From: Escherichia phage PECP20
Sequence record: OQ873415.1
Length of the DNA stretch: 64,000 nt
Strand: one strand, 5' to 3'
Positions within the stretch are counted from its first letter, which is position 1. Each line of letters opens with the position of its first letter. Made by a program: the position numbers and the translations under genes. The notes beneath the pieces were generated by a model. That model did no database searches and had not been told where the DNA came from. It saw only the letters and a program-made list of their open reading frames with translations. This document shows positions 1 through 64,000 of the stretch, one piece after another.

Positions 1-133
1 AAACCACTTCAGTGTAGCATAAAAATTCAGTCCAGTTTTTCTGTACAACAACTAAATCAGGATTAAACAGAACATCTTCAAACTCATCGATGTTTGAATC
101 AGTAGTTACGTTTTTAATGATTTGACGTTTCAT
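1..133 (-). CDS. hypothetical protein, partial (N-terminal 44 codons; rest lies beyond window start)
   Basis: ATG at 133-131 preceded by GAGGAG; frame open to position 2; not in ORF track because truncated. Confidence 0.4.
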   Translation of the reverse strand, partial: MKRQIIKNVTTDSNIDEFEDVLFNPDLVVVQKNWTEFLCYTEVV

Positions 134-190
134 AATATTCTCCTCTTGTTTTGATAGGTCTATAGTATCATAGACCATAGTTGTTGTACA

Positions 191-715
191 TCATTTTAGC
201 AAAATAAAATCAACTTGTTCTGCCAATGAACGTCTAAACATTAATTGACAACTTCCGAGGATGAAATCAGGTGCTTCATAGACCGCGATGTAGTATCCTT
301 TAGCTTTCAAGAGTTCAACATCCACCTGGTCATCAAACCATGCATAAACCGCGTCAACGCTTTCAAATCCAAAATAGAACCCTTGAGCCCAATCTTCACT
401 CAATTCAAATGTGTACTCAATTCTATGGTATCTTAAGATATTTTGTTCAAGAAGTTTGTCTTCATTTACTGTAGGACGATTAGGGACATTATAGTTGTCG
501 CCGTGATGGTAGAAGTTACCTGAGATTATTCCATGTTTATCAAGGAACTCCCATGTTTCTTCAGAGTTGTCAGTGCCAGACCAACCGTAAGGTGAGCGTG
601 GTTCTTTATTCCAAGAGGTTTCCCAAATTCTGACGGCTTTACCGTCTTCGATAGCAATTCCTGGTAATGATTCACGTTGAGTACAAAAACTACGTTCTAC
701 GCGGTAAACTAACAT
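191..715 (-). CDS. hypothetical protein (174 aa)
   Basis: Long minus-strand ORF in gene-dense early region; no recognisable motif. Confidence 0.6.
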   Translation of the reverse strand: MLVYRVERSFCTQRESLPGIAIEDGKAVRIWETSWNKEPRSPYGWSGTDNSEETWEFLDKHGIISGNFYHHGDNYNVPNRPTVNEDKLLEQNILRYHRIEYTFELSEDWAQGFYFGFESVDAVYAWFDDQVDVELLKAKGYYIAVYEAPDFILGSCQLMFRRSLAEQVDFILLK

Positions 716-774
716 ATTATTCTCCTCTGGTTAATATGGTTATAATATCAAAACCAGAGGAGAAGTAAACAACT

Positions 775-1194
775 TTATGCGAAAGCAGCTGGGCTATATT
801 TTTTAATTTGGAATTCAGGAACTACCATGAACTGTCCAGCGAAAACGATGTTATAAAGCTTAACACCATCTTCTACCCAACGGTCGCTAATAAAACCAGC
901 AATTTGCTTAGTTTTCCATGGCGTTCCATCAGTTGCCGCAGCAATAGTGAATTCATGGTCTTTTTCAACAGAAACTGATCTGCATAGTCCCCATTTGAAC
1001 GCTTTTTCTTCCGGTTCAATGAATTGGCCTGAGACATAGCCAATGTTACCATCGGCGTCACGAACTTTAACTTCATTACGTCCAAAAACCGGATCGCTCA
1101 CAGAAAGAACTTCAACCAACTTCCCGGCAACTTTAGAGCGAGAAGCAACAGATACATATACGTAATCACCTGTAGAGAGATTTACAATATTCAT
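775..1194 (-). CDS. hypothetical protein, tandem paralog family member (139 aa)
   Basis: Shares C-terminal W-[VI]-EDG-x-x-L-[YL]-N-[IV]-V block with the two ORFs upstream; dexA.1/dexA.2 position. Confidence 0.65.
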   Translation of the reverse strand: MNIVNLSTGDYVYVSVASRSKVAGKLVEVLSVSDPVFGRNEVKVRDADGNIGYVSGQFIEPEEKAFKWGLCRSVSVEKDHEFTIAAATDGTPWKTKQIAGFISDRWVEDGVKLYNIVFAGQFMVVPEFQIKKYSPAAFA

Positions 1195-1203
1195 AATAAT
1201 TCC

Positions 1204-1689
1204 TTAAGCTTTACGAGGAGACACATAGCGAGTGATTTCAGATTCTTTAACAACTCGGAAGTCACCTAAGAATACGATATTGTATAACTTTTCACCATCT
1301 TCTACCCATTGGTCACTAATGAAGCCACACATAGTATCAGTTTTGCTTGGATAACCGTATTCATCGATGAAGTCAAATTCTTTATCAGTCTGGAATTCAA
1401 CACCTTTACACAAGGCCCATTTGAACTGTGCATTAGGCTCTGTGGATTCAACTTTTTCTCTTGAAGCAAAAGCACCACTCACAGGAGTTTCCAAGAACTT
1501 TGCACGAACATAAGCAAATTGGGTTTCCATTGACCCAAGACTAGGAATAATACGAACTTTTACCTCAGAATCTTCATCTTTAACACCTTCTTTAAGTTGA
1601 ATACTTACAACTTCGACCAATTTTCCTGCTGCTTTAGAACGAGATTTGTTAGATACGCGAACGATTTCACCAATAATACCAAGATTCAT
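1204..1689 (-). CDS. hypothetical protein, tandem paralog family member (161 aa)
   Basis: Same conserved C-terminal block (ISDQWVEDGEKLYNIVFLGDF). Confidence 0.65.
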   Translation of the reverse strand: MNLGIIGEIVRVSNKSRSKAAGKLVEVVSIQLKEGVKDEDSEVKVRIIPSLGSMETQFAYVRAKFLETPVSGAFASREKVESTEPNAQFKWALCKGVEFQTDKEFDFIDEYGYPSKTDTMCGFISDQWVEDGEKLYNIVFLGDFRVVKESEITRYVSPRKA

Positions 1690-1718
1690 AATTTTCTCTC
1701 TTTGTTTAAGTTGAATTC

Positions 1719-1748
1719 ATTATACTCCATCCGTCCTTGGATGTACAA
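1719..1748 (-). promoter_or_regulatory. early-type promoter (minus strand GTACAA-N-TATAAT) upstream of 1204..1689
   Basis: Plus-strand cattatactccatccgtccttggatgtacaa; same cassette as at 2277, 43855, 44875. Confidence 0.4.
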
Positions 1749-1750
1749 CA

Positions 1751-2245
1751 TTAATTAAGGATATTAACCACAGCACTACGTGGAACTACACTAAAATCAC
1801 CTGCATGAACAACGTTCAGAAGTTCAACACCGTCTTCAATCCACTGATCAGTCACCCATCCATTTACTGGACCAGCGAATGGGCGTCGAATTGAAACATA
1901 TTTACACAACAAATCGGTAGGCTCAATAGGCTTAATCAGAGTACCGTACATACAAGCGATATCCATATCAATACAGATATCTTTAACGGGTTCTACTTCT
2001 TCAATCAACAGTTCAAAGTCGGTGCTTGGAAGGGCGGTGGTAGAAATTGTACCATATGAATTTTTAATTTCTAAGAATAACCAAGGGCCTTCAACTTGTT
2101 TGATGAAGTTAACAATAGTGAAACTATTACCTTGAGTGGCACCTAAAATTTCGCAAAACTTTTCATAAGCTCGCACTGAAGCACTGTACCAGTTGATTTG
2201 TTTTTCGTCTTTCAGGATATAAGTAGCCGTAGTATTGATATTCAT
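1751..2245 (-). CDS. hypothetical protein, tandem paralog family member (164 aa)
   Basis: C-terminal VTDQWIEDGVELLNVVHAGDF matches paralog block. Confidence 0.65.
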   Translation of the reverse strand: MNINTTATYILKDEKQINWYSASVRAYEKFCEILGATQGNSFTIVNFIKQVEGPWLFLEIKNSYGTISTTALPSTDFELLIEEVEPVKDICIDMDIACMYGTLIKPIEPTDLLCKYVSIRRPFAGPVNGWVTDQWIEDGVELLNVVHAGDFSVVPRSAVVNILN

Positions 2246-2276
2246 AATGTTTTTCCTGTTTGGTTAAGATAGAAAG

Positions 2277-2306
2277 ATTATACTCCAACCATCCTTGGTT
2301 GTAAAC
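2277..2306 (-). promoter_or_regulatory. T4-type early promoter (GTTTAC-N18-TATAAT on minus strand)
   Basis: Plus-strand attatactccaaccatccttggttgtaaac between dexA stop and next gene start. Confidence 0.45.
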
Positions 2307-2311
2307 TGATT

Positions 2312-2989
2312 TTATCGCTGTTTTACACTTAACGGGTCAGGATTCTCAGGGACATCTTCAAGGCCAAGCGCATAACGCTGAGCATATTTTAACATCAAAA
2401 TATCTTTAGCACAATCATGAACACTATCATGGGCAACGAATCCTTTTAGCGTACCCATTGGTAACGGACACATACTTAATCCTCGCGTCAACGAGTAAGC
2501 TTCGATTGCCGTACGAATATCGCGTTGAGCCCAGAATTTAACCGGTTCTAATTTATCAGTATCAATATCTGGTTCAAGAACACCTTCATCACGATAGAGG
2601 TCACGAATCAAATCGACCAAGATTGGGAAGTCAAAACTCATACCACGGCACCACATTTGTGATTTCCATTGGTCAACTTTATTAGCTCGACAATAATCTA
2701 AAAAGATTTTAATGCCATCAAGCGTAGTGACATCGTCTTCAGATGGGGCCAAGTTTTTACGTGCTTCAGCCGATTGTTCTTTCCACCATTTCATGGTGGA
2801 TTTAGCGAAAACTCGCTTCCCTTTTTGAGAAGCTAAATTAAATTTAATTCGCTTACCTCGTTGAACAAGTTCTTCGAATGATTCAACAACTTCAGGGTCT
2901 GAATTATATGCAATAACCGCAAGGTCAATAACAGCCGCTTTTGATGTATTGCCGAATGTTTCAAAGTCTATAATAACATCAGTGCTCAT
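2312..2989 (-). CDS. dexA: exonuclease A (DnaQ-like DEDD 3'-5' exonuclease)
   Basis: 225 aa; N-terminal IIDFETFG exo I motif; immediately downstream of dda as in T4. Confidence 0.8.
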   Translation of the reverse strand: MSTDVIIDFETFGNTSKAAVIDLAVIAYNSDPEVVESFEELVQRGKRIKFNLASQKGKRVFAKSTMKWWKEQSAEARKNLAPSEDDVTTLDGIKIFLDYCRANKVDQWKSQMWCRGMSFDFPILVDLIRDLYRDEGVLEPDIDTDKLEPVKFWAQRDIRTAIEAYSLTRGLSMCPLPMGTLKGFVAHDSVHDCAKDILMLKYAQRYALGLEDVPENPDPLSVKQR

Positions 2990-2998
2990 AATTTTCTC

Positions 2999-4312
2999 TC
3001 AAATAAAATGGACGTCAAAACGACCACGAGTTGTGCCGACATACAATAGCTGTTTAGCTAATTCTGAATCGGCATAATGGATACACGGTGTATAAACAAA
3101 GGCCGTGTCAACAGACATACCCTGAGCCTTATGGAAGGTTGATACAGGTAGCGCCTTCACCTTAGTGAACATGCGTTTAGCATCCCAGAATTTACTCCAT
3201 GGAGCTTTACCACCTTTATTCCAGAATTTGTATGTTTCTGCGGTCTTAGCCAAAAACAAATTGAATTTATAAAGCTCTTCTTCGGAAGAAATAACCTTTA
3301 TATCCTCGCGGACGTATTCTTCATCATCCCCATATGTTTCTACTGTAAGATTCCAGTATCGTATCATATATTCGCCTGAAACACCACGTGCTTTAACGAA
3401 TGTAGACGTTTCTACAGCATCTCGAATACGAACGAATTGCCCGTTATTGAAAAGCATTTCGGTCATATTTTTGCCATCTAGCTTATACGTCTTGGTAAAC
3501 GGCTCTTGTAGAACAATGACTTCGTCTTTAATAAATGGCTTTTCTGTTTCAAGAAGTTTTCGGCGAATAATTGAATTTAACTTGTCCACCGACTTATTTG
3601 TGAATGCCATCATTCGATTTTCGAAAAGGTCTTCAGGAGTTTTAACGACATTAAAATAGTTCATCATATACGATTTAAGGTCTGTATATCCATGAACACC
3701 GTGCCCATCAACTACTTTATCATAAATCCATTTGCCATTACGAATATCAGTCGCAACATCAATAATTGGTGCATTGCTACGTTTAACTTCTGTAAGGTTG
3801 CATTGCACGAAGTCTTTGTGAGTGAAGAAAGGACTTAGATACGCAGTGGATTCGCCTGGGTCTACCGGACGAATCTGGCATCGGTCACCAATTCCAATTA
3901 CTGTGCACCATTTAGGGATACTAGCTAACATTATTTTAAACAGAGAACGGTCACACATTGATGCTTCATCAAATAACAGTACACGACACAAGGCTAAGTC
4001 GGGAACCTTTTTCTGTTCAAATAATACGTTTTCTTCGTATGTAGTTGGGTTGATTTTAAGAATGCTATGAATAGTCGATGCTTCTTGACCCGCAAGTTTG
4101 CTTAGAACCTTTTTAGCAGCATGTGTAGGGGCTGCTAAAATAATACCTGATTCTCCGGCAGAAATAAGGGCTTCAACGATGAATCTAGTAAGGGTTGTTT
4201 TACCTGTACCAGCAGGCCCGTTAATAGTTACGTGATGTTTCTTTTCTTTAATAGCTTTCATAACAACGTTGAAGGCGTTTTTCTGGCCTTCGGTCAAATC
4301 ATCAAATGTCAT
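2999..4312 (-). CDS. dda: Dda DNA helicase (SF1B)
   Basis: 437 aa; near-colinear with T4 Dda as recalled (MTFDDLTEGQKNAFN..., Walker A GPAGTGKTT). Confidence 0.95.
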   Translation of the reverse strand: MTFDDLTEGQKNAFNVVMKAIKEKKHHVTINGPAGTGKTTLTRFIVEALISAGESGIILAAPTHAAKKVLSKLAGQEASTIHSILKINPTTYEENVLFEQKKVPDLALCRVLLFDEASMCDRSLFKIMLASIPKWCTVIGIGDRCQIRPVDPGESTAYLSPFFTHKDFVQCNLTEVKRSNAPIIDVATDIRNGKWIYDKVVDGHGVHGYTDLKSYMMNYFNVVKTPEDLFENRMMAFTNKSVDKLNSIIRRKLLETEKPFIKDEVIVLQEPFTKTYKLDGKNMTEMLFNNGQFVRIRDAVETSTFVKARGVSGEYMIRYWNLTVETYGDDEEYVREDIKVISSEEELYKFNLFLAKTAETYKFWNKGGKAPWSKFWDAKRMFTKVKALPVSTFHKAQGMSVDTAFVYTPCIHYADSELAKQLLYVGTTRGRFDVHFI

Positions 4313-4620
4313 CGTAAAGTCCCTGCAATTGGAATACTAACAATACGGCCAGTATCTAGAATTCGTTGATACAATCTTTGCGTCTCCGCATCTAGTTTAA
4401 TGTGTTTCATTTCAAGCTTATTAAACCAGAACTTACGCGGAGTTTCGACCATTCTTAGAACTCCCATTTTTAAATCTGTTTTATACTGTGTTTTCAAAGT
4501 ATCGAAAACTTTATCTGCAATATCCTTTCTAAAAAATACTGCAGGACGATGTTCATCAAGTGGAACTGGGACAGTAAATCCTTCCATATCTCGATAAACT
4601 ATTGCATATACATAAACCAT
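4309..4620 (-). CDS. hypothetical protein (dda.1 position, 103 aa)
   Basis: ORF overlapping dda start by 4 nt. Confidence 0.6.
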   Translation of the reverse strand: MVYVYAIVYRDMEGFTVPVPLDEHRPAVFFRKDIADKVFDTLKTQYKTDLKMGVLRMVETPRKFWFNKLEMKHIKLDAETQRLYQRILDTGRIVSIPIAGTLR

Positions 4621-4622
4621 AA

Positions 4623-5369
4623 TTAACCTTTAATCAGTTGGAATAATGATGCGCTAAGTGGTAGGCCACGTTTCAATTTTAATTTACCAATGAAACCAAT
4701 CTTTTCAAAACGTTGCAGACCTTGGATAACTTTATCATATGTATCGAAAAGCGATTCAGCGTCAGTTAATTTAGTTTTAGTTTTCCAGTCAGAGCCTTTA
4801 AGAAGAACGTTGAGTTTAGTAAGTTCATGGCCTTCTGCTTGATGCGAGCCATTAATGCGTGCTTTCAAAGCAACAATTCTAAGTTTAGATTCGTTAGATA
4901 AAGGTTGATTTTTCATCATGTTCGTCATATGCTTAACACGATTTTCACGTTTTGCTCGGATTTTTAAAATAGTATCATAAACCTTTTTGATTTGGGCCCA
5001 TTTCTTCTCGTCGAGATTAAGTTTCTCTACTTTACGGGCAGAAGGATTAGCGATACGCCTTGCAATGGCATCACGTTTCTCGATAAGTTCTTCTAATGTT
5101 AAATCGGAACGAGCCGTGTTATATTTTTTCTTAACTGGGATAACATTACCTTTAATGTAGCCGATATCGTTATCAAAACGTTCTAAGGATAATTTCTCAC
5201 CTTCAACAGAGTTATTGAAAGATTCACCTGAGTAAGCGCAGACCTTTTGATCAAGAATGTTTTTAAGGTAATTAAAGTCTAAGTTAAAATCCTTAGAGCG
5301 TCTCTTCGCAGAAGCTCTGGTGTGGTCAAGACGACGATTGATTTTGTTAATTTTATTATTTGATAACAT
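4623..5369 (-). CDS. hypothetical basic protein in the srd position; N-terminal HNH-like motif
   Basis: 248 aa; between dda.1 and the mod genes as T4 srd is; contains CAYSG...ERFDNDIGYIKGNV resembling HNH endonuclease motifs. Confidence 0.5.
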   Translation of the reverse strand: MLSNNKINKINRRLDHTRASAKRRSKDFNLDFNYLKNILDQKVCAYSGESFNNSVEGEKLSLERFDNDIGYIKGNVIPVKKKYNTARSDLTLEELIEKRDAIARRIANPSARKVEKLNLDEKKWAQIKKVYDTILKIRAKRENRVKHMTNMMKNQPLSNESKLRIVALKARINGSHQAEGHELTKLNVLLKGSDWKTKTKLTDAESLFDTYDKVIQGLQRFEKIGFIGKLKLKRGLPLSASLFQLIKG

Positions 5370-5522
5370 AATATTTTCCTCTGTCTTACGGACGTTAAGG
5401 TCATTTAGCTGATAAGCTTATAATATCATGCCCTCAGGTAGTGTACACTCTTTTTTCGTAAAATGCTTTAATTTTTTATGTGTTATAATGGTTCTGAGTT
5501 CCATCCGGTTATTCCAATCCAG

Positions 5523-6131
5523 TCAGTAACCGACAATAGACAGATTCCAGATTGTATAATTTCCATCTTGAATAATAGAATCTACACGCAGTGTAGTCCC
5601 TATAGGGAGCATAAATTCACATTCGTCAGATATAAGTCTAGCATTAGACCGTCTTGTCGCTTCAGGGAAAGCTCCATTGAACTCACAAGATGGCGCAGCC
5701 AGAATCATGTTAAGCATATGTTCACGGAAGTTGAAAGCAAATGGTGCATCTTTGATGCAGAACATATTAAATGTTCCGTAAAAATTATACGAAGCAAAGT
5801 TACGTGCTACACCGAACACTGGACTAAAGCTCATTACTCTGTCAAATTTAATAATACTACCAATGCCTTTATCATCGAGTGTGGCCATAGTTTTCTTAGA
5901 GATTCCACGATACATTGTCTCAGGAACAGAAGACGTCCAATTTCTACGAACAATTGCACTTAAATCTTGTTGGATGCTATCAGGCTTGTTTTCCATACAC
6001 TGCCATAGTACACTTTGTTCAATGTCGCTGAATTGACTATCAATTTCGTACTGCAATTCATCTTGATATTCAGGGCATTGAGCACGACGAACCATTTCTT
6101 CAATTTCACACTCGTTATACGGCATAAACAT
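5523..6131 (-). CDS. modA: ADP-ribosyltransferase, ModA/ModB family
   Basis: 202 aa; R-S-E type motifs (YRG, SFS, ECEF); synteny; modA versus modB assignment is by position only. Confidence 0.6.
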   Translation of the reverse strand: MFMPYNECEIEEMVRRAQCPEYQDELQYEIDSQFSDIEQSVLWQCMENKPDSIQQDLSAIVRRNWTSSVPETMYRGISKKTMATLDDKGIGSIIKFDRVMSFSPVFGVARNFASYNFYGTFNMFCIKDAPFAFNFREHMLNMILAAPSCEFNGAFPEATRRSNARLISDECEFMLPIGTTLRVDSIIQDGNYTIWNLSIVGY

Positions 6132-6188
6132 TTAGGTTTCTCCTGTGGTTGATAAAGGTATAGTATCATCATCGGAAGAGTTTGTACA

Positions 6189-6770
6189 CTAAAAATTCAA
6201 CATTTTCAAATGAATGATTTTGTATAACCGAGATAAAGGGTCATATTCTAAGTCTTCAATTTCTACAATCTCAAATCTAGAGATACCTGAGACCATGTAT
6301 TCTTGTTCAGATTCAATCATATCTAGGACGTCAACACGTTTTTCTTCCATAACATGCTTAGGGTTCTTTCCGGCGAGTACAATGTTAACCATGTTTTGGT
6401 AGTAATCGAAAATGAACGGAGCATTCCTGAGACTAAGAATAGTGTACGTTTGATATTCCCAACTCCCAGAGAACTGTCTGGCCGTACCAAAGTCTGTTGT
6501 AAACGATGTTACTCGTCCAGGAGACCAATGGCATCCTACAGATAACAATGAAAGATGTTCTACTTCTTCTGGAGTTACACCACGGTAGAGTTCTACTGGT
6601 ACTGTAGAAGTCATATGCTTACGAACAAGACGGTCTAATTCATAGTGGAAATCTGGGTCTTCCTTATAATCAGTGCAAGCCCAGAGAATGTTTTGTTCTT
6701 GTTTAGTGAATTTATCATCAATTAGTGCTGCGAGATATTCGCGTTCTTGAAGTTCAGATTGACATGTCAT
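6189..6770 (-). CDS. modB: ADP-ribosyltransferase, ModA/ModB family
   Basis: 193 aa paralog of the previous ORF (YRG, TSFT, EQEY). Confidence 0.6.
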   Translation of the reverse strand: MTCQSELQEREYLAALIDDKFTKQEQNILWACTDYKEDPDFHYELDRLVRKHMTSTVPVELYRGVTPEEVEHLSLLSVGCHWSPGRVTSFTTDFGTARQFSGSWEYQTYTILSLRNAPFIFDYYQNMVNIVLAGKNPKHVMEEKRVDVLDMIESEQEYMVSGISRFEIVEIEDLEYDPLSRLYKIIHLKMLNF

Positions 6771-6986
6771 GATAGACCTCCATTTAAAGATAAGCCTATC
6801 ATAACACGAGAGGAGGGAATGTAAACTACTTTTTAAGCTTTCCTACTAAAGGTCCATCAGGGCCAGGTTGTTCTAACATGAATAACGATGCTTTAAAAAG
6901 CAATGTTAACCCTTTCACCATTCGATACCATGTCTCAAAGTCTTTTTCCTTGATTTCTAGTAAGAATTTCTCTTTAAATTTCTCTT

Positions 6987-7175
6987 TCATTTCCAAGGAC
7001 TCCATGGTGGAGGGTCGTCATAATAAGAGGCAAGGTCTTTCAGGGCTTCAACAGGTAAACTAAAGCCGTGTCGTTGTATAATACTATCTAGTTCATCAAC
7101 AAGTTCACTACGATGCACTTTAGGAGCCTTGACTTCAGGCTCATCAAACATACTCATAAGGTCCATCTTATTCAC
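6987..7175 (-). CDS. hypothetical protein (62 aa)
   Basis: Small acidic ORF overlapping next gene start by 8 nt. Confidence 0.4.
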   Translation of the reverse strand: MNKMDLMSMFDEPEVKAPKVHRSELVDELDSIIQRHGFSLPVEALKDLASYYDDPPPWSPWK

Positions 7176-7632
7176 CTAAATAAAAACTAGCAGGTTCAGA
7201 GAATGTTTCTAGTGCTACACCTTTTGTCTTAAAAAATTTCCAAATAGCTCGTTGCAAATGGATTAAATCTGCTAATGATGTAATAAAGTATTTTTTGGCA
7301 AAATACGTATGGTCTCGCTTTTCAAACAGGTCTAAACGCTTTTCAGGATTCACATAAACAGCATTTTCTGTAGATTCATAACCTAAGTCCTTTATGCCTT
7401 CTTCAAGACTAAACGGAGAATTTTTAGAATGAGTAATAGCTCCAACTCGCTCTACACGAATTTTGTAACCTTTAGGAATCTGCAATTTGCAGAATTCTTC
7501 TACGATATATTGCGGATTATTTAGACTTTTGTTAATGAGAATAGCTATTTCTAGTGGAGTCTTATCTTCTACTGGTATATGTTTAAATGACTTGGCTTCA
7601 AGCAAATACATTTTAAATAACATAGCATCCAT
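7168..7632 (-). CDS. hypothetical protein (154 aa)
   Basis: ORF in mrh region by synteny. Confidence 0.6.
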   Translation of the reverse strand: MDAMLFKMYLLEAKSFKHIPVEDKTPLEIAILINKSLNNPQYIVEEFCKLQIPKGYKIRVERVGAITHSKNSPFSLEEGIKDLGYESTENAVYVNPEKRLDLFEKRDHTYFAKKYFITSLADLIHLQRAIWKFFKTKGVALETFSEPASFYLGE

Positions 7633-7810
7633 TATAATTTCCTCGATGGTTCACCCATATAAAGTTTTACAATACGTTCGCCTTCATCTTCGACGAGCTT
7701 TTCTTCATGTTTCTGGAATTCTTTAGCCATATTCTCTTCAAGAACATCTAACCAATCTTCTGGTCCGACTCCATCATTCCAGCTTTTAAACCATTTTACT
7801 ATTCTGTTCA

Positions 7811-7999
7811 CTAATCACAACTCCCAGAGTCCGAACTACAATCGGAATAACTTGAACCAGAATCTCCAGACCAGGATGATACGTAAGAATGATTATAACT
7901 TGAAGAGTTTGAAGCAGACTTAGGACGAATAACTTCTTCCATCACGCCGTCACCAATATATTCCCAACTTTTTTCATGTGTATCAGGAATAGGCATCAT
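7811..7999 (-). CDS. hypothetical Ser-rich small protein (internal start of track ORF 7811..8122)
   Basis: Internal Met choice avoids overlap with 8013..8240; start not verified. Confidence 0.3.
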   Translation of the reverse strand: MMPIPDTHEKSWEYIGDGVMEEVIRPKSASNSSSYNHSYVSSWSGDSGSSYSDCSSDSGSCD

Positions 8000-8012
8000 A
8001 CCTTCGCCTGGT

Positions 8013-8240
8013 TTAACAACAAATAACTTCTTCAGCATCGTAAGCATTAATTGTTCCTCGAACAAAACGAACACCACCATCATCCCAACGGATTTCGGCA
8101 TTAAATTTGACGTCTTCACCATCCATCATGAATGAGTGTACGACTACGTCATCATAATATCCAAGACCGTATTTCAGCGAAACTTCTTGTGCAATCAAAG
8201 CGCCTAATGTGTTATTAGGTTTAATCCAACGATTTAACAT
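8013..8240 (-). CDS. hypothetical protein (75 aa)
   Basis: ORF; overlaps the 5' part of ORF-track entry 7811..8122 in another frame. Confidence 0.45.
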   Translation of the reverse strand: MLNRWIKPNNTLGALIAQEVSLKYGLGYYDDVVVHSFMMDGEDVKFNAEIRWDDGGVRFVRGTINAYDAEEVICC

Positions 8241-8312
8241 ATTGTTCTCCTCTTGAGTAAGTAAGAATATCTTAACATAGTTTTTAGTGGATGTAAACTC
8301 TAGAAACGAAAA

Positions 8313-8334
8313 AAGGAATCCCGAAGGATTCCTT
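8313..8334 (-). terminator. intrinsic terminator-like UUCG hairpin after soc
   Basis: Minus RNA AAGGAAUCC-UUCG-GGAUUCCUU followed by UUUUCGUUUC; 8 nt after soc stop. Confidence 0.5.
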
Positions 8335-8341
8335 AAATTAT

Positions 8342-8578
8342 TTAACCACTTACTGGTGTAGGGGTAAACATTGCAGCGTTCTTAGTACGCCAATCTGCTG
8401 CGTCAGTCACCACAGTAGTGTAAGCAGCTTTTTCAGACGGGAAAGTCTGATAATGAGAATCTGCAATCCGATGTTCGTTTGAATAAATCTCAAACGGAAC
8501 AGAAACTTCCATACCTTTAACTTCTTTGCCTTCACCAGCAGGATGCGTAAAGGTTTTGATGTTTACATAACCACCCAT
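8342..8578 (-). CDS. soc: small outer capsid protein Soc
   Basis: 78 aa; YVNIKTF...HYQTFPSEKAAY matches T4 Soc as recalled. Confidence 0.85.
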   Translation of the reverse strand: MGGYVNIKTFTHPAGEGKEVKGMEVSVPFEIYSNEHRIADSHYQTFPSEKAAYTTVVTDAADWRTKNAAMFTPTPVSG

Positions 8579-8609
8579 AATTAACTCCTTTGTTGTTTAA
8601 TTACAGGTG

Positions 8610-8617
8610 TATTTATA
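8610..8617 (-). promoter_or_regulatory. T4 late promoter core TATAAATA upstream of soc
   Basis: Plus-strand tatttata about 35 nt upstream of soc ATG. Confidence 0.5.
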
Positions 8618-8623
8618 ACTTAA

Positions 8624-9145
8624 TTAGTAACCATTATCCTGACGTTCAAAGTTGTGTTGGTTTTTCAAGTAGTAAAGTTTAAAGATTTCTTCAGCAGAAA
8701 GACCAAGACCTTGGAACATATTTAGAACGAAATGCAGAATATCAATCATTTCAAATTTAATTTCAAGCTGGTCTTCAGGAGACAGTTCATCGATACGACG
8801 ATTTCGATATTCAGCATGTTGTGCTTTCCATGGCTTCCATACACTGCTAGCGGCTTTTTCACCATTGCTCATACCACCAAGTGAAGTCAGCAGTTCACGG
8901 AATTCATCATCAATATAATCTTTCTGATTACGCAGCCAATCAACAACATCACCAGCAGTAGCCAATTCATCAGGATGTTTGTTATGTTCAGGCTTGTCAT
9001 TTGCCAGACGAACCTGTAAAGATTTCTGCATATCAAGCATTACCTGCAGTGGGTCTTTATCTTCGTGAATCAGAGCATTAAAATAAGCTTCTTCTGCTTT
9101 ATCAACACCAGAAATAAGTTGTGAACATTCATTAAAGTGCGCCAT
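8624..9145 (-). CDS. 56: dCTPase/dUTPase (gp56)
   Basis: Strong similarity to T4 gp56 as recalled; start set at MAHFNEC ATG (9145) rather than track start 9160. Confidence 0.9.
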   Translation of the reverse strand: MAHFNECSQLISGVDKAEEAYFNALIHEDKDPLQVMLDMQKSLQVRLANDKPEHNKHPDELATAGDVVDWLRNQKDYIDDEFRELLTSLGGMSNGEKAASSVWKPWKAQHAEYRNRRIDELSPEDQLEIKFEMIDILHFVLNMFQGLGLSAEEIFKLYYLKNQHNFERQDNGY

Positions 9146-9233
9146 TATTTTTCCTTTCAATTCAGTATAAGAGAGTTAATTCTAACATTAATTTTATAAA
9201 GCGTAATAAATAATAGGTAACTAAGGAGATATT

Positions 9234-9431
9234 ATGTTTAAACTTCCATCGTTAATCAACGCTATTAAAGGCAATAAAAAGAAAACTGCTATCGCCGCAA
9301 TAGTTGTAGGTGGCATTATTTCATGGAACTTCGGGATTGCACCATTGTTAGTTGCCCATGGTATTATAGTTCCTTCTGTTCCATTGGATACTGTAGTTGA
9401 TTTGGCCTTTGCTATTATAGGGCTTGTTTAA
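9234..9431 (+). CDS. small hydrophobic membrane protein (65 aa)
   Basis: Only convincing plus-strand ORF; AAGGAG 7 nt before ATG; Gly/Ile-rich predicted helices. Confidence 0.5.
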   Translation: MFKLPSLINAIKGNKKKTAIAAIVVGGIISWNFGIAPLLVAHGIIVPSVPLDTVVDLAFAIIGLV

Positions 9432-10450
9432 ATCTTCGAATAACGAGATAATCTCATTTTAGCATGCAACCCACTTGAAATATTCTGTTTCATATATTCT
9501 AAAATTTCTTGTGGTGTTGCATTTTCTTTCATTACCATATCATTCACATCCTTTGAACTCCATGGAGCTCGGTCCCAGAACATAACACGTTCGCCTGCAT
9601 CTACTAATCGCTTCATACGAGCTATAGTATCCGGATGCCTAGGTTCATTATCCATCACCCATACCCGACGTTCTTTAAATGGTACCACATCTAAATCTAT
9701 TGAACCGCCTGTAATAGCGATTGCATTGGGTATGAATAAACTATCAATAGGGCCTTCCATTACCCAGACGTCTCCTTCCTTAACACGTTCAACACCATAA
9801 ATTTTTGTTGCAGACTCAAACGCTTTAATAGTTATATATTTCTGAGGAGCATCTTTGCGAAGTGCACGTCCTTGAAATGACTCAGCCTTCCCGTCTTTAT
9901 TAAAAATAGGAATCACTAAACGCGGTTCTGGAATCTCTTTCTTATACGTGCCTGGTTGAATCTTGTTGACCAATTTAGGCCATTCTAATGTGAACCATAA
10001 TCTGTTCCACGATTCTTTAGGAATACACCGAGACTTAACATATTTCACAATAGGATGCTCTTCAGGCAACTTGTCCAGACGAGAACAAGACGGCAAAGAA
10101 TTTATAGTCTTTTTCTCCGGTTCTGGTTTATGTTCAGGAACCTTTTCAATCTTTGGTTCCATTCTAGCTTTTTCTTTACGAACTTCCATTAGATATTCAC
10201 GATAAAGCTCTTCGTCATACTCTTTTAAGTATCCGGAAATCGTATTATGATATTGACAGTTATAGCAATGCACATTACCTGGAGTACCGCCATAATACCA
10301 TCCGCGGGCTTTCATTGCATCTGTCTGAGAGTCGCCACAAACTGGACAACGAAACGTTAATTTAAATGTGCTTGAATTATTGATTTGTCTAAAACGAGGT
10401 AGGTGAGAAAACGCACGATAAGCAAATTCATTATCTATCCATTCAGCCAT
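9428..10450 (-). CDS. 61: DNA primase (gp61)
   Basis: 340 aa; zinc ribbon CPVCGDS...CYNC and TOPRIM region near-identical to T4 gp61 as recalled. Confidence 0.95.
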   Translation of the reverse strand: MAEWIDNEFAYRAFSHLPRFRQINNSSTFKLTFRCPVCGDSQTDAMKARGWYYGGTPGNVHCYNCQYHNTISGYLKEYDEELYREYLMEVRKEKARMEPKIEKVPEHKPEPEKKTINSLPSCSRLDKLPEEHPIVKYVKSRCIPKESWNRLWFTLEWPKLVNKIQPGTYKKEIPEPRLVIPIFNKDGKAESFQGRALRKDAPQKYITIKAFESATKIYGVERVKEGDVWVMEGPIDSLFIPNAIAITGGSIDLDVVPFKERRVWVMDNEPRHPDTIARMKRLVDAGERVMFWDRAPWSSKDVNDMVMKENATPQEILEYMKQNISSGLHAKMRLSRYSKI

Positions 10451-10489
10451 AGTATTCTCCAGAGGCCTTAAATTAATAAGGCCATCATA

Positions 10490-10984
10490 TCACAACTTAT
10501 TGATATTTACTTTAATTCGCTTTCTTTTCTTGGAAGGAATTTGTTCTGGACCTTTATTTACGACTGCACCTGTAGTTGTTCCTGATGCAATAGCTTGAGG
10601 GCTGCCACCTGAATCACCGGCCACCATATCCTCAAATAAAGGGAGTTCTTTAAATATTTCTTTCTGCTGTTCTTCCGTAATGTTATAGCGTGAAGCTACA
10701 GCACTCCAGGCAGACATCATTGAGGCCATTCCATTAAGACCTGGAACAGTACTCATCATTCGCTTCATTGAACGAACTGAAGCGTGAAAAGGTGTATAAG
10801 CCGCTTTCTCTTCGGGAGTAGAAGGACGTTTAAGAACACTTCCACGTTCGTCGATTATTTTGGCTTCGTACGCTTTCCATTCGGTAAAAGGTTTTTGCAT
10901 TAGTCGAATAAACTTATATGCGTAAACAGAATCTATTGCAGTGTTAATAATACCCATAGGTACCTCCTGAGTATATTTAATCAA
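10490..10984 (-). CDS. hypothetical protein (164 aa)
   Basis: ORF in the 61-to-41 accessory block. Confidence 0.6.
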   Translation of the reverse strand: MIKYTQEVPMGIINTAIDSVYAYKFIRLMQKPFTEWKAYEAKIIDERGSVLKRPSTPEEKAAYTPFHASVRSMKRMMSTVPGLNGMASMMSAWSAVASRYNITEEQQKEIFKELPLFEDMVAGDSGGSPQAIASGTTTGAVVNKGPEQIPSKKRKRIKVNINKL

Positions 10985-11174
10985 TCACAAAGATCGCTTT
11001 ATCACCGTTCGCATCTGTGACTTCATATGTAGTGTCTTCATAGTGTGGAATATTCCAAATTACACCATCATTAGCTTTTACGCTAATATGGTATTGGTGT
11101 TTTGAAACAACTTCATAATCTTCAAAACTTGTAAAAACACTAATTTTAGAACCAGTGCAAATTGCAGTAGTCAT
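10977..11174 (-). CDS. hypothetical protein (65 aa)
   Basis: ORF with 8-nt overlap to downstream gene. Confidence 0.5.
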   Translation of the reverse strand: MTTAICTGSKISVFTSFEDYEVVSKHQYHISVKANDGVIWNIPHYEDTTYEVTDANGDKAIFVID

Positions 11175-11175
11175 T

Positions 11176-11835
11176 TTAACCTCGATTCATAAATGCATTA
11201 AATATTTGGTCATCAACAGAAATTTCTAATTCGGCTTCAATTGCTTCAGCCTTTTCTTCAGGTGGTAATTCGTATCCACACACTACAATTTTTTCATCGA
11301 TATCAAAATATACAGAAGCAATACGATTAATGTTACTTTCAGTTAAGTCTAAATCAACATCAACATCTTTTTGACCTACACTTAAAGGATAACTAATACG
11401 GGTTATTTTATTATCTTTAACAAAGAGTCCACCAACATACTCTGTACTACGTTTGAAGTTTACACGTTTCCGAATTGAAAGATATGATACATCTTTACCG
11501 TGAGCTCGGCTCATAGGACATAATGAATAGCTAGAATAAGAGATGTCAAATCCTACACCTTCAATATGAGCCAACGTGTCATGAGTAAACCAATTATAAT
11601 CATATGCCAAATCCATTAAATTATAATATGTGAAAGGCACTGGATTAACATCATATGTTGTACCTTTAAAATCAGCCCAGGCAACGATTTCGTTATCTTT
11701 AACAATTACAAAAATTACACCAATATGGTATCCGTTATTATTTTCATTCGGCGTTATATTATAACATTGTGCATTAGGAAATTTACCATATTTAAATGGT
11801 GCGTTTTTGTGCATGTAATAAATCATATTATTCAC
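11176..11835 (-). CDS. hypothetical protein (219 aa)
   Basis: ORF; no motif recognised. Confidence 0.6.
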   Translation of the reverse strand: MNNMIYYMHKNAPFKYGKFPNAQCYNITPNENNNGYHIGVIFVIVKDNEIVAWADFKGTTYDVNPVPFTYYNLMDLAYDYNWFTHDTLAHIEGVGFDISYSSYSLCPMSRAHGKDVSYLSIRKRVNFKRSTEYVGGLFVKDNKITRISYPLSVGQKDVDVDLDLTESNINRIASVYFDIDEKIVVCGYELPPEEKAEAIEAELEISVDDQIFNAFMNRG

Positions 11836-12121
11836 CTGTGATTTCGGTTACGATATCTTTGTTATCGAAATTAGGGTCACAATACAAAACATAGTTGTAC
11901 TGCATGATACCGCCAGACTTAAGTTGTTCAACAACTTTATTAACCATATTAGGACGGTCTCGTTTAGTGATGTTCATGATATCAGAGAAGATTTGTTGTT
12001 CAACATCTTCTTGATTTGCAGTCATTGACCACTCACAGAGGTCTTTATCATAACCTGCTGTAACTGGAGCTGGTGCACATGATACTGCGAGTAAGATTGC
12101 TGCCAATGATAACTTTTTCAT
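11828..12121 (-). CDS. putative lipoprotein (97 aa)
   Basis: Signal peptide with lipobox LAVSC (MKKLSLAAILLAVSC). Confidence 0.6.
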   Translation of the reverse strand: MKKLSLAAILLAVSCAPAPVTAGYDKDLCEWSMTANQEDVEQQIFSDIMNITKRDRPNMVNKVVEQLKSGGIMQYNYVLYCDPNFDNKDIVTEITGE

Positions 12122-12150
12122 TTTAACTCCTTAGTTGATTTGATAGGACT

Positions 12151-12180
12151 ACTATACTATAGACCATCTATAATGTAAAC
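12151..12180 (-). promoter_or_regulatory. early-type promoter (GTTTAC-N18-TATAGT) upstream of lipoprotein gene
   Basis: Plus-strand actata...gtaaac; contains gataggact half-palindrome. Confidence 0.4.
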
Positions 12181-12184
12181 AAAT

Positions 12185-12433
12185 TTATTCTTTTTCGCGA
12201 ATAATAATTACTTGTTGAGGCTGCTGAGCAGATTTCTTTTCGGCAACGATAGACCAAATTAAAGTTCCAATCCAACCAATCATCGTCCAGTTAAAGAGTA
12301 AAGATACAAAGAAGATTGCTGTTGTGCTTTTTGTGCCACGAATAAGTGCGATTACCCAAGGCAACATGTAAATGATGATTGAACCAATACCTGCGATTAA
12401 AACTGCCACTGAACTAGCTACGAATAATTCCAT
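12185..12433 (-). CDS. small integral membrane protein (82 aa)
   Basis: Two to three hydrophobic helices. Confidence 0.6.
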   Translation of the reverse strand: MELFVASSVAVLIAGIGSIIIYMLPWVIALIRGTKSTTAIFFVSLLFNWTMIGWIGTLIWSIVAEKKSAQQPQQVIIIREKE

Positions 12434-12494
12434 GTTAATTTCCTCTTGATTTGTTATGTTTATAATATCTCGTTTTAACTTTGGCGTAAACCAA

Positions 12495-12863
12495 TTAATT
12501 AAATTTGTTTAAACGTTCAATACACTGGACGTAGTTATTCGCGATTTGTTTCTGGGAAGGCTCTTTGCCAGTTGTTTCAACATAGCGAATGAATGCGATT
12601 TCAGTAGCCTGTAAGCAATGTTCTTTAACGCGTTGTTCTTTTGACAATGCTACAGTATCAGAGTCACGATAACGTTGAGCATGGGCATCAGCTTGAATCA
12701 TTCGATTACCTACAGTAACCGGGTCTTCCACTTCGACTTTAGGTTGGTTGTACTGTTTAACATTCGGGTTATAAATCAATTGGCCAACATTATTAGGGAT
12801 AAAGCCATGAGCACCACATCCAGTTAATCCGAATACCATTGCTAAAGCTATTAATTTTTTCAT
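12495..12863 (-). CDS. putative lipoprotein (122 aa)
   Basis: Signal peptide with lipobox LTGC (MKKLIALAMVFGLTGC). Confidence 0.6.
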   Translation of the reverse strand: MKKLIALAMVFGLTGCGAHGFIPNNVGQLIYNPNVKQYNQPKVEVEDPVTVGNRMIQADAHAQRYRDSDTVALSKEQRVKEHCLQATEIAFIRYVETTGKEPSQKQIANNYVQCIERLNKFN

Positions 12864-12923
12864 TTCAATTTCCTCTGTAGTTGATAGAAAGATAGTAACA
12901 CAGTATGTGGTGCTTGTAAACAG

Positions 12924-13175
12924 CTATTTTAAACTTTTGCGAAATTTGCGTTTTTCTTGACGAATCTGTCGTTTAGTCGGACGTACAGCAAATTTAACGA
13001 AGTCCACTTTGCCGTGTGGAAACTTTTCAGATGCTTCACAGTCCATCATTAGTTCCCATCCTTCTAGAATAAGAGCTTTCCATTGTGTAGTTGATGCAAA
13101 TTCGTATGTTGATGGTTTAAACACAGTTGAATACATATTATCCTCTGAAATCAGCTTCAAAAACTTTCTCGTCAT
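12924..13175 (-). CDS. hypothetical basic protein with C-terminal VRPTKRQ motif (83 aa)
   Basis: ORF; C-terminus resembles the small ORF at 40935..41105. Confidence 0.45.
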   Translation of the reverse strand: MTRKFLKLISEDNMYSTVFKPSTYEFASTTQWKALILEGWELMMDCEASEKFPHGKVDFVKFAVRPTKRQIRQEKRKFRKSLK

Positions 13176-13350
13176 TAATAAATGCTTTAACTAATGCATT
13201 GTTCACTTCAGCAAGTTGTACCGTAACCCACTCGATTTCTTCGCGATCACCTGATAATATGATATCTTTAGTGAACATCTCGCCGCTTTTAAACCAGCCA
13301 ATAAAAGTAACTTTAGTTAATTTGCTCATATTTCCTCGCAAAATGCCCAT
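13138..13350 (-). CDS. hypothetical protein (70 aa)
   Basis: ORF; partial overlaps with both neighbours. Confidence 0.45.
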   Translation of the reverse strand: MGILRGNMSKLTKVTFIGWFKSGEMFTKDIILSGDREEIEWVTVQLAEVNNALVKAFINDEKVFEADFRG

Positions 13351-13643
13351 TCAGCATGATAAACTGTAGCACCTTTAGTATCATTCATTTGAACTACATC
13401 TACCGGAGAAATTACTCGATAGAGACGTGGTTCACCTCCATAAGAGCGTGCTGCTCGTCCTGCGTAAATCTTTGCTAAACCGATATCTTCAGTAAAGAAT
13501 ACACGATTCAAGTTTTTCTTACGTCCGGTTTCAGACAGAACTCCTGTTTCTTCAGGAGGACAAAGCATGTTTTCGATTTTAGCTGAACTACTTGAACCGT
13601 GATAAAAAATCTTAAATTCTGCTTTACAATCGATGGTTTTCAT
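13326..13643 (-). CDS. hypothetical protein with HGS motif (105 aa)
   Basis: ORF preceded by promoter cassette; FYHGSSSS motif. Confidence 0.55.
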   Translation of the reverse strand: MKTIDCKAEFKIFYHGSSSSAKIENMLCPPEETGVLSETGRKKNLNRVFFTEDIGLAKIYAGRAARSYGGEPRLYRVISPVDVVQMNDTKGATVYHAEWAFCEEI

Positions 13644-13669
13644 TTTGTTCTCCAGTAGTTGATAGGTCT

Positions 13670-13698
13670 ATAATAACACAACTACTGGAGAAGTAAAC
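13670..13698 (-). promoter_or_regulatory. T4-type early promoter (GTTTAC-N17-TATTAT)
   Basis: Plus-strand ataata (13670-13675) and gtaaac (13693-13698); spacer carries 5' arm of an SD-sequestering inverted repeat. Confidence 0.45.
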
Positions 13699-14073
13699 TT
13701 AAAAACGTAATTTAGATATATCTGCGTTGATTTCGTTTTGGTTTGCGTCGTATGCAATTAAACGAACCGCTTTAGATGGGTCATTCAATGCATAGAAATG
13801 ATGGAACATTGCTCGAACGATATCACCATTTACGAGTTCTACCTGGATAGGAGAACCTTTTTCGAGTTGGAAATGTTCATAAGCTTTGATGGTTCGCAGA
13901 TAATCAAGTTTTTGATTTCCAGCTCCAACTATTTGTACGATACGTTTGCCCATGTTTTCCATACGAGATACAATAGTTTTAGGAGCAAGAATAACGTAGG
14001 TTGCCAGTGGAGAAACTACTTCAACAGTTGTGTTTTCGGTGATTGCAGTAAAAATTGCTTGAGACATATTCAT
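13699..14073 (-). CDS. hypothetical protein (124 aa)
   Basis: ORF immediately downstream of gene 41. Confidence 0.6.
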   Translation of the reverse strand: MNMSQAIFTAITENTTVEVVSPLATYVILAPKTIVSRMENMGKRIVQIVGAGNQKLDYLRTIKAYEHFQLEKGSPIQVELVNGDIVRAMFHHFYALNDPSKAVRLIAYDANQNEINADISKLRF

Positions 14074-14139
14074 AATGTTTTCCTCTTGGTTGGTGTAAGT
14101 TCATCATATCATGCCTAGAGGAAGATGTAAACCCCGAAA

Positions 14140-14155
14140 GGAGACCGAAGTCTCC
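14140..14155 (-). terminator. UUCG-tetraloop hairpin just after gene 41
   Basis: Minus RNA GGAGAC-UUCG-GUCUCC then UUUCGGGG; followed by GTTTAC promoter-like hexamer. Confidence 0.4.
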
Positions 14156-14161
14156 TTTTTA

Positions 14162-15604
14162 TTAAAATTTTAACTCATTGGCTAAGCTATCTAGGTCAGC
14201 ACGTGTTGCTTTGGCTTTACCTACGCGTTCCGTACGATTCACCTCTGCCTGACGCATCTGAGCACCTGCGTTTTCATTTACCGTGTTAGGTGTGTTCATG
14301 CCTTCTTGCTCAATCTCAACCCATTTCTGATTGCCTTTACGTACACCCATCAAGAACTTGTTCCACTTATTCTTATCACCGTATCGTGATTTGATTTGTT
14401 TGATAAGTTGTTGTTCAGCTTGTGCAAGTTCTTCGGTTTCAATTACAGCCAACATGAAATCTGCCGTTGCTGGTAAACCTGCTGATTCTGCGATATCACT
14501 CATGTTCATGTCTGAAGCATCCCATGCTGCACGTCCTACTTGAGCTGCAGTCCATAGAACTGTTTCAGATTCTACTGCTAATGCACGAAGTTCTTCTGCG
14601 ATAGCTTTAACTAATGTGTAGCTATTTTCAGTGTAAACTCTGATACGACAAGACCCACAAATACCTAAGTAATCGACTATGATTACAGACGGCACAAAGT
14701 TCTTCTTGAGTTTCAATTCATTAAGCAATGCACGGAATGTATTAGCATTAGCTCCACCAGTAGGATACTGTTTGACTACTAAACGTCCTAATGTTGATTT
14801 TGAACGCCATTTTTCCATCTTGGCTTTATATTCAGCATAAGATACATTACCATCATCGATATCATCGAGTGATACGTCAAGCATGTTTGCATCTATACGC
14901 TTAGCACAAACTTCTTCAGCCATTTCCATGGAAATATAAAGAACATTATGTCCTGTTTGAAGATAATCTGCAGCAAGTGAACAAAGGCCTAAAGATTTAC
15001 CAACGTTAACACCAGCCATTAAAACGTTCAGTGTACCTGTTTCTGCACCGCCTTTGGTGATTTTATTCAAAATGTTTAATTTGAACGGGACCTTACGTGC
15101 TTTATTTAGATAAGAAAGCCAGCGTGCTTCATAGTCTTCCATCCAGTCATGACCAACATAACTATCAAACGAAATTGAAAGTGCTTGACGCATAATATCA
15201 GGAATAGCTCCTACGTCAGGCATTTTCTTGTTACGTTGTTCTGGAGGTAGTTCAGCATTAGACTGAATCTCAATGATTTTGGATGTAGCATTATACATCG
15301 CTTTTTGCTGGACATATTTCTCAGTTTCTTTAACCAACCATTCGTGGTCTTCAGGAGTATCAGCCAATTTTTCAATTAGGTCCGAAGTTCCTTTATATTC
15401 GGCTTCAGTTAAAGAACTGTTATCTAAAGCCACCTTTAATGCATTGATAGATGGCATTGCATTATATTCGTTAACGTGGCTCTTTATAATTTTAAAGACA
15501 TTTTTTGCCGGTCCACGCTCAAAATACTCAGAATCCATATAAGGCCAGACCTTAGAAAAATAAGCCTGGTCATATACTAGATGAGACAAAATAATTTCTA
15601 CCAC
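14162..15604 (-). CDS. 41: replicative DNA helicase (gp41, DnaB-like)
   Basis: 480 aa; MVEIILSHLVYDQAYFSKV and Walker motifs match T4 gp41 as recalled. Confidence 0.95.
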   Translation of the reverse strand: MVEIILSHLVYDQAYFSKVWPYMDSEYFERGPAKNVFKIIKSHVNEYNAMPSINALKVALDNSSLTEAEYKGTSDLIEKLADTPEDHEWLVKETEKYVQQKAMYNATSKIIEIQSNAELPPEQRNKKMPDVGAIPDIMRQALSISFDSYVGHDWMEDYEARWLSYLNKARKVPFKLNILNKITKGGAETGTLNVLMAGVNVGKSLGLCSLAADYLQTGHNVLYISMEMAEEVCAKRIDANMLDVSLDDIDDGNVSYAEYKAKMEKWRSKSTLGRLVVKQYPTGGANANTFRALLNELKLKKNFVPSVIIVDYLGICGSCRIRVYTENSYTLVKAIAEELRALAVESETVLWTAAQVGRAAWDASDMNMSDIAESAGLPATADFMLAVIETEELAQAEQQLIKQIKSRYGDKNKWNKFLMGVRKGNQKWVEIEQEGMNTPNTVNENAGAQMRQAEVNRTERVGKAKATRADLDSLANELKF

Positions 15605-15613
15605 GATAACTCC

Positions 15614-15955
15614 TTAAAAGAATTTAAATTTTTTCTTGGTCCGTTCATTAAAAGCTTGTTGTACTTGCATTGTAACACATTTTTCAACATGTGGTGCAAG
15701 TTCTGCTTTTCTGTCCTGGTCAAGAACTGCAAAGTCCATTACGATTTTACCATCAACCCAGTCTAGTTTTGTAATATAGACTATATGATGAGAACCATCT
15801 TCAAGTGTAATCAGAATCTCTTGAATGACATTTTCCATTGCTGAACGGATAATTTTAAGAGATTCATTAAACACTCGTTCTTTGCGAATGTCTTCCCCTT
15901 CCGAAGAAGGGGATTCATCAACGATTTCTAGATTTAAATCATCGAGATTATTCAT
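15614..15955 (-). CDS. hypothetical protein in the gene 40 position
   Basis: In-frame ATG (MNNLDD) at 15955 overlaps uvsX stop by 8 nt; track start 16075 would sit inside uvsX. Confidence 0.5.
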   Translation of the reverse strand: MNNLDDLNLEIVDESPSSEGEDIRKERVFNESLKIIRSAMENVIQEILITLEDGSHHIVYITKLDWVDGKIVMDFAVLDQDRKAELAPHVEKCVTMQVQQAFNERTKKKFKFF

Positions 15956-17120
15956 CGAAATCTTCCATTTCGTCAAGGTCGTTTTCAATATCTGCTGCAG
16001 ACGGAGCATCAGAAGCTTTAACCGGAACTTTAGTTGTTGCTTTGCAATTAATAAGGTCGTTAACAGCGTCATCAACTTCTTTAATAGAAGAGATAGCGCC
16101 TAGTTTATATTTAGTTTCAATTGCATCTCGGAAAGGTTTGTGTTTAAACAACGGTCCCCAGAATTCTACACAATCAGTAGCTTTAGCACGCCACGATTTC
16201 TCTTCACGAATCATTTCACCTGTTTCTTCGTCAAGGAATTCACGAGCATACCAACCAGCTTTAGGCTTAACAACAAATCCAATTTCAGTTGCCATTTCTA
16301 ACAAGCCACTGAATGGATCGATACCGCCGTCAAAATTAACCGTGATTGGGAAAGTAGATTTCTCTTTAACTGTACGAGATTTTTCTGCTTTCAACGTGAA
16401 GTCATAACCGGTCAATTCTGTACCTTCTTTAACCTGACGTTTAGAGATAAAGAATACAGTGTTAGCAGAGTAAAGAATACCTGTACCACCACCCATAATC
16501 TCTTTAGGATATAGTCCGCCGATTTCCATTGCTGTATGGTTGATTGCAACACACGGAATATCTTTAATAGTCAGATAAGGAGTCACAATACGGAACAGAG
16601 ATTTAAGTGCCTTAGCACGAGACATATCACCTACGACTTTCTCGTTCAATGCATCTTCGGTTTCTTTCTTAGATGCAGTATTACCGATTGAATCGATAAA
16701 GATAATAACTTTATCACCGCGTTCAATAGCGTCAAGCTGATTAGTCATATCAACTTTAAGTTGTTCTACAGATTGAATCGGAGTATGAACTACACGGTCT
16801 AAATCAACACCCATTGAACGAAAATAAGATTCTGAAGCACCGAATTCCGAGTCATAAAACAAACAGATTGCATCTTTATATTTCTTCATATACGCTGCAA
16901 CCATAGTCAGCCCAAACAATGTTTTAAAGTGTTTAGAAGGAGCAGCAAAAATAGTTAAGCCTGATTGCAATCCTGCATTCAGAGCACCACCTAGTGCGAT
17001 ATTCAACATCGGAATACGAGTAGGGACTTCATCACGATTATTAAACAGCTTAGACTTAGTCAAGTCTGCAGTCATTTTAGAAGTAGAAGCTTTAATCAGA
17101 CGAGATTTTAAATCAGACAT
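15948..17120 (-). CDS. uvsX: UvsX recombinase (RecA/Rad51 family)
   Basis: 390 aa; near-colinear with T4 UvsX as recalled. Confidence 0.95.
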   Translation of the reverse strand: MSDLKSRLIKASTSKMTADLTKSKLFNNRDEVPTRIPMLNIALGGALNAGLQSGLTIFAAPSKHFKTLFGLTMVAAYMKKYKDAICLFYDSEFGASESYFRSMGVDLDRVVHTPIQSVEQLKVDMTNQLDAIERGDKVIIFIDSIGNTASKKETEDALNEKVVGDMSRAKALKSLFRIVTPYLTIKDIPCVAINHTAMEIGGLYPKEIMGGGTGILYSANTVFFISKRQVKEGTELTGYDFTLKAEKSRTVKEKSTFPITVNFDGGIDPFSGLLEMATEIGFVVKPKAGWYAREFLDEETGEMIREEKSWRAKATDCVEFWGPLFKHKPFRDAIETKYKLGAISSIKEVDDAVNDLINCKATTKVPVKASDAPSAADIENDLDEMEDFDE

Positions 17121-17218
17121 TGTATTTTTCCATAGGCATCATTATATTTTACTCATGTTTAAAAGATAAGACGATTATATACTAAGGGTTATACAGCATT
17201 TAAAACTTTAAATGGCTC

Positions 17219-17767
17219 TTAACGAGCCCATTTGATGATTTCTGTAATCAAACCATTACGTTCGCTTGCATTAAATCCTATAATTTTGTTAGCACCATCA
17301 TGATTAAGTAATTGATACGTTTGGATTTTGTTATGAATTGCAAACTCTTCAAAATGTGAAATGACTGTATTAAAACCGAATGAAGACAAAGTAATAAGGT
17401 CGTCTTCAAAACTTTCAGTCATTTCATTACGTGTTAAAATAATTGTGAACACATCATGGTTTTGGCAAAGACGAACATAGTCCTGTTCATAAACATCAAG
17501 AACAGAGTCCGCATCTTGCCGAATACGTCCATAAACCCAGTTACTAATATATCCACGGTCTAACAGATAAATCTTAGTAGGGTCTAAATAATTCAACATC
17601 GTTTCGAAACAGCCAACTTCATTTCGAGACTTAACATCGAAACGTCCATCAACTGTTCGTTTAGGAAAATCAATCTTTACATATCTTTCACTAATTTCCA
17701 TTATGTCATTAATGAAAGTTGTTTTACCAGCATTATCTGGGCCGTCTACTAAAATAATTTTAGCCAT
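17219..17767 (-). CDS. thymidylate-kinase-like P-loop nucleotide kinase
   Basis: 182 aa; P-loop GPDNAGKTT; DRGY...Y lid-like motif; occupies part of the T4 beta-gt slot. Confidence 0.7.
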   Translation of the reverse strand: MAKIILVDGPDNAGKTTFINDIMEISERYVKIDFPKRTVDGRFDVKSRNEVGCFETMLNYLDPTKIYLLDRGYISNWVYGRIRQDADSVLDVYEQDYVRLCQNHDVFTIILTRNEMTESFEDDLITLSSFGFNTVISHFEEFAIHNKIQTYQLLNHDGANKIIGFNASERNGLITEIIKWAR

Positions 17768-17768
17768 T

Positions 17769-18668
17769 TTATTCCTCGATTACGACATCTTCGTATTTAG
17801 GTATATTATATGGTGAAGAAATTAAAGCATTAAAGTAGATGAACTCACCAAGACCTGGATGGAATACTTCTTCAGGATTTTCGAAATATTGAATCTTCGG
17901 GCGTCCTTTAAGAATTTGATAGTACTCAGTTTTAGTTGGTTTAAAAATTCGAATCAGCGCTTCTTCAGGATACTTATTTCTGTCGAAGCTATTATTTGGA
18001 TCGGTTATATAAAGCGGTTGACCTAATTGAATTGCACATTCAACCACTTGTTCAAAACGATAACATGGGTCACTAATTCGAAATGGATGAAAAATACCAT
18101 CTAGATGAATAGGAGCCAAATCACCTACAAGACGCTGCATGATGGAAGGACGTATAACTTTCTGAGTTACGATAATCTTATTACCATCTGCACCTGCGTT
18201 AACCAGCACTTCTTTTTGACGTTCATTCAACACGGTAGTTTGAAGTGAACGATTAACTGACAACATATCGGTTTTTAAGAATTCGTCAATATAAAAACGT
18301 TGTTTATTAGGGTCTGCAGTGATATTGAAATTGAATTCTACATCAAAAGCGCCGCCATAACCAGTGATATCTGTGATTAGAAAATCACAATCATAATAAT
18401 CAATTAATGAATCAACCACAAATTCATTTTCAGTCCAGAAATATTTACGAGTGTTATACGCGTTATCTTTATACCATAATGGAACAAACTTAAATTCTGG
18501 GAAAAGACGTTCGCATTCTTTAATATCAGATGCATTACGTGGATATGTAATCACATCACCCGGATTAGCACGGTGCAAATGAAGTTGGAAGTTGCCATCC
18601 TTAAGGATAGCATACTGTCCAGTTTCATAAGACCGCATACTCAAGATTGGTACGCGGAAAATAGCCAT
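17769..18668 (-). CDS. hypothetical protein (299 aa) in the beta-glucosyltransferase slot
   Basis: ORF between kinase and gene 42 homolog; no similarity to T4 beta-gt recognised. Confidence 0.6.
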   Translation of the reverse strand: MAIFRVPILSMRSYETGQYAILKDGNFQLHLHRANPGDVITYPRNASDIKECERLFPEFKFVPLWYKDNAYNTRKYFWTENEFVVDSLIDYYDCDFLITDITGYGGAFDVEFNFNITADPNKQRFYIDEFLKTDMLSVNRSLQTTVLNERQKEVLVNAGADGNKIIVTQKVIRPSIMQRLVGDLAPIHLDGIFHPFRISDPCYRFEQVVECAIQLGQPLYITDPNNSFDRNKYPEEALIRIFKPTKTEYYQILKGRPKIQYFENPEEVFHPGLGEFIYFNALISSPYNIPKYEDVVIEE

Positions 18669-19384
18669 TAGTCAAGGAATCCTTTAACATAATCAAAATC
18701 ACGTTCAAACACATGGGCGCTTACCATGGTATGAGTATAATCACCAACTTCTACACCGCATTCGTTAGCGATATAATGAAGTAATTTTCCTTGGAGATAA
18801 AAATCCAACTGCATAACAACAGCACAGTTCTGAGAACGCATATGACAGTGGGTATAAAGCTTACCATCACGAATATAATAAGTTACTGAGTCAGTACATG
18901 GATATTCAAGTGTTTCGTCCGAATCAAGCAAAGCCTGATCAGAACTTTCTAGAATTTGGAACACAACTCTTCGAGAGTTAGGTTTTTCTTTAAGTTCTTT
19001 TAGAAGAGTTGGTAATTGGGCCGCAATGCGAGGGCCATAGAAAGTGTTGAAGTTCGCCGGCAAAACATCTGATTTTGGTTTAGAAATAAATTTAGCGACA
19101 TTAGGATATGCCTTAAACGCTTCTTCTGCGTTGGTACCACCAGAAATCATAAACTTCCAGAAGTCTTCGGCATATTCATAAGAGATGCGGTTAATACGTG
19201 GGTCGGTCATTTTGAATGATGATGGAGTGTCAACAACTACTGTCATAGACCCAATTTCATTACAACGTCCAATACGAGAATCAGTTACGAATTCGGGGTT
19301 TTCTAAAATTTCACGATTGACTGCTTTAAATGCGGTTTGAAAATCTGCGGCTTTGATATATTTCATTGTGTTATGTTTTCCCAT
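18668..19384 (-). CDS. 42: dCMP hydroxymethylase-like (thymidylate synthase fold)
   Basis: 238 aa; thymidylate synthase-like core (PCTDSV...MRSQNCAVV); syntenic with T4 gene 42 but diverged. Confidence 0.7.
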   Translation of the reverse strand: MGKHNTMKYIKAADFQTAFKAVNREILENPEFVTDSRIGRCNEIGSMTVVVDTPSSFKMTDPRINRISYEYAEDFWKFMISGGTNAEEAFKAYPNVAKFISKPKSDVLPANFNTFYGPRIAAQLPTLLKELKEKPNSRRVVFQILESSDQALLDSDETLEYPCTDSVTYYIRDGKLYTHCHMRSQNCAVVMQLDFYLQGKLLHYIANECGVEVGDYTHTMVSAHVFERDFDYVKGFLD

Positions 19385-19426
19385 GTTTACCTCAATACAA
19401 TTTATTATATACTCAATTCATAAAGC

Positions 19427-19666
19427 TTATTTGAATTTCTTGACAATGTTGATATAACGTAAAGCTTCAGAATCTATACTTCCAAGAACACTATGAAGGA
19501 ATGCATCAGTGTAGTATTCCAATTGAACAGGTTCTTTAATCACTTTAGCCGCTTTGGTTTCAAACAGGCCCATAAGGGCCTTTTTAAGAATTTGTTCGTT
19601 AGTGTTCAGTTTCATAGTCAAAATCTCTTCGTTAAGTTTATAATTAAAACTTTTTCTAGAAATCAT
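19427..19666 (-). CDS. hypothetical protein (79 aa)
   Basis: ORF; 4-nt overlap with upstream gene. Confidence 0.5.
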   Translation of the reverse strand: MISRKSFNYKLNEEILTMKLNTNEQILKKALMGLFETKAAKVIKEPVQLEYYTDAFLHSVLGSIDSEALRYINIVKKFK

Positions 19667-20823
19667 TCCGGGTACCTCAAAGCGTCATCAGAGTTAGTTA
19701 TATCAATAATAGATATGGAGTTTTCTGCTAACCCGTTTTTAGATAATTGACGTTTATAATACCTTTCACAATATGTACACGTTGACCCACAGATTTCATT
19801 AGCACAATCAAAATCTGGATGTCTGAACCACCTTTTTTCTAAAAAGCCATCTAACAAAGAGGTTTCAATATTTACTGTATGTGAAAACTCAGTCTCATTT
19901 TCAAGAGTGAAAATAGTCTCTAAAGGCTTCCACAGTTCTAACAAATTACCTTCAAACTTTTCAGAAGCGTATGCTTCAAGAACTTTCAAAATGTAGTCTG
20001 TGCTACCTGTACGTCCTGAAACTTTGAATTGAGTGATACCAATATCATTATAAAGTTTCAAATCTTGAGGACGAACAAAACGAGTTCTCAACCAGTTAAA
20101 TGGGTCTGTATCACGAGCTTTAATACAGTGCTGCATAGGATATCCATTTAAGGATTTAGCATCATCAGCGGTAACATCAGTACTATGGAAAATATAGCAA
20201 GAGTCACGATAACTACAATGTGTTGTATACCCTTTACCAGCATTAGAACAGAACTCATTTACAAGAACTTCAAATATTATATTGTTCTTATTGCAAAACT
20301 CTGCTGCACGCTTCAGGAAAGAAACTGAACGGTTCTTATGAATTCCGCAACAGACCTTTTTGATGTTATATTGGTCATGTAAGTATTTGATTTGAGTTAC
20401 CGCATCGACATGTAGAATTGTTGAAACTTCAATCTCAATATCTTTATTGACTTCACGAACAATTTCCATAACAACAGGGTTAGCGATAGTAATACGCCAT
20501 ACGCCTATTGACCAAAGATACTGAACATAATCCTGAATAGCTTTCTTCTTCCACTCAACTAGTTCTCTTTTTGAACCAGGATTTATCGTGTTGAGTGTAT
20601 AGTTAAAGCAAATACCTAATTCGTTACAACGTTTAACGTAGTCTTCTAACATCTTTTTGTCAACGTCAGGAAGCCTAAAATCAGGTCTGGCTGCTACAAA
20701 AGCCATTTCTCTTGTAGAGCCATATACTTCGTTTATCAAGCTATTAGGATAGGTTTTATTGAGCTCTACGATTTTATCAAGAAGAGCTAAATCAAAATTC
20801 GTTCCGATTTTAAAAGTATTCAT
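19663..20823 (-). CDS. hypothetical Cys-rich protein, possible Fe-S enzyme
   Basis: 386 aa; C-terminal C-x4-C-x3-C-x-Y-C cluster plus scattered Cys; family not assigned. Confidence 0.7.
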   Translation of the reverse strand: MNTFKIGTNFDLALLDKIVELNKTYPNSLINEVYGSTREMAFVAARPDFRLPDVDKKMLEDYVKRCNELGICFNYTLNTINPGSKRELVEWKKKAIQDYVQYLWSIGVWRITIANPVVMEIVREVNKDIEIEVSTILHVDAVTQIKYLHDQYNIKKVCCGIHKNRSVSFLKRAAEFCNKNNIIFEVLVNEFCSNAGKGYTTHCSYRDSCYIFHSTDVTADDAKSLNGYPMQHCIKARDTDPFNWLRTRFVRPQDLKLYNDIGITQFKVSGRTGSTDYILKVLEAYASEKFEGNLLELWKPLETIFTLENETEFSHTVNIETSLLDGFLEKRWFRHPDFDCANEICGSTCTYCERYYKRQLSKNGLAENSISIIDITNSDDALRYPE

Positions 20824-20879
20824 TTTTTTGCATCTCGCGTTAATTGATGCGATGGTTTTTGCAGGTCTTACTTAAATTA

Positions 20880-21281
20880 TTATAGATTTGGTTTATATGA
20901 TTTAAATGTTTCGAATTCGCCTTTATTCATAAGAGCTTTGAATTCGTCAGGACGCATAGCTTTGTCGTCGATAATCCAATCATATACTGGTTTATGTGTT
21001 AGCAAATTATGGTACTTCAAACCAATGTTTTCCAAGTTCTGAATCAGACTTGGGAGAATGTCAATTGCTATACGACCAGGACCTACCGACTTCATACCAC
21101 GGGCAGTGTAAAGCGTTATGGTATGCCCTGCATCATACAGGGCATTAATGGCAGACACCATTTCGACGTCTGGTTTGAAGTTCACGTAATCACGATTGTT
21201 ATTCCACTCTGTTATACAATCATCGACATCAAAACAAAGATTAAGCATGTTTTCTACACGGTGCATTAGATTCGTTCCCAT
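20880..21281 (-). CDS. HAD-superfamily phosphatase (sugar-phosphate phosphatase-like)
   Basis: 133 aa; N-terminal FDVDDCIT (DxD nucleophile motif). Confidence 0.65.
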   Translation of the reverse strand: MGTNLMHRVENMLNLCFDVDDCITEWNNNRDYVNFKPDVEMVSAINALYDAGHTITLYTARGMKSVGPGRIAIDILPSLIQNLENIGLKYHNLLTHKPVYDWIIDDKAMRPDEFKALMNKGEFETFKSYKPNL

Positions 21282-22951
21282 TGATGAGTGATATCGCCGC
21301 CGATTGGACGATAGGAAACACCAGTTTCTTTATCAGTTAGTACCCATTTACCAGGATTTTTTGTAATCAGAGTAGCCGTTACAGGTTCTGCTACGTCATA
21401 ACTAATAGAGCCGTCTTGAAGTACACGGCCCATGTTACGTAATTGCTTAGTCAGAAGTTCCATACCTTTATAATATGCGGCAACCGCTTTAAGTGGATTA
21501 TTCTTGAAATAACCACCTAATGCAATCCAGATAATTGCTACTGCCAAATGATGATACTCGTTAAACGAACTCATCTTTCCATATTTGTAAACTAATGGAT
21601 TGATGTTAATAGTCAAATTACAAGTTGTTTCATCAATAGTAAACTGACCCCAGGTCGGATTAGCATTGAATTCATCATAACCTGAAACAGCATAAAGCAC
21701 TTTAGCTTCATCATACAATTTTGGCCCGTAAATCTTGGTTTCACCAAAATATCCACGAGGGTCGATAAACTTGACTTCGCCGTTATCGGTAATCATAGTA
21801 TTACTGAAGTTCGGGTCACCATGAATAACAGAGTACTGTCCCTGAGAACGGTTATGATAACGAATAAGATGTTCTAAAGCTTGTTTCAACATTGGCTTCA
21901 GACGTCCAATCTTAGTGTAGTTCACATGTGTGATTTTACCAAATGAATCAATCAATGGCTGAATGCTTTCACAACGATCAATAACTTTCGTATAGAACTC
22001 TTTAGTGAAATCACGGCGAACAGTTTCAGGACTTACAAAATAAGTGTCCGTGCTGAATTTCAGTGCATCTAAAATTGCATCAACAATTTGTGGACGAGCA
22101 AGACTTGATTTGGATTTAATATATTCAAATGCCGGCTTACCTTTAATACGTTCCATTTCAAAATTATTTTCATTTACCGAAACTAACTGAGGAACTGAAT
22201 CTGATTTCACTTTCAAATACCATGAAATCTCATCTTTTTGAAGAGCTCGACCTTGTTCGGTTAACGCGAATTTAGTTACAGTTTCTTCGCCAATTTCAAC
22301 TGCATTAAAACTACGATTCAGTTCACGAACTTCATGAGCCTTTTCAAGTTTAGGCATATCACCTAAATCAATTAGATTCATAAGCTCTGATTTATTGAAT
22401 GCACTGCCGTAAAGGAATTCTACGAAATCACGACCTTTGCAGTATTCGTGAATTTCCTCATCAGTAGAACCCATGTAGAATTCCCAGTCTTTGAACTGAT
22501 AAATTCCTACAACATTACCACCTGTTGAACCTACGTTAGTGATATTTTCACCATCGAAATTATATCGACATTCATCACCCTTAACATAGATTGCGTTAAC
22601 ATTCCAAGACCATGAACCAAAGTCAGGAATAATATCACACCAGTTAACAATTACGTTATGGCCATCTAAATCTTTGTATAATTTAGCAAGAGCATAAGCA
22701 GAACCATACGCTTCATCAACTGTACGAATAGTCACATTGAACCCTTCTTGCTCGCAATAAGCTCGAACAGTTTCAGCAAATTTTGAATGAACTACTACAA
22801 TAATTTCATCTGCGCCAAGGTCAGAATAAATTGTATACAAATTGCTCAGAATAGTGTCTTGTTTATAGTTAACAAGCACCTTAGGAATATGGTGAGTAAT
22901 TGGATATAAACGAGTTGCTAATCCAGCACCAAGAATAACAGCTTTTTTCAT
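21266..22951 (-). CDS. bifunctional sugar-1-phosphate nucleotidyltransferase / APH-type sugar kinase
   Basis: 561 aa; N-terminal MKKAVILGAGLATRLYP (RmlA-like); C-terminal HGDPNFSN...IDPRG (aminoglycoside/choline-kinase-like). Confidence 0.8.
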   Translation of the reverse strand: MKKAVILGAGLATRLYPITHHIPKVLVNYKQDTILSNLYTIYSDLGADEIIVVVHSKFAETVRAYCEQEGFNVTIRTVDEAYGSAYALAKLYKDLDGHNVIVNWCDIIPDFGSWSWNVNAIYVKGDECRYNFDGENITNVGSTGGNVVGIYQFKDWEFYMGSTDEEIHEYCKGRDFVEFLYGSAFNKSELMNLIDLGDMPKLEKAHEVRELNRSFNAVEIGEETVTKFALTEQGRALQKDEISWYLKVKSDSVPQLVSVNENNFEMERIKGKPAFEYIKSKSSLARPQIVDAILDALKFSTDTYFVSPETVRRDFTKEFYTKVIDRCESIQPLIDSFGKITHVNYTKIGRLKPMLKQALEHLIRYHNRSQGQYSVIHGDPNFSNTMITDNGEVKFIDPRGYFGETKIYGPKLYDEAKVLYAVSGYDEFNANPTWGQFTIDETTCNLTININPLVYKYGKMSSFNEYHHLAVAIIWIALGGYFKNNPLKAVAAYYKGMELLTKQLRNMGRVLQDGSISYDVAEPVTATLITKNPGKWVLTDKETGVSYRPIGGDITHQWERI

Positions 22952-22993
22952 GTTGAAGTCCTCATTGGTAAGTAGGTGTATTGTACACTATTC

Positions 22994-23136
22994 TAGTTAA
23001 AGCATTCATACTTTGCCTGTAGACCAATCATAATCCATCCAATTACAAGTGTTGGAATCATTACTGGAGCCGTTAAGCCCCAGTAGATAGTCATGGCAAG
23101 CATCAATAGTAAAAGTCCTATTGTTATTGCTTTCAT
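22994..23136 (-). CDS. small hydrophobic peptide (47 aa)
   Basis: ATGA overlap with stop of upstream SIS gene; hydrophobic; below ORF-track size cutoff. Confidence 0.35.
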
Positions 23137-23768
23137 TGTTCGCCTCGTAACATGGCACCTAGTGCACCACCAGGGTGGAACTTAAGGAAGTCATTAGAGG
23201 TAAATCCACGTTCAGACGAAAGGTTGATAGCAAACGTATCGATAAGCGCTAACAACAATGTAGTGGACATGGTCGGAGCCAGAGAATTCTCATCAACCTC
23301 TACCGCGATGCCTGTACAGAACGTATAATCAAAAAGAGCTTCGTATTCTTGCGGAATGTCAGGGTTACAATGTAACAGAATCTGTTTAACCTGAGGACGA
23401 ATCATACGAAGATGTTTAGCAACACCTATCATTTCTTCAGTCTTACCAGAACGACTGATGTGAACTAATACATCATTAGGTGCAATAAATCCTGCGTCGC
23501 CATGAGAATAATGCCCGGTGTTCAAATACATGCTAGGAATACCTAGTGAAGCAAAAGTCTCGGAAGCTTTAGTTGCGATATTAGCGTTCTTACCAACACC
23601 TGTAATAATTACTCGGCTTTCATAATTACTCAGTCCAGGGCGACGAAGAGTTTCAAGAATAGCATTATATCGGGCAGAGTTTTGACTAATTACTTTAGCC
23701 ATAGTGGCAAGAGATGAAGCTTGTTTTACGATTGCGTCAATAGCGATAGTGATTGGTGTAGTTTTCAT
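23133..23768 (-). CDS. SIS-domain sugar-phosphate isomerase (arabinose-5-phosphate isomerase-like, no CBS domains)
   Basis: 211 aa; ITGVGKNANIATK...HGDAG...ISRSGKT...HPGGALG closely resembles KdsD/GutQ SIS domain. Confidence 0.8.
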   Translation of the reverse strand: MKTTPITIAIDAIVKQASSLATMAKVISQNSARYNAILETLRRPGLSNYESRVIITGVGKNANIATKASETFASLGIPSMYLNTGHYSHGDAGFIAPNDVLVHISRSGKTEEMIGVAKHLRMIRPQVKQILLHCNPDIPQEYEALFDYTFCTGIAVEVDENSLAPTMSTTLLLALIDTFAINLSSERGFTSNDFLKFHPGGALGAMLRGEQ

Positions 23769-23808
23769 ATTTCTCTCATTTAATTAGTTTACCGTCCATG
23801 GCATTATA

Positions 23809-26520
23809 TCAAAAATCGAACATATCGAACAGAGATGCTTTCTTCTCGTAATCGAGTTTCGCTGCTGATGTGAATCCTTCAAGTGGTTTAATAAATGTCT
23901 TCTCAAGGAGAACAGTGTAGTCCATCCAATGAAGTACGTCGTCTTTAATTAAATCTGTGATTTCAGTACCAGAAGGCCATGCGATACATTTATCACCGAA
24001 CGGGTTTCCATCACGTAAAGGCAGAACGTATACCTTTTCGCCTTCTACAACTTGTGGAGCATCAATATTACCTTTGATAGCTCTGTTATATGTCAGAATT
24101 CCACGAATATGGAACGGGCATTTAGGACCAGGGAATCCACCAACGTCATATTTAGCAATGTTATTCGCAGAAGATACTGACGCGATGCTAATATAATTCA
24201 ATTGACGGAATTCTTTTTCAAACTCTTTAAAATATTCTTGTAATGATTCTTCACCTTCTTGAAGCATACGACGAATACATTCTTTAAGAGCTTTCTGTAC
24301 TGCTTTAGGGGTCGAAGATTTCTGTGTTTCGAGACCCATGATTTTGAGTTTAGGCTCAGCGTATCTGGTTCCTTCCATATCCCACACGTTTAATGCATAA
24401 CGTTTCTTACCAGTCCAGAATCCACCAATACCTTTAGAACCGAGTGGAGGACCAGCAATAGCTTCTCGGTCCATGAACATCAAATGTTGCTTATTATTCA
24501 TGTATTCACACATTTCACGGAAACCTCTATCAATAGCCGGTTCCATACGTTCACGAGCGAACTTATCTAAGAAGTCTACCCAATGGTTGGTATCACGGAA
24601 TTTAGATTCACCAACCTTATCAATAATTTTATCTGCAGATACGTAAATAGAGTCTGTATCACCATAAAGAACGAAAGCTTCACCTTCTGTACCACAAACT
24701 TCGTTCAGATATTCATTAACTTTACGTTCAATCCACTGTAAAGCCATTTGACCAAATGTTGTGATTGCAGTTGCATTACGCAAATCGTAATAACGGAACC
24801 AAACGTTACCAAGTGCACCATAAAGCGAGTTGATGAGCAATTTACGGTTAATTTGTGCAGTCATACCTGCAACTTCAGTACGTTGAGCTCTAAACAACAT
24901 TTCATTAAGAGATTTAGCAGACAACTTTTTAATCTTTTCTTTAATCTCATCGCTGAAGTCGAAACGATAATCAACATCTAATGGTTCGTCAACAGAAAGA
25001 TTAGGATTATGCAACGCCTCTTTAATTATTTCACCATTACGTTGAGCCGCAAGCATGTAACCTTTATGTTCTTTACGTTGATTAAAGACCTTAGTGATTT
25101 CAGTTGGAACTACACCATCACGGTCTTTATAATACATCATGCCATTAGGAGAACAACTGTACACATCTGAAGGACGTTCAGCGATTGCGTTAATATAATC
25201 ATGCAGTGGAGCTACTTTAAACGTTCCTGCTATTGTTTCCGGGCTAATATTCACTTGGCGAATAATACTTGGATACAGGGATGTAAGGTCGAAACTCATT
25301 ACATATTTGTATCGATTTGGAATAGGTTCCTTAACAAAAGCGCCAGGATAAGGTTGAACCGGGTGAGAACGACCTTGTGGAATCACCTTGTTCTGCTCTT
25401 TAAGGCTATTAAAAATAATAGCATCCCATGTTTTAATTGGGCTAAACACAGATTGAATCTGTATCTTAGCATAATAACCCATGTCCAAACTCAAGTTGAT
25501 GAACTGACGCTTAGCATCAATTTGCAATACACGATACACGTCGATAATGTTATAAGAAATATATCGTTGGTGATTGCTTTCACGAAGCTTAGAAATAGGG
25601 CCGTCATATTTCAGTTTACCAACGTTCAATTCAAATTCTGAAATGTAATCCAGAGAATACGACGGTTGATTGGTAAAAGAGAATTTTTTGTAAAGGTCAA
25701 TGTAATCAAGAACAGAGATACCGAACAATGTAATGATTTCACGAGAACCATACATGTTTTCGATAACTTTAACACGAGTTTTACGATGTGGTGATAAACG
25801 TTTTGCTGTGGATTCACCAAAAATATTCTTGATTCTGTTATACACATATGGAATATCAAATGACTCAACGTTCCATCCAGTCAAAATGACAGGAGTTTTC
25901 TGTTGCCAGAAGTTGAGATATTCCATCAACAATTCTTTTTCGTTATCGAACGGCATATAAATGATTTTATCGATAATTTCGGATGGAACTTCATCACCAC
26001 CTTGTTCTTGAAGCTTAGCAGCGATTTCAATAGACCATTCTTCTACATTACCATATGGAGAATTCAATAGATCAAATACGTAGAACCTGTCGTCAATTGA
26101 GTCATAATGAGTGATAGCATCAATCGGATGTTTTGCTTGTGACGGCTCAGGGAACCCATCCGGAGATGTTACTTCGATGTCGAAGTTAGCCACACGAATT
26201 TTTGTATGGTCGTATTTGATTTCATAGTTATAAGTGTCAGACAAATACGCCAATTTGAAATCGTCCATGCCAAGTGCTTCAAGTCCGATATCTTCCATGC
26301 GTTTAATCCATTGGGAGGCATCACGCATATTAGCGAACAACTTACGAGTACACGGCTTACCGTAGATATCGAAATATTTCGTAGCCTGACTTTCTGGACA
26401 ATGTGCAAACAACGATGGCTTATACTCTACTTCACGAGTACGTTCACGGCCATTAGAATCGATGTAACGTTCAAAAATTGAATCACCAATCTGTTCAACC
26501 GTTAAGTAAAATTCTTTCAT
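23809..26520 (-). CDS. 43: DNA polymerase (family B, gp43)
   Basis: 903 aa; exo motifs (FDIEV), polymerase motifs (DxxSLYPSII, YGDTDS); N-terminus matches RB69 gp43 as recalled. Confidence 0.98.
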   Translation of the reverse strand: MKEFYLTVEQIGDSIFERYIDSNGRERTREVEYKPSLFAHCPESQATKYFDIYGKPCTRKLFANMRDASQWIKRMEDIGLEALGMDDFKLAYLSDTYNYEIKYDHTKIRVANFDIEVTSPDGFPEPSQAKHPIDAITHYDSIDDRFYVFDLLNSPYGNVEEWSIEIAAKLQEQGGDEVPSEIIDKIIYMPFDNEKELLMEYLNFWQQKTPVILTGWNVESFDIPYVYNRIKNIFGESTAKRLSPHRKTRVKVIENMYGSREIITLFGISVLDYIDLYKKFSFTNQPSYSLDYISEFELNVGKLKYDGPISKLRESNHQRYISYNIIDVYRVLQIDAKRQFINLSLDMGYYAKIQIQSVFSPIKTWDAIIFNSLKEQNKVIPQGRSHPVQPYPGAFVKEPIPNRYKYVMSFDLTSLYPSIIRQVNISPETIAGTFKVAPLHDYINAIAERPSDVYSCSPNGMMYYKDRDGVVPTEITKVFNQRKEHKGYMLAAQRNGEIIKEALHNPNLSVDEPLDVDYRFDFSDEIKEKIKKLSAKSLNEMLFRAQRTEVAGMTAQINRKLLINSLYGALGNVWFRYYDLRNATAITTFGQMALQWIERKVNEYLNEVCGTEGEAFVLYGDTDSIYVSADKIIDKVGESKFRDTNHWVDFLDKFARERMEPAIDRGFREMCEYMNNKQHLMFMDREAIAGPPLGSKGIGGFWTGKKRYALNVWDMEGTRYAEPKLKIMGLETQKSSTPKAVQKALKECIRRMLQEGEESLQEYFKEFEKEFRQLNYISIASVSSANNIAKYDVGGFPGPKCPFHIRGILTYNRAIKGNIDAPQVVEGEKVYVLPLRDGNPFGDKCIAWPSGTEITDLIKDDVLHWMDYTVLLEKTFIKPLEGFTSAAKLDYEKKASLFDMFDF

Positions 26521-26548
26521 TTAATTTCCTTTAGACGAGTTATTGTCT
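26521..26548 (-). promoter_or_regulatory. gene 43 translational operator (hairpin with AAUAACUC loop plus SD)
   Basis: Minus RNA AGAC-AAUAACUC-GUCU-AAAGGAAAUUAA-AUG; loop matches the T4 gp43 operator loop as recalled. Confidence 0.55.
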
Positions 26549-26580
26549 TTTGTTTGTTGATGAACTTATTATACTCCAAA

Positions 26581-26600
26581 TGGGACCGAAGTCCCATTGC
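26581..26600 (-). other. stable UUCG-tetraloop RNA hairpin between regA and gene 43
   Basis: Minus RNA AAUGGGAC-UUCG-GUCCCAUU directly after regA stop; followed by TATAAT hexamer. Confidence 0.5.
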
Positions 26601-26601
26601 T

Positions 26602-26970
26602 TTAATTACCAATTGTATATTTTGCTTTCAAAGTCCAGTCATCTTTCTGTTTAAAAGAGATAACACGGAAGTTATTAGTCAGGCTAAATAGATCTTCACG
26701 AGCAGAGTCTTCAATAACAATTAACCCCCAGTCTTCAAGCAACTGGGCAATCGAATCACGTCGCTGATAGTCTTCACCGTCGATATCAACTTGTCGTCCG
26801 TCCATACGCAGCATTTCTTTAAAGTGGACGATGTAGTATTTACCTTGCTTTTGGAGGATATGACAGGACTGATAAAGAACTTTATCCTTGTTATTAGCGA
26901 TGCCCATACGGGTCAGAGTCTCTTTGACTTTCAGAAAATCTTCGGGGTTCTTCAATTTAATTTCGATCAT
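26602..26970 (-). CDS. regA: translational repressor RegA
   Basis: Near-identical to T4 RegA as recalled; start set at MIEIKL ATG (26970), 122 aa; track start 26979. Confidence 0.9.
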   Translation of the reverse strand: MIEIKLKNPEDFLKVKETLTRMGIANNKDKVLYQSCHILQKQGKYYIVHFKEMLRMDGRQVDIDGEDYQRRDSIAQLLEDWGLIVIEDSAREDLFSLTNNFRVISFKQKDDWTLKAKYTIGN

Positions 26971-26972
26971 TT

Positions 26973-27536
26973 TTACCATTCCAATGCTAATTTTTTAAAT
27001 TGTTTTTGTTCTTTCACATTTTTTGTAACTTCTTTGAGAAACTCATCAGTGACCATGGCCTTCAGTTCTTTAAGGACTATTGGCAGCTTGTTATTTTTTT
27101 CAAGGAGCCGTTTATACTCGGTGGCATCATTCATGTTGATTGTGTAATGTTTCATCAACAATTTGATAACTAGTAACTCTGAAGTGTCTTCGACTAGTTT
27201 AGCCCATTTAGAGAATCGACGACCACGCGGAATTGCCGCCATCATATAGTTGAAGTGCGCTTCATCACTTAATTCAGAACCGACTAAGTTCATCATGTAA
27301 ACAGCTGGCATACATTCCGGGAACTGGGATAATGAGTTCTCAACCATAAATTTTGAGTAGTCGACCTGAGCAATTGACATAGATTTCTTTTCATTAATAG
27401 CATTAACGATTTTAAAGAATTCATTCTCAGGTTTTTCTTTAAACATATCAGCACATTTTTGAATCGCATCAGCGTCATTAGACTTCCATGCAATTTGGTG
27501 CTCGTTAAGCTGGACGTCATCATCGAATAAGTTCAT
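26973..27536 (-). CDS. 62: clamp loader subunit gp62
   Basis: 187 aa; position and length as T4 gp62. Confidence 0.9.
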
Positions 27537-27537
27537 A

Positions 27538-28500
27538 TTATTTCCAAGTCAGTTCGCAGGTCAGTTGAAGAAGCATATACATAACATGTAATTCAATATT
27601 ACTTGCTAGTCCATGAAACTTATTATTTTCGCCTGCAATTTCGTAAAGCGAAATAATACTTTTACCAGGTGCAACTTGGTCATAACATTCTGAAACTAAT
27701 TTATCGATGAACCATGAATAATCTGCAGCATATTTTGGAGCTAATGCACGAAGTTGTTTGATATCTTTGTTCTTCATTGCTTCGATAACATCAGAGACTG
27801 TGCCACGATCATTGGTTACAATCGACAAAATACCCGCATCAAGAACACCTTTAGACGAGTACTGGTCTAATTGACCAATTGTACGACGAAAGTCTGGGAA
27901 GTTCTTTTTAACCAGAGCTGCAACAACTTTCATATCAGCGATTTCGATATTTTCGTTCTTACAGATTTCAACCATGCGATGAATCATTTTCTTCATCATT
28001 GAGATTTTATCTTCTTCAGTCGGACGACCGAATTCGATAACTCGACAACGGCTACGTAATGGTTCAATAATTCCATCAATATTGTTAGCAGTGATAATAA
28101 TAGAGCAGTTACTAGAGAATTCTTCCATAAACGTACGAAGGTGACGTTGTGATTCGGCAAGGCCACTACGGTCAAATTCATCAATAACAATAACTTTCGG
28201 CTTGCCTTCCATTGAGACTGAACGAGCGAATGCAGTTAACGGACCACGCACAAAATCAATTTTACAATCAGAACCGTTGACGAACATCATTTCAGCGTTG
28301 ATATCGTTACATAATGCTTTTGCTACGGTTGTTTTACCGGTACCAGGAGATGGAGAGTGTAAAATAATATGAGGAAGTTTTCCTTTAGTAACCAAAGACT
28401 TGAATGTTTCATGGTCGTAGGCAGGCAGAATACATTCGTCAATGGATGAAGGACGATATTTCTGTTCTAGAATGTGTTCTTTGGAATTGATAGTAATCAT
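27538..28500 (-). CDS. 44: clamp loader ATPase gp44 (AAA+)
   Basis: 320 aa; Walker [11 protein letters not shown]; near-colinear with T4 gp44. Confidence 0.95.
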
Positions 28501-28575
28501 GTAATTTTCCTCATTATCATTAATCTGGAGGATTTCTCCTCCATAATCGTACTACATTAAACGTAAAGCTTTGTC

Positions 28576-29262
28576 TTAGAAGTCGTGAGTAGAATCGGCT
28601 TCCATTGCAATAACATAACTTACTTGAGAGCTTTCAAACTTGGCTGCAACTTTATCACCAGCTCCCCACAACATTACTTTATAGTTACCTGGCTGGATTT
28701 TCATATTAGCCATATTGATTACGAAGTTAAAGTTGTTAGAACCGTCATAATCGGTAAGAGTCAAAGAATACTTAGGACGAGTTAGTCCAGAATCTTCAAC
28801 TTTATTGTAACCATTGATAACAATTTTACCATCTTTATTTGTAATAGCAATTGTATCAATCTGGAGACCACGTGAAACTCGAAGCAATTGTTGAAGGTCT
28901 TCAGCTTTAATTTCAGTAATCACAGAAGCCACCGGGAATTGAATTGGCTTATTAGGAAAAACAATAGTGCTCTTGTCGGCAGCAGGCCAATAAACTGTGG
29001 AACGTGTATCTGCAATTTTAATATTGCCATCGGTGTGCATTGAAATTTCAGCATCATCAGACACTAGACTCAAAATGCTTAAGAAGCTATTCAAATCATA
29101 AAGTGCTACGTCAAAATCAATTTCATCAGAGATATTTGCTTCCGCATAAGTGGTGCCATTAACTGCACGGGTCATAATAAATTTACCTTGACTCAGCAGA
29201 ATACCGGAGTTAATAGAGGCAAAGTTTTTCAGAATAGCGATAGTATCTTTAGACAGTTTCAT
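28576..29262 (-). CDS. 45: sliding clamp gp45
   Basis: Start set at MKLSKD ATG (29262), 228 aa, matching T4 gp45; track start 29277. Confidence 0.95.
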   Translation of the reverse strand: MKLSKDTIAILKNFASINSGILLSQGKFIMTRAVNGTTYAEANISDEIDFDVALYDLNSFLSILSLVSDDAEISMHTDGNIKIADTRSTVYWPAADKSTIVFPNKPIQFPVASVITEIKAEDLQQLLRVSRGLQIDTIAITNKDGKIVINGYNKVEDSGLTRPKYSLTLTDYDGSNNFNFVINMANMKIQPGNYKVMLWGAGDKVAAKFESSQVSYVIAMEADSTHDF

Positions 29263-29304
29263 TTTATTTCCTTTCAAGACAATTCAAAGTTTATAACAAA
29301 TTTA

Positions 29305-29721
29305 TTATGCAGCAACCATCTGCTTTTTAATAGCTTCAGGCAGTGATTCAATATATTCTGGAATTTTAGAAGCAACAATTTCGCCGGCTGCAATTAATTG
29401 TTCGTCGGCATCAACACAGTAGAAATCTTCCAGACGCTCAGAACCGTCTTTATCAAGAACGATTTTTCCACCTGCTTCAATAGAATCTTTATAGTGCTTA
29501 CGCATCAGATGAATCCACATATCAGATACATCGTTATCAATAAAACCATAAATCATAAAACGAGTTTCTTGTGGCAAAGATTGAAGCTTTTTAGCACTTG
29601 CGTCATCACAATGCAGGACCCATGCTTTACGAACACGATTATGGTTATGCGGGTTAGCGTCAGTACGGATAGAAGTAACTTTCAGATCAGCAGCAGTGAA
29701 ACCTTTAGCAGTAGTAAACAT
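29305..29721 (-). CDS. rpbA: RNA polymerase-binding protein RpbA-like
   Basis: 138 aa ORF between 45 and 46 as T4 rpbA; assignment by synteny. Confidence 0.5.
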   Translation of the reverse strand: MFTTAKGFTAADLKVTSIRTDANPHNHNRVRKAWVLHCDDASAKKLQSLPQETRFMIYGFIDNDVSDMWIHLMRKHYKDSIEAGGKIVLDKDGSERLEDFYCVDADEQLIAAGEIVASKIPEYIESLPEAIKKQMVAA

Positions 29722-29733
29722 ATTATTTCTCTC

Positions 29734-29922
29734 TTATTCGTAGAAGTCAGTAACTGTCCATGCGGAATTGCGATTAGACATTATTTTATTATACTCATCT
29801 TTAAAAGCAGATTTGAGCATTTGTTCAGTAACAATATGTTCTTCACCTGAAAACGTATTGGTCAAAACATATTTTTTAATTTCAGGGACAACGAGAAGAT
29901 GTTGTCCGGTTGAATACTCCAT
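29734..29922 (-). CDS. hypothetical protein (45.2 position)
   Basis: Start set at second in-frame ATG (29922), which has GGAG 8 nt upstream; track start 29934. Confidence 0.45.
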   Translation of the reverse strand: MEYSTGQHLLVVPEIKKYVLTNTFSGEEHIVTEQMLKSAFKDEYNKIMSNRNSAWTVTDFYE

Positions 29923-29949
29923 GTTGTTCTCCATTTAATTTGATGTGGT

Positions 29950-29974
29950 CATTATAACCACATCGTGTTAAAGC
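29950..29974 (-). promoter_or_regulatory. candidate MotA-dependent middle promoter (CGCTTTA box, 12-nt spacer, TATAAT)
   Basis: TATAAT lies inside an 8-bp-arm palindrome gatgtggt...accacatc. Confidence 0.35.
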
Positions 29975-29976
29975 GT

Positions 29977-31665
29977 TTATGAAACAGTCATCACAGTAAA
30001 TCGTCCAACTTTGCTCATTTGAAGATGTTGTCCATAAGCTTGTGGGTCATGGTCTCTGTGACTAATTATAAACACGTTTGCATCGGTTAGAGAGTTAAGA
30101 ATTGTTGAAATAGCTTTAATACCTTCAGAATCAGTCGCGGAATCCATGACTTCGTCCATAATTAATGTATTGATTCTAACACCAGAGACTTTTTCAGCAA
30201 TATCTCGCCATGTAAACAACAATGCGATATCGATACGTGCCTTTTCACCTTGACTAAATGAAGCATAACTGAACTCTTCACGGCCACGTGATTTTATAGA
30301 TTCATTGAATTCTTCATCAATAGAAAACACGTAATCGGCTTCCATGATTTTAAGATAATGGTTAATCTGCTTGTTGAACAGAGGCACATATTTTTTAATG
30401 ATAGCACCTTTAATACCAGAATCTTTTAACATATCTGTGATAATACCACGATGGTATTTTTCAAGAACGATATCTGATTTTGTTTTAATGATTTTATCAA
30501 GTTCTTTTTGAAGCAAAGCTATCTCATCGGCATGGTCGATAAATTCTGCCGAGGCTTGCTCTATTGCAGCTTTAACTTTCTTAGCTTTATCAATAGTGGC
30601 AATCATTGCTTGTTTCTTGGTACGAATATCAGATGCAAGGTCCTGCTTAGTCTTAACATTAGCTCTATATTCGTCCACTAGGACACTCAGATTATCTCTG
30701 TGACAGGTAAGTTGCTCGAATGAGTGATTACATTCATGAAGCTTATCGGTAATCTTAGAGACAATAGGATCACCCTGGTGCAACTGTGATGCACAAGTAG
30801 GACATGTACCGCCATCATGATACATCTTAATAACTTTGTTATATGAGTCAATTTTAGATTTAATCAAGAATGCTTCTTGTCCTATCTTGTTGAATGCCTC
30901 AGTAGGGTCTTCGTCAAGAACGATATTAAGTAGACGCTCATTGGCTTCTTCAATTTCTGCTTTTAATGAACGAGCTTCTTTGGCTAGGTCGTCATACATA
31001 TTCTGTAGACGTGCTACATTATCGCCAGATAATTTCTTTTGGCGTTCGATATTCTCGTTATAAATCTTAATTTGTTGGATAACACCATCTTTCTTGGCAT
31101 CGAGAACTTGTCCCTGGGAATTAAGTTCTCGAACTTGAGACTTATTGATTTTATCCATTTCAGCGAGTGTTCCAACTTCTAATAAGTCTTCAACAAGCTT
31201 TCTGCGAGCAGGGGTGCTAAGAGCCATGAAAGGGGTATACCCTGCCGTCCCAAGCACAACGATCTGTTTAAAAGACGCGTATGACATTCCGATGCTACGT
31301 TCAAATTCTTCTTGGAAGTCACGACTGCTGGCAGATTCATCAAGACGAACACCGCCAACGGAGATTTCGAAAATATTGGGCTTTTGGCCACGTTTAATGA
31401 AGTATTTTTTATCATCAAATTCCATCCAAAGCTCAACTAAGAGCTCTTTCTTGTTCGTGCTATTAATGATTTGTCCTTTCTTAACATCACGAAATGGTTT
31501 ACCGAAAAGTCCGAAAGTAATGGCTTCTAACATCGTAGATTTACCACCGCCATTTTTACCAGTGATTAATGTCTTTTGGACTTTATCTAATTGGATATCA
31601 ATAGGATTCCCACCTACCGACATGATGTTTTGATAACGAACACGATTTAATTTAAATGATTTCAT
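29977..31665 (-). CDS. 46: recombination nuclease subunit gp46 (SbcC/Rad50-like ATPase)
   Basis: 562 aa; N-terminal Walker A GKNGGGKST; near-colinear with T4 gp46. Confidence 0.9.
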   Translation of the reverse strand: MKSFKLNRVRYQNIMSVGGNPIDIQLDKVQKTLITGKNGGGKSTMLEAITFGLFGKPFRDVKKGQIINSTNKKELLVELWMEFDDKKYFIKRGQKPNIFEISVGGVRLDESASSRDFQEEFERSIGMSYASFKQIVVLGTAGYTPFMALSTPARRKLVEDLLEVGTLAEMDKINKSQVRELNSQGQVLDAKKDGVIQQIKIYNENIERQKKLSGDNVARLQNMYDDLAKEARSLKAEIEEANERLLNIVLDEDPTEAFNKIGQEAFLIKSKIDSYNKVIKMYHDGGTCPTCASQLHQGDPIVSKITDKLHECNHSFEQLTCHRDNLSVLVDEYRANVKTKQDLASDIRTKKQAMIATIDKAKKVKAAIEQASAEFIDHADEIALLQKELDKIIKTKSDIVLEKYHRGIITDMLKDSGIKGAIIKKYVPLFNKQINHYLKIMEADYVFSIDEEFNESIKSRGREEFSYASFSQGEKARIDIALLFTWRDIAEKVSGVRINTLIMDEVMDSATDSEGIKAISTILNSLTDANVFIISHRDHDPQAYGQHLQMSKVGRFTVMTVS

Positions 31666-31916
31666 ATGTATTCTCTTCGAATGAAGTCCTCTACATATTT
31701 TAACATGTCATTTCTATCAGCAAAATATTCATCTAGTTCTGCATACATAACAACACCTGGTGCGTACTCACAGGTAACATACATTGTTCCAAAGAAACGA
31801 GGAGTTGATTCCTCGTAATTCTCAGTCCATTCAACGATACCAATATAACCGTCGCCAATACTAAATTCGTGACGATGGATTTCATAGTCAGTCTTCGTCA
31901 TTATACGCATCCTCAA
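31662..31916 (-). CDS. hypothetical protein (46.1 position)
   Basis: 84 aa ORF, 4-nt overlap with gene 46. Confidence 0.55.
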   Translation of the reverse strand: MRMRIMTKTDYEIHRHEFSIGDGYIGIVEWTENYEESTPRFFGTMYVTCEYAPGVVMYAELDEYFADRNDMLKYVEDFIRREYI

Positions 31917-32145
31917 TACACGCTTCAGCCATTTTAAGAATAGAGCCAGGAGTATCGTTGTCCATTATATTAAAGCTAAATTCAATAGCCCAGTCGGTGC
32001 AGACATGAACTGCTTTAACTTCATTGCCTTCAACGCGTAATGGCTCAATCCAATACTTGATAGTGTTCTCGAATCCATCATCATCTTTAACGTCTATTTC
32101 AACTTCAAGCCCGAGCCCAGCATTATTAAATTCATCTAAAGTCAT
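31888..32145 (-). CDS. hypothetical protein (46.2 position)
   Basis: 85 aa acidic ORF. Confidence 0.55.
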   Translation of the reverse strand: MTLDEFNNAGLGLEVEIDVKDDDGFENTIKYWIEPLRVEGNEVKAVHVCTDWAIEFSFNIMDNDTPGSILKMAEACIEDAYNDED

Positions 32146-33161
32146 TGTGTTGCCTCAATATAAAGTTCGTTGGAATATTTGACCAGCGCTTCTCTGTCTT
32201 CGTCTGAGATATCTGGAATCGCGTCAATATATTCTTTAATGATATCTTGAAGTGATTTAATCTCGATTTCCTGGTCGTCATCAGATTCAACACTGTTATC
32301 AACTTTAGAAACCATACGAAGAGAGTGAACTACTTTTTCAAGTTCAGATTCAAACTTAGTCAACTCTGAATCAATTTCTGATACTATAACACGTACGGCT
32401 AGATTAGTATAATCAGAATAATTGATTTTGCCTTTAAATGGATAAGTGATTCGTCGATGCCATGTTGTTTCATTAGGAATAAATTCCATACGTTCAACAT
32501 CAGTGTCAAATACCCAGAATCCACGTGGGTCGTTCTCGTCACCTGCAGTAAGGGTCCATGGTGTCCCAATATATTTGACGTTAGCAGCTTCAGAGATTGT
32601 GTGGAAGTGGCCGGACCAGACTTGTTTATAGGTCTTTAAGAAATCAGGTTCAAGCCCATGGGACTTCATTCCTTTATAGAAATAAAAGCCGTTCAGTTCC
32701 CAGTGACCAACACAATACGCAGCAGAAGAAGTCTTGATGTGCTCTAAGATTTCACCTGTATTTTCTTCACACATCCATGGAACGATATCAATCAGACATC
32801 CGTCAAAATCTACAGTAGTTGGATGCTCGTAAATAGTAAAGTTTTCAAATTGAGTTAACAATTCAGAAACAGTGTTAGGTGTTATTGTATTCTTAAACGC
32901 CATGTCATGGTTTCCTATCGTGACATGAACGTGAATGCCTGCTTTAGAAATCATATCAACGATTTCACGATTGAATTCCATTGTACGATGTGTTATTGCT
33001 TTACGGACGTCAAACCAATCACCGTACTGAATCCAAGTTTTAATCCCGTGTTTCTTAGAGTATTCAATTGCTTGTCGAATACCATCACGTTGAATATCTT
33101 GAACCCATGGGTCGTCTTGTTTGACTCCGATATGGAAGTCGCCTAAGTGCAAAATTTTCAT
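32142..33161 (-). CDS. 47: recombination nuclease subunit gp47 (SbcD/Mre11-like phosphoesterase)
   Basis: 339 aa; MKILHLGDFHIG calcineurin-like motifs. Confidence 0.9.
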   Translation of the reverse strand: MKILHLGDFHIGVKQDDPWVQDIQRDGIRQAIEYSKKHGIKTWIQYGDWFDVRKAITHRTMEFNREIVDMISKAGIHVHVTIGNHDMAFKNTITPNTVSELLTQFENFTIYEHPTTVDFDGCLIDIVPWMCEENTGEILEHIKTSSAAYCVGHWELNGFYFYKGMKSHGLEPDFLKTYKQVWSGHFHTISEAANVKYIGTPWTLTAGDENDPRGFWVFDTDVERMEFIPNETTWHRRITYPFKGKINYSDYTNLAVRVIVSEIDSELTKFESELEKVVHSLRMVSKVDNSVESDDDQEIEIKSLQDIIKEYIDAIPDISDEDREALVKYSNELYIEATQ

Positions 33162-33212
33162 ATTATTTCCTCATTAGTTAATTCATTCTATCATCCGTTT
33201 ATAAAGCAAAAA

Positions 33213-33232
33213 AGGAACTCCGAAGAGTTCCT
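33213..33232 (-). terminator. intrinsic terminator-like UUCG hairpin upstream of gene 47
   Basis: Minus RNA AGGAACUC-UUCG-GAGUUCCU followed by UUUUUUGCUUUAU. Confidence 0.5.
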
Positions 33233-33401
33233 ATCCACATAGTACACCGTACAGAGGCTCATTTGAACTTTTAAATCGAATGGGCTTGTACGTAATAGTT
33301 CCTTCGGCTTTAGCTTTATCATAAGACTCTTTAAAACGTCTCATTCTTTCTGCTTTGCCTTTACGGATTTTATCGAAATTTTCAGAAGTCGGGATGTTCG
33401 T
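33231..33401 (-). CDS. small hypothetical protein (about 57 aa)
   Basis: Hand-translated ORF (MTNIPTSENFDKIRKG...) ending at the hairpin; below track cutoff; coordinates approximate. Confidence 0.3.
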   Translation of the reverse strand, partial: TNIPTSENFDKIRKGKAERMRRFKESYDKAKAEGTITYKPIRFKSSNEPLYGVLCG

Positions 33402-33443
33402 CATGCATAAGCACCTCTCAGAAAATACCTAAATCGATTTCTC

Positions 33444-33665
33444 TCATCGTTTCCACCATTTCTTAACTTGAAATGAATCGACCCACACGAGTTGTTTTGG
33501 GTCTGCCTTTACAATAGGCGGACAAATTTCTGTAATAGAACCGTCGTGATATTCCTTTTCAGAAATTTTAACGCAAAGAGGACCACCCAATTTAACGGTG
33601 AACCCTGCGTTCAGCTTCAGACGTTTAAACTTTGTTTGAACTAGCGCCATTAATGATGTCCTCAA
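33444..33665 (-). CDS. hypothetical protein (73 aa)
   Basis: ORF; start uncertain. Confidence 0.45.
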   Translation of the reverse strand: MRTSLMALVQTKFKRLKLNAGFTVKLGGPLCVKISEKEYHDGSITEICPPIVKADPKQLVWVDSFQVKKWWKR

Positions 33666-33948
33666 TAGCCTGACGAGTAGTAACCCACTGGATTTTAATT
33701 AACTTGTCATTATACGGTTGTCGTAGAATATCCCGAGATTTCTTAATAGCATATTCGTAAGCTTCGAAGTTGTTTTGAATTGCTGCTTCTTGAGCATGTG
33801 CATAAAGACGGTTTAGTTCAAAACGATTCTTTTTAAGAATCTTTTCGGATTTTTTACGTGCTTCAGCTTCATTTTTCTTTTGGATTTCTTGTAGCATTTT
33901 AGCTACTGCATCTTCTGCTTCTTTATTTTCAATAATCTCGGTAGTCAT
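33625..33948 (-). CDS. hypothetical protein (107 aa)
   Basis: ORF; charged, helical-looking. Confidence 0.55.
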   Translation of the reverse strand: MTTEIIENKEAEDAVAKMLQEIQKKNEAEARKKSEKILKKNRFELNRLYAHAQEAAIQNNFEAYEYAIKKSRDILRQPYNDKLIKIQWVTTRQAIEDIINGASSNKV

Positions 33949-33949
33949 A

Positions 33950-34165
33950 TTATCTCATTAAATTAAAATAAAAACGTCCATCCTCTTCAATACAGAACTC
34001 GTACTCAACTGGAGTCCCATTTATCGAAAATGACACGTCATGTGGGTTCAAAGGGTCGATGTCAAAATTAATTTTAAATTCACGACCCAACAGTTTTACC
34101 AAATAAGGGATTGCTTCGTCAAAAGGTTCTTCTAAGTAGTTAGAGATGTCAATTGTCATCCTCAT
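33950..34165 (-). CDS. hypothetical protein
   Basis: Internal ATG start chosen to limit overlap with gene 55 3' end. Confidence 0.45.
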
Positions 34166-34706
34166 ATAAAAAATCCAAACTAGGCGAATCGCTAACAACT
34201 TCCTTCTTTTCAGCCCCAGGAGCTTTATAAGCGGATTCTTCATAATGCGTCATTTTATCGTAGATGTCTTGAATAAACGTTTCATCTACCAACGCTACCA
34301 TATCATCGTCATGACTGTCGTAGACATTATGAACGAAGTAACTATATTTCTTTGCAACTTCCTTACGTTCTTTTTTGATACGTTGGACAAAAGCATTAAA
34401 ACAAGCTCGAGTTATGTATGCATGTGGGTTATTGTACTTAGTTTCGTCGAAATTATGAAGTCCCTTAATAGAGGCTTCAATCCCATCTGCAATCATCTCC
34501 TGCTTCCAAGACTGGGTATATCCTGAAAAGTTGAAACGTTTGGACAGGCCTTCGGCGATAAGCATAATTGCTAAACCGATGGTATCATTCTGACGAATAA
34601 TTTTGTTTGGGTCTTTATTATTTAAGAGCTCCTTTTTCCACTCGATTATAGCAGCGAGAAGCTCTTTATTATTCACATAGTTATTTTTAGGTTTTTGTTC
34701 AGTCAT
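34149..34706 (-). CDS. 55: late-transcription sigma factor gp55
   Basis: Near-identical to T4 gp55 as recalled ([11 protein letters not shown]...); ATG at 34706 gives 185 aa; track start 34724 is a TTG. Confidence 0.95.
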
Positions 34707-34778
34707 AAGTACCTCTTGGCTCAATTCATAGGTCTATTATATCATAATATTTAGAGACCTATCTTAAAGCACGAGATA

Positions 34779-35048
34779 CTATCGGAGCAAACAATAAGCC
34801 TGAAACACTTTTTCCATTAAACGTTTGAACTCATGGATATCGATATAAAGCTCAGTAAGACCGGCATTATAAAGAAAATCTAAAAAGTTCTCATGTGTTT
34901 CGTTATAGTCGCCTTCGTTTAATTGAGATACATGAGTTTCCCAAAAACCGACACCTTTAACAAATGGAAAATACGTAACTTTCATAAAGTTGTCGACGTA
35001 AAATTCGCCCAGCTTTTCTTCAGTTATACTGATTCGAGTTAATTTCAT
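34779..35048 (-). CDS. hypothetical protein (89 aa)
   Basis: ORF in small-gene chain. Confidence 0.5.
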   Translation of the reverse strand: MKLTRISITEEKLGEFYVDNFMKVTYFPFVKGVGFWETHVSQLNEGDYNETHENFLDFLYNAGLTELYIDIHEFKRLMEKVFQAYCLLR

Positions 35049-35272
35049 TCTAGTTCCTTTGCTGCAAATAAGGCAGCATCCAATGAATCAAATTGGTCAA
35101 CGAAATCAATATTCAACGCATCGTCAACCGTAGCATATAGCCACCATTGTTTGAATTCGTATTCTAGAATAAATCCAGGACCTTCGATCTGAGGAAGACC
35201 TAGACTATTTGTACCAACTTCGTAACCAGCTAGACGCAGGTCATTAATCAAAGTTTCTGTTAATACGCTCAT
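35045..35272 (-). CDS. hypothetical protein (75 aa)
   Basis: ORF; 4-nt overlap coupling. Confidence 0.5.
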   Translation of the reverse strand: MSVLTETLINDLRLAGYEVGTNSLGLPQIEGPGFILEYEFKQWWLYATVDDALNIDFVDQFDSLDAALFAAKELE

Positions 35273-35649
35273 TTTACCGCCTTAACAATTTTAAGGTCAA
35301 CGAATTTTTTCTTACGTTGATTTTTCATACGACGGATAGTCTTTTCAGAGATTTCATGTTTCTGATAAGCTTTAGATTCAACACCAAATGCAGCAACGTC
35401 AAATTCAGAAAGAATATATTGTACTAGAATTTCACGAATAGAATTACGTCCAATTTTCTGGTCGTGTTTTTGCATGATTTCATAAAGACGGAATTCCCAC
35501 GCGTCAAGAACTTGAGGAGTAACAATATTGCCGGATTCCAGAAGAGCAACAACTTTATCGAAAGCGAAAGAATTAACTACGTTTTTGATTTTAGTAGACA
35601 TATTATTTTCCTCGGTTATTTTATTATCCAACGAGAGAATTATACTCAT
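35269..35649 (-). CDS. hypothetical protein (126 aa)
   Basis: ORF; 4-nt overlap coupling. Confidence 0.55.
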   Translation of the reverse strand: MSIILSLDNKITEENNMSTKIKNVVNSFAFDKVVALLESGNIVTPQVLDAWEFRLYEIMQKHDQKIGRNSIREILVQYILSEFDVAAFGVESKAYQKHEISEKTIRRMKNQRKKKFVDLKIVKAVK

Positions 35650-35667
35650 CTCTCAAGAGTTTGTATA

Positions 35668-35907
35668 TTATTTTTTAAGCATGAAAAGTAAGTAATTTGT
35701 ATCACGTGGAGTAATATCAACACCCATATCAAAGATGCCTTTATAGATTGGGTATTTGTTTTCGGTTGTATCGAAGCTGAAACTATTTCCATCACAACTA
35801 ACAGTAATAGCATCTGTTAAAATGTCATACTCAATCCTAACAATTGAATTCCCAATTTTAACGTCGAGGTGTTTTTTGAATTTGATAAAATCTAATTCTT
35901 GGGCCAT
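35668..35907 (-). CDS. hypothetical protein (79 aa)
   Basis: ORF. Confidence 0.5.
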   Translation of the reverse strand: MAQELDFIKFKKHLDVKIGNSIVRIEYDILTDAITVSCDGNSFSFDTTENKYPIYKGIFDMGVDITPRDTNYLLFMLKK

Positions 35908-35970
35908 GATATTTTCCTCATTTTAAGACGATAGAAAGATAATAACATGTCTTCCTATCGTTGTACATTA

Positions 35971-36171
35971 TTAACCGAACTTTTTAGCGCCTTTCCAGCC
36001 TTCGTACATAGCTGCACAAGTCAATAGTACAGCGTGCTGGCATTCTTTGTATTTGTAAATCCAGAACCAGCGTAAGAAGTCTTCATCCTCAACGCCGTTG
36101 AGTTTCATATTGGCAAAGAATTCGGCACGTTCTTCACGAAGCTTTTGCGATAACATAGATTCAGGATTCAT
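35971..36171 (-). CDS. hypothetical protein
   Basis: ATG at 36171 forms ATGA overlap with upstream stop. Confidence 0.45.
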   Translation of the reverse strand: MNPESMLSQKLREERAEFFANMKLNGVEDEDFLRWFWIYKYKECQHAVLLTCAAMYEGWKGAKKFG

Positions 36172-36302
36172 TTTGTATTCCACGCCCCATTTTCATCGAT
36201 GAACTTAATCCAGTCATTTACAGACCATTTAGTTGTATCACCCTTTGGATTAACATTTAAAGTATATAATCCTTGCTTAAAAAGCATTCGTTTAATATTC
36301 AT
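36168..36302 (-). CDS. small hypothetical protein (44 aa)
   Basis: ATG at 36302 with GAGG upstream, directly after upstream stop; track ORF 36168..36395 would overlap upstream gene. Confidence 0.35.
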   Translation of the reverse strand: MNIKRMLFKQGLYTLNVNPKGDTTKWSVNDWIKFIDENGAWNTK

Positions 36303-36309
36303 AATTTCC

Positions 36310-36603
36310 TCAACTGTAACGATAACATTCGTTAGCTTTACGTTTGGCTTCAGTATGAGAAGTATTATAATCATACTCTTCTTTACTGTAAACATCTTTT
36401 TTCAACTTACGAACCTCTTTGCGGAGTTGTCGATTCATTTCATTCTTGACTTCAGAATCAACACCTTTCATACGTTTCCATTTATCTGAGCGGAAGATGT
36501 TTTCAACCATGTCTTTGTGGCTAACACCGTCAGGAGCTTTACGCTTACCAAAATAGTCGTAATCGCGAACTTTCAAATCTTTACGACGATATGTTTTACC
36601 CAT
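36310..36603 (-). CDS. hypothetical basic protein (97 aa)
   Basis: ATG at 36603 avoids overlap with 36611..36859; Lys/Arg-rich. Confidence 0.5.
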   Translation of the reverse strand: MGKTYRRKDLKVRDYDYFGKRKAPDGVSHKDMVENIFRSDKWKRMKGVDSEVKNEMNRQLRKEVRKLKKDVYSKEEYDYNTSHTEAKRKANECYRYS

Positions 36604-36610
36604 AAGTACC

Positions 36611-36859
36611 TCAGAGGTTGATTGATACAATGCGTTTGATAAAATTCACTTCACTTACTGAAAGGTCTTTAAGACCGATTGATTCTAAACGCTGAGTAAG
36701 CGTCAACATTGGGATATAGTCCCATTGAGTTTTAGACATTTGATAAGTACGAACGCCATTAGCAATTTCAACATGCAAATCTGAAATGGTAACGAATACC
36801 GGTCGCTCATCATTAACTTTAAGGGTTAGAACAACTTTCTTTGAATCTAAACTAATCAT
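36611..36859 (-). CDS. hypothetical protein (82 aa)
   Basis: ORF. Confidence 0.5.
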   Translation of the reverse strand: MISLDSKKVVLTLKVNDERPVFVTISDLHVEIANGVRTYQMSKTQWDYIPMLTLTQRLESIGLKDLSVSEVNFIKRIVSINL

Positions 36860-37134
36860 AGTTTAATTTCCTTCGCAATTGAACAGAAGATACTACGGTC
36901 ACAAAGCATTTCACCAATTTCTGGATATTTGATTGAACGGTACCAAACATCCAGGCTTGAAACTCTGGTTATCTGTACTGCATTACCGTTGACAGAATAG
37001 TACTGGTCAACCTTAATTTCTTTATCTTCAATTGTCATTTTGTTTTCCTCTATAGCAGATGGTTTAATCTTAACACATCTATCGAGGATGTAAACTGTTT
37101 TATGAAAAATATTTTTGATTTGAGAGGGGCGCAA
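36856..37134 (-). CDS. hypothetical protein (92 aa)
   Basis: ORF; 4-nt overlap. Confidence 0.5.
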   Translation of the reverse strand: MRPSQIKNIFHKTVYILDRCVKIKPSAIEENKMTIEDKEIKVDQYYSVNGNAVQITRVSSLDVWYRSIKYPEIGEMLCDRSIFCSIAKEIKL

Positions 37135-37187
37135 GGAGATAGTGAAGTGAAGATTCCAATGGATTATATTAGAAATAGGATAAAGAA

Positions 37188-37206
37188 GACCAGGCGCCGC
37201 CTGGTC
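37188..37206 (-). terminator. GC-rich hairpin terminator after glutaredoxin-like gene
   Basis: gaccagg-cgccg-cctggtc stem-loop overlapping the stop codon, followed on minus RNA by UUCUUUAUCC. Confidence 0.5.
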
Positions 37207-37528
37207 AATCTTCTATGATATCAGAGTCATATCCTAATGAAATCAAGGACTTTTTAAACTCTGCAATATTCTTTTGTTTCTTATCATTTAAAAATATGAC
37301 AGGATAACGAATATTAAGTGAAGTGAATCCTGCACGTTTAGCAAGAGATACGATTAAAGGACGGTCGTATTCAATCTTACCATTATTAGTGAGGACTTTA
37401 TAAAATGTATAAGGAACATTGAGCTCCTTTAAAAGTTTTGTAACAGTATAACATCCTGGACAACGTCCAACTTCTTCAGGGATGCCATAAATTTCAATCT
37501 TGTTCTTTAAGTTCGAGTTTTGTTCCAC
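37205..37528 (-). CDS. nrdH: glutaredoxin/thioredoxin-fold redoxin (CPGC active site)
   Basis: IYGIPEEVGRCPGC redoxin motif; no in-frame ATG after upstream stop, so start proposed at GTG 37528 with AAGGAA upstream; start uncertain. Confidence 0.55.
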   Translation of the reverse strand: MEQNSNLKNKIEIYGIPEEVGRCPGCYTVTKLLKELNVPYTFYKVLTNNGKIEYDRPLIVSLAKRAGFTSLNIRYPVIFLNDKKQKNIAEFKKSLISLGYDSDIIED

Positions 37529-37811
37529 GAGAAATAATTCCTTGATAAGCCCAATAAGGAGGATTAACAGAATCATCACCAGAGTTTTCTTCAGGAAAAT
37601 AAACCTGGATAACAAATCCAGATGCATCAAATGTAAAATAAACTGTAGGCAGTTCACCTAACAATTCGACACGAGCATTAATTTCTTCGAGATCTCGTTC
37701 GCGTCCAGCCCAAAAACTAGGATTTAGATTACATTCGTAAAAATAATAGTCATTACCGAACATATCAAACCCATTCCAACTCTCTACCACGTACCGCTCA
37801 AAACTAATCAT
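37494..37811 (-). CDS. hypothetical protein (105 aa)
   Basis: ORF with ATG start. Confidence 0.6.
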   Translation of the reverse strand: MISFERYVVESWNGFDMFGNDYYFYECNLNPSFWAGRERDLEEINARVELLGELPTVYFTFDASGFVIQVYFPEENSGDDSVNPPYWAYQGIISRGTKLELKEQD

Positions 37812-37813
37812 AA

Positions 37814-38029
37814 TTAAGCCTTTTTATCAAGAACAGCATTCAGCTTGTTAGTAATTTTATCCAGACGCTCATTGAACTCACTAGAAGATAAGCCCTTTTC
37901 TGGAGAAATTAAACTAATCACGAAAAATACACCAGTAAAAGGAATAAGAAAAATAGCTCCAACTGCCATAAACAAAAAGAACGTTACAGTTGTAAGAAAA
38001 TCAGCTAAACCTTTACGAAATTTATACAT
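37814..38029 (-). CDS. small membrane protein (71 aa)
   Basis: Two hydrophobic helices. Confidence 0.55.
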   Translation of the reverse strand: MYKFRKGLADFLTTVTFFLFMAVGAIFLIPFTGVFFVISLISPEKGLSSSEFNERLDKITNKLNAVLDKKA

Positions 38030-38140
38030 ATTTACCCCTAATTAATTAACCAAGCATTGATAAGCAAACCATATTGCGAATAAAATTCTGGACCAAAATG
38101 AAAAATCATATCATTTATAGTATCCATAATGTAATTCAAT

Positions 38141-38611
38141 TTAATCATGTTTCCACACCCCATCGGTATTTGACCAAAGTCGCTGATTATCTGATCCTCG
38201 CCACAGCTTTTTGGTCGGAAGATTTTTCTCATACTTCCCATCAATAATAACATCAACATATTTAAGCATTTCTAGCTGTTTAATATCTTCAAACTTATAT
38301 CCTGTCCACAACCAAATGCTTTTATTGGGATAAAGATTTTTAATAGTTTGAACTACAGAGTGAATAACATCTCGGTTATCAGGATAGAGAGGGTCTCCTC
38401 CGGTTATAGTCAATCCTTCTATATAATCATTATTCAAACATTCAATTAATTGTTCTAGTGTTTCACCAGTGAATGGAATACCATTTCTAGCATTCCATGT
38501 TGATTTATTATAACACCCTTCGCATTTATGCAAACAACCTGTAACGAAAAGAACGACCCTGCAACCAGGGCCATTAACAAAATCGCAAGGATAAAATCTA
38601 TCATAATTCAT
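38141..38611 (-). CDS. nrdG: anaerobic ribonucleotide reductase activating protein (radical SAM)
   Basis: 156 aa; CLHKCEGC radical SAM motif; directly downstream of nrdD. Confidence 0.9.
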   Translation of the reverse strand: MNYDRFYPCDFVNGPGCRVVLFVTGCLHKCEGCYNKSTWNARNGIPFTGETLEQLIECLNNDYIEGLTITGGDPLYPDNRDVIHSVVQTIKNLYPNKSIWLWTGYKFEDIKQLEMLKYVDVIIDGKYEKNLPTKKLWRGSDNQRLWSNTDGVWKHD

Positions 38612-40425
38612 TGGTGTTTAACCCTATGCATGATTTCTTTATTTTTACCGAGATTAAATCCGCGTTCGTTCGGATTTCCCAAATAACCGCATGTCCTTCT
38701 TATAGTGTTCATCTTTTTAGGATCAGTTTCTCCACAAACTGAACAAACAAATCCGTTTTCAGTAGGAGTCATTTCATGAGTACTTCCACACGTAAAACAT
38801 TTATCTACTGGCATATTAACACCAAAATAATCTAAATGTTGTGCAGCATAATCCCACACGGCCTCAAGACCTTTTAGGTTATTTTTCATATCAGGAAGTT
38901 CAACATAAGAAATGTGACCACCTGTCGCAATGAAATGATATGGCGCTTCACGAGAAATCTTTTCAAACGGAGTAATATTTTCTTCTACTGAAACGTGGAA
39001 ACTATTAGTGTACCAGCCTTTATCGGTAACATCTTTTACGCTTCCATATTTTTCTGTATCAAGTTTACAGAAACGATAACACAAGTTTTCAGCAGGAGTA
39101 GAATATAAACTAAAAGCAAATCCAGTTCTTTCGGTCCACTGTTTAAGATGAGCATTCATTTTAGTTAAAATTTCTTGCCCAATATCACGACCGACAAGAA
39201 TATTCAATTCGTGAATACCAATGTATCCCAAAGACACTGAACTTCTACCGTTTTTAAATAACTCAATTATATCGTCGTCAGGTTTAAGACGAACCCCAAA
39301 TGCACCTTCTTGGTAAAGAATAGGAGCAACAGTCGCTTTAACTCCTTTTAAGGAACTAATTCTACACATCAAGGCTTCAAAGCACAGATCCATTCGTTCA
39401 TTAAATAACTCAACAAATTTCTGTTCATTGAACTGTGTTCCAATATAAGAATCTAACGCGATGCGAGGAAGATTCAGTGTTACAACACCGAGATTATTAC
39501 GTCCATCAAGAATTTCATTACCAGTCGAATCTTTCCATACACTCAAGAAACTACGGCAACCCATTGGAGAAACTGGAACTGAAGAACCAGTAATAGCTTT
39601 ATTATTCTTAACCGAAATAATGTCAGGATACATTCTTTTGCTTGCACATTCTAACGCAAGTTGTTTAATATCATAGTTCGGATCATCTTTATAAAGATTA
39701 ACACCTTCTTCAACAAACATAACAAGTTTAGGAAAAATAGGAGTTATTCCATCACGACCAAGACCTTTAATCCGATTTTTCAGAATTGCTTTCTGAATCA
39801 TTCGTTCGGTCCAATCAGTTCCAGTACCAAATGTAATTGTTACAAAAGGCGTTTGCCCGTTTGAACTAAAAAGAGTATTTACCTCATACTCATAAGCTTG
39901 AAATGCGTCATATACATCTTTTTCTGTTTTAGATTGAGCATAATTCAGAATGTCTGGTATTTGCCATTTTTCTGCATCTTCAACATGTTTAGCGTATGTA
40001 CGTTTAACATAAGGAGAAAGAACTTTATCGACATTCGCAAATGTAGTTCCGCCGTACTGATGTGAAGCAACTTGTGCAGTAATTTGTGCCATAATTGCAG
40101 TAGCAACACCAATCGATTTAGGCGTTTCAATTTGAGCATTGCCCAATTTAAATCCGTTCTCAAGCATCCCCTTTAAATCGACTAAACAGCAATTGGTAAA
40201 CGGAAGAGCAGGAGAATAATCAATATCATGCATGTGGATAATTCCACTTTCATGCGCATTCATAATAAAAGACGGGACCATATTTTTGGCAATGTGCTTA
40301 GACACAATACCAGCCATAAGGTCCCGTTGAGTTGGAAAAACACGAGAATCTTTATTAGCATTCTCGTTCAAAAGATCTTTATTAGTTTTATAAATTAATC
40401 CTTCAATTTCTTTTTCAATTTTCAT
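38608..40425 (-). CDS. nrdD: anaerobic ribonucleoside-triphosphate reductase (glycyl radical enzyme)
   Basis: 605 aa; C-terminal glycyl radical motif RRTCGYLG and Zn-ribbon cysteines. Confidence 0.95.
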   Translation of the reverse strand: MKIEKEIEGLIYKTNKDLLNENANKDSRVFPTQRDLMAGIVSKHIAKNMVPSFIMNAHESGIIHMHDIDYSPALPFTNCCLVDLKGMLENGFKLGNAQIETPKSIGVATAIMAQITAQVASHQYGGTTFANVDKVLSPYVKRTYAKHVEDAEKWQIPDILNYAQSKTEKDVYDAFQAYEYEVNTLFSSNGQTPFVTITFGTGTDWTERMIQKAILKNRIKGLGRDGITPIFPKLVMFVEEGVNLYKDDPNYDIKQLALECASKRMYPDIISVKNNKAITGSSVPVSPMGCRSFLSVWKDSTGNEILDGRNNLGVVTLNLPRIALDSYIGTQFNEQKFVELFNERMDLCFEALMCRISSLKGVKATVAPILYQEGAFGVRLKPDDDIIELFKNGRSSVSLGYIGIHELNILVGRDIGQEILTKMNAHLKQWTERTGFAFSLYSTPAENLCYRFCKLDTEKYGSVKDVTDKGWYTNSFHVSVEENITPFEKISREAPYHFIATGGHISYVELPDMKNNLKGLEAVWDYAAQHLDYFGVNMPVDKCFTCGSTHEMTPTENGFVCSVCGETDPKKMNTIRRTCGYLGNPNERGFNLGKNKEIMHRVKHQ

Positions 40426-40895
40426 TTTAAACTCTTTCTAAGCTGCTTTTTGAATGAAGCTATTAATTGTGTTTTAGTATCAGATTCATTATATTCAAAT
40501 CCTCTTTGAAGCATCTCAGTCATCATTTCCTCTTTACCTAGTCTTGAGAACTCTTTAGTTTTGTCTGGAACAAAATTAGGATGGATATTATTATCAGAAT
40601 AATCTTGTTTCAAATAAGCAAGAAGAGCTTCAAGCCATTCGAGGTAGTCGACATCACGACCTTTAAGACCAGAACGGTTGAACTTATGCTTCATTTGGCC
40701 TTCTGCTGCGTTGCACAGATTACAGAGTAATCCACGAACTCTACCGGCTTTTGGCCCGTTTAACTCGTGGTCGTGGTCAAGATGGTTACCTTGAACATCA
40801 GGGTCTAATTCACGGTGGCAAATAGGACACTTACCGTTCTGTGCATCATAAAATTTTTGTTTTTCTTCTTTATATTTTGCGCCTGATAATAACAT
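40422..40895 (-). CDS. 49: endonuclease VII (Holliday junction resolvase, gp49)
   Basis: 157 aa; near-identical to T4 gp49 as recalled (GKCPICHREL...HELNGPKAG). Confidence 0.95.
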   Translation of the reverse strand: MLLSGAKYKEEKQKFYDAQNGKCPICHRELDPDVQGNHLDHDHELNGPKAGRVRGLLCNLCNAAEGQMKHKFNRSGLKGRDVDYLEWLEALLAYLKQDYSDNNIHPNFVPDKTKEFSRLGKEEMMTEMLQRGFEYNESDTKTQLIASFKKQLRKSLK

Positions 40896-40934
40896 GATAA
40901 ACCCTTACCTTAAATAGATAAGGGTATTTATAAT

Positions 40935-41105
40935 TTAGTAAATGTTATAAAAGTTACGATGAGAACGTTTAGCTTTGCGAAGCTGACGTTTAGTAGGACG
41001 AACTGTAAATGGTTGTCCAGAGAAAAAATTCGGATCGGTTTTAATAAGCAAATACCAATCACGCTTGCCATTTTTTAATAAACGGTACAATAATTTAACT
41101 TGCAT
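40935..41105 (-). CDS. small basic protein with C-terminal VRPTKRQ motif (56 aa)
   Basis: Hand-translated ORF MQVKLLYRLLKNGKRDWY...FTVRPTKRQLRKAKR; paralogous C-terminus to 12924..13175. Confidence 0.35.
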   Translation of the reverse strand: MQVKLLYRLLKNGKRDWYLLIKTDPNFFSGQPFTVRPTKRQLRKAKRSHRNFYNIY

Positions 41106-41233
41106 AATAATCTCTTCCCATTTCCATATCGATTAATTCATTTATTGAAGGTTCATCATAACATGGTTCTTCGTCGTTGTAAACTGTTTCGACGTCTGGC
41201 TCGACAGTCTCCCATCGAGCAGAATACCACGGT

Positions 41234-41590
41234 TTAACCCCGGAGTTTATTGAGCTCTTCATAATCAATCCAGGATTCTAGCCCTGACGGCAGGTCACAT
41301 TCAATGTTCCACAGAAGCTCTTCAATGGCTTGCAGGCGATTATATTCTTCAACGGTAATGGTAACCATTGGTGCAACCGGTTCTGCCTTTTTAACCATCA
41401 TGTCATTCATCAGGACATACAAGTCATCACGAACGACGGTGTCGTTCCAACCCCATGATTTGGCTTCATACGCTAATGATGAAGGGAGCACATTTAAAAC
41501 TTCAATAATAGATGGAGATTCAGGACCAAGCTCTGATACACAAACTTCGTATGCATCTTGGAAATCTTTAAGATTTAATGAATATGTCAT
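41234..41590 (-). CDS. hypothetical protein (118 aa)
   Basis: ORF. Confidence 0.6.
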   Translation of the reverse strand: MTYSLNLKDFQDAYEVCVSELGPESPSIIEVLNVLPSSLAYEAKSWGWNDTVVRDDLYVLMNDMMVKKAEPVAPMVTITVEEYNRLQAIEELLWNIECDLPSGLESWIDYEELNKLRG

Positions 41591-41608
41591 TTAAAATATT
41601 CTCGCAGT

Positions 41609-41905
41609 TTATTGTTCTACCCAGGCATAGGAAACTTCGAAATCAGGACCACCGTATTCCCAGTGATATTCACCAACAGGAATCCAGTCACCGTGCTCGT
41701 TTTCTTCATAGTCCTCAGCCTCAAGGCCAACGAATCGCCATTGGACACCGATGATTCGATTACCCATCATTACTCTAAATTCACCCCATGGATTATCGAT
41801 AGCATATTGGATATCGTTCTTAGCACGAGAACACATTTCTTGATATAACAAAGCTTCTAATTTACCCTGGTCATAAGAGCCCGGGAAAGTTAAATCAATA
41901 CTCAT
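41609..41905 (-). CDS. hypothetical protein (98 aa)
   Basis: ORF; Trp/Tyr-rich. Confidence 0.6.
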   Translation of the reverse strand: MSIDLTFPGSYDQGKLEALLYQEMCSRAKNDIQYAIDNPWGEFRVMMGNRIIGVQWRFVGLEAEDYEENEHGDWIPVGEYHWEYGGPDFEVSYAWVEQ

Positions 41906-42165
41906 TTAAAATATTCTCGCAGTTGGTCAAATCCACCAATATGACTTCCATCAGGAGCAAACACTTGAGGCATAGTCAATCCGACTTGTGATTCACGTCC
42001 AAGCTTAACCAGAAGCTCAGCAATTTTCTCATCATCAAAAACACCTTTTTCTGGCATAACATTAATGAATTCGAATGGCTGTTTCTTAACAGTCAGCAAT
42101 CGTTTCGCATTATCACAATAAATGCATTTATGAATAGTAGAGTCATACCCGTACACTTTAAACAT
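41902..42165 (-). CDS. nrdC: thioredoxin/glutaredoxin NrdC
   Basis: MFKVYGYDS...HKCIYCDNAK near-identical to T4 NrdC as recalled; start at ATG 42165. Confidence 0.9.
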   Translation of the reverse strand: MFKVYGYDSTIHKCIYCDNAKRLLTVKKQPFEFINVMPEKGVFDDEKIAELLVKLGRESQVGLTMPQVFAPDGSHIGGFDQLREYFK

Positions 42166-42571
42166 TATTTTTCCTTTCATCGATTAAATATGCAATGCCA
42201 AATACAATACATGTAATAAAACCTGTGATACAGATAGAAACCAACAACACTGTACCAAAGAACCAAATCAAGTTATCTTTAGTAGTTTGTTTGATATCCA
42301 TCTCACGAATTTCTATAGCTATCGTATCACCTTTATTCAGAAGCGTATAAAACGACGGTGATACACGCCTGTCAAAAACTCGTCCTTGCTCATCTTTATA
42401 GACTGCAATAAATTCTAATTTAGAATATTTTCCTGTAGATTGGCCTGAGATTAATTCCACTACCTCCACAGGAATTACTTTAGTTTCCATGTAAGTATTC
42501 TGGCTGTTCCAAATGAATGGAATAATGGCAAAAACTAAAGCTGCGATAAAACAACGAAGGCTATATCTCAT
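42158..42571 (-). CDS. membrane protein (137 aa)
   Basis: N- and C-terminal hydrophobic helices. Confidence 0.6.
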   Translation of the reverse strand: MRYSLRCFIAALVFAIIPFIWNSQNTYMETKVIPVEVVELISGQSTGKYSKLEFIAVYKDEQGRVFDRRVSPSFYTLLNKGDTIAIEIREMDIKQTTKDNLIWFFGTVLLVSICITGFITCIVFGIAYLIDERKNNV

Positions 42572-42876
42572 TATAATGTTCTCTCAAATTTGTGGAAGCA
42601 TTTACGGCATTTCAATTTCAAGTTATCAGTGGTCCAGTTAACCAGTTGGACTTGGATAGTTCCACATTCCGGGCATGGATGTTTTGCTGCTGATTTGGCA
42701 GCATTTTCACGTCGTTCAACCATTTTCATTATTTCGTTCCATGCTGGAGGAACGAACTCTTCTTCACCGTGGATTTTATCTCGCTGAACAAATTCAATCT
42801 TTGAACTATCGTCAATAAACTTAACCAAGCCATGATTAGTGCTCATATCAATATCCTCTAAAAGACGTAGTTTCAT
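42571..42876 (-). CDS. zinc-ribbon protein (101 aa)
   Basis: CPECG...CRKC pair. Confidence 0.6.
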   Translation of the reverse strand: MKLRLLEDIDMSTNHGLVKFIDDSSKIEFVQRDKIHGEEEFVPPAWNEIMKMVERRENAAKSAAKHPCPECGTIQVQLVNWTTDNLKLKCRKCFHKFERTL

Positions 42877-43826
42877 TATAACACCTCAATGGCATTTCGT
42901 AAACCGTCCGCTTTCGCATTCAGAGTTTTTAACGATTTAGTCTGTTCTTTAATCTGGGCTTCGACTTCTTTCAGACGAGATTTGAGATATTCACGTTCTT
43001 CGCTCAAGTTGTCAACTTTTTCTACTTTAGGTTCTTTAATAGTCTTAAGTTTATACTCGTTAGGGTTCTTCAGCTTAATTCGGGTGCGAGAACTGTATAA
43101 CATTGAACCGTTATCTTCGGATTCGTCGAACGTTTCAACAACATCCATAGTCTCTAACAATGTAATAAGTTTATAAGACAATGAACGAACGGTTTTATTA
43201 TGCTTATTAATTTCTTCAGCTTTCATGGTACCGAGATTACGTGAGTAGTAATAAGGAACCTGGATATCAATTGATAATGATGCGTTACCATTACCGGTCG
43301 GTTTGAATACTGCAGTAACCCAATCTTTAACATGAACTTTATTTGTACGACAATCACCGCCCGTGAATAATTTACGAGAATGTTTAAAAAGCATATTCAC
43401 TTGGTTATTGAATTCACAAGCAAATTTATCAGCGAATTTAGTTTCAGGAATGGTAGATAACCAATCAGCCAAATGAGTCTTTTTAACATCATTAACAATA
43501 GTGAATTCAACCAAATCAGTTTTAGATGTCACAGATTTAATAAAGCTCGGTTTCATAAAGTTTTTAATGTTATCGCGAGCTACAGTAGAAGATAATAAAC
43601 GAGAACGTTTGAACCATTGAAGCAGTGTCCCTAATGAATGAGAATACGCATTCTGAGTATCTTTACAGATATGATTTTCTTGACCTGTGTATGTACCAAA
43701 ATCGCGAAGAATACCACTTACTACATCTCGGTGTGGAACATCAAATCCTAGTGCACCAACAGCGCGCTGGGCACGAACGTTAGCGATAAGACCGGCAAAG
43801 TATTCAATGTAATGTGAACGTGTCAT
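42876..43826 (-). CDS. hypothetical protein with C-terminal coiled coil (316 aa)
   Basis: ORF with own promoter cassette; C-terminal heptad-like region. Confidence 0.7.
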   Translation of the reverse strand: MTRSHYIEYFAGLIANVRAQRAVGALGFDVPHRDVVSGILRDFGTYTGQENHICKDTQNAYSHSLGTLLQWFKRSRLLSSTVARDNIKNFMKPSFIKSVTSKTDLVEFTIVNDVKKTHLADWLSTIPETKFADKFACEFNNQVNMLFKHSRKLFTGGDCRTNKVHVKDWVTAVFKPTGNGNASLSIDIQVPYYYSRNLGTMKAEEINKHNKTVRSLSYKLITLLETMDVVETFDESEDNGSMLYSSRTRIKLKNPNEYKLKTIKEPKVEKVDNLSEEREYLKSRLKEVEAQIKEQTKSLKTLNAKADGLRNAIEVL

Positions 43827-43854
43827 AATATTTTCCTCTCGTTAAGATAGATTT

Positions 43855-43884
43855 ATTATACTCCAACCATCCTTGGTTGTAAAC
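43855..43884 (-). promoter_or_regulatory. T4-type early promoter (GTTTAC-N18-TATAAT)
   Basis: Plus-strand attatactccaaccatccttggttgtaaac, identical to the cassette at 2277..2306. Confidence 0.45.
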
Positions 43885-43888
43885 CGTT

Positions 43889-44848
43889 TTATGATTTTAA
43901 TGCATTCATTGCATTAAAAAGTTTAGAGTACTGCAACTGGAGATTCGTTACAACACTTTGAGCATCACGAAGCTTAGCTTGTGCTTTGTCAAGTTCAACG
44001 GACAGTTGGTCTGCAGTAGCCTTGATTTGGTTGTAATGATAATCTTCGGCCGGAAGAAGGTCATTAGAAACATTTAGTTTTACTGCCGACAGTTTGCACA
44101 CATTTGGCAAACCTTTAAACATACCGGGTTGTGTCGGAGAATATGCGCTTAGAACCTCTGCATTACCGACTGGTGTTGCTGTGATATTGCCTTCGAACGT
44201 TGCATTTTCCTTTTTAAGATTTTGATAGTATTCAGAGTCTTTGTGCCACCATGGCGCAGGAACCTTTTTACCAATAGATACACGAGCCTGGATAGCGATA
44301 TGGCCCTTATTCTTGATAGGGTCGATAATATTAAGCTCACGAGAATAAATTGCTTTAATCTGGTGGATATTATCACCTAAAACTTCTAACGCTTGGTGGA
44401 ATACACGAGCAACGTTATCGTTCTTAGGTTTATACGTGAGAGTGAACTCGTTCTCGCTGATAACCATGATTTCCAACTTATCGTAAGTATATTTCAAATG
44501 TTTCATGTTAATTGCTTGAGGACGAATACGAGAAGCAATGGCCATCAGATTGTTAAGGTTATTCCGGAACTGCTTAGCGAAATATTGTCCTTCACCGCCA
44601 ATACAAAAATTACGAAGTTTCTGTTTGGCTAATAAACGGCTGAACTCACCATTTTTAATGAACTCTTTAACGGGCGTGTTAGTAACACATTCAAATTGAG
44701 TAAACATACGAGAAGTAATCCCATAATACGAACAGACTTCCTCAATCTCTTCAGGAGTTTTTACAGGCATACGGATAGGATTAGGTCCTGGAGTATATGC
44801 GTTCGAGGTAAATTCTTTGATAAGTTCTCTACGTGTAATAAAAGCCAT
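43889..44848 (-). CDS. hypothetical protein with C-terminal coiled coil (319 aa)
   Basis: ORF with own promoter cassette. Confidence 0.7.
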   Translation of the reverse strand: MAFITRRELIKEFTSNAYTPGPNPIRMPVKTPEEIEEVCSYYGITSRMFTQFECVTNTPVKEFIKNGEFSRLLAKQKLRNFCIGGEGQYFAKQFRNNLNNLMAIASRIRPQAINMKHLKYTYDKLEIMVISENEFTLTYKPKNDNVARVFHQALEVLGDNIHQIKAIYSRELNIIDPIKNKGHIAIQARVSIGKKVPAPWWHKDSEYYQNLKKENATFEGNITATPVGNAEVLSAYSPTQPGMFKGLPNVCKLSAVKLNVSNDLLPAEDYHYNQIKATADQLSVELDKAQAKLRDAQSVVTNLQLQYSKLFNAMNALKS

Positions 44849-44874
44849 TTTATATTCCTCATGTTGAAAAATTT

Positions 44875-44904
44875 ATTATACTCCAACCATCCTTGGTTGT
44901 ACAT
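44875..44904 (-). promoter_or_regulatory. early-type promoter (GTACAA variant of the same cassette)
   Basis: Plus-strand attatactccaaccatccttggttgtacat. Confidence 0.4.
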
Positions 44905-45899
44905 CATTCCTTAAGAAGTTTTACTACTTGAATAAGATTAGCTCGTTCTGTTTTATTTTTACCATTTAAGCCTGCTAATCGTGAGATTTCATCGTCAGTC
45001 TGTTGAATAGTTACATTAAGTTCGTTAATCAAAGCTTCAAAGTATTTGATTTGCTCAGCATGTTTTGATTCAAATTTCTGAACCGGAATAACGTCTTGGT
45101 TCAGTTCATCAATAAGGTCTTTAAGAGCATCTTCTTGGTTGATATCGTATTCAACTTCTTTTATTTCTTCAACGAACTCGTTTTTATATCTAACATCTTT
45201 TAGTCCTGGTGCCGGTCCTGAAATCTCTTCTTTAAGAGTACAAACATACCCAATACGGTATTGGATACCGTCTCGCTTGATATCAACTTCGTCGATAAAT
45301 CCGCAATGTTTAAGACCAGAGCCGATTAGGTCAAAATATCCTTGACGTCGTCCTTCAAACGTTACACGAACTACTAAGACAGTTTTGCCAGCGACCTTTT
45401 GAAGCTCACATTTATAAAAGTTCGTTGAACCTGAATAACGTGGATGAGTTTTAAAGTTCATCTGACGATCTAGGCCCATTTGTAAACGTGCTGTTACGGC
45501 CATAAAACGTGTTTGGTTCTCGTTAAGATGAGCAACAATCCATTTCAAAGGCATTTTACCCTGTTCACGACCGAACAAATCAGTACATCCTAGATTACGC
45601 AGGATGTTGTTAGAGTTAATCATCGACAGAACGTTAAGTTTATTCAGCGCGCTGAAGATTCCATCAGCCATTGATTTTCCATAACCTTTACACGCTTTAA
45701 TAAGTGCTCGCGGCAGATTAGTATAGATTTCAGACGGCATATGAAAATCAAATTTACTAGTCAGTAATTGATGAACTTGGATAGCAATTTGCTCGTAATT
45801 AAGTGCTCTGCGATCATTATGGTCTTTAAACCACACTTTAATCTGTGAAGCACATAAACCGTTAATTTCATGTTTTACCGCATCAGATGTAATGCTCAT
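44904..45899 (-). CDS. hypothetical protein with C-terminal coiled coil (331 aa)
   Basis: ORF. Confidence 0.7.
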   Translation of the reverse strand: MSITSDAVKHEINGLCASQIKVWFKDHNDRRALNYEQIAIQVHQLLTSKFDFHMPSEIYTNLPRALIKACKGYGKSMADGIFSALNKLNVLSMINSNNILRNLGCTDLFGREQGKMPLKWIVAHLNENQTRFMAVTARLQMGLDRQMNFKTHPRYSGSTNFYKCELQKVAGKTVLVVRVTFEGRRQGYFDLIGSGLKHCGFIDEVDIKRDGIQYRIGYVCTLKEEISGPAPGLKDVRYKNEFVEEIKEVEYDINQEDALKDLIDELNQDVIPVQKFESKHAEQIKYFEALINELNVTIQQTDDEISRLAGLNGKNKTERANLIQVVKLLKE

Positions 45900-45961
45900 A
45901 ACTATTTCCTCAGATTGAATTGGAACTCAAAACCATTATAACCCGTCCTTGGGTAAAGCGT

Positions 45962-46489
45962 TTATGCGTGAACCGTCTTTAAACGTTCTTCAAATTTCCG
46001 AAGAGTACTAATACGTTCTGCTTTCTGTTTTGTATAGTTTGCAATACGTTCTGAAGTGAGAGCGTATCGTTCGTTTACTGTTTCTTTCATGAAGTCAGGG
46101 ATTTCACGAGAAGCTTTAATTTCATCAAACTTGTCGAGTACTGCCTGGTCTTCAGCGATTAAATTTTCATACATCTCGATATCTTTCTTGATAAACTCGA
46201 TATCTTCCTGGGTTACTTTGGATAAACGAGACGCTTTATCCTTTTTGTACTGCTCGTTAGTTTCACGAGACCAGAATAATGTACGTTTTTTGTTAGTGTT
46301 TTTGTAGACTTCCACAATTCCAACTGAATCGATGATAACAATCCAATTCCAGCGAGATTTGAAAATCTGACCTCCGTCCACGGTAATCTCGTTATCATAA
46401 GCAACGTCATTAAAGAACTTGCTTTGTGCTTCAGATTTAAATTTACCGTCGTTATAATTTACCAGGTTGAAAATATCTTTAGCGTTCAT
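45962..46489 (-). CDS. hypothetical protein (175 aa)
   Basis: ORF preceded by promoter cassette. Confidence 0.65.
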   Translation of the reverse strand: MNAKDIFNLVNYNDGKFKSEAQSKFFNDVAYDNEITVDGGQIFKSRWNWIVIIDSVGIVEVYKNTNKKRTLFWSRETNEQYKKDKASRLSKVTQEDIEFIKKDIEMYENLIAEDQAVLDKFDEIKASREIPDFMKETVNERYALTSERIANYTKQKAERISTLRKFEERLKTVHA

Positions 46490-46516
46490 GTTTTACCTCC
46501 AGTAGTTGATAGGTCT

Positions 46517-46545
46517 ATAATAACATAACCATAGACCTTGTAAAC
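46517..46545 (-). promoter_or_regulatory. T4-type early promoter (GTTTAC-N17-TATTAT)
   Basis: Plus-strand ataata (46517-46522) and gtaaac (46540-46545); followed by GGAGG. Confidence 0.45.
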
Positions 46546-46547
46546 AA

Positions 46548-46835
46548 CTAAAAGAAACTTTTTTCAGTATTTTTTCCACTGAACCAAACAGACTTCGGGA
46601 TTTTTTGTAATTTTTCAGACTTAAGTTTCTCTTCCTGTTCTTTCTTATATACTCCCTTGTCGTACTGGAGCATCTCTAGGGCATTCTTTTGCAAACGATC
46701 TAAGGTAATTAAGGCTTTAGTTTTTCCTTTCAAGGAAGAGTCCTGGCGAACTTCCTCGCTATATTGCATCGTAGAACTAACCATACGATGTGCATACAGT
46801 TCGACTGCGGCTTTGATTTTTTGCATAAAATCCAT
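46548..46835 (-). CDS. hypothetical protein (95 aa)
   Basis: ORF. Confidence 0.55.
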   Translation of the reverse strand: MDFMQKIKAAVELYAHRMVSSTMQYSEEVRQDSSLKGKTKALITLDRLQKNALEMLQYDKGVYKKEQEEKLKSEKLQKIPKSVWFSGKNTEKSFF

Positions 46836-46973
46836 AACATATCCTCTTTGATTTGTACATCATTATTTTTAAATATTTCTATGCCCTCAGTAGGTTCCTG
46901 GTGTCCTTCTTTGAGGTAAGCCATATGGTTATTAATCTTTGTGGCTTTTGTTACCTCAGGACTTCCTGTAAGC

Positions 46974-47975
46974 TTATTTCAGTAAAGTTACTTCAGAGAT
47001 TTCCTCCCAACCATCTTTATCGGTTGAAATAAAATCTGCTACATAAAGAGCCGTACGTAATGATACATTGCGAAGACGAGATACATTAGCCTTCATCCAG
47101 GACAATGCTTTATACGTTTCAGCATCAGTCAAGCCACGTTTCTGCATCATATCAGTAGATAATATTACATCTTCAACTCGAACCATAATCTCTTCATTAG
47201 AGTGTACTCCAAGGTCGAGATACACTGAACGAGATACTAAAGCTTGAAGGTGTGGAGCAAGTTTCGAACCCCGTTCTAACTCTTTATCGATATCAACGTT
47301 TGTAATGAAAACGATAGTACCTTCAAACTCAAATTCTTTATCAATACCCTTATCCTCGAGATAAGATGACGCAGTGCTCCAACAAACTTTGCGTTTATCT
47401 CCGGTATCTAATGCTGCTTTAAGAAGGTTCAGGATGTCCATATCTGAGAATACGTCAACGTCATCGATTAAGAGAACGCTGTCTTCATCACGGTTGAGCC
47501 AAAGTTGTTCGTAAAGGCCAATACCGGAGATTTTACCATTAATGCTTTTGTATTTGATGAAACCATTATCATTAGCATTATTAAGTGCTTTATCCAGAGA
47601 ATACGTCTTACCAATACCAGCTGCACCTGAAATAATGAGTGAACGAATTTTGCCATCAATAATGCCATTCGTCATCATGTTCATTACTTTAAAGCGTTTG
47701 TTGATACGAGTTTTCATATCTTCAGTGCTTTCAACAACTGCAACTGGTGACGTCTCAACTCCTTCCATTACGATGTCTGATTTGAAGACCCATACTCCAC
47801 GTTCAGAACCATCAATCATAACGAAAATTTTACCATCACCTAAGTGGGAACATTCAGGATTAAGCTTTGCCGGGAACCATGTCTTTGTGGCAACATAAGA
47901 ACCAGAGATTTCGTTATTACGATAGATACCTTTTTTGATTTGAACGTTGAACATTTTATTCTCCAATTTACTCAT
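46974..47975 (-). CDS. P-loop ATPase (AAA-like) with N-terminal domain
   Basis: 333 aa; Walker A GAAGIGKTY and Walker B LLIDDVD. Confidence 0.75.
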   Translation of the reverse strand: MSKLENKMFNVQIKKGIYRNNEISGSYVATKTWFPAKLNPECSHLGDGKIFVMIDGSERGVWVFKSDIVMEGVETSPVAVVESTEDMKTRINKRFKVMNMMTNGIIDGKIRSLIISGAAGIGKTYSLDKALNNANDNGFIKYKSINGKISGIGLYEQLWLNRDEDSVLLIDDVDVFSDMDILNLLKAALDTGDKRKVCWSTASSYLEDKGIDKEFEFEGTIVFITNVDIDKELERGSKLAPHLQALVSRSVYLDLGVHSNEEIMVRVEDVILSTDMMQKRGLTDAETYKALSWMKANVSRLRNVSLRTALYVADFISTDKDGWEEISEVTLLK

Positions 47976-48051
47976 TTCGTTTCGATAGGTCTATAGTATC
48001 ATATCCTAAAAGCATGTACACTACTTTTTAAAAATATTTTGACCCCCTAAA

Positions 48052-48067
48052 GGGACCCGAAGGTCCC
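48052..48067 (-). terminator. UUCG-tetraloop hairpin downstream of 48145..48333
   Basis: Minus RNA GGGACC-UUCG-GGUCCC with flanking G/C and U tracts. Confidence 0.45.
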
Positions 48068-48144
48068 CACATTTACTTATCGCACTTAGCAACATAATTA
48101 GGCATATCACAGAATACGGAGCGTGTAACTACTCGACCCTTTGA

Positions 48145-48333
48145 CTATGCTTCAGTTGCTTGTCCGGCAGTGCTATTAATATAGCTCGATTTGATATTCT
48201 CAATACCCTGAGAATGTGATGCATTTACCGAACCGTTGGAAGGCCCAGAAGACTGGTTACCACCAGCTCCTGTGGTAGCACCAACAGAGAATGCCATCAT
48301 TACTGCGAATAAACCAATTGCTAATTTTTTCAT
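48145..48333 (-). CDS. small secreted protein (62 aa)
   Basis: Signal-peptide-like N-terminus followed by Gly/Ser/Asn-rich region. Confidence 0.55.
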   Translation of the reverse strand: MKKLAIGLFAVMMAFSVGATTGAGGNQSSGPSNGSVNASHSQGIENIKSSYINSTAGQATEA

Positions 48334-48364
48334 ATTTACCTCAAGTTAAGGGTTATTTATCTAC

Positions 48365-49354
48365 TTATTTATAGTAAGAATTATGATTTTCGAGATAGAC
48401 TTGCTCAAGGAAATCATCCCAGAAACTCATATCTACTTTTTGTTGCATACCATTCTTGGCAGCTTGTTCTGACGCATGTTCAACTTGGTCAACGATATCT
48501 TCTAGGAATTCTTGTACAGTTTTAAACGTATGTTTACCAAGCTTAACATCGAGAATAAATGGAGCATCCTGAAGTGGGTAAACCAGGTCGCCGGTTTTGT
48601 AAATTTCCAATAATTGAAGTCCACCACGACATGCATGACTCAATGCTTTCCAGTCAATACCTTCGTTAGCTTCTGCTTTACGAGCACGTTCACCATAGTT
48701 CTCTTCCAGTTTAACCAGGATAGCATTGAACTCTTTATTGGTTAACGTGTCTTGGAATTTACGGTCTAACAGACTATAGAATGTTTGCTTACCTGTTTTC
48801 TCGTTTTCGGTTTCAACCCATGAAGCAAATTCACCTACAGGTAGAACATTCTTCATATGTGATAAACGAATTACTGCACCATTATCAAAGTATTGTCCCC
48901 ATTCATTAGAACGTTTAAGGGCTTGACGAAGAACAGCCAGTCGAGAACCCTTGACACCGTATTTAGAAGCTTGCTTACGGACGTACCCTAAATAAGATTT
49001 CATGTTAGTGGTATAGAAACGAGACCTGTTATCTTGAATATACTTCCATACATCAGGCAAATCAGATTTAACTACTAGACTTGGTGGAGTATGAAGCATA
49101 TCTAATGCGACGGTTTCACCATCTGCAGCTAGTTTAAAGAAATATTTGAGACTATATAACTCATGGTCTACGTCGTCTTTTGTGTTCTTAGAAGATGTGT
49201 TATTCGTGTTCTTGCTCATATGTTCTTTAACGTTACCGGTCAAAATATCACGAGCATGAGGGACATAAATTTCTTTAAAATCGACGTCAGATTCAGGAGT
49301 AGACGTTCCATAAAGGTGGCTACCAAAGTAGCTTTTCATAATTGTTTTCATCAT
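48365..49354 (-). CDS. nucleotidyltransferase-fold protein (Pol-beta superfamily signature)
   Basis: 329 aa; N-terminal FGSHLYGTSTPESDVDF fits the G[GS]-x9-13-D-x-[DE] minimal NTase motif. Confidence 0.7.
   Translation of the reverse strand: MMKTIMKSYFGSHLYGTSTPESDVDFKEIYVPHARDILTGNVKEHMSKNTNNTSSKNTKDDVDHELYSLKYFFKLAADGETVALDMLHTPPSLVVKSDLPDVWKYIQDNRSRFYTTNMKSYLGYVRKQASKYGVKGSRLAVLRQALKRSNEWGQYFDNGAVIRLSHMKNVLPVGEFASWVETENEKTGKQTFYSLLDRKFQDTLTNKEFNAILVKLEENYGERARKAEANEGIDWKALSHACRGGLQLLEIYKTGDLVYPLQDAPFILDVKLGKHTFKTVQEFLEDIVDQVEHASEQAAKNGMQQKVDMSFWDDFLEQVYLENHNSYYK
48366..48373 (-). promoter_or_regulatory. T4 late promoter core TATAAATA upstream of 48145..48333
   Basis: Plus-strand tatttata about 35 nt upstream of the ATG. 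Confidence 0.45.
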
Positions 49355-49824
49355 TTAGCCTTATATTCAAGAGTAGGACAGACTTTTTCTTTACGAGCTT
49401 TAAGGTATTCACCTATTAATGATTTCTTACGTTCAATAGGCTCAAGTCCATTTTTAATTCGTTCTTGGTTTTGCGCAATGAGCTCAATTTCTTTATAATA
49501 TTTTCTGTCGTTATATTTGTCTAACAACCAAGACGGACCAATTACCAACCCGGTAGCAATAAAAGCCATGACTGCTACAATTAAAATGCCTACACCAATT
49601 GAGGCTGGAACTAATGTCCATAGACTGCTAAAAACAAAGAATTTAGTTAAAATTTCCTGGCCAATGATTGTGACTGCTGCTAAAATCGCAAATCCAATAA
49701 TTGAAACAGCCAATACCGGGATTAACGTTTTCCAAAAATAAGCACACAACGTTTTCGGACGATTCCATGTACTATTGAACGCGGCATAAATTTTAAAGTG
49801 CCAAGAGTTTTCATTGATAATCAT
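49351..49824 (-). CDS. integral membrane protein (157 aa)
   Basis: Three to four predicted TM helices. Confidence 0.65.
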   Translation of the reverse strand: MIINENSWHFKIYAAFNSTWNRPKTLCAYFWKTLIPVLAVSIIGFAILAAVTIIGQEILTKFFVFSSLWTLVPASIGVGILIVAVMAFIATGLVIGPSWLLDKYNDRKYYKEIELIAQNQERIKNGLEPIERKKSLIGEYLKARKEKVCPTLEYKAK

Positions 49825-49833
49825 AATAATTCC

Positions 49834-50364
49834 TTATTTCAAAGTTGGGATAATAGAATCGAGATAAGCTTTAAGAGCAACTGCTTCATCTTTGTCTAAT
49901 GTAACGATATGTTGACGAAGGTCATCAATTTGACGAATAACTACAACATCGCCATCTTCATAAGAAGGATTAACGCCTAGGACCGTTGTATAGTCAGGGC
50001 GGTCCTGATTTGTAATAAAAGCATTACGGCATTTAGCCCATTGAAGTTTGGCCTTTTTGGCTATTTCAGATTCCATTAATTCTTTCACCTTAGTGACGAA
50101 TGTTTTCCAATTATTGATAGAAAGGCATTCATCTTCTGTTTCGATATTAACCCCACTATAAAGACCGTGATAAAAACGAACTTGAAGGTCTTCATCGATG
50201 TTAATTACAGATGCATGGCCCGGCGGATTGAGTTTCAAAATCTTGTCCAGTTCCATAGGAAGAATAGTAACAGAATCATCTTCTTGTGTCAGAACGTAAG
50301 CATAACCACGTTTTTCGATACATAAATCACCAAACAACTCGGTTGTTTCAATTACAATTTTCAT
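49834..50364 (-). CDS. hypothetical protein (176 aa)
   Basis: ATG at 50364 (MKIVIET) with GGTGAATAAT upstream; track start 50376 is non-ATG. Confidence 0.65.
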   Translation of the reverse strand: MKIVIETTELFGDLCIEKRGYAYVLTQEDDSVTILPMELDKILKLNPPGHASVINIDEDLQVRFYHGLYSGVNIETEDECLSINNWKTFVTKVKELMESEIAKKAKLQWAKCRNAFITNQDRPDYTTVLGVNPSYEDGDVVVIRQIDDLRQHIVTLDKDEAVALKAYLDSIIPTLK

Positions 50365-50365
50365 A

Positions 50366-50545
50366 TTATTCACCAATTAAAGTTTCAACAAAATTCACCA
50401 AAGCATTCTGGCACGCATCAACCTGATTTTCATAAAAGTCTCCGTTATCATTTACCGCGTGATAAGCTACATCATTCAAATCTGAATCGGCTTCACGTAG
50501 GTCACGGATAAGGTCCATCAATTTATTAGCTTGTTCACGGGTCAT
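50366..50545 (-). CDS. small acidic protein (59 aa)
   Basis: Hand-translated ORF MTREQANKLMDLIRDL...; below track cutoff. Confidence 0.4.
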   Translation of the reverse strand: MTREQANKLMDLIRDLREADSDLNDVAYHAVNDNGDFYENQVDACQNALVNFVETLIGE

Positions 50546-50681
50546 TTTACCATACTCGTTTCAATAAGATTCACTATGCCGTTTACCATGTTATAAGTAA
50601 ACATCGGATAATTGTATTGTACTACAACATAAGCGATAAGCAAAAGTTTCATTTTGTTCTCCGTTCGTTTTGGTAGGACTA

Positions 50682-50710
50682 CTATAACATAGTCCTACCA
50701 AGATGTAAAC
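50682..50710 (-). promoter_or_regulatory. early-type promoter with -10 inside a 9-bp-arm palindrome
   Basis: GTTTAC-N17-TTATAG; plus-strand ggtaggact-N10-agtcctacc. Confidence 0.35.
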
Positions 50711-50943
50711 TACCGATTGTGTTTTAAATGTTGATAAAGTTCTTCAACTTGTTTAGGGTCCAAAACAATTAGGTCATTTTCTTGACGAAGATAAATCCAT
50801 CCCTTATCCCCAGGGCCATTTTTACAAAACATCACCACCATATCATCATCTTCAGCGCTTTCAGGCAAAAGTTCAAGTACACCGTCTTCAGATTTTCCAG
50901 TATAATCGTAAAGCATAATGTCCTCACATAATCTCGTTAACAT
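50710..50943 (-). CDS. hypothetical protein (77 aa)
   Basis: ORF. Confidence 0.5.
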   Translation of the reverse strand: MLTRLCEDIMLYDYTGKSEDGVLELLPESAEDDDMVVMFCKNGPGDKGWIYLRQENDLIVLDPKQVEELYQHLKHNR

Positions 50944-51103
50944 ACATTTGCAATTCGGTGTGGGCGTCGGCCATCTTTTTCATAGCTCTGTTAATGTCGA
51001 TGTCTCCATCTTCGCAACCATGAGCATTTTCCCAATCAGATACCGCATTAGCGTACTCTTCAATCAAAAACATCAACTTAGAAATCTTTTCTTTACGTGT
51101 CAT
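50924..51103 (-). CDS. hypothetical protein (59 aa)
   Basis: ATG at 51103 with GAGGAG upstream and promoter cassette at 51130-51159; track ORF extends to 51172. Confidence 0.45.
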   Translation of the reverse strand: MTRKEKISKLMFLIEEYANAVSDWENAHGCEDGDIDINRAMKKMADAHTELQMYVNEIM

Positions 51104-51129
51104 AACGTTCTCCTCTAGTAAGTAAGGAC

Positions 51130-51159
51130 TACTATAACACATCTCAAGGAGAAGTAAAC
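51130..51159 (-). promoter_or_regulatory. early-type promoter (GTTTAC cassette variant)
   Basis: Plus-strand aaggactactataacac...gtaaac. Confidence 0.35.
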
Positions 51160-51204
51160 TGTTAAATACCAAAAAGCCCCAACCATAAGGAAGGGGCTAG
51201 TAAA

Positions 51205-51507
51205 TTAGATAGATGTAGGCTCTAATTTTATTTTCATGAACTCAGCAAATTGTCTGGCAGTTTTTATGCCTTGTTCATGACATTCAAATGCATCATCACA
51301 GGGGCTATTTTTGTAATGCTTTGCCATATACTTATAGAATTTTTCAGAATTCTCGACATTTTGAATTTCAAACAAAGTATATACGTTTTTAATCCCTGAT
51401 TCCATAAAGTTATCAAAATATGGGTCAATATGTGCAGTACCAACGATAGGAGTTGTTGCTGCAAAAAACCCCAGCATCGCCATGACAGCTATCGCTCTTA
51501 AGGCCAT
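51205..51507 (-). CDS. secreted/periplasmic protein (100 aa)
   Basis: N-terminal signal-peptide-like segment MALRAIAVMAMLGFFAATTPIVGTA. Confidence 0.55.
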   Translation of the reverse strand: MALRAIAVMAMLGFFAATTPIVGTAHIDPYFDNFMESGIKNVYTLFEIQNVENSEKFYKYMAKHYKNSPCDDAFECHEQGIKTARQFAEFMKIKLEPTSI

Positions 51508-51519
51508 ATAGGCCTCCTG

Positions 51520-51732
51520 TTAATTTTGGCCAGTATTTATTTTTCGCCTTTGGACGGCCTTAACATCTGTGAGGTATTTTTCCAGCTTGCGCTTGCGTGT
51601 ATAATCAGCTTTAGAACCAGTTTGACGGATATCCTCGTTTAAATGAGAAATAGAATGTCCTAATTCTCTTCGGATTTCATCCAATTGGGTTACAGTAAGA
51701 TTACGAAGTTGTCTTTCGTTTAATTGCTGCAT
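51520..51732 (-). CDS. hypothetical protein (70 aa)
   Basis: ORF; charged. Confidence 0.5.
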
Positions 51733-51759
51733 ATATACCTCTTGGTTAGATATTAGTAT

Positions 51760-52341
51760 TTATAACAACCCTGTCAAATCATTCCAATGCTTCCGGCATA
51801 ATGACACATATCTATCGGTATCACCAATTTCAATTTGACTGCCATCTGTAATTGGAAGTCCGTCTTCCGTGACTCTAGCTACCATTGTGGCCTTTTTACC
51901 ACAATGACAGACACCTTTAAGTTCAACAAGCTTATCGGCAATAGCCATTAATGCTTGAGAACCTTCAAATAGATTACCTTTAAAATCTGTTCGTAGTCCA
52001 TATGCCATTACCGGCACATTGTATACGTCAACAATACGACTAAGTTGATACACCTTTTCAGTAGTTAAGAACTGAGCTTCGTCAACAAATACGCAGTGAA
52101 TATCCTTTTGTGCTGCAGCCCATTTATAGAATTCAAAGATATCCATGTCTTTTGTAATTATATTGGCATCCTGACGAATACCAATACGAGAGACTATTTC
52201 ACCTTTTGAATCACGAGTATCAATAGCCGGTTTAAGAACTAATACACCCATGCCACGTTCTTTATAGTTATGTGCGGCAGTAAGTAATGAAGCAGACTTA
52301 CCAGCGTTCATAGCGGCATAGGTAAAAATTAAACTAGCCAT
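51760..52341 (-). CDS. tk: thymidine kinase
   Basis: 193 aa; P-loop AAMNAGKS and Zn-ribbon CHCGKKA...C; matches T4 tk length. Confidence 0.92.
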   Translation of the reverse strand: MASLIFTYAAMNAGKSASLLTAAHNYKERGMGVLVLKPAIDTRDSKGEIVSRIGIRQDANIITKDMDIFEFYKWAAAQKDIHCVFVDEAQFLTTEKVYQLSRIVDVYNVPVMAYGLRTDFKGNLFEGSQALMAIADKLVELKGVCHCGKKATMVARVTEDGLPITDGSQIEIGDTDRYVSLCRKHWNDLTGLL

Positions 52342-52350
52342 AAGAGTCCC

Positions 52351-52533
52351 TTATAGTGAATTCACGTAGTCAATGAGTTCTTGTTCTTTCCTGTCAAATG
52401 ATTCCATCAATGCTTGATATTCTTCGTCTGTTAAAGGAGCATATTCATCGTACGCATTAGTGGCTGCTTGCTCATCCAATAGGTCATGGATAAGTTCGAA
52501 CAGTTTAGTTTTCTCTTCTTTAGTCAATTTCAT
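52351..52533 (-). CDS. hypothetical acidic protein (60 aa)
   Basis: ORF. Confidence 0.5.
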   Translation of the reverse strand: MKLTKEEKTKLFELIHDLLDEQAATNAYDEYAPLTDEEYQALMESFDRKEQELIDYVNSL

Positions 52534-52757
52534 TTAGGTTCACCTTCTTTAACGAAATCTGGGTAAGGGTAAAATCCTGAGTAAAACCCTTCACCTTTAT
52601 GATTGCTACAACCTTTGTTCGAACAGTAACACCAATAATCAAAATCACAAGCCATTTCGTCATTGCATAAAGCAAAAACTACAGGCCATTCGCATTTTTC
52701 GCATTTAGCACCTGTAAGAATTTTTGTTTGACTCATAACCATTTGACCTGCATGCAA
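52530..52757 (-). CDS. Cys-rich small protein (75 aa)
   Basis: Multiple Cys (CEKCEWP...CYCSNKGC), possible zinc binding. Confidence 0.5.
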   Translation of the reverse strand: MHAGQMVMSQTKILTGAKCEKCEWPVVFALCNDEMACDFDYWCYCSNKGCSNHKGEGFYSGFYPYPDFVKEGEPK

Positions 52758-52960
52758 TATTCTTCGACATGCTTTTTACGACATTTCTTATCAATAAAGG
52801 TATATTCCATAAAGCGTCCATGATAACGACGTTCAACATCGTGAGGGGTGTTAATAGGACACTTAGTCTGGCGAATTTCTTCCCATTCACGAATAATAAC
52901 TGCTTTATTCTTTGGGTCATACGGGTGAGGATAATGCACATTCATAACAATGGTTCCCAA
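52733..52960 (-). CDS. hypothetical protein (75 aa)
   Basis: Preferred over overlapping 52705..52941 frame on composition and coupling with neighbours. Confidence 0.45.
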   Translation of the reverse strand: MGTIVMNVHYPHPYDPKNKAVIIREWEEIRQTKCPINTPHDVERRYHGRFMEYTFIDKKCRKKHVEEYCMQVKWL

Positions 52961-53409
52961 TCAACAATCACAATTTCTAGTTTAGTGGAATACGTATCTA
53001 AAATCTCTTCGATGACATCCCAGTTTCCACCACCAATACCTGCACCAATTCTTGGCATATAAATTACAGGCTTTGTTATCTTATTTTTTCCGAATTCATT
53101 TAATTCTATTATACAATTCATTAAAGCAGAGTACTCAAAATTAGGTCCCGGCTCAAACTGTGTATAAAGATTAAAGCAATAAGCTTTATGGGTCTTAAAA
53201 TATTTTTCATAAACCGAATAAGTCCCGAGTTTAGACTCGTCTCCGAATTCGGTTTGAAGTTTATCGGCTTCTAAAATTTTTGGATAAGCCTTTGCCAATT
53301 GACCTGCTACACCGGCACCCATTGTATGAAAACAATTGCACCCATGAGCAATATTATTACCTTTAGAAAACAGGGCGACAATATCGCCCTTGATATAGTT
53401 TTTAATCAC
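52942..53409 (-). CDS. macro-domain-like protein (ADP-ribose binding/processing fold)
   Basis: 155 aa; N-terminal GDIVALFSKGNNIAHGCNCFHTMGAGVAGQL and C-terminal PRIGAGIGGG resemble macro-domain Gly-rich loops. Confidence 0.6.
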   Translation of the reverse strand: MIKNYIKGDIVALFSKGNNIAHGCNCFHTMGAGVAGQLAKAYPKILEADKLQTEFGDESKLGTYSVYEKYFKTHKAYCFNLYTQFEPGPNFEYSALMNCIIELNEFGKNKITKPVIYMPRIGAGIGGGNWDVIEEILDTYSTKLEIVIVDWEPLL

Positions 53410-53749
53410 TTGCTACAAGTCCTCTAGTATAAGAGTCAACTAGACGGTCCACCATAGAATTGCATGCTGCCTTATCTTTAGGTTCCGCCACCGAGCATTC
53501 TAATATTTGCCATTTTTTATAGTATCTTTTAATTAAGGTAGACGCCTTGAACCTACTAGACGCCCCATCTTTTTCTCCGTCTTTATACGCATATAACAAT
53601 TTTTGTGAAAAATCTACTTTACACTCTTGACTTTTACCACAATAATCAGACGCCGTTCTGTTTGTATACTCCGTTACATCAGTATATGTAGTATTAGCAA
53701 GAGCGTTAAATGAAACCAAGCCAACTATTAAAGCTAACATTTTGGTCAT
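53402..53749 (-). CDS. secreted protein (115 aa)
   Basis: Signal peptide MTKMLALIVGLVSFNALA. Confidence 0.6.
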   Translation of the reverse strand: MTKMLALIVGLVSFNALANTTYTDVTEYTNRTASDYCGKSQECKVDFSQKLLYAYKDGEKDGASSRFKASTLIKRYYKKWQILECSVAEPKDKAACNSMVDRLVDSYTRGLVASD

Positions 53750-54288
53750 TCTTTTATTTCCAGTAGTTTATTTGATTTAAGGTAATTAGCCTTTTCTAGG
53801 ACTTCAGAAGCATATTTACTTCCAGCACTTGTCTTCCACCCCGCATTATATGAGGATATAGCTTTTCTTATATCCCCGTTATGTATATTTAACCAATAAG
53901 AAAATTCGATATAAGCCCATCTGGCCGAATTAGACCGCTTAGATAGCATTTTCTTAATTTGGGCATCAGACATATTATAACCAAGCTGGTTAATTCTTGC
54001 CCTCATTGTTGGTAGATAGTTTTGGAACATTCCATACGCATGGTGACCTTTCTTATCTTTAAGATTAATACCGGCAGATGATTCTTGCCATAGTATTGCG
54101 GCCATTATGTATCCAAGTCCTTTCTTATGCATATTTTCATGCGTTTTAAATTTTCCGTCCTTAGAAAACTGTTCCCCAAACTGATAAGCATAATTCAAGT
54201 TATCGAGTTGGACATTACTAAAAGTATGCTCGGAGCTATGTGCTGATAACGAAAGAGCAAATAGACCAGCGAGTAGTGCTTTTCTCAT
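53746..54288 (-). CDS. secreted lysozyme-like / lytic transglycosylase-like protein
   Basis: Signal peptide; AAILWQESS motif typical of the lytic transglycosylase catalytic region. Confidence 0.6.
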   Translation of the reverse strand: MRKALLAGLFALSLSAHSSEHTFSNVQLDNLNYAYQFGEQFSKDGKFKTHENMHKKGLGYIMAAILWQESSAGINLKDKKGHHAYGMFQNYLPTMRARINQLGYNMSDAQIKKMLSKRSNSARWAYIEFSYWLNIHNGDIRKAISSYNAGWKTSAGSKYASEVLEKANYLKSNKLLEIKE

Positions 54289-54296
54289 GTTTACCT

Positions 54297-54755
54297 CTAG
54301 ATTTTAATCACTGCTTTAGAAGCTTTTCCTGGTAGTCGTTTACTGTTAATAATAGCCATTCTACATTGAAGAGTCTTCATTTTGAATGTTGGATTTTCGC
54401 GACAGACTGTAAGTCCTAACCAAAGATTTCCATCAGTTATTTCTAAACGGCCTGGGCGATATTCGACACCTTCGACAAAATCTTCATCAACATCTGGACG
54501 TGCCGGCATTGATAAAAATTCTGCAACTTCTTTAACATGATTTTTTACTTTATGAAATAATTCAAAAACGTAATTCTCATCTATTTCTCTCTGGATGGCG
54601 CGATCTAAGAGATGTTGAGAATACTTGATATGAAAGCCTGGTAGTCCAAAAGACTTTGCAGCATCTTTTATACCGGCATTTATTTTGCGGAACTCCGTTT
54701 CAAAGATTCGACGGAGTTTATTACGGCGGATAAAAACTTCCGAATTGATAGTCAT
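54297..54755 (-). CDS. regB: endoribonuclease RegB
   Basis: 152 aa; near-identical to T4 RegB as recalled (MTINSEVFIRRNKLRR...). Confidence 0.92.
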   Translation of the reverse strand: MTINSEVFIRRNKLRRIFETEFRKINAGIKDAAKSFGLPGFHIKYSQHLLDRAIQREIDENYVFELFHKVKNHVKEVAEFLSMPARPDVDEDFVEGVEYRPGRLEITDGNLWLGLTVCRENPTFKMKTLQCRMAIINSKRLPGKASKAVIKI

Positions 54756-54766
54756 TTTGATTTCTC

Positions 54767-54812
54767 CTCTAGTTGACAGGTCTATAGTAACACAACTAGA
54801 GGAGAAGTAAAC
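54767..54812 (-). promoter_or_regulatory. regB upstream region: early-type promoter plus SD-sequestering inverted repeat
   Basis: GTTTAC-N17-TACTAT; arms CCUCUAGUUG / CAACUAGAGG pair the GAGG of the SD; 5' arm lies in the promoter spacer. Confidence 0.45.
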
Positions 54813-55111
54813 TACTCTTTGAAAGGAATTAACTTTTTAACTGCTTTAGATACTTCGTCACGAACCTGATGGAAGTTCTTGAGCTGTTCAAGGCGTTGTT
54901 CGTAATACGCAATCTCATCTTCTTCAAGACAATCGTCAGCGTCTTCTTTCAGATATGCCTTGTACTCATTAAAGAGGGCCCATAGGCGGTTCTCAAAGTC
55001 ATCAAGGCTTTGAATTTTCTTGTGCTTCGGAACAAGGCCAAAAGGATTGCTTTCAGTTATGCGTCTAGATGCTTCATAATGAGTTCCAAAGCCTGATAGG
55101 ATTTGAGCCAT
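54812..55111 (-). CDS. hypothetical protein (99 aa)
   Basis: ORF. Confidence 0.55.
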
Positions 55112-55377
55112 TAGTATTTTTCCTCAGGTCGAAATACTGCACGACAGGCCCACATGCTGGCTTCTTTTAGATGTTGCTTAGCATACTTAAGAGCCTGTAC
55201 TGCATCCATATCTTCTTTGGTTTGTTGCTCTGTTTCATTTTCTTTCAAGATATATGCTTCTTCAATCAGAGCATCAAACAACAATCCAAGACGGACTTCT
55301 GCATCTTTAATAGCGTTCACTTTACCGATTTTATCGTCGGTATGTGGCTTGTAGCCTTTAATATCTTCAATCGACAT
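55111..55377 (-). CDS. hypothetical protein (88 aa)
   Basis: ATG at 55377 (MSIEDIKG) forms ATGA overlap with upstream stop; track ORF extends to 55545. Confidence 0.5.
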
Positions 55378-55591
55378 AAGGAATTTCCTCATCGGTGGCA
55401 AGGTCATATTCGACCAATTGGATAGGCTCATTAATACCATATCCACGTACAGTGATATCAGTTGCCGGATAGTTTCCAGTAATATCACCCATTCTAAATG
55501 CTTCAATGAATGATTGCTCGCCTGAGCAACTAAACCAGGCGGCAAAACATTTTAAAACATCTTCAGACCCTTCTATAATCAATTTAGCCAT
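55367..55591 (-). CDS. hypothetical acidic protein (74 aa)
   Basis: ORF. Confidence 0.5.
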   Translation of the reverse strand: MAKLIIEGSEDVLKCFAAWFSCSGEQSFIEAFRMGDITGNYPATDITVRGYGINEPIQLVEYDLATDEEIPYVD

Positions 55592-55953
55592 TATAGACTC
55601 TCAGTAAAGGTACGAGCGATAACGTCACGCTGCTGTTCCGGAGTCAGAGAGTTAAAGCGAACTGCATAACCGGATACACGGATGGTCAGCTGCGGATATT
55701 TTTCCGGATGCTTAACTGCATCTTCCAGAGTTTCACGACGCAGAACATTAACGTTCAGGTGTTGACCACCTTCAATTTTAACTTTAGGTTGATGTTCAAT
55801 TTCAATTTCGCGGGCATGTAAACCGTAGAAAATTTCCGGGTCTACAATAGCGTCTTCTTTAAAAGTCTTAGAGACAATAATCCGGGCTTGAGTACCGTCT
55901 TCAAAATAAATAGTGCCTTTGTGTGTGCCTTCAAGAATTTGATATGCTTTCAT
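55591..55953 (-). CDS. autonomous glycyl radical cofactor (GrcA/YfiD-like)
   Basis: 120 aa; C-terminal ~60 aa ([60 protein letters not shown]) match E. coli GrcA as recalled, including the RVSGY glycyl radical loop. Confidence 0.9.
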
Positions 55954-55959
55954 ATAACC

Positions 55960-56268
55960 TCAATTAGAAAATAAATTTATCCAAGTTTTTTCTTTAATCA
56001 AAAATGGGTCGGAATTAAACGCCATTAAACTTTGAGTGATTAATCCCTTAAATGGCCCATCAATAAATTCCATTTTGAAATGCGGAATACTAGTCATCAA
56101 CCGTGCATTAGGAGCAGTACAAAGAACCTGCTGCCCTGCGAACGGACCTTTAGTCAAACGGTATCGTTTAGGTTTAAAATGGTAAATCTCGTAATTTTCT
56201 ACAAGAGCCCTTTTATTGCATACTGGGCTGTTATAACAATACTCAAAAACTTCAATAGTGGTCATCAT
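55960..56268 (-). CDS. hypothetical protein (102 aa)
   Basis: ORF. Confidence 0.55.
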   Translation of the reverse strand: MMTTIEVFEYCYNSPVCNKRALVENYEIYHFKPKRYRLTKGPFAGQQVLCTAPNARLMTSIPHFKMEFIDGPFKGLITQSLMAFNSDPFLIKEKTWINLFSN

Positions 56269-56804
56269 TGCATTCCAATCACAAAAAATTGAGGACGAGC
56301 ATTACCGCCGATGCAATATTTGCTTTTGCAACAGTGTTGGACTGTTTTAATATGTACATTGTAAATCTTATCCATATCAGGAGCTTTAATAGGCTCGTCA
56401 ATTATATACAGAATACGAGAAAGCGTTAATCCACGGAATTTAGAACCTTCATTGCCAATAAAACTACGAACAGAATCAGTAAATAAACGGAATCGAATAT
56501 CGTCGCTAGAATAACGAGAAAATTCTTTTTTAATGTTGCCAGCAGAAATTTTAGAATAAGCTGAAGTATTAGAAAGAACAATAACTGTTCCACCATCATA
56601 CAGCCAATTAACAGCAAAATTAGTTACTGCGGTCGATTTACCTGATTGTCGGCCGCCGTCTAAACGAAGTGTACAGTACTGCTTGAGTACGTCTTCAAAC
56701 GGTGGGATATAACCGTTCTTACAAATTTCTTCTACTCTAGCATCAGAATGGTGTGTAAAAGCATTCATCAGGGATAGATAAGGTCCAGTTAAAAATGTTC
56801 TCAT
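56265..56804 (-). CDS. P-loop NTPase (179 aa)
   Basis: Walker A GGRQSGKST and Walker B YIIDEP. Confidence 0.65.
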   Translation of the reverse strand: MRTFLTGPYLSLMNAFTHHSDARVEEICKNGYIPPFEDVLKQYCTLRLDGGRQSGKSTAVTNFAVNWLYDGGTVIVLSNTSAYSKISAGNIKKEFSRYSSDDIRFRLFTDSVRSFIGNEGSKFRGLTLSRILYIIDEPIKAPDMDKIYNVHIKTVQHCCKSKYCIGGNARPQFFVIGMQ

Positions 56805-56976
56805 TTAGTTTCTCTTAAGGTTGGGGCCATTCCATGGCACATGTTAGGTCCTTCGACTCGCTATGTAAACCCATTACCGCATTGCGCTCGACCTTATTAC
56901 AGGTTGGAAAAGGTACATCACTCAGAGGACTCGACGTTCATGAGGAGAGGTTGCGTTTCCCTTTATTAGGCAAGAA

Positions 56977-57306
56977 TTATACTCTAGGCTTTTGAGCTTG
57001 TTTGGTATTGGATTCCCATGTGGCTTTGGTAATTTTGTTAGCGGCATAACCAAAGGCATTAGATAGAACACCTTTAGAGTTGAATACATCCAATCCAATA
57101 AGTACACCGGCTGTGTTAAATTTAGGAGCAAAGTACGCATTAGTTTTAGAAAGAGCTTTTTTCAATTCAGGGTCTTGAACCAAGTCATCAAAAACGCCTT
57201 TACTATTTACTTTATATGTTACTTTGGGATTTTTACTTTCTTCGATAGCAGCTTTCTGTTCCGCAGATAATGTAACTTCAGTGATAAACTCTTGATATGT
57301 TTTCAT
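56977..57306 (-). CDS. capsid internal protein with capsid targeting sequence
   Basis: ATG at 57306 gives N-terminus MKTYQEFITE, the T4 internal-protein targeting consensus; Lys/Ala-rich body. Confidence 0.7.
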   Translation of the reverse strand: MKTYQEFITEVTLSAEQKAAIEESKNPKVTYKVNSKGVFDDLVQDPELKKALSKTNAYFAPKFNTAGVLIGLDVFNSKGVLSNAFGYAANKITKATWESNTKQAQKPRV

Positions 57307-57313
57307 TTTTTCC

Positions 57314-57727
57314 TTAGTAAATTGATTTACCATAGTATTTGTACCAAGTCGGACGTTGAGCAATTTTTTCATCTAAGCGTGCTTGACTTATCGCAATGGA
57401 CACTTCGGACGGGACATAATTATTACGAAATTCGGCAGGAATGTCGGAAATATCCTGGACTGTCGTGTCCTTGATTTTGAAACCACGTTTCAAACATTCA
57501 GCGATTAGCTCGATTTGTCGTAAACGTAAAAATTCAAGTTTGTCGTAAAAGAATGTTACGTGACCTGTGCCTAAGATAAATGTTGGAGAGATTTTAAAAT
57601 CCTTTACACGTTTACCGTTTTGAACATGTTTACGGACTGCACCAAATACGCGTGGTAATTCACGATACTCAGCCATAAGATGTTGGTCGGACAGTTCAGA
57701 AACAAGTGTTAAATTGATACGAGTCAT
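57314..57727 (-). CDS. denV: endonuclease V (pyrimidine dimer DNA glycosylase)
   Basis: Near-identical to T4 DenV as recalled ([12 protein letters not shown]...); start at ATG 57727. Confidence 0.95.
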
Positions 57728-57785
57728 AATTTCCTCCAAGTAGTTGATGAATGTATAGTATCAAAACCCTTGGAGGAAGTAAACA

Positions 57786-58067
57786 CTATTTTTCTGAAGC
57801 GCCTGAAATATATTTTTCAAGACGTTGTTTCATCAGCGAGCCGTTCTTAGCGATTTCTTCTGGTTTATCGCACATACGCAACAAGGCTTCAAGCTTAGCG
57901 ATATCGCTGGTACGTTCAAATTTGCGAGTATCTATCTTACTAGCAAGTTCAGAAATACGTGCTAATAGACTTTCAGCTTCAACCAAAGCTGCACCTAGCT
58001 TAGTTGCAAATGTGTCAGTAGCTTCGTTAAGAATAGATTCTGATAAAAATTCACTATATGTTTTCAT
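57786..58067 (-). CDS. capsid internal protein with capsid targeting sequence
   Basis: ATG at 58067 gives [10 protein letters not shown]; ATGA overlap with lysozyme stop. Confidence 0.7.
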
Positions 58068-58552
58068 ATATACGCTTTCCAAGTTCCTGTTTTAAATGTT
58101 GAGATTACGCGTTTCGCGCGATTAGGTGTCTGACGATACCATTTAGATTGAGCTAGATTTACTGCCGCTTCATCCCAACGTTTCTGTTTAAGCATACGAA
58201 GAGAATTAGTAAAACCGGCGACTCCTGCTACACCCATTTGGAAGACCATATTGACCAATGCACACCGACGAACTGCATCTAAAGAATCATATACCGGTTT
58301 AAGTTTAGCATTACCCAAGATTCCGCGAACGGCTTTATCGACGTCTTCATTAAATAGCTTTTCAGCCTCATCAAGGGTAATTGTACCGTTGCATTTACGA
58401 CCGATCATTCTGTCAAGTTCAGCTTTAGCTACGGCTAAAGACTGGTTCTTTGTTACCAAGTGGCCTATGCCAATCGTCCAAAAGCCTTCAGTGTCTTTGT
58501 ATAAAGTCAGTCTAAGACCTTCGTCATTACGAAGCATTTCAAATATATTCAT
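58064..58552 (-). CDS. e: lysozyme (endolysin, T4 e type)
   Basis: [32 protein letters not shown] matches T4 lysozyme as recalled; start at ATG 58552. Confidence 0.95.
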
Positions 58553-58556
58553 AATA

Positions 58557-58576
58557 CCTCCCACGTTTATAGGAGG
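58557..58576 (-). promoter_or_regulatory. SD-sequestering hairpin upstream of lysozyme gene
   Basis: Minus RNA CCUCC-UAUAAACGU-GGGAGG, where GGGAGG is the SD 5 nt before ATG; TAATAAATA just upstream. Confidence 0.5.
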
Positions 58577-58586
58577 TATTTATTAC

Positions 58587-59045
58587 TTATAGGATGGTAG
58601 TGAGCACCTTATATAATGATTTGCCCATTACATATTCCCATTGAGAAGGTTTAATTAAAGCGAATGCATCAAATTCAGGAATCTGTCGTCCGTCTGGGAA
58701 TGTATGATAGGAATTACAAACACTGTTTCTGAATTGCTCGTGCTCTACAGGGATGGTATATAGGAACAGATGAATATTCTTATTATCTGAGTAATGATGT
58801 TCACCTAGGTCTTTCAGGAAGACAGGGTCATATTGTGTAAACCCAGTTTCTTCTTCGCATTCACGAATAGCGGCTTCAATAGGAGATTCGCCAGGTTCGA
58901 CATGGTCTTTAGGAATATCCCACCGATGAGCTAAAGAACCTTTAGGACGAGAACCAGTTACACGACCCATGAATAACTCTTTATCTTTTGTCATGAAGAT
59001 AATACCGGCTGATAGTTCTTTCACTTTATTTTTCTTACTCATCAT
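58587..59045 (-). CDS. nudE: Nudix hydrolase
   Basis: 152 aa; Nudix box GESPIEAAIRECEEETGF; position downstream of e as T4 nudE. Confidence 0.8.
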   Translation of the reverse strand: MMSKKNKVKELSAGIIFMTKDKELFMGRVTGSRPKGSLAHRWDIPKDHVEPGESPIEAAIRECEEETGFTQYDPVFLKDLGEHHYSDNKNIHLFLYTIPVEHEQFRNSVCNSYHTFPDGRQIPEFDAFALIKPSQWEYVMGKSLYKVLTTIL

Positions 59046-59286
59046 ATCGGTCCCATGATTTGGCCATCAATTCGGACATAAATTCTTCAATGCGCGTTTC
59101 TTTAGATGGACTTTCACTATTAGAGACCGCAAGTTTGTAATCTGCAATAGGACAGAACATATCAAGGTCCATATTAAGATCGTCTTTGATTTTTTCTTCT
59201 GACACATCTTTATCATACGTGTACAGATAACTATCGCATGATTCTGATTTAATGTAAATTGCTATACTCATCTCAAATTCCTGCAT
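59035..59286 (-). CDS. hypothetical acidic protein (83 aa)
   Basis: ORF. Confidence 0.5.
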   Translation of the reverse strand: MQEFEMSIAIYIKSESCDSYLYTYDKDVSEEKIKDDLNMDLDMFCPIADYKLAVSNSESPSKETRIEEFMSELMAKSWDRYDE

Positions 59287-59759
59287 TCGGTAATAAAACG
59301 TTCAACTTCGTTATTCTTGGCCTTTATCTTGTCTTTACGTTCCTGTAAACTACTTTTAACAAGATTAATAATGATGGCGGCGGTACCGCCGCCAATGATG
59401 CCACCAACAACACTTACGATACTAGATGCTAATAAGATAGCAATAATATCAACAAAACCGAAAGAACTCACCTTAGTACTGAAAAACCATACCGACGGTA
59501 CAAATATAATCCATCCTGTTATCCATTGGCACTTATTGAAAAACTTTTCAAGCTCAGCTTGAGTTGTTCGTATTACTTCATCGATAGGTTGATATCCATT
59601 AATGTATCTGTTCACGATAATACCTGCTGGCTGGTCGATTTTAAATTCTTGGCAAATACGTTTCACTAAGTAGGATGGACATCCTGTCCAATCCACTGAA
59701 TAGTACGAAATACCTTCGTTGCCATCGTCTATATTAGACCAATATGTTTTGTTAATCAT
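59268..59759 (-). CDS. membrane protein with C-terminal ERFITECR motif (163 aa)
   Basis: Central TM helices; C-terminal motif shared with 60447..60752 and 63113..63472. Confidence 0.6.
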   Translation of the reverse strand: MINKTYWSNIDDGNEGISYYSVDWTGCPSYLVKRICQEFKIDQPAGIIVNRYINGYQPIDEVIRTTQAELEKFFNKCQWITGWIIFVPSVWFFSTKVSSFGFVDIIAILLASSIVSVVGGIIGGGTAAIIINLVKSSLQERKDKIKAKNNEVERFITECRNLR

Positions 59760-60445
59760 TACCAGCCTTCCATAGGGAATTCCAGATAAACTTGAGCATT
59801 GACACGAATTTCATTGGTAATCTTTTTAACTCGGTCTGTATTACGAGATACACGTCCGAACCAACGCCATCCATTACTAATTGCACGAGAACCAGTGTGC
59901 CATGTTTGCCAATCAAACTGAAGAAGAGTACGGTCCGGAGCTTCCCATTTCTCTAGTTCACCTTTTTCAATTTTTTCGAGGACTTCTTTGTGCCACTGGC
60001 GATAGATAAGTTCGCCATCAGGAATCTGACTGAACTCTGCAGTTCCTGTTGCAAAATGAGTAGGACACACATCAGCGTTAACAAGACCAAGAATATGTTC
60101 AGACAAATAGCGAGGATTGTCATAGTCAGGTTGTCCTGCAGTAATAAAATGTTGACCAACCGGAATATCCGGGCGTGGTACGTCATCATGGTGATAACCA
60201 GGAATAGCAGGATACCAACCAGGCATCAGCATATGGACTCGTGAATCAAATACTACATCTGAGTCTTTCCAATCGTCAGGGAGATTTTGGATAAAGCTAC
60301 GAGTAATTGGACCGCCGTTATCAAAAGCAAAATTCAAATCGCAATTAAAGAACATAGGCTCGTTTTTAATCTGGTCATTTTTAATCGCATGAGCAAAACC
60401 ACCTACTGCACGAGCTTGACTATTAAACACTTTAGAACTATTCAT
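59759..60445 (-). CDS. hypothetical protein (228 aa)
   Basis: ORF; His/Asp/Trp-rich; no family assigned. Confidence 0.65.
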   Translation of the reverse strand: MNSSKVFNSQARAVGGFAHAIKNDQIKNEPMFFNCDLNFAFDNGGPITRSFIQNLPDDWKDSDVVFDSRVHMLMPGWYPAIPGYHHDDVPRPDIPVGQHFITAGQPDYDNPRYLSEHILGLVNADVCPTHFATGTAEFSQIPDGELIYRQWHKEVLEKIEKGELEKWEAPDRTLLQFDWQTWHTGSRAISNGWRWFGRVSRNTDRVKKITNEIRVNAQVYLEFPMEGW

Positions 60446-60446
60446 A

Positions 60447-60752
60447 TTATTTTCCTCGACATTCTTTAATGAAATTTTCTAGATTGGTAGATTCAATAGC
60501 TTTTTTACGAGCTTCTGCGTGTTCTTCTTCAGACAATTTACATTTATAATTGACCCAGACGTTATGGTCGAAACTAGTCGTGGCATATAATAACAATGCT
60601 CCAACGAATAGCAAAAACGGCGATAAGAATACAAAACCAGGAACACCATCCATACTGTAAGCCTTTTGTAATACTGCAACAGAAAGAGCTGCGTAAAAAA
60701 GTGATACAAATATTGTTAAAAGACCAATTCGGTTGGTTTCGCCTAATTTCAT
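60447..60752 (-). CDS. membrane protein with C-terminal ENFIKECR motif (101 aa)
   Basis: Two TM helices; C-terminus LENFIKECRGK. Confidence 0.6.
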   Translation of the reverse strand: MKLGETNRIGLLTIFVSLFYAALSVAVLQKAYSMDGVPGFVFLSPFLLFVGALLLYATTSFDHNVWVNYKCKLSEEEHAEARKKAIESTNLENFIKECRGK

Positions 60753-60810
60753 AATATTCTCCTCATGTTTTAATAGGACTACTATAACATAGTCCTATCA
60801 GTTTGTACAC

Positions 60811-61029
60811 TTATTTTGACATTTCTTCGATGTCACGACGATACCCATCACGAACTTCACGAAGAGCTTCAAGGCCACACATAGGCTCGATACCAGTAAT
60901 GTGAACTTGATTAATCTGATACTCTACATCTTCTAACTGAGCGAAAACATAACGACGTTCTGCTGCACAACCAGGTTTAGCTTTACCGAAACGTTTATTC
61001 AAAGTAGTCATTTTTATATCTCCATTCAC
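60811..61029 (-). CDS. hypothetical protein (72 aa)
   Basis: ORF. Confidence 0.5.
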   Translation of the reverse strand: MNGDIKMTTLNKRFGKAKPGCAAERRYVFAQLEDVEYQINQVHITGIEPMCGLEALREVRDGYRRDIEEMSK

Positions 61030-61091
61030 TCATTTGTTTTGATAGGTCTATAGTATCAACAACTACAGACCTTGTAAACTGTTTTGTGAAA

Positions 61092-62048
61092 TTATTTGAA
61101 AGGTTTTACCATATGAAAGTTTTGTTTGAAACGCTTGACGTAATCGTCGTGTCCTAAGCTTTGGTACATACTTACTACTTTGTTATAATTTTCCCAAGCG
61201 AACTCACGGAACCATCCTGATGTGATTGATGTACAGACCTTTTCAAGGGCCATCATAAAACTATCACGTGGATGGATTTCAAAGTTATTAGGAATCTGAG
61301 AACGTTCTAACGCTAGTACACATGATTCTTCGTATACGCCGGCCAATTTGACCATTTCTGGTAATGATTCGAACTTCTCGCGTGAGGTCATGACTTCAGA
61401 ACCATCTTTCATATAAAATGTATACGCTGGACGGTCTGTTAGTGCAATGGCTTCATGAATAGTATCATGGTCATATGTATAGATGTCATCTTTAAAGAAC
61501 GCACTTTTAGAAGTGTCAAGAACTGGGTGAGCATAATTCAAGGTTTCTTTCTGGCGTTTCAGCATAATTTCAGTAAGTTCATCGTTCAGTGTAACACCTT
61601 TACCACGAAGATACTGAATATGGTTCATAGTCTTTAAAAAGAATGGATTATTTTTCTTGAAACGATGAGACATCTTAATTGCAAGACATATCTCAGGAGT
61701 TGCCCAGTAAAACCCGTTCAAACGGTCTTTAGTCAAATTTTTCTTGGCGTATTTTAAAAGGTCATAAGAAGACGTGAAATCTTCAGGAGTGAGTTCACCG
61801 ACTAGTTCGCGAACGTTAGTGATAGCCGGAACGATGTATGCTTCAAAATGAGTTTCGCGTCCATTATGGAAGCATTTGAAAACTTGGACATCAGGGTTAT
61901 CTTGGTGAACATATACACCCATCATTTGATTTTTGAATGCATTCCAAGAACCTTGGTCCGCAATAAAGTCCCAATCACTATTTTTAATAGCGCTAGAATC
62001 AATAAGACCGTGATAGTGAAGTGCACGAGAACCAATAACTAACATCAT
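61092..62048 (-). CDS. hypothetical protein, possible nucleotidyltransferase-like N-terminus (318 aa)
   Basis: N-terminal VIGSRALHYHG...SDWDF loosely resembles GS...D-x-D nucleotidyltransferase signature; weak. Confidence 0.65.
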   Translation of the reverse strand: MMLVIGSRALHYHGLIDSSAIKNSDWDFIADQGSWNAFKNQMMGVYVHQDNPDVQVFKCFHNGRETHFEAYIVPAITNVRELVGELTPEDFTSSYDLLKYAKKNLTKDRLNGFYWATPEICLAIKMSHRFKKNNPFFLKTMNHIQYLRGKGVTLNDELTEIMLKRQKETLNYAHPVLDTSKSAFFKDDIYTYDHDTIHEAIALTDRPAYTFYMKDGSEVMTSREKFESLPEMVKLAGVYEESCVLALERSQIPNNFEIHPRDSFMMALEKVCTSITSGWFREFAWENYNKVVSMYQSLGHDDYVKRFKQNFHMVKPFK

Positions 62049-62076
62049 AATATTTTCCTCGGATTAATTCATTAAC

Positions 62077-62328
62077 TTAAATTTCACGACATGCGATATT
62101 ATATTCATCCCAGAGGTCATCATGTGAAGCCTCTACCAATGGAACGATTGTACCGTTTATGTCTTCATTATAAGGGCAAATTGTACAGTGCGCATCTTCG
62201 AATCGGATGCCTTTGTGTTCAGATTTTTTATAACGCATATCGAATATCTTTGCAAACTTTTCACGAGTAATGGTTTTACCAACCACTTTGGTTCCGATAC
62301 TTTCGTAATAAATCATTGTGGACTCCAT
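62077..62328 (-). CDS. Cys/His-containing small protein (83 aa)
   Basis: ORF preceded by promoter cassette at 62334-62374. Confidence 0.55.
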   Translation of the reverse strand: MESTMIYYESIGTKVVGKTITREKFAKIFDMRYKKSEHKGIRFEDAHCTICPYNEDINGTIVPLVEASHDDLWDEYNIACREI

Positions 62329-62378
62329 TTGTTTTGATAGGACTACTATAACATAGCCCTATCTTGTTGTAAACTGTT

Positions 62379-62576
62379 TTAGCAAGAATAACTAGATGAT
62401 ACCCAGCCTTGAACAGTGATACTATTGTGGGATAATGAGATCGCGTCCTGGAGATTCAGACCTGCGTTATCTTCAATCCATAATGTAACTTCTTCGCGTT
62501 CTTCTGCTGCAATTTGGAACAGGTTTTCCAGAGCAGCTACTGCCGTACGTACAGCACAATCTAATTCACGAGACAT
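62379..62576 (-). CDS. small protein ending W-x-SSS-x-x-C (65 aa)
   Basis: C-terminus GWVSSSYSC; tandem paralog family. Confidence 0.5.
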   Translation of the reverse strand: MSRELDCAVRTAVAALENLFQIAAEEREEVTLWIEDNAGLNLQDAISLSHNSITVQGWVSSSYSC

Positions 62577-62585
62577 ATTGTTTCC

Positions 62586-62813
62586 TTAGCAAGACATAGA
62601 GGAAGAGAACCAGAAACCTTTGCCTTCCGGAATTCCATAATCGTTACGGATCCAGCCATATTCATCATATTCTGAACTGGTCGCCGGAATATATCGGTTA
62701 AGTCCTTCAGCATACACATGAAAATACTCGCCGGTTTTATCAGCTAATTGTTGGCCTTCACAGATTAGTGCTCGAATTTGGTCTTCAATTTCTTTAACGG
62801 TTTTAGTGGTCAT
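62586..62813 (-). CDS. small protein ending W-x-SSS-x-x-C (75 aa)
   Basis: C-terminus FWFSSSMSC. Confidence 0.5.
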   Translation of the reverse strand: MTTKTVKEIEDQIRALICEGQQLADKTGEYFHVYAEGLNRYIPATSSEYDEYGWIRNDYGIPEGKGFWFSSSMSC

Positions 62814-62822
62814 TTTATTTCC

Positions 62823-63116
62823 TTAACATATTTGAGAAGAGGAGATCCATACACCGGAAGTAACGATACCATTTTCGTCAACTTCACCGCCATAGTTTTC
62901 AATTTCATCGCGCATCCAGCGACTACATTCATAACCAACAGGATAGTAAGTACGACCTGAACCATATTCACCTACATCAAATGAAACACCATACTTATCT
63001 GCGATAATAGTAGCTTCATTCTCGATATGGTCTTGAGCACGAAGAAGTTTGCTGATTGCTTCTTCTGCAGATTTAGCGTCATTGTATTCAGGGATTACGA
63101 TTTCAATTTTACTCAT
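62823..63116 (-). CDS. small protein ending W-x-SSS-x-x-C (97 aa)
   Basis: C-terminus VWISSSQIC. Confidence 0.5.
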   Translation of the reverse strand: MSKIEIVIPEYNDAKSAEEAISKLLRAQDHIENEATIIADKYGVSFDVGEYGSGRTYYPVGYECSRWMRDEIENYGGEVDENGIVTSGVWISSSQIC

Positions 63117-63472
63117 TTTCTACATTCCTTAATAAAGTTTTCGATTGTTTCATTTTCACGTTTAGCTAGGAGTTCATTATAACTAATCATTTGAGAAGCG
63201 TAAACCTTTTTATTTTTCTTGTTGTGGTTTATAAAATCGTAGTAAAAATAGACTACAGTACAAAATGATGCGATGGATGCAAAGGCTTGGGTATACCGTA
63301 AGTCCTGCCATTGGTCTGTGAATCCACCAGTGTTCCCTATAAATCCTAACACAACGCCGTCAATAAGAAATCCAACTAATCCAAAGGCAAATCCCATGCC
63401 AATACTCATAATAAAAATTAGAATGTTCTCACCAAGAGAAGGCCATACGGTTAAGAGTTGAGGCTTTTGCAT
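63113..63472 (-). CDS. membrane protein with C-terminal ENFIKECR motif (119 aa)
   Basis: TM helices; C-terminus IENFIKECRK. Confidence 0.6.
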   Translation of the reverse strand: MQKPQLLTVWPSLGENILIFIMSIGMGFAFGLVGFLIDGVVLGFIGNTGGFTDQWQDLRYTQAFASIASFCTVVYFYYDFINHNKKNKKVYASQMISYNELLAKRENETIENFIKECRK

Positions 63473-63825
63473 CTTATTTCCTTAACGAATTCCATAGCTT
63501 CTTCATATTCATACTTTTTAACAGCTTCATCATACTGAGCTTGGGCTTTTGCGCACTGAACTTTCCATTCTCTTAATCGGGCTCTGTGATGACGGCCTTG
63601 GTGCCAATATCCTACCCAATTAATAGGCATTAATAAAAACGGTACAATAAGTGGTGCGACGAACATTAATGAAAATGCTGCATCAGACGATATAACTTCA
63701 CTAGAATCTAAAACAGCTCCTATAATCATAAAGATTAAAAATGCTAAAGCTAAAATAGGACCAAATAATACTTCATACGGGATTAATTTACGTTTGTATT
63801 CGTAGGCCCAGGGCTTACTTGGCAT
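63451..63825 (-). CDS. membrane protein (124 aa)
   Basis: ATG at 63825 (MPSKPWAY) chosen; overlaps the stop of the partial gene upstream; track start 63876. Confidence 0.5.
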   Translation of the reverse strand: MPSKPWAYEYKRKLIPYEVLFGPILALAFLIFMIIGAVLDSSEVISSDAAFSLMFVAPLIVPFLLMPINWVGYWHQGRHHRARLREWKVQCAKAQAQYDEAVKKYEYEEAMEFVKEIRCKSLNS

Positions 63826-64000
63826 GTATAGGGTTGGCTTTGACATATTCTCTACATTCCATAATAAATTGCTCAAGGATTAAATTGTTAGTGAAATTAG
63901 GACTAACAACCATAGTTTCATAAAGCGCATCAATAGCACTTAAAGCATCAACTCTTTTAAGCAAAGGCTTGCCTTCATACATAGTTTCAGAATCGATGAT
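63815..64000 (-). CDS. hypothetical protein, partial (C-terminal 61 codons; N-terminus beyond window end), FIMECR motif
   Basis: Open frame from window edge to TAA at 63817-63815; C-terminus ...EQFIMECREYVKANPIHAK resembles the ENFIKECR family. Confidence 0.4.
   Translation of the reverse strand: MIDSETMYEGKPLLKRVDALSAIDALYETMVVSPNFTNNLILEQFIMECREYVKANPIHAK

Follow-up and report, generated by a model that had tools for sequence, protein, structure and literature searches.

An arabinosyl-5-hydroxycytosine DNA modification cluster in Escherichia phage PECP20 and a candidate second route to its 5-hydroxyl group

In the 64,000-nucleotide stretch of Escherichia phage PECP20 that we analysed (OQ873415.1; hereafter the window), the ORF list places ten closely packed minus-strand ORFs between uvsX (15948-17120) and the gene for DNA polymerase (23809-26520). 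This block is very probably the arabinosyl-5-hydroxycytosine (ara-5hoC) DNA hypermodification cluster of RB69-like Mosigvirus. The main finding is already known, since the pathway has been published for RB69, HY126 and LC53 and near-identical orthologs of its proteins have been characterised. What is new is a lead concerning one member of the block, a U32-family protein that, by analogy with characterised relatives, we are somewhat inclined to regard as a candidate enzyme for hydroxylating (deoxy)cytosine at C5 with prephenate and without O2, which would open another route to the 5-hydroxyl.

The gene block and its position

That the block is a product of chance can be dismissed: 151 phage records match 80% or more of the 7-kb stretch – the best being p000v, an Escherichia phage of the genus Mosigvirus, at 99.2% DNA identity – and its base composition is close to that of the remainder of the window. 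The six proteins listed in a preliminary description of this DNA all proved to be intact minus-strand ORFs within 17219-23768; two small ORFs, of 79 aa (19427-19666) and 47 aa (22993-23136), were absent from that list. The 47-aa minus-strand ORF is hydrophobic and predicted to be membrane-located; it lies between the isomerase and AfhE-like genes, overlaps the former by 4 nt, and has an annotated counterpart at the same position in p000v and LC53 ('transmembrane segment(s)' in LC53).

Gene order in T4 is uvsX-segA-beta-gt-42-imm-imm.1-43. The placement of beta-gt between uvsX and 42, and of imm between 42 and 43, in the preliminary description was thus correct, and comparison with this order bears out the proposal that the module fills the beta-gt and imm slots. 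In p000v, imm is annotated away from the block, close to dmd and sp. From the interpretation first placed on these genes, the modification module, the slots, the arabinose and the dCTPase survive; the hydroxymethylcytosine (hmC) base does not.

The modified base and its arabinose

RB69 DNA contains mono- and di-arabinosyl-5-hydroxycytosine, the arabinose being ether-linked directly at C5 (NMR, MS; Lee et al. 2026, PMC13326640), and in the published pathway every cytosine in the phage DNA is replaced by arabinose-decorated 5-hydroxycytosine. The published chemistry and enzymology cover RB69, DLP3 and HY126 (PMC13326640); together with orthology they uphold the earlier view of the block as a DNA hypermodification module with arabinose as its sugar. 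Evidence against the main pathway is essentially nil.

Central to the assignment is the gene 42 homolog (18668-19384, minus strand; RB69 gp48 equivalent), identified through Pfam, PDB and alignment to T4 gp42. The encoded protein has a thymidylate-synthase (ThyA) fold (Pfam Thymidylat_synt, 57.2 bits) and shares ~98% of its residues with the phage enzyme that has been crystallised (PDB 9IQC/9IR2/9IQU; E 3e-160 over its full length to 9IQC/9IR2). Alignment of 'RSQNCAVVMQLD' in the window with 'RSNDVVFGFRND' in T4 reveals D169N and N177D (E. coli ThyA numbering), the D169-equivalent position being N in the window ('RSQN') and D in T4 ('RSND'). The alignments also show L143E, which completes the signature of 5-hydroxy-dCMP (5hodCMP) synthases, of which D169N is the marker (Lee et al., PMC13326640); a catalytic Cys and the Asp that selects dCMP are present as well ('YPC' and '...QLD', aligning with 'PCH' and '...PFN' of TS). 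By orthology to characterised enzymes, then, the protein is a 5-hydroxy-dCMP synthase, predicted to be FMN/O2-dependent. RB69 gp48 makes 5-hydroxy-dCMP from dCMP and O2, as established by 18O2 labelling, and contains bound flavin; cofactor and oxygen source are demonstrated for gp48 and cited for HY126 (PMC13326640).

The preliminary description took the DNA to be probably hmC-based and mentioned arabinosyl-hmC as reported for RB69. A gene-42 hydroxymethylase would in that case make hmC, and the module would add arabinose to the hydroxymethyl group. Homology to T4 gp42 (E 3e-13), the label dCMP hydroxymethylase in many GenBank records, and the proposal of ara-hmC for RB69 in 2018 (PMC6024577) all lend themselves to such a reading. 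It is nonetheless highly improbable: NMR and MS of RB69 DNA and in vivo 18O2 assays give 5-hydroxycytosine with ether-linked arabinose, which refutes it for RB69 (PMC13326640), and the 2018 assignment has been called erroneous (PMC13390438). We likewise rejected a gp42-type dCMP hydroxymethylase as the identity of the window protein, given just 25% identity to gp42 and the diagnostic replacement of Asp by N. The claimed gene 42 homolog is therefore real as a ThyA-fold gene, but encodes a 5-hydroxy-dCMP synthase instead of a dCMP hydroxymethylase.

The claim that a dCTPase (gene 56) is present also held: the ORF lies outside the block (8624-9160, minus strand) and matches Pfam dUTPase_2 at 29 bits. 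Its p000v ortholog is annotated as a nucleoside triphosphate pyrophosphohydrolase, and RB69p028 is entered as dCTPase (PMC13326640).

Synthesis of UDP-arabinofuranose (UDP-Araf) is accounted for by three proteins, and the expectation that activated arabinose is a product of the phage itself, beginning with a KdsD-type isomerase, was well founded. The first is a 211-aa SIS-domain D-arabinose-5-phosphate isomerase (23133-23768, minus strand; RB69 gp55 equivalent; Pfam SIS, 38.8 bits), with PDB matches to 3ETN (E 1e-24), 5UQI and the SIS domain of E. coli KdsD (2XHZ, E 2e-18); its step, ribulose-5-P to arabinose-5-P, is a computational assignment (PMC13326640). The second is a 561-aa nucleotidyltransferase–kinase fusion (21266-22951, minus strand; AfhE, RB69 gp52:53 equivalent). 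Its N-terminal half matches Pfam NTP_transferase (PF00483, 38.4 bits, residues 3-99; PF12804, 30 bits) and carries a 'GAGLATRL' motif; 1JYK is the fusion's sole sequence match in the PDB. The predicted kinase half has sub-threshold matches to Fructosamin_kin (16.9 bits), EcKL (16.1) and APH (14.1), those of the APH/fructosamine-kinase type at residues 308-409, and a catalytic-loop-like motif, 'HGDPNFSN'; for this domain a structural match to 3HAM is reported (Lee et al., PMC13326640). HY126 AfhE is cited as an arabinose-5-phosphate 1-kinase and UDP-arabinofuranose pyrophosphorylase (PMC13326640). The third is a 133-aa HAD-type phosphatase (20880-21281, minus strand; AfhF, RB69 gp51 equivalent) with the DxD motif 'FDVDDCIT', matching PDB 9IQW (E 4e-87) and 1XPJ (E 1.5e-10); its HY126 ortholog converts arabinofuranose-1,5-bisphosphate to arabinofuranose-1-phosphate (function cited in PMC13326640).

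The 299-aa protein (17769-18668, minus strand; RB69 gp46:47 equivalent), previously thought an orphan, is a compact glycosyltransferase: its two Rossmann-like domains match GT-B/GT4 enzymes. We propose it as the putative first DNA arabinosyltransferase (UDP-Araf to 5hoC). Beside it lies a Tmk-like P-loop nucleotide kinase (17219-17767, minus strand; RB69 gp45 equivalent). Pfam returned no significant match for the Tmk-like, 299-aa or HAD proteins.

On the combined evidence the pathway would run as follows. The ThyA-fold enzyme would convert dCMP to 5-hydroxy-dCMP with flavin and O2, the phage's dNMP kinase, product of a gene (gene 1) that lies outside the window, would phosphorylate it, and DNA polymerase would incorporate the modified nucleotide instead of C – steps that are experimental in near-identical orthologs. 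By excluding dCTP from the pool, the dCTPase would leave the modified form as the sole cytosine nucleotide for incorporation. In parallel, the SIS isomerase would supply arabinose-5-P; the kinase half of the fusion would yield Araf-1,5-P2, the HAD phosphatase Araf-1-P, and the nucleotidyltransferase half UDP-Araf, these three steps again being experimental in near-identical orthologs. The 299-aa enzyme would then place the first arabinose on the 5-hydroxyl, and the second would presumably be added by another transferase, whose gene lies near rIIA and beyond the window.

Could the block instead serve host metabolism, as an auxiliary module for making LPS or capsule (Kdo/arabinose)? The SIS protein does resemble KdsD and capsule isomerases, and both PDB 9IQW and the LC53 annotation give the HAD ortholog the name 'capsule biosynthesis protein'. 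But the arabinose sits on the DNA itself, replication genes surround the block, which includes the synthase and a DNA-type glycosyltransferase, and nucleoside analyses of RB69 and Mosigvirus NP contradict the idea, to which we attach next to no probability.

The U32 protein

The Cys-rich 386-aa protein (19663-20823, minus strand; RB69 gp50 equivalent) exists as described and carries 13 Cys; it was given no role, and we assign it to the U32 family as a predicted Fe-S protein. It matches Pfam Peptidase_U32 (PF01136) at 42.2 bits (cutoff 22.4), and its AlphaFold model (pLDDT 93.7), a TIM barrel, has the U32 protein 5D88 as top PDB fold match (E 2e-7). Ten Cys are invariant across 121 homologs, among them the U32-motif pair C203/C209 and the C-terminal motif C340-x4-C-x3-C-x2-C352 (C340/C345/C349/C352). 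C203/C209 align with the Fe-S ligands C169/C176 of UbiU and with the RlhA motif 'LCVAYSGQCY', the conserved Cys of the U32 motif being essential in RlhA; as judged from these alignments, the U32 Fe-S cysteines are retained.

Lee et al. label the protein 'sugar or heterocycle reductase' in their Table 1 (PMC13326640), and assign a step neither to it nor to the 79-aa protein; He et al. 2026 and Mahler et al. 2025 may assign or exclude a role for the U32 protein. Our suggestion is that it would hydroxylate C5, taking the oxygen from prephenate in the way that RlhA, TrhP and UbiU/V do, the candidate substrate being dCMP, another nucleotide or DNA. Production of 5-hydroxycytidine in rRNA by RlhA requires both prephenate and Fe-S clusters (PMC5727448); TrhP is the counterpart of the O2-dependent TrhO, with a need for prephenate but not for O2 (PMC6599085); and for UbiU/V the oxygen donor is prephenate (PMC10990095).

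Genes neighbouring the U32 gene in relatives, namely CM_2 or DAHPS-CM genes, suggest a link to prephenate. An AroQ chorismate mutase gene (Pfam CM_2, 41-45 bits, cutoff 27) lies between the U32 and synthase genes in 56 phage records from ~15 host genera; it is present in 14 of the 17 U32-bearing T4-like loci and was not found in the two U32-less loci examined. On unrelated phage contigs, U32 homologs (44-58% identity) stand beside fusions of DAHP synthase and chorismate mutase (L041, L044, L054), beside stand-alone DAHP synthase (L029, L012), or, in L062, beside a stand-alone chorismate mutase with a rhamnose-type sugar gene in place of the arabinose genes. The DAHP_synth_1 family also takes in KDO8P synthases, which use arabinose-5-P.

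This window has no chorismate mutase, so prephenate would have to come from PheA/TyrA of the host. The 79-aa minus-strand ORF, whose start overlaps the U32 stop by 4 nt, was considered as an AroQ chorismate mutase and rejected, having no CM_2 or NCBIfam match and an hhalign probability of 0.1% against the phage CM family. It belongs to PHROG 8601, and its homologs occur only in Mosigvirus, Yersinia, Pectobacterium and Serratia 92A1 phages, always directly after the U32 gene; in some phages it stands in tandem with a true chorismate mutase gene, which marks the two as separate genes.

Two other roles have to be weighed. One places the U32 protein on the sugar side of the pathway, with no part in cytosine hydroxylation. 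The gene has the sugar-activation genes on one side and the synthase gene on the other, the TIM barrel is common to many sugar enzymes, the published label allows a sugar substrate, the record of the BASEL-collection phage ChristianSchoenbein reads 'enzyme involved in UDP-arabinose biosynthesis', and the DAHP/KDO8P-synthase-family neighbour in some loci could use arabinose-5-P. That neighbour's fusion to chorismate mutase, however, points to the shikimate branch and not to Kdo. The published UDP-Araf route, moreover, is complete without the U32 protein (PMC13326640); Acinetobacter phage Maestro, for which arabinosylated 5hodC is reported (PMC13326640), and the Dhakaviruses have the sugar genes without it; L062 combines U32 and chorismate mutase genes in the absence of arabinose genes; and the characterised U32 proteins are implicated in hydroxylation (PMC10990095, PMC5727448, PMC6599085), none being known to act on sugars. 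We consider a sugar-side role unlikely.

The other makes the protein a mere passenger: an RNA hydroxylase of the RlhA/TrhP kind, or a protease, acting on host or phage RNA or protein. RlhA is indeed its best E. coli match (hhalign probability 83%, a modest value from a single-sequence template), with poor similarity to UbiU and TrhP, and the U32 family was first described as collagenases (PMC5727448). Yet the protein is without the DUF3656 and C-terminal extensions of RlhA; at least six unrelated phage architectures keep it beside nucleotide kinases, dCMP deaminase, glycosyltransferases and sugar-nucleotide genes; and in every related locus it is conserved as well as the synthase or better (82-89% versus 74-82% identity), and within the module no protein is better conserved. 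A passenger role is accordingly a shade less probable still than one in sugar metabolism.

The reading as a C5 hydroxylase can also be set against wider gene distribution. Of 29 distant viral loci with a U32 gene, 21 have a homolog of the 299-aa glycosyltransferase nearby, 15 one of the nucleotidyltransferase/kinase, 8 one of the SIS isomerase, and only one a ThyA-family gene; with further U32 homologs the coupling is to genes for dCMP deaminase, Tmk, NT5C and dNK. The gene occurs in 221 phage records, whose hosts are all Enterobacterales or Shewanella: among phage isolates, it is confined to phages of facultative anaerobes. None of the synthase-bearing phage records from Acinetobacter (57), Rhizobium (22), Tenacibaculum or Sphingomonas is among the 221. 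A scan of 100,044 species genomes gave only eight U32 loci, and every one is in an assembly that bears the name of an anaerobic taxon (Romboutsia, Lachnospiraceae, Erysipelotrichales, Phocaeicola, Tannerella, Bacillota and BRC1, which we take to be anaerobes). The correlation with host lifestyle is one-sided, because Dhakaviruses infect E. coli with synthase, sugar genes and transferase but no U32 gene; the absence from Acinetobacter phages may reflect a single phylogenetic event.

If the hydroxylase reading is true, the U32 enzyme would allow the only usable cytosine nucleotide still to be made in an anaerobic infection, where lack of O2 stops the synthase. A phage so equipped could make its 5-hydroxycytosine base in the anoxic gut; nrdD and nrdG are both encoded in the window.

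Relationship to known systems

The block has the same genes in the same order as the RB69/HY126/LC53/DLP3 pathway ('Afh' genes; Lee et al. NAR 2026, He et al. Nat Chem Biol 2026, Mahler et al. Cell Host Microbe 2025). Its synthase and HAD protein are near-identical to crystallised phage proteins and nothing material differs; the second arabinosyltransferase and the dNMP kinase of that pathway lie outside the window.

With the T4 glucosyl-hmC system (gp56, gp42, gp1, alpha-gt, beta-gt) the block shares its slots between uvsX and gene 43 and its logic: a dCTPase, a ThyA-fold dCMP modifier, a kinase, incorporation by polymerase, and transfer of sugar onto a hydroxyl. The chemistry differs. T4 uses a folate-derived hydroxymethyl group and host UDP-glucose, whereas in the window type the hydroxyl is set directly on C5 by flavin/O2 chemistry and arabinofuranose comes from a phage-made donor; T4 beta-gt is unrelated in sequence to the 299-aa transferase. 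The isomerase shares SIS domain and assigned reaction with KdsD/GutQ, but consists of the SIS domain only, and what it makes goes into DNA modification instead of Kdo. Tandem CBS domains are a further feature of KdsD; Pfam reported none in the window SIS protein.

The phage U32 protein shares domain and fold with the hydroxylases RlhA (ho5C2501, 23S rRNA), TrhP (ho5U34, tRNA) and UbiU/UbiV (anaerobic ubiquinone). With RlhA it has in common the U32-motif Cys pair and C-terminal cysteines, and the RlhA product, 5-hydroxycytosine, is the same base as in the phage pathway. Genomic coupling to prephenate-making enzymes is likewise shared between U32 prephenate hydroxylases and the phage homologs. 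The latter nonetheless form a separate, compact subfamily (~360-390 aa) with ten invariant Cys and a C-terminal Cx4Cx3Cx2C; they differ from RlhA, TrhP and UbiU/V in having no RNA-binding extension and no UbiT-like partner, and in adjoining deoxynucleotide genes in phages.

A parallel is TrhO/TrhP of E. coli, in which an O2-dependent and a U32/prephenate enzyme make one 5-hydroxypyrimidine, an arrangement seen as adaptation to oxic and anoxic conditions (PMC6599085). The ThyA-like synthase and the U32 protein would, as a putatively redundant pair, be its DNA-precursor analogue, the O2-dependent partner being a flavin-using ThyA-fold enzyme in the phage and the rhodanese TrhO in E. coli.

Gene content between uvsX and the DNA polymerase gene

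The window belongs to a Mosigvirus, a T4-type phage resembling RB69; a 7-kb region spanning the block of interest is 99.2% identical to Escherichia phage p000v, and at least 80% of this region is covered in 151 phage records. Between uvsX (15948-17120) and the DNA polymerase gene (23809-26520) lie nine to ten minus-strand ORFs, most of which abut or overlap by a few bases. They encode a P-loop Tmk-like protein (17219-17767), a 299-aa protein (17769-18668), a ThyA-fold protein (18668-19384), a 79-aa ORF (19427-19666; PHROG 8601), a cysteine-rich 386-aa protein of the U32 family (19663-20823), a 133-aa HAD-like protein (20880-21281), a 561-aa nucleotidyltransferase/kinase fusion (21266-22951), a strongly hydrophobic 47-aa ORF (22993-23136) and a 211-aa SIS protein (23133-23768). 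The ORFs confirm the six-protein block that the preliminary description placed at 17219-23768, and its statement that T4 slots had been replaced is correct: the T4 order at this place is uvsX-segA-beta-gt-42-imm-imm.1-43. Since near-identical p000v has imm annotated beside dmd and sp, and not between genes 42 and 43 as in T4, imm has been displaced by the module rather than replaced; from p000v 131527-131775 its position in the window would be approximately 12390-12640. We rejected recent horizontal acquisition of the block because its composition is that of the rest of the window and its gene order is kept across many genera.

Two further observations concern the surroundings. The 47-aa ORF separates the isomerase (SIS) gene from the nucleotidyltransferase/kinase gene – an odd placement for a membrane peptide, within a nucleotide-sugar operon – and an ORF is annotated at the same position in p000v and in the Serratia phage LC53. 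Elsewhere in the window an RlaP-family protein (a pol-beta-like nucleotidyltransferase of the RNA-repair pathway) and a DUF7235 protein (400 bits) are encoded at 48365-49354 and 43889-44848, both on the minus strand, with several 316-333-aa ORFs lacking a Pfam match nearby.

The chemistry to which the block belongs is already published, and the finding as first reported is therefore not new. In RB69 and the Acinetobacter phage DLP3 all cytosine is converted to mono-, di- or tri-arabinosyl-5-hydroxycytosine, the arabinose being attached to C5 via an ether oxygen; RB69 gp48, a ThyA homolog with which FMN co-purifies, converts dCMP to 5-hydroxy-dCMP (5hodCMP) using oxygen from 18O2 (Lee et al. 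2026, PMC13326640). An older arabinosyl-hydroxymethyl assignment, dating from 2018, has been termed erroneous, and the same nucleosides occur in another Mosigvirus (PMC13390438). The ThyA-fold protein of the window matches PDB 9IQC/9IR2 over its full length (E 3e-160), shares 25% identity with T4 gp42 (RSQN...QLD in the window, RSND...RND in T4) and carries, together with N177D, the D169N change that Lee et al. regard as diagnostic of 5hodCMP synthases (PMC13326640). The HAD protein matches PDB 9IQW (E 4e-87) and the SIS protein matches the arabinose-5-phosphate isomerases 3ETN, 5UQI and 2XHZ; in phage HY126, AfhE (kinase plus pyrophosphorylase) and AfhF (phosphatase) take arabinose-5-phosphate to UDP-arabinofuranose (He et al. 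2026, as cited in PMC13326640). A dCTPase (gene 56) homolog is present, as first described, at 8624-9160; the genes for the second arabinosyltransferase and the dNMP kinase fall outside the window. The original reading of arabinosyl-hydroxymethylcytosine thus holds in part: the sugar and its synthesis by the phage were correctly called, but the base is 5-hydroxycytosine (5hoC), and the supposed gene 42 homolog is the 5hodCMP synthase. That arabinosyl-5hoC confers resistance to many restriction enzymes and alters visibility to defence systems is likewise published; phages carrying the module are common phage-therapy candidates.

The U32 protein and the chemistry of its family

A critical issue is the function of the U32 protein. 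Its RB69 equivalent, gp50, is described by Lee et al. only as a "sugar or heterocycle reductase", and the RlhA and TrhP pathways are cited there as unrelated pyrimidine hydroxylations (PMC13326640); yet RlhA and TrhP are both U32 proteins. Formation of 5-hydroxycytidine in 23S rRNA requires RlhA, which depends on prephenate and Fe-S clusters and whose C-terminal cysteines are essential (PMC5727448). TrhP, which is active anaerobically, depends on prephenate; its counterpart TrhO depends on O2 (PMC6599085). Prephenate is the oxygen donor of UbiU/V (PMC10990095).

Ten cysteines are invariant in 121 homologs of the phage U32 protein. Alignment places C203 and C209 at Fe-S ligand positions of UbiU and within the RlhA motif, and a C-terminal motif, C340-x4-C345-x3-C349-x2-C352, recalls the essential C-terminal cysteines of RlhA. 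In no related locus compared is the synthase better conserved than the U32 protein. Its predicted structure is a confident TIM barrel, for which a Foldseek search of the PDB returned only the uncharacterised U32 protein 5D88, the best match, and generic TIM barrels; sequence and profile searches of the PDB gave no meaningful match. Against a role in hydroxylation stands the distance from characterised members: profile similarity is modest to RlhA and weak to UbiU and TrhP. An NCBIfam scan gave only a weak UbiU match (18.5 bits against a cutoff of 440). Seen by itself, the invariant C-x4-C-G-x2-C-x-Y-C of residues 340-352 holds a Cx3Cx(aromatic)C pattern like the cluster motif of radical-SAM enzymes, here located C-terminally in a U32 TIM barrel; it may bind a second [4Fe-4S] cluster or zinc.

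Taking family chemistry, gene neighbourhood and distribution together, we lean, if only by a hair, towards a hydroxylase role for the protein. That the phage proteins constitute a new subfamily of pyrimidine C5 hydroxylases that depend on prephenate but not on O2, and that act on DNA precursors or on DNA, is a proposal we hold to be evenly balanced.

Chorismate mutase and other neighbours of U32 genes

Between their U32 and synthase genes, the Serratia phage LC53 and the Enterobacter phage Entb_45 each have a small gene for a genuine AroQ chorismate mutase (CM; CM_2 scores of 44.6 and 40.9 bits, cutoff 27). A tblastn search found CM in 56 phage records from approximately 15 host genera, nearly always between these two genes. 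It is present in 14 of 17 U32-bearing T4-like loci and missing from both U32-less ones (Acinetobacter phage Maestro and one Dhakavirus). There is, however, no CM in the window, and this speaks against the proposal. Maestro and the Dhakavirus vB_EcoM_005 retain genes for the synthase, glycosyltransferase, kinase, HAD protein and nucleotidyltransferase/kinase while lacking U32, CM and the 79-aa ORF; in Maestro the HAD gene directly abuts that of the synthase.

Because the 79-aa ORF of the window occupies the position of the CM of Entb_45 and LC53, it was checked as a degenerate CM. This was rejected: it has no CM_2 or NCBIfam match, hhalign gives a probability of 0.1%, and Yersinia, Pectobacterium and Serratia 92A1 phages carry both genes next to each other. 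The ORF belongs to a separate family that is found only in these and in Mosigvirus phages, has a conserved Y-x-DAF-x-HS-x-x-G core and is in every case coupled translationally to U32; its product might act together with the U32 enzyme.

Members of the U32 subfamily with 44-58% identity occur in many unrelated phage contigs. Among 29 distant loci, viewed over 6 kb each side of U32 and counted within 4 kb of it, 21 have a homolog of the 299-aa glycosyltransferase, 15 one of the nucleotidyltransferase/kinase and eight one of the SIS isomerase; only one has a ThyA-family gene. Three IMG/VR phage contigs carry, adjacent to or near the U32 homolog, a fusion (DAHPS-CM) in which a DAHP synthase domain (89-125 bits) precedes a CM domain (39-72 bits), at L041:4411-5433, L044:4321-5376 and L054:7079-8197. 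In two further loci (L029 and L012) the gene that immediately follows U32 encodes a stand-alone DAHP-synthase-family protein, and in another (L062) a stand-alone 94-aa CM lies beside U32. Tempering the link to prephenate, the DAHP_synth_1 family also includes KDO8P synthases. This association of U32 with CM and DAHP-synthase partners is the point of remaining interest, the rest of the pathway having been published; the accessible literature – in which He et al. 2026 and Mahler et al. 2025 were not covered – holds no prior statement of a link between U32, these partners and prephenate for such phages.

Other neighbours concern nucleotides. In two very large phage-like contigs with split PolIII-alpha genes (L003, 466 kb; L013, 60 kb) a dCMP deaminase gene precedes U32 and is translationally coupled to it – in L003 with a 4-nt overlap – and Tmk, UDG and SSB genes lie nearby; one further homolog sits among genes for NT5C, a deoxynucleoside kinase and a nucleoside deoxyribosyltransferase. 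In a 61-kb phage contig (L014, 4777-13179) the 299-aa glycosyltransferase homolog overlaps U32 from upstream, and genes for a TAGT-like glycosyltransferase, a dUTPase/DCD-family protein and UDP-galactopyranose mutase follow; its called genes include no ThyA-family Pfam match, and it may represent a different glycosyl-5-hydroxypyrimidine system. A family directly upstream of U32 in distant loci (famX208) was considered as an equivalent of the HAD phosphatase and found unsupported: hhalign gives a probability of 1.5%, and the two have in common only a DCDG DxD-like motif.

In BRC1, Phocaeicola, Tannerella and Bacillota assemblies (L066:2810-4141, L068:2936-4213, L004 and L063) a guanylate-kinase-like/SAM-methyltransferase fusion (Pfam-confirmed in L066 and L068) and an uncharacterised protein of 265-282 aa are encoded ahead of the U32 homolog. 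The arrangement resembles the ho5U-to-mo5U logic of TrhP and TrmR, and by this analogy such loci might specify 5-methoxy-pyrimidine deoxynucleotides.

A proposed second, oxygen-independent route to the 5-hydroxyl

The characterised route to 5hoC needs O2, yet this is a gut phage that encodes an anaerobic ribonucleotide reductase: nrdG (156 aa, the radical-SAM activase) and nrdD (605 aa) lie at 38141-40425 on the minus strand, adjoined by an endonuclease VII gene (40422-40895). Because dCTPase removes dCTP and the sole characterised hydroxylase needs O2, anaerobic replication would stall without a second route.

The distribution of U32 bears on this question. The gene was found in 221 phage records, whose hosts all belong to Enterobacterales or Shewanella; synthase homologs occur also in phage records from Acinetobacter (57), Rhizobium (22), Tenacibaculum and Sphingomonas, genera absent from the U32 list. 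On the other side, the absence from Acinetobacter phages may reflect one evolutionary event, and Dhakaviruses, which infect E. coli, lack U32. The distribution of NrdD was considered as a proxy for an anaerobic lifestyle and dropped: the search returned 2913 records, from which no per-genus figure could be drawn for Acinetobacter. When 100,044 species were scanned, with one genome apiece, U32 loci numbered only eight, all in assemblies whose names denote anaerobic taxa: Romboutsia (two), Lachnospiraceae, Erysipelotrichales, Bacillota, Phocaeicola, Tannerella and BRC1, each of which we take to be anaerobic.

We propose that the U32 protein would hydroxylate C5 of a cytosine deoxynucleotide, or possibly of cytosine in DNA, without O2, with prephenate as the oxygen donor and one or more Fe-S clusters transferring electrons; CM and DAHPS-CM genes would make more prephenate available. 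In RB69-like phages it would serve as a backup during anaerobic infection, when the ThyA-like synthase would be idle, and would avert the stall in replication; where the host is a strict anaerobe, the 5-hydroxyl handle would come from it alone, to be decorated by glycosyltransferases and possibly methyltransferases. If correct, the proposal would link a U32 enzyme to DNA for the first time and would give a reason for shikimate-pathway genes in phages. U32-less relatives such as the Dhakaviruses would depend on O2 for modification, which bears on the choice of therapeutic phages. It would also offer a small, tractable enzyme for a family whose chemistry, to our knowledge, has never been reconstituted. 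The proposed pairing of an O2-dependent synthase with a U32 protein would mirror two known dual systems: TrhO with TrhP, and UbiIHF with UbiUV.

Follow-up and report, generated by a model that had tools for sequence, protein, structure and literature searches.

A putative Tmk-fold nucleotide kinase in the 5-hydroxycytosine DNA-modification cluster of an RB69-like phage

What would a T4-like phage, which already carries the dNMP kinase of gene 1, phosphorylate with a second nucleotide kinase placed beside its DNA-modification genes? The question is raised by the initial annotation of the window, by which we mean the whole 64,000-nucleotide stretch of Escherichia phage PECP20 DNA (OQ873415.1) that was analyzed, where a thymidylate-kinase-like gene was placed at positions 17219-17767. 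An ORF with an ATG start does span exactly 17219..17767 on the minus strand, and it encodes a 182 amino acid P-loop kinase of the Tmk fold, the ortholog of RB69 gp45, with which the modification operon ends. The Walker A motif is found near the N terminus (G9-P-D-N-A-G-K-T16). The ATG is positioned 1 nt beyond the TAA stop codon of an ORF for a 299 amino acid glycosyltransferase, and a GAGGA Shine-Dalgarno sequence for the kinase is located inside the 3′ tail of that ORF; translation of the two genes is therefore probably coupled. On the other side, 98 nt separate the kinase stop codon from uvsX. A terminator-like hairpin over the stop codon (−9.5 kcal/mol, z −1.3 versus shuffled sequence) was not significant and was rejected, and a consensus scan found no terminator at this position.

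The kinase gene is genuine and evolves under purifying selection. Its product is identical to RB69p045 at 179/182 positions (98%), and the codon changes between the two comprise 10 that are synonymous and 3 that are non-synonymous (dN/dS 0.07). A tblastn search with the kinase recovered 343 phage records, each with at least 80% protein coverage, and the gene is intact in 343/343. In source annotations it bears the name "hypothetical protein" or "thymidylate kinase" and nothing else. The surrounding 5.5 kb is 99.6% identical to Escherichia phage CAU_ECP01 and at least 98% identical to many Mosigvirus genomes, and by sequence the window is assigned to Mosigvirus, the RB69-like T-even phages.

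The modification cluster is encoded on the minus strand between the gene 43 DNA polymerase (23809..26520), which forms its upstream flank, and the uvsX recombinase (15948..17120), which forms its downstream flank. In the order of transcription, gene 43 is followed by an arabinose-5-phosphate isomerase (23133..23768; RB69 gp55, identified from the ORF and annotations), a bifunctional nucleotidyltransferase/sugar kinase of 561 amino acids (21266..22951; RB69 gp52:53, AfhE-like, identified from the ORF and the annotation of RB69 and of the 99.6%-identical record), a HAD-type phosphatase (20880..21281; RB69 gp51, AfhF-like; TIGR01689 at E 1.9e-13, phrog_1238), a peptidase-U32-family protein of 386 amino acids (19663..20823; RB69 gp50; PF01136 at 42 bits, phrog_5757), a small ORF of 79 amino acids (19427..19666; RB69 gp49), a thymidylate synthase (TS) homolog (18668..19384; RB69 gp48 ortholog; PF00303 at 57 bits), the 299 amino acid glycosyltransferase ORF (17769..18668; RB69 gp46:47, proposed arabinosyltransferase 1; phrog_3891), the kinase, and uvsX. 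In T4, the counterpart interval from gene 43 to uvsX is limited to imm, imm.1, gene 42, beta-gt, and segA, with beta-gt and segA alone between uvsX and gene 42, and the kinase is absent. The kinase had been described as adjacent to a gene 42 homolog, and while the two genes do share an operon, the glycosyltransferase gene intervenes between them.

Several neighbors of the kinase merit comment in their own right. The HAD phosphatase is reported to strip the 5-phosphate from arabinofuranose-1,5-bisphosphate (PMC13326640). RB69p046 and RB69p047 are considered to be one gene that was split by a sequencing error (PMC13326640), and the single intact 299 amino acid ORF in the window supports this; in some records this glycosyltransferase is misannotated as "RNA polymerase binding protein." Homologs of the 79 amino acid ORF were found only in Mosigvirus, where several are truncated to 47-58 amino acids. 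It occupies the position of a chorismate mutase in related phages, for example Klebsiella phage MY02, but it was rejected as a chorismate mutase, having no CM_2 match and no detectable relation to the MY02 chorismate mutase.

The TS homolog indicates which nucleotide is likely to be relevant. When it is aligned to E. coli ThyA, C146 is kept, position 169 is Asn (D169N), and position 177 is Asp (N177D); the D169N replacement is diagnostic of 5-hydroxy-dCMP synthases (PMC13326640). The enzyme that was taken for a gene 42 homolog, and thereby for an hm-dCMP context, is thus not a dCMP hydroxymethylase but carries the 5-hydroxy-dCMP synthase signature (Asn at 169, Asp at 177), and the nucleotide of interest is therefore 5-hydroxy-dCMP and not hm-dCMP. 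Public records still call the TS homolog a hydroxymethylase or a thymidylate synthase. In RB69, the DNA contains mono- and di-arabinosyl-5-hydroxycytosine and not arabinosyl-hmC (Lee et al., NAR 2026, PMC13326640), and RB69 gp48 is a flavin-binding protein that makes 5-hydroxy-dCMP with oxygen from O2 (PMC13326640). The same authors credited the gp45-gp55 region with arabinosyl transfer, with the formation of NDP-arabinose, and with what they call "pre-replicative synthesis of 5hodCTP" (PMC13326640).

That the kinase is a putative nucleotide kinase of this pathway is already known from papers of 2021 and 2026. A list of 2021 assigned RB69p045 to the pathway as a putative thymidylate kinase or nucleotide kinase (PMC8056088), and in 2026 RB69 gp45 (RB69p045, NP_861735.1) and its counterpart DLP3 gp78, of which the former is the ortholog of the kinase described here, were labeled as the "nucleotide kinase" of arabinosyl-5-hydroxycytosine clusters (PMC13326640); in both papers the label was obtained from structure searches only. 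The window kinase matches phrog_761, which includes RB69 gp45-type kinases, at E 5.6e-45. The Afh genes of phage HY126 were reportedly named by He et al. in Nat Chem Biol in 2026, and our literature search, which did not reach that possible source, found no enzymatic assay of the kinase. Full-text literature on the Afh names, LC53, and arabinofuranosylation yielded nothing on the kinase, and a phage Tn-seq preprint reported gene essentiality for neither LC53 nor Bas46.

The relationship of the kinase to thymidylate kinase holds at the level of fold and superfamily only. In a Pfam scan the window protein had no match to PF02223 at E ≤ 1, with AAA matches that were sub-threshold only, and against TIGR00041, the NCBIfam dTMP kinase model, it scored 16.4 bits from the P-loop alone, where the cut-off is 83.25. 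A profile comparison of the kinase with E. coli Tmk by hhalign aligned 24 columns, again the P-loop only, and a broader family profile was needed. An HMMER scan of 1.84 billion representative proteins defined a small kinase family of 317 proteins (E ≤ 1e-3), of which 45 reach E ≤ 1e-10, and 38 diverse members with 21-44% identity were taken for the family profile and for the analysis of conservation. PF02223 (Thymidylate_kin) is matched by 23/38 of these members at E < 1e-3. Against the sequences of solved structures, the 38-member profile matched SPbeta YorR best (6e-10), followed by the Tmk enzymes of yeast (4.4e-9), Aquifex (4.9e-9), vaccinia (9.7e-8), and S. aureus (1.7e-7, over nearly full length). 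An AF2 model of the kinase has a pLDDT of 87.8. The structures nearest to the kinase are all nucleotide kinases, with sugar kinases among the lower-ranked matches, and the closest by sequence among proteins of solved structure is YorR (PDB 2AXP/3KB2), which is uncharacterised and is encoded outside any 5-hydroxycytosine cluster. The description of the kinase as thymidylate-kinase-like is accordingly sound for the fold and superfamily (profile E 4e-9 to 2e-7 to Tmk), but it does not extend to the family level, where the thresholds of PF02223 and TIGR00041 are missed.

Conserved positions in the family correspond to functional motifs of Tmk. Residues G9, G14, K15, D70, and R71 are invariant in the 38 members, conservation reaches at least 90% at D11, N76, Y79, D122, and D123, and the F34-P-K-R-T38 segment and R113 are conserved in closer relatives. 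In Tmk they fall in the acidic-residue P-loop, in the FPxRS and DR(Y)..S..Y motifs, and at the beginning of the LID. The P-loop reads G9-P-D11-N-A-G14-K15-T16 and a second motif, D70-R71-G-Y, is found at the end of strand 3; the FPKRT and DR-x-x-S-x-x-Y motifs align with FPERS and DRYVYSGVAY in yeast Tmk. In Tmk the acidic residue of the P-loop (E12 in E. coli, D15 in human) binds the 3′-OH of the deoxyribose. Canonical thymidylate kinase (EC 2.7.4.9; PF02223, TIGR00041) has in common with the phage kinase the fold, an acidic residue in the P-loop, a motif of the FPxR type, a DR with S..Y behind it, and an Arg that comes after strand 4. The two also differ. Identity is only 13-19% and the kinase scores below both curated models, its nucleotide-monophosphate-binding region is ∼20 residues shorter than that of yeast Tmk with one helix missing in the alignment, its P-loop has Asn where Tmk has Arg (type I) or Gly (type II), and its distribution is tied to a cytosine-modifying enzyme. 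In the profile alignments no arginine of the kinase falls on the thymine-O4 position of canonical Tmk: thymine is recognized there by a stacking Phe and by an Arg that hydrogen-bonds O4 (F74 and R78 in E. coli), and this Arg aligns with E50 when yeast Tmk is the template or with N49 when Aquifex Tmk is the template, at moderate posterior probability, with R48 adjoining these two positions. Because this position depends on the template, base specificity is not readable from the kinase sequence. Residues of the predicted base-binding helix vary across the wider family.

The occurrence of the kinase across phages follows that of the TS homolog closely. When tblastn phage records were counted by genus name, with totals of 377 for the TS homolog and 343 for the kinase, the two counts were the same for phages of Escherichia (176 and 176), Acinetobacter (57 and 57), Shigella (15 and 15), Enterobacter (9 and 9), Serratia (9 and 9), Proteus (7 and 7), and Yersinia (6 and 6), and for Klebsiella they were 26 for the TS homolog and 25 for the kinase. 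The surplus TS records are mostly from 22 Rhizobium phages, and they also include Tenacibaculum PTm5 and Sphingomonas PAU. In Tenacibaculum phage PTm5 the TS homolog has the D169N replacement, and no member of the kinase family was found. The kinase shares its cluster with sugar-nucleotide genes, a glycosyltransferase, and a TS homolog of the D169N type in the window, in five further phage genera, and in three metagenomic contigs. In 6/6 of the T4-like loci where the interval is visible, the kinase is within the gene 43-uvsX cluster, though the gene order is shuffled. It comes after the glycosyltransferase in Mosigvirus, Acinetobacter phage Ac42, and one metagenomic T4-like contig; in Dhakavirus MX01, Bragavirus PM2, and Klebsiella phage MY02 (Marfavirus) it is preceded by the HAD phosphatase gene, whose stop codon overlaps the kinase start codon; and it directly follows or overlaps the TS homolog in two further metagenomic contigs. 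The TS homologs at all these kinase loci carry both D169N and N177D. The proposed link of the kinase to the modification genes is upheld by its cluster position in all loci examined and by the near one-to-one genus match with the TS homolog; within T4-like phages its co-occurrence with TS homologs of the D169N type is strict. It belongs to the base-modification cluster and is no housekeeping gene that strayed there.

A useful comparator is Rhizobium phage RL38J1, whose DNA contains galactosyl/glucosyl-5-hydroxycytosine (PMC13326640). Its gene order is TS, glycosyltransferase, and a 211 amino acid kinase, which has a Tmk-like fold (PMC13326640), and it has a separate gp1-like kinase as well. 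The two are encoded at L017:14792-15427 (the Tmk-fold kinase, after the TS and glycosyltransferase genes) and L017:18664-19227 (annotated as a gp1-like dNMP kinase). RL38J1 gp214 was rejected as a member of the kinase family, with an hhalign probability of 44% and an HMM E-value of 1e-4, the same as that of E. coli Tmk, and on profile comparison it is best regarded as a positional analog with a Tmk-like fold and not as an ortholog. In RL38J1 a hexose is used instead of arabinose while the order of TS, glycosyltransferase, and Tmk-fold kinase is kept, and the kinase is therefore tied to the base and not to the sugar. We conclude that the kinase is a core part of the 5-hydroxycytosine module in T4-like phages and that it tracks the base and not a particular sugar.

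The kinase is also additional to gene 1, as had been proposed together with a position of gene 1 outside the window. No gene-1 homolog was detected within the window (best tblastn E 1.5), and in RB69 gene 1 (gp159) is located at 77,877-78,611, ∼53 kb from the kinase. The window also contains a tk gene. The dNMP kinase of T4 gene 1 (PF21448; RB69 gp159) follows the logic proposed here for the kinase, in which a phage-encoded enzyme brings a modified dCMP into the dNTP pool, and there is no sequence or profile similarity between the two. Straboviridae and Pootjesviridae have each retained both types of kinase. The two types in RL38J1 suggest different roles, and the occurrence of the pair in this hexosyl-5-hydroxycytosine phage family suggests that the pairing is functional and not accidental.

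Our preferred explanation, to which we give an even chance of being correct, is that the kinase is an active P-loop nucleotide kinase of the Tmk fold that belongs to the 5-hydroxycytosine DNA-modification module. It would transfer the γ-phosphate of ATP to the 5′-phosphate of a modified pyrimidine deoxynucleotide supplied by the neighboring enzyme, so that 5-hydroxy-dCMP would be converted to 5-hydroxy-dCDP, or a close derivative would be phosphorylated; host NDP kinase would then produce the triphosphate, the phage polymerase would build 5-hydroxycytosine into DNA, and the glycosyltransferases would add arabinose after incorporation. The most likely substrate is thus 5-hydroxy-dCMP or a derivative of it. 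An unusual nucleotide as substrate, one of the possibilities offered by the initial annotation, is the best-supported option, though with 5-hydroxy-dCMP in place of hm-dCMP. In favor of this explanation are the conserved catalytic residues, the Tmk-type motifs, the cluster context, the matching genus counts, the analogy with RL38J1, and the published assignment of gp45-gp55, which implies such a role (PMC13326640). The main consideration against it is that RB69 gp159, the gene-1 homolog, already phosphorylates 5-hydroxy-dCMP to the diphosphate in vitro and raises its incorporation in E. coli (PMC13326640), and the proposed activity of the kinase would therefore be redundant. In addition, PTm5 has a D169N TS homolog without a member of the kinase family, the kinase is translationally coupled to the sugar phosphatase and not to the TS homolog in three genera, residues of the predicted base-binding helix vary in the wider family, and both kinase types are kept in RL38J1.

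The Tmk fold and motifs, together with the database name "thymidylate kinase," would also be compatible with an ordinary dTMP kinase that is not specifically tied to the modification and serves to raise the supply of dTTP for an AT-rich genome. We consider this unlikely, since the kinase occurs only in phages that have a D169N TS homolog and is absent from T4-type phages, whose need for dTTP is the same, since dTMP is already served by gene 1 and host Tmk (according to the RB69 annotation), and since the kinase scores below both curated Tmk models and no arginine is aligned with the thymine-O4-binding Arg.

To our knowledge, phage DNA glycosylation is always post-replicative, and this precedent argues against a further alternative, in which the neighboring glycosyltransferase adds the first sugar to 5-hydroxy-dCMP before replication and the kinase, instead of gp1, accepts the bulky product. 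This alternative would account for the trio of TS homolog, glycosyltransferase, and kinase, which has the same order here and in RL38J1, for the coupling of the kinase to the glycosyltransferase gene in the window, and for the coexistence of both kinase types in two phage families. [quoted passage not shown] We nevertheless regard it as quite unlikely. DNA is the acceptor for the second and third arabinoses (PMC13326640), plain 5-hydroxy-dC enters DNA when the synthase is expressed alone or with gp1 (PMC13326640), and the kinase is not beside a glycosyltransferase gene in other genera (MX01, PM2, and MY02). If it were true, part of the hypermodification would be built before replication, breaking the post-replicative rule, and the retention of both kinase types in two unrelated phage families would be explained.

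The overlap of the kinase start with the HAD phosphatase stop in Dhakavirus, Bragavirus, and Marfavirus, and the inclusion of sugar kinases in the P-loop kinase fold, where they are found among the lower-ranked structure matches, raise the alternative of a kinase in the sugar-donor branch that acts on a pentose phosphate or in UMP/UDP recycling. This is improbable, because the isomerase, the bifunctional kinase/uridylyltransferase, and the phosphatase are reported to be sufficient for the formation of UDP-arabinofuranose, a route that is complete without the kinase (PMC13326640), because the closest structures are nucleotide kinases only, and because the analogous kinase is found in RL38J1, a phage that uses hexose. 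The completeness of the UDP-arabinofuranose route likewise leaves the earlier suggestion of another small-molecule substrate weak.

The 5-hmdU DNA kinase 5-HMUDK (PF18748; Pseudomonas phage M6 gp54) is similarly a small P-loop kinase (∼185 amino acids) encoded in a base-hypermodification cluster near a TS homolog, and by analogy the kinase might phosphorylate 5-hydroxycytosine in DNA or prime the first glycosylation there. Glycosyltransferases that are inactive by themselves on 5hoC-DNA in vitro (PMC13326640), and the fusion of distant kinase relatives to an MBD4-like HhH-GPD DNA-glycosylase domain, would be in keeping with action at the DNA level. We find this highly improbable. There is no homology between 5-HMUDK and the kinase beyond the P-loop: PF18748 is matched by M6 gp54 (65 bits) and by 0/38 members of the family, and hhalign against M6 gp54 aligned 23 P-loop columns only. 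In addition, 5-HMUDK targets the hydroxyl group of a base in DNA and thereby generates a leaving group, whereas an O-glycoside needs none; the final product keeps a C5-O-sugar ether with the 5hoC oxygen (PMC13326640), and leaving-group chemistry is therefore unneeded. The fused domain, for its part, resembles a true glycosylase with its catalytic Asp and not the amino-acid:DNA transferase family. Equally improbable is a deoxynucleoside salvage kinase that would form the monophosphate from 5-hydroxy-dC or dC. In its favor, the protein of solved structure that matches best by sequence, YorR, is a prophage kinase that is uncharacterised, and the folds of NadR-type nucleoside kinase and dNK are nearby; the dNK model (PF01712) is not matched by the kinase and dNK is not its closest fold.

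The kinase-glycosylase fusions constitute a subfamily of distant kinase relatives (E 1e-19 to 4e-6) in which the MBD4-like HhH-GPD domain is C-terminal. They are encoded at L007:8001-9074 and L014:127-1092 and include proteins P0058, P0060, P0065, P0067, P0069, P0074, P0076, and P0116. The fused domain matches MBD4 structures at E 1e-9, and its catalytic Asp is kept in 7/8. MBD4 removes deaminated cytosine derivatives opposite G, suggesting by analogy that the fused domain may be involved in repair of 5-hydroxyuracil:G in such genomes. No MBD4-like domain was found in the window. In metagenomic cluster L007 the fusion adjoins a D169N TS homolog, and it is followed, before an SIS isomerase gene, by a gene for an NADPH-dependent FMN reductase (L007:9068-9613; FMN_red, 45 bits), which is in keeping with a 5-hydroxy-dCMP synthase that depends on flavin and requires it in reduced form.

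A separate observation concerns the U32 protein of the cluster (19663-20823, minus strand), which we considered together with L003:7911-8297 and L004:6688-6933. U32 enzymes such as TrhP and UbiU/V hydroxylate without O2, taking the oxygen from prephenate (PMC6599085, PMC10990095). A type-II chorismate mutase, the enzyme type that makes prephenate, is encoded directly beside the U32 gene in Klebsiella phage MY02. The cluster of Proteus phage PM2 likewise encodes a chorismate mutase, upstream of the TS homolog and with a homing endonuclease between it and the U32 gene, and in LC53 and KLB31 annotated chorismate mutases adjoin the TS homolog. The U32 gene is absent from phages of the strict aerobe Acinetobacter, but it is also absent from Dhakavirus. 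Since the oxygen introduced by the TS-homolog hydroxylase comes from O2, the U32 protein and chorismate mutase could by analogy provide an anaerobic route to 5-hydroxycytosine for gut phages. In the work on RB69, gp50 was called a "sugar or heterocycle reductase," and U32, chorismate, and prephenate were not mentioned (PMC13326640).

In the literature surveyed, the kinase is one of the few universally conserved genes of the cluster whose role is putative. Its substrate bears on why two nucleotide kinases are kept and on whether the first sugar is added to the nucleotide or to DNA. The pathway to which the kinase belongs, in which glycosylated 5-hydroxycytosine takes the place of cytosine, was worked out only in 2025-2026, and it protects phages that are therapeutic candidates from restriction and CRISPR.

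Follow-up and report, generated by a model that had tools for sequence, protein, structure and literature searches.

Gene order at the beta-glucosyltransferase position

The window, a 64,000-nt stretch of the genome of Escherichia phage PECP20 (OQ873415.1), contains an ORF of 299 aa on the minus strand, with an ATG start, that fills exactly positions 17769..18668 and is a real gene. The phage is a Mosigvirus (RB69-like, T4-like): The 7 kb around the ORF are 99.2% identical to Escherichia phage p000v and ∼97%–98% identical to many RB69-like phages. The minus-strand genes are arranged as gp41, gp40, uvsX, a Tmk-like kinase, the 299-aa ORF, a ThyA/gene-42 homolog, a 79-aa ORF, and a Peptidase_U32 (U32) protein, and onward from there as a HAD phosphatase, a 561-aa NTP-transferase/kinase, a 47-aa ORF, a SIS isomerase, and DNA polymerase gp43 (Table 1). 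The T4 order is 41-40-uvsX-segA-b-gt-42-imm-imm.1-43. Compared with it, the ORF, which lies directly downstream of the gene-42 homolog, occupies the position of the beta-glucosyltransferase gene, as the original prediction had claimed. That prediction was also right in calling the protein unrelated to the enzyme it replaces; neither T4 b-gt nor T4 a-gt has sequence similarity to it (E = 16–19), and it is 50–100 aa shorter than both. Homologs of T4 a-gt, T4 b-gt, and the RB69 glycosyltransferase gp3 were all absent from the window.

The 561-aa protein has a Pfam NTP_transferase domain in its N-terminal part, weak kinase matches in its C-terminal part, and NCBIfam matches to sugar-1-P nucleotidylyltransferases; the RB69 record splits this gene into p052/p053, a split corrected experimentally by Thomas et al. 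2018. The RB69 counterpart of the 47-aa ORF is annotated as 'similar to T4 42-imm intercistronic region.' The gene at 19663..20823, which had been put forward as a second candidate for the DNA-modifying transferase, drops out of that role, as its Pfam match (PF01136) identifies a Peptidase_U32 Fe–S protein.

Table 1. Genes of the minus-strand cluster around the 299-aa ORF
Feature	Position	Strand	Basis or remark
Tmk-like P-loop nucleotide kinase (RB69 gp45)	17219..17767	-	phrog_761 thymidylate kinase, E = 5.6e-45
GT-B-fold glycosyltransferase, 299 aa	17769..18668	-	Intact ortholog of RB69 gp46:47
ThyA/gene-42 homolog, 5-hydroxy-dCMP synthase (RB69 gp48)	18668..19384	-	Pfam Thymidylat_synt; RSQN (D169N) signature
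79-aa protein (RB69 gp49)	19427..19666	-	phrog_8601, no function; close relatives only, minority of loci
Peptidase_U32-family Fe–S protein (RB69 gp50)	19663..20823	-	Pfam PF01136, E = 7.3e-11; weak UbiU match
HAD-type sugar phosphatase (RB69 gp51; HY126 AfhF counterpart)	20880..21281	-	TIGR01689 capsule biosynthesis phosphatase, E = 1.9e-13
Bifunctional NTP-transferase + sugar kinase, 561 aa (RB69 gp52:53; HY126 AfhE counterpart)	21266..22951	-	
47-aa hydrophobic ORF, between 561-aa gene and SIS isomerase	22993..23136	-	RB69p054
SIS-domain arabinose-5-phosphate isomerase (RB69 gp55)	23133..23768	-	Pfam SIS; phrog_5670, E = 2.1e-116

An intact counterpart of RB69 gp46:47

At this locus, the RB69 record annotates two small ORFs, RB69p047 and RB69p046. 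The 299-aa gene is ∼97% identical to the pair at the DNA level over its full length. The RB69 reference (NC_004928 24597..25497; L001 2098..2998) has one T more than the window and other Mosigvirus genomes have, and this T breaks the frame. Judged by sequence, 17769..18668 corresponds to RB69 gp46:47 in unbroken form. Lee et al. (NAR 2026, PMC13326640) describe RB69 genes 46 and 47 as one ORF split by a sequencing error, and the joined gp46:47 was modeled there and labeled, as a putative function, 'arabinosyltransferase 1.' RB69 gp46:47, DLP3 gp79, and Rhizobium phage RL38J1 gp215 ('arabinosyltransferase 1 / galactosyltransferase 1' in the same paper) are the same gene as ours and differ from it in nothing essential; the RB69 gene has the same place after the 5-hydroxy-dCMP (5hodCMP) synthase.

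The original prediction had called the protein an orphan, and by annotation it is one: It has no Pfam family at E ≤ 0.1 and no NCBIfam match, and its PHROG (3891) is without function. By distribution it is not. A tblastn search found homologs in 345 phage records, from phages of Escherichia, Acinetobacter, Klebsiella, Shigella, Serratia, Enterobacter, Proteus, Yersinia, and other hosts. In a collection of 5.8 billion proteins, the family forms 136 clusters, the top one (P0001) 98% identical to the window protein. A deep profile search of 1.84 billion representatives returned a closed set of 232 relatives and did not reach cellular glycosyltransferase (GT) families. Sequence similarity to curated GT families was likewise undetectable, and PDB sequences gave no GT, whether searched with the single protein or with the family profile (E ≤ 10).

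Across 40 diverse members, 37 columns are invariant. The conserved motifs are SMRS, KDGN, DITGY, NFNI, FPFRxSD, TDPN, and HPG, of which SMRS, KDGN, FPFRxSD, TDPN, and HPG are invariant in all 40, the window protein included, and are kept in RL38J1 gp215.

A minimal GT-B fold and a candidate active site

An AlphaFold2 model of the 299-aa protein (pLDDT 94.4, pTM 0.88) has a GT-B fold, with two Rossmann-like beta/alpha/beta domains and an interdomain cleft, at the minimal size of ∼300 aa. Comparing the model with known GT folds, the check proposed along with the original prediction, gave GT-B neighbors in Foldseek and not nucleotidyltransferases. They include 3c4q and 6kih, also the structural neighbors of RB69 gp46:47, and are mostly retaining GT4-type enzymes, a likeness that does not fix the stereochemistry of the reaction.

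Retaining GT-B enzymes of the GT4 type, namely MshA, BshA, PimA, WaaG, and sucrose-phosphate synthase, share only 7%–13% sequence identity with the 299-aa protein and are ∼60–100 residues larger. We rejected membership of GT4 (Glycos_transf_1), as neither a PF00534 match nor an NCBIfam GT match was found; PF13439 is missing too. The EX7E motif is absent at the family level among the 40 members: The window protein does contain E267-x7-E275, but E267 occurs in one of the 40, and only the second acidic residue is conserved. We also rejected the NDP-sugar pyrophosphorylase family, since the ORF matches neither PF00483 nor PF12804, whereas the 561-aa neighbor has both.

A GT-B enzyme is expected to bind the nucleotide sugar through its C-terminal domain, the diphosphate by basic residues and the ribose by a Gly-rich loop with an acidic residue on the next helix. 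Candidates for these residues are R197, K246, H270-P271-G272, and [ED]275, which are fully or almost fully conserved in the 40 members and, in the model, sit at the expected strand-to-helix transitions. Thomas et al. equated Glu-281 of gp3 with the ribose-binding Glu of GT-B enzymes; the profile alignment of our candidate site to gp3 E276...E281 was not significant. From conservation and the predicted fold, we infer the following residue roles. UDP-Araf would sit in the C-terminal Rossmann domain, with R197, K246, and the H270-P-G-x-x-[ED]275 loop-helix as candidate ligands. The N-terminal domain would present the acceptor 5-OH through the invariant SMRS and KDGN loops together with R33, Y66, N69, and R74. 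The reaction is most likely metal independent, as in a GT-B enzyme, and the anomeric configuration would be retained, giving an alpha linkage.

The modified base and the sugar donor

RB69 and its relatives have mono- and di-arabinosylated 5-hydroxycytosine (5hoC) in their DNA, with dC undetectable (also PMC13390438). The modification is beta-D-Araf-(1→3)-alpha-D-Araf, joined to C5 by an ether link. For virion DNA, the accessible parts of the published accounts name mono- and di-arabinosylated species only, with bare 5hodC unreported in them. The hydroxyl is put on dCMP by a ThyA homolog that, unexpectedly, works as a hydroxylase dependent on flavin and O2 and whose hallmark is an Asn where E. 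coli ThyA has Asp169, and 5hodCMP synthase activity has been demonstrated for RB69 gp48 (PMC13326640). The ThyA homolog in the window is 99% identical to this verified synthase and has the RSQN motif, and the modified base is therefore 5-hydroxycytosine and not hmC. The idea of a DNA-modifying transferase acting on hmC is right in part: A transferase role is likely, but the base is a different one. The T4 enzymes, whose action on DNA is proven, transfer glucose to the CH2OH group of hmC, whereas for the 299-aa protein the putative reaction is the transfer of arabinofuranose to the ring 5-OH of 5-hydroxycytosine.

For the sugar, the SIS isomerase, the 561-aa kinase/uridylyltransferase, and the HAD phosphatase form a proposed route from ribulose-5-phosphate to UDP-arabinofuranose. 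The isomerase would supply D-arabinose 5-phosphate from ribulose 5-phosphate, and the 561-aa protein makes the UDP-arabinose donor (PMC6024577, PMC13326640). HY126 AfhE and AfhF are reported as biochemically characterized, AfhE with UDP-arabinose pyrophosphorylase activity. The role of the HAD phosphatase in UDP-arabinofuranose synthesis is credited to He et al. as cited in PMC13326640.

A synthase–GT–kinase trio conserved in two phage families

The synthase stop overlaps the GT start (TAATG), and the kinase starts one base past the GT stop, with GAGGA ahead of its start. Signs of separate regulation were absent: No minus-strand terminator lies inside the trio, and promoter-like matches were below chance (18 vs. 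27.4 ± 5.7). The 299-aa GT is translationally coupled to the synthase and the kinase.

We surveyed 56 viral-contig loci together with RB69 and Thanatos. In almost every informative locus, including those in which GT identity falls to 33%, a same-strand ThyA homolog lies ∼700 nt upstream of the GT. These upstream homologs carry RS[QEN]N, with one exception (RSQS in L052), so the GT co-occurs with the D169N type of ThyA. In most loci, the gene next after the GT encodes a Tmk-like kinase. Together, 5hodCMP synthase, GT, and Tmk-like kinase form a trio that is kept across ∼50 loci in two phage families (Straboviridae and Pootjesviridae); genes for UDP-arabinose accompany the closer relatives only.

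The trio does not depend on the type of sugar. Rhizobium phage RL38J1 (Pootjesviridae) carries galactose as its base-proximal sugar. The phage has the trio as gp216-gp215-gp214, and gp215 matches the family profile with 99.3% probability (E = 2.3e-20) and all signature motifs. The same trio with arabinose or galactose as the sugar indicates that the 299-aa family follows the acceptor and not the donor. A group of IMG/VR contigs (L031–L044) encodes GTs that are 37%–40% identical to ours, in ∼350-aa versions with ∼50 aa extra at the C terminus. Their loci keep the ThyA(D169N)–GT–kinase trio and have no arabinose-activation genes within 10 kb; these phages may put a different, host-supplied sugar on 5hoC.

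RL38J1 also has both a Tmk-like and a gp1-type kinase within 5 kb. The gp1-type dNMP kinase converts 5hodCMP to 5hodCDP and is enough for 5hoC incorporation into DNA in E. coli. Since it already handles 5hodCMP, the conserved Tmk-like kinase is left with no assigned substrate.

Fusion proteins account for 18 of the 260 family members. In eight distant members, a Tmk-like kinase is fused to the C terminus of the GT, in the order of the separate genes. A profile of these C-terminal extensions matches the Tmk-like protein of the window (E = 4.3e-5 in a 10-sequence search), and the fused kinases and the window protein share a P-loop and [TD]R...S[DN]xVY; one of them, P0234, matches Pfam Thymidylate_kin (E = 1.2e-4). 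Nine members (P0143, P0152, P0153, P0155, P0170, P0173, P0206, P0225, and P0248) have a HAD-like extension of ∼155–190 aa at the N terminus with a KdsC/HAD-like signature (DFDGIF...GDS...GDD), and P0143 has a weak Pfam Hydrolase match. In P0191, an N-terminal extension of 139 aa is of unrecognized type. Searching the fusion extensions with the window Tmk-like and HAD proteins as single sequences found nothing, and a profile of the N-terminal extensions had no detectable match to the window HAD protein. Fusions and operon order link the proteins in a pathway, not necessarily in consecutive steps.

A probable division of labor with gp3-type GTs

RB69 gp3 was proposed as an arabinosyltransferase in 2018 (Thomas et al.), and its HY126 ortholog has a crystal structure (PDB 9iqz). 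It has no sequence relationship to the 299-aa protein (BLAST E = 3.2; hhalign probability 0.06), and with an alignment this poor, residue equivalences to the solved HY126 enzyme could not be set.

The two families differ in how they are distributed. The gp3-type family, encoded outside the window, is narrow (five clusters, 211 phage records) and variable in copy number: It occurs once in Mosigvirus-type Escherichia/Shigella phages and in two places per record in Acinetobacter phages, and it is absent from the Klebsiella, Serratia, Yersinia, Proteus, Shewanella, and Rhizobium phages that have the 299-aa family. Published modification levels run from one pentose in Thanatos through two in RB69 to three in DLP3. 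Against these one, two, or three sugars stand zero, one, or two gp3-type copies, always one fewer than the sugars. The 299-aa family is present in a single copy in all phages reported with one, two, or three sugars. As gp3-type copy number tracks the extra sugars and the 299-aa family occurs once everywhere, the latter is left as the base-proximal transferase.

The first sugar and its acceptor

Taken together, fold, context, and distribution make it probable that 17769..18668 encodes a GT-B glycosyltransferase that adds the first alpha-arabinose from UDP-D-Araf to the 5-hydroxyl of 5hoC, with DNA the likelier acceptor. The ThyA homolog just upstream would make the nucleotide of the acceptor base; the neighboring isomerase, bifunctional kinase/uridylyltransferase, and HAD phosphatase would make UDP-D-arabinofuranose; and the second arabinose would then come from the sequence-unrelated gp3-type GT. 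The preference for DNA follows the T-even precedent.

Some evidence runs against this assignment. The family lacks both detectable sequence similarity to curated GT families and a family-level EX7E motif, it is acidic, and its Thanatos member is reported to form UDP-xylose. In the literature surveyed, He et al. 2026 and Mahler et al. 2025 aside, transferase activity has been demonstrated for no member of the family. Purified single DLP3 GTs with UDP-Araf or UDP-Arap did not arabinosylate 5hoC-DNA (Lee et al., data not shown; PMC13326640), and the Thanatos ortholog did not transfer xylose to plasmid DNA, dCMP, dCTP, or cytosine (PMC12838424). The Thanatos acceptors lack the 5-OH, which makes that negative result uninformative.

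The strongest alternative keeps the GT chemistry and moves it to free 5hodCMP: The Tmk-like kinase would phosphorylate the glycosylated nucleotide, the polymerase would incorporate arabinosyl-5hodCTP, and later sugars would be added on DNA. Several observations speak for this order of events, including the translational coupling of the trio and its conservation in two phage families, the eight GT–kinase fusions that keep the gene order, and a Tmk-like kinase in excess of the gp1-type enzyme that suffices for 5hodCMP. The inactivity of single GTs on 5hoC-DNA points the same way, as does the missing mention of bare 5hodC in what is accessible of the virion DNA accounts, and Lee et al. commit to no level for the first transfer. 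On the other hand, every characterized phage pyrimidine sugar hypermodification takes place after replication (PMC13326640 restates this T-even paradigm), the third arabinose demonstrably goes on at the DNA level (Lee et al.), and 5hodCTP is evidently usable by the polymerase. Fusions and operon order prove a pathway link only, and the Thanatos ortholog glycosylated neither dCMP nor dCTP, though both are without the 5-OH. The family is uniformly acidic (median pI 5.1), which might seem to favor a free nucleotide; yet T4 alpha-GT, a true DNA enzyme, is mildly acidic too (pI 6.1, and 6.3 for gp3), so charge does not discriminate DNA binding, and we discarded it as a test. On balance, transfer at the nucleotide level is unlikely. 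If true, it would be, to our knowledge, the first case of a sugar hypermodification made on a DNA precursor before replication, and it would break with the T-even paradigm of sugars joined to completed DNA.

Far less plausible is a role in activating the sugar, with no transfer, as an NDP-pentose pyrophosphorylase, the activity reported for Thanatos TH1_063. That protein is a true ortholog (48% identity, E = 5e-87), and LC-MS/MS found UDP-xylose, from UTP and xylose-1-phosphate, with TH1_063 and not in the no-enzyme control (PMC12838424). As this was the only control in the published assay, we infer that a co-purified host uridylyltransferase is possible there. The fold is GT-B and not that of a nucleotidyltransferase, and there is no Pfam NTP_transferase signal; a dedicated NTP_transferase-domain protein lies four genes upstream, and its HY126 counterpart AfhE is the reported UDP-arabinose pyrophosphorylase. 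The family is moreover present where sugar-activation genes are lacking within 10 kb (L031–L044) and in the galactose-modifying RL38J1. The weakest candidate is an epimerase or hydrolase of sugar nucleotides with a GT-B fold, like UDP-GlcNAc 2-epimerase, tailoring the donor and not transferring it, to which many of the top Foldseek matches point (4neq, 1f6d, 7vza; E around 1e-6); we hold it to be highly improbable and reject it, like the pyrophosphorylase, on fold, context, and distribution.

A U32 protein near the 5hodCMP synthase

For RB69 gp50, the counterpart of 19663..20823, Lee et al. give no more than the label 'sugar or heterocycle reductase.' The U32 family includes RlhA (ho5C2501 in 23S rRNA), TrhP (ho5U34 in tRNA), and UbiU/V, which are required for anaerobic, prephenate-dependent ubiquinone hydroxylation (PMC5727448, PMC6599085, PMC10990095). 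By analogy with these enzymes, a possible role for the phage protein is hydroxylation of cytosine at C5 without O2. Because the ThyA-type 5hodCMP synthase of the phage depends on O2, a phage living in the gut might require an anaerobic substitute for it, in the way that T4-like phages have one ribonucleotide reductase for aerobic and another for anaerobic conditions. The cysteines C158, C177, C192, C203, C209, and C233 and the cluster C340-x4-C-x3-C-x2-C352 are retained in phage U32 proteins down to 45% identity.

The U32 gene occurs in 221 phage records, with Enterobacterales and Shewanella hosts. At most three of these records, and probably none, are from Acinetobacter phages, whereas the GT is found in 57 Acinetobacter phage records. 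E. coli phages of the JS10/IME08 type are an exception and have no U32 gene within 10 kb.

Four IMG/VR contigs (L051, L053, L054, and L056) have very distant GT homologs (∼25% identity) with a U32 homolog downstream that is 45%–50% identical to that of the window. The gene orders are primase, ?, dUTPase_2-like, Tmk-like, GT, U32, Pol III alpha in L051 and polB, His_Phos, DUF1937, HAD, ?, GT, SIS, NTK-like, U32, Cpn10 in L053. No gene with a Thymidylat_synt domain was found in the roughly 20 kb covered on each of the four contigs, which would fit a U32 protein standing in for the ThyA-type hydroxylase in these viruses.

Implications for Mosigvirus genomes

Earlier work describes the gene, its fold, and the role proposed for it (PMC13326640; in outline PMC13390438), and with that role in print, our identification contributes little that is new. 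The comparative evidence presented here, that is, the copy number of gp3-type GTs, the trio across two families and different sugars, and the GT–kinase fusions, strengthens the assignment.

Arabinosylated 5-hydroxycytosine shields the genomes of Mosigvirus, many phage-therapy candidates among them, from restriction enzymes, and the cited literature credits it with protection from the Brig1 DNA glycosylase and type I CRISPR-Cas as well. Transfer of the base-proximal sugar is the key step in this pathway, and the enzyme that performs it is a potential tool for making glycosylated DNA. Our analysis sharpens a question left by the literature, namely at which level, DNA or nucleotide, the first sugar is attached.
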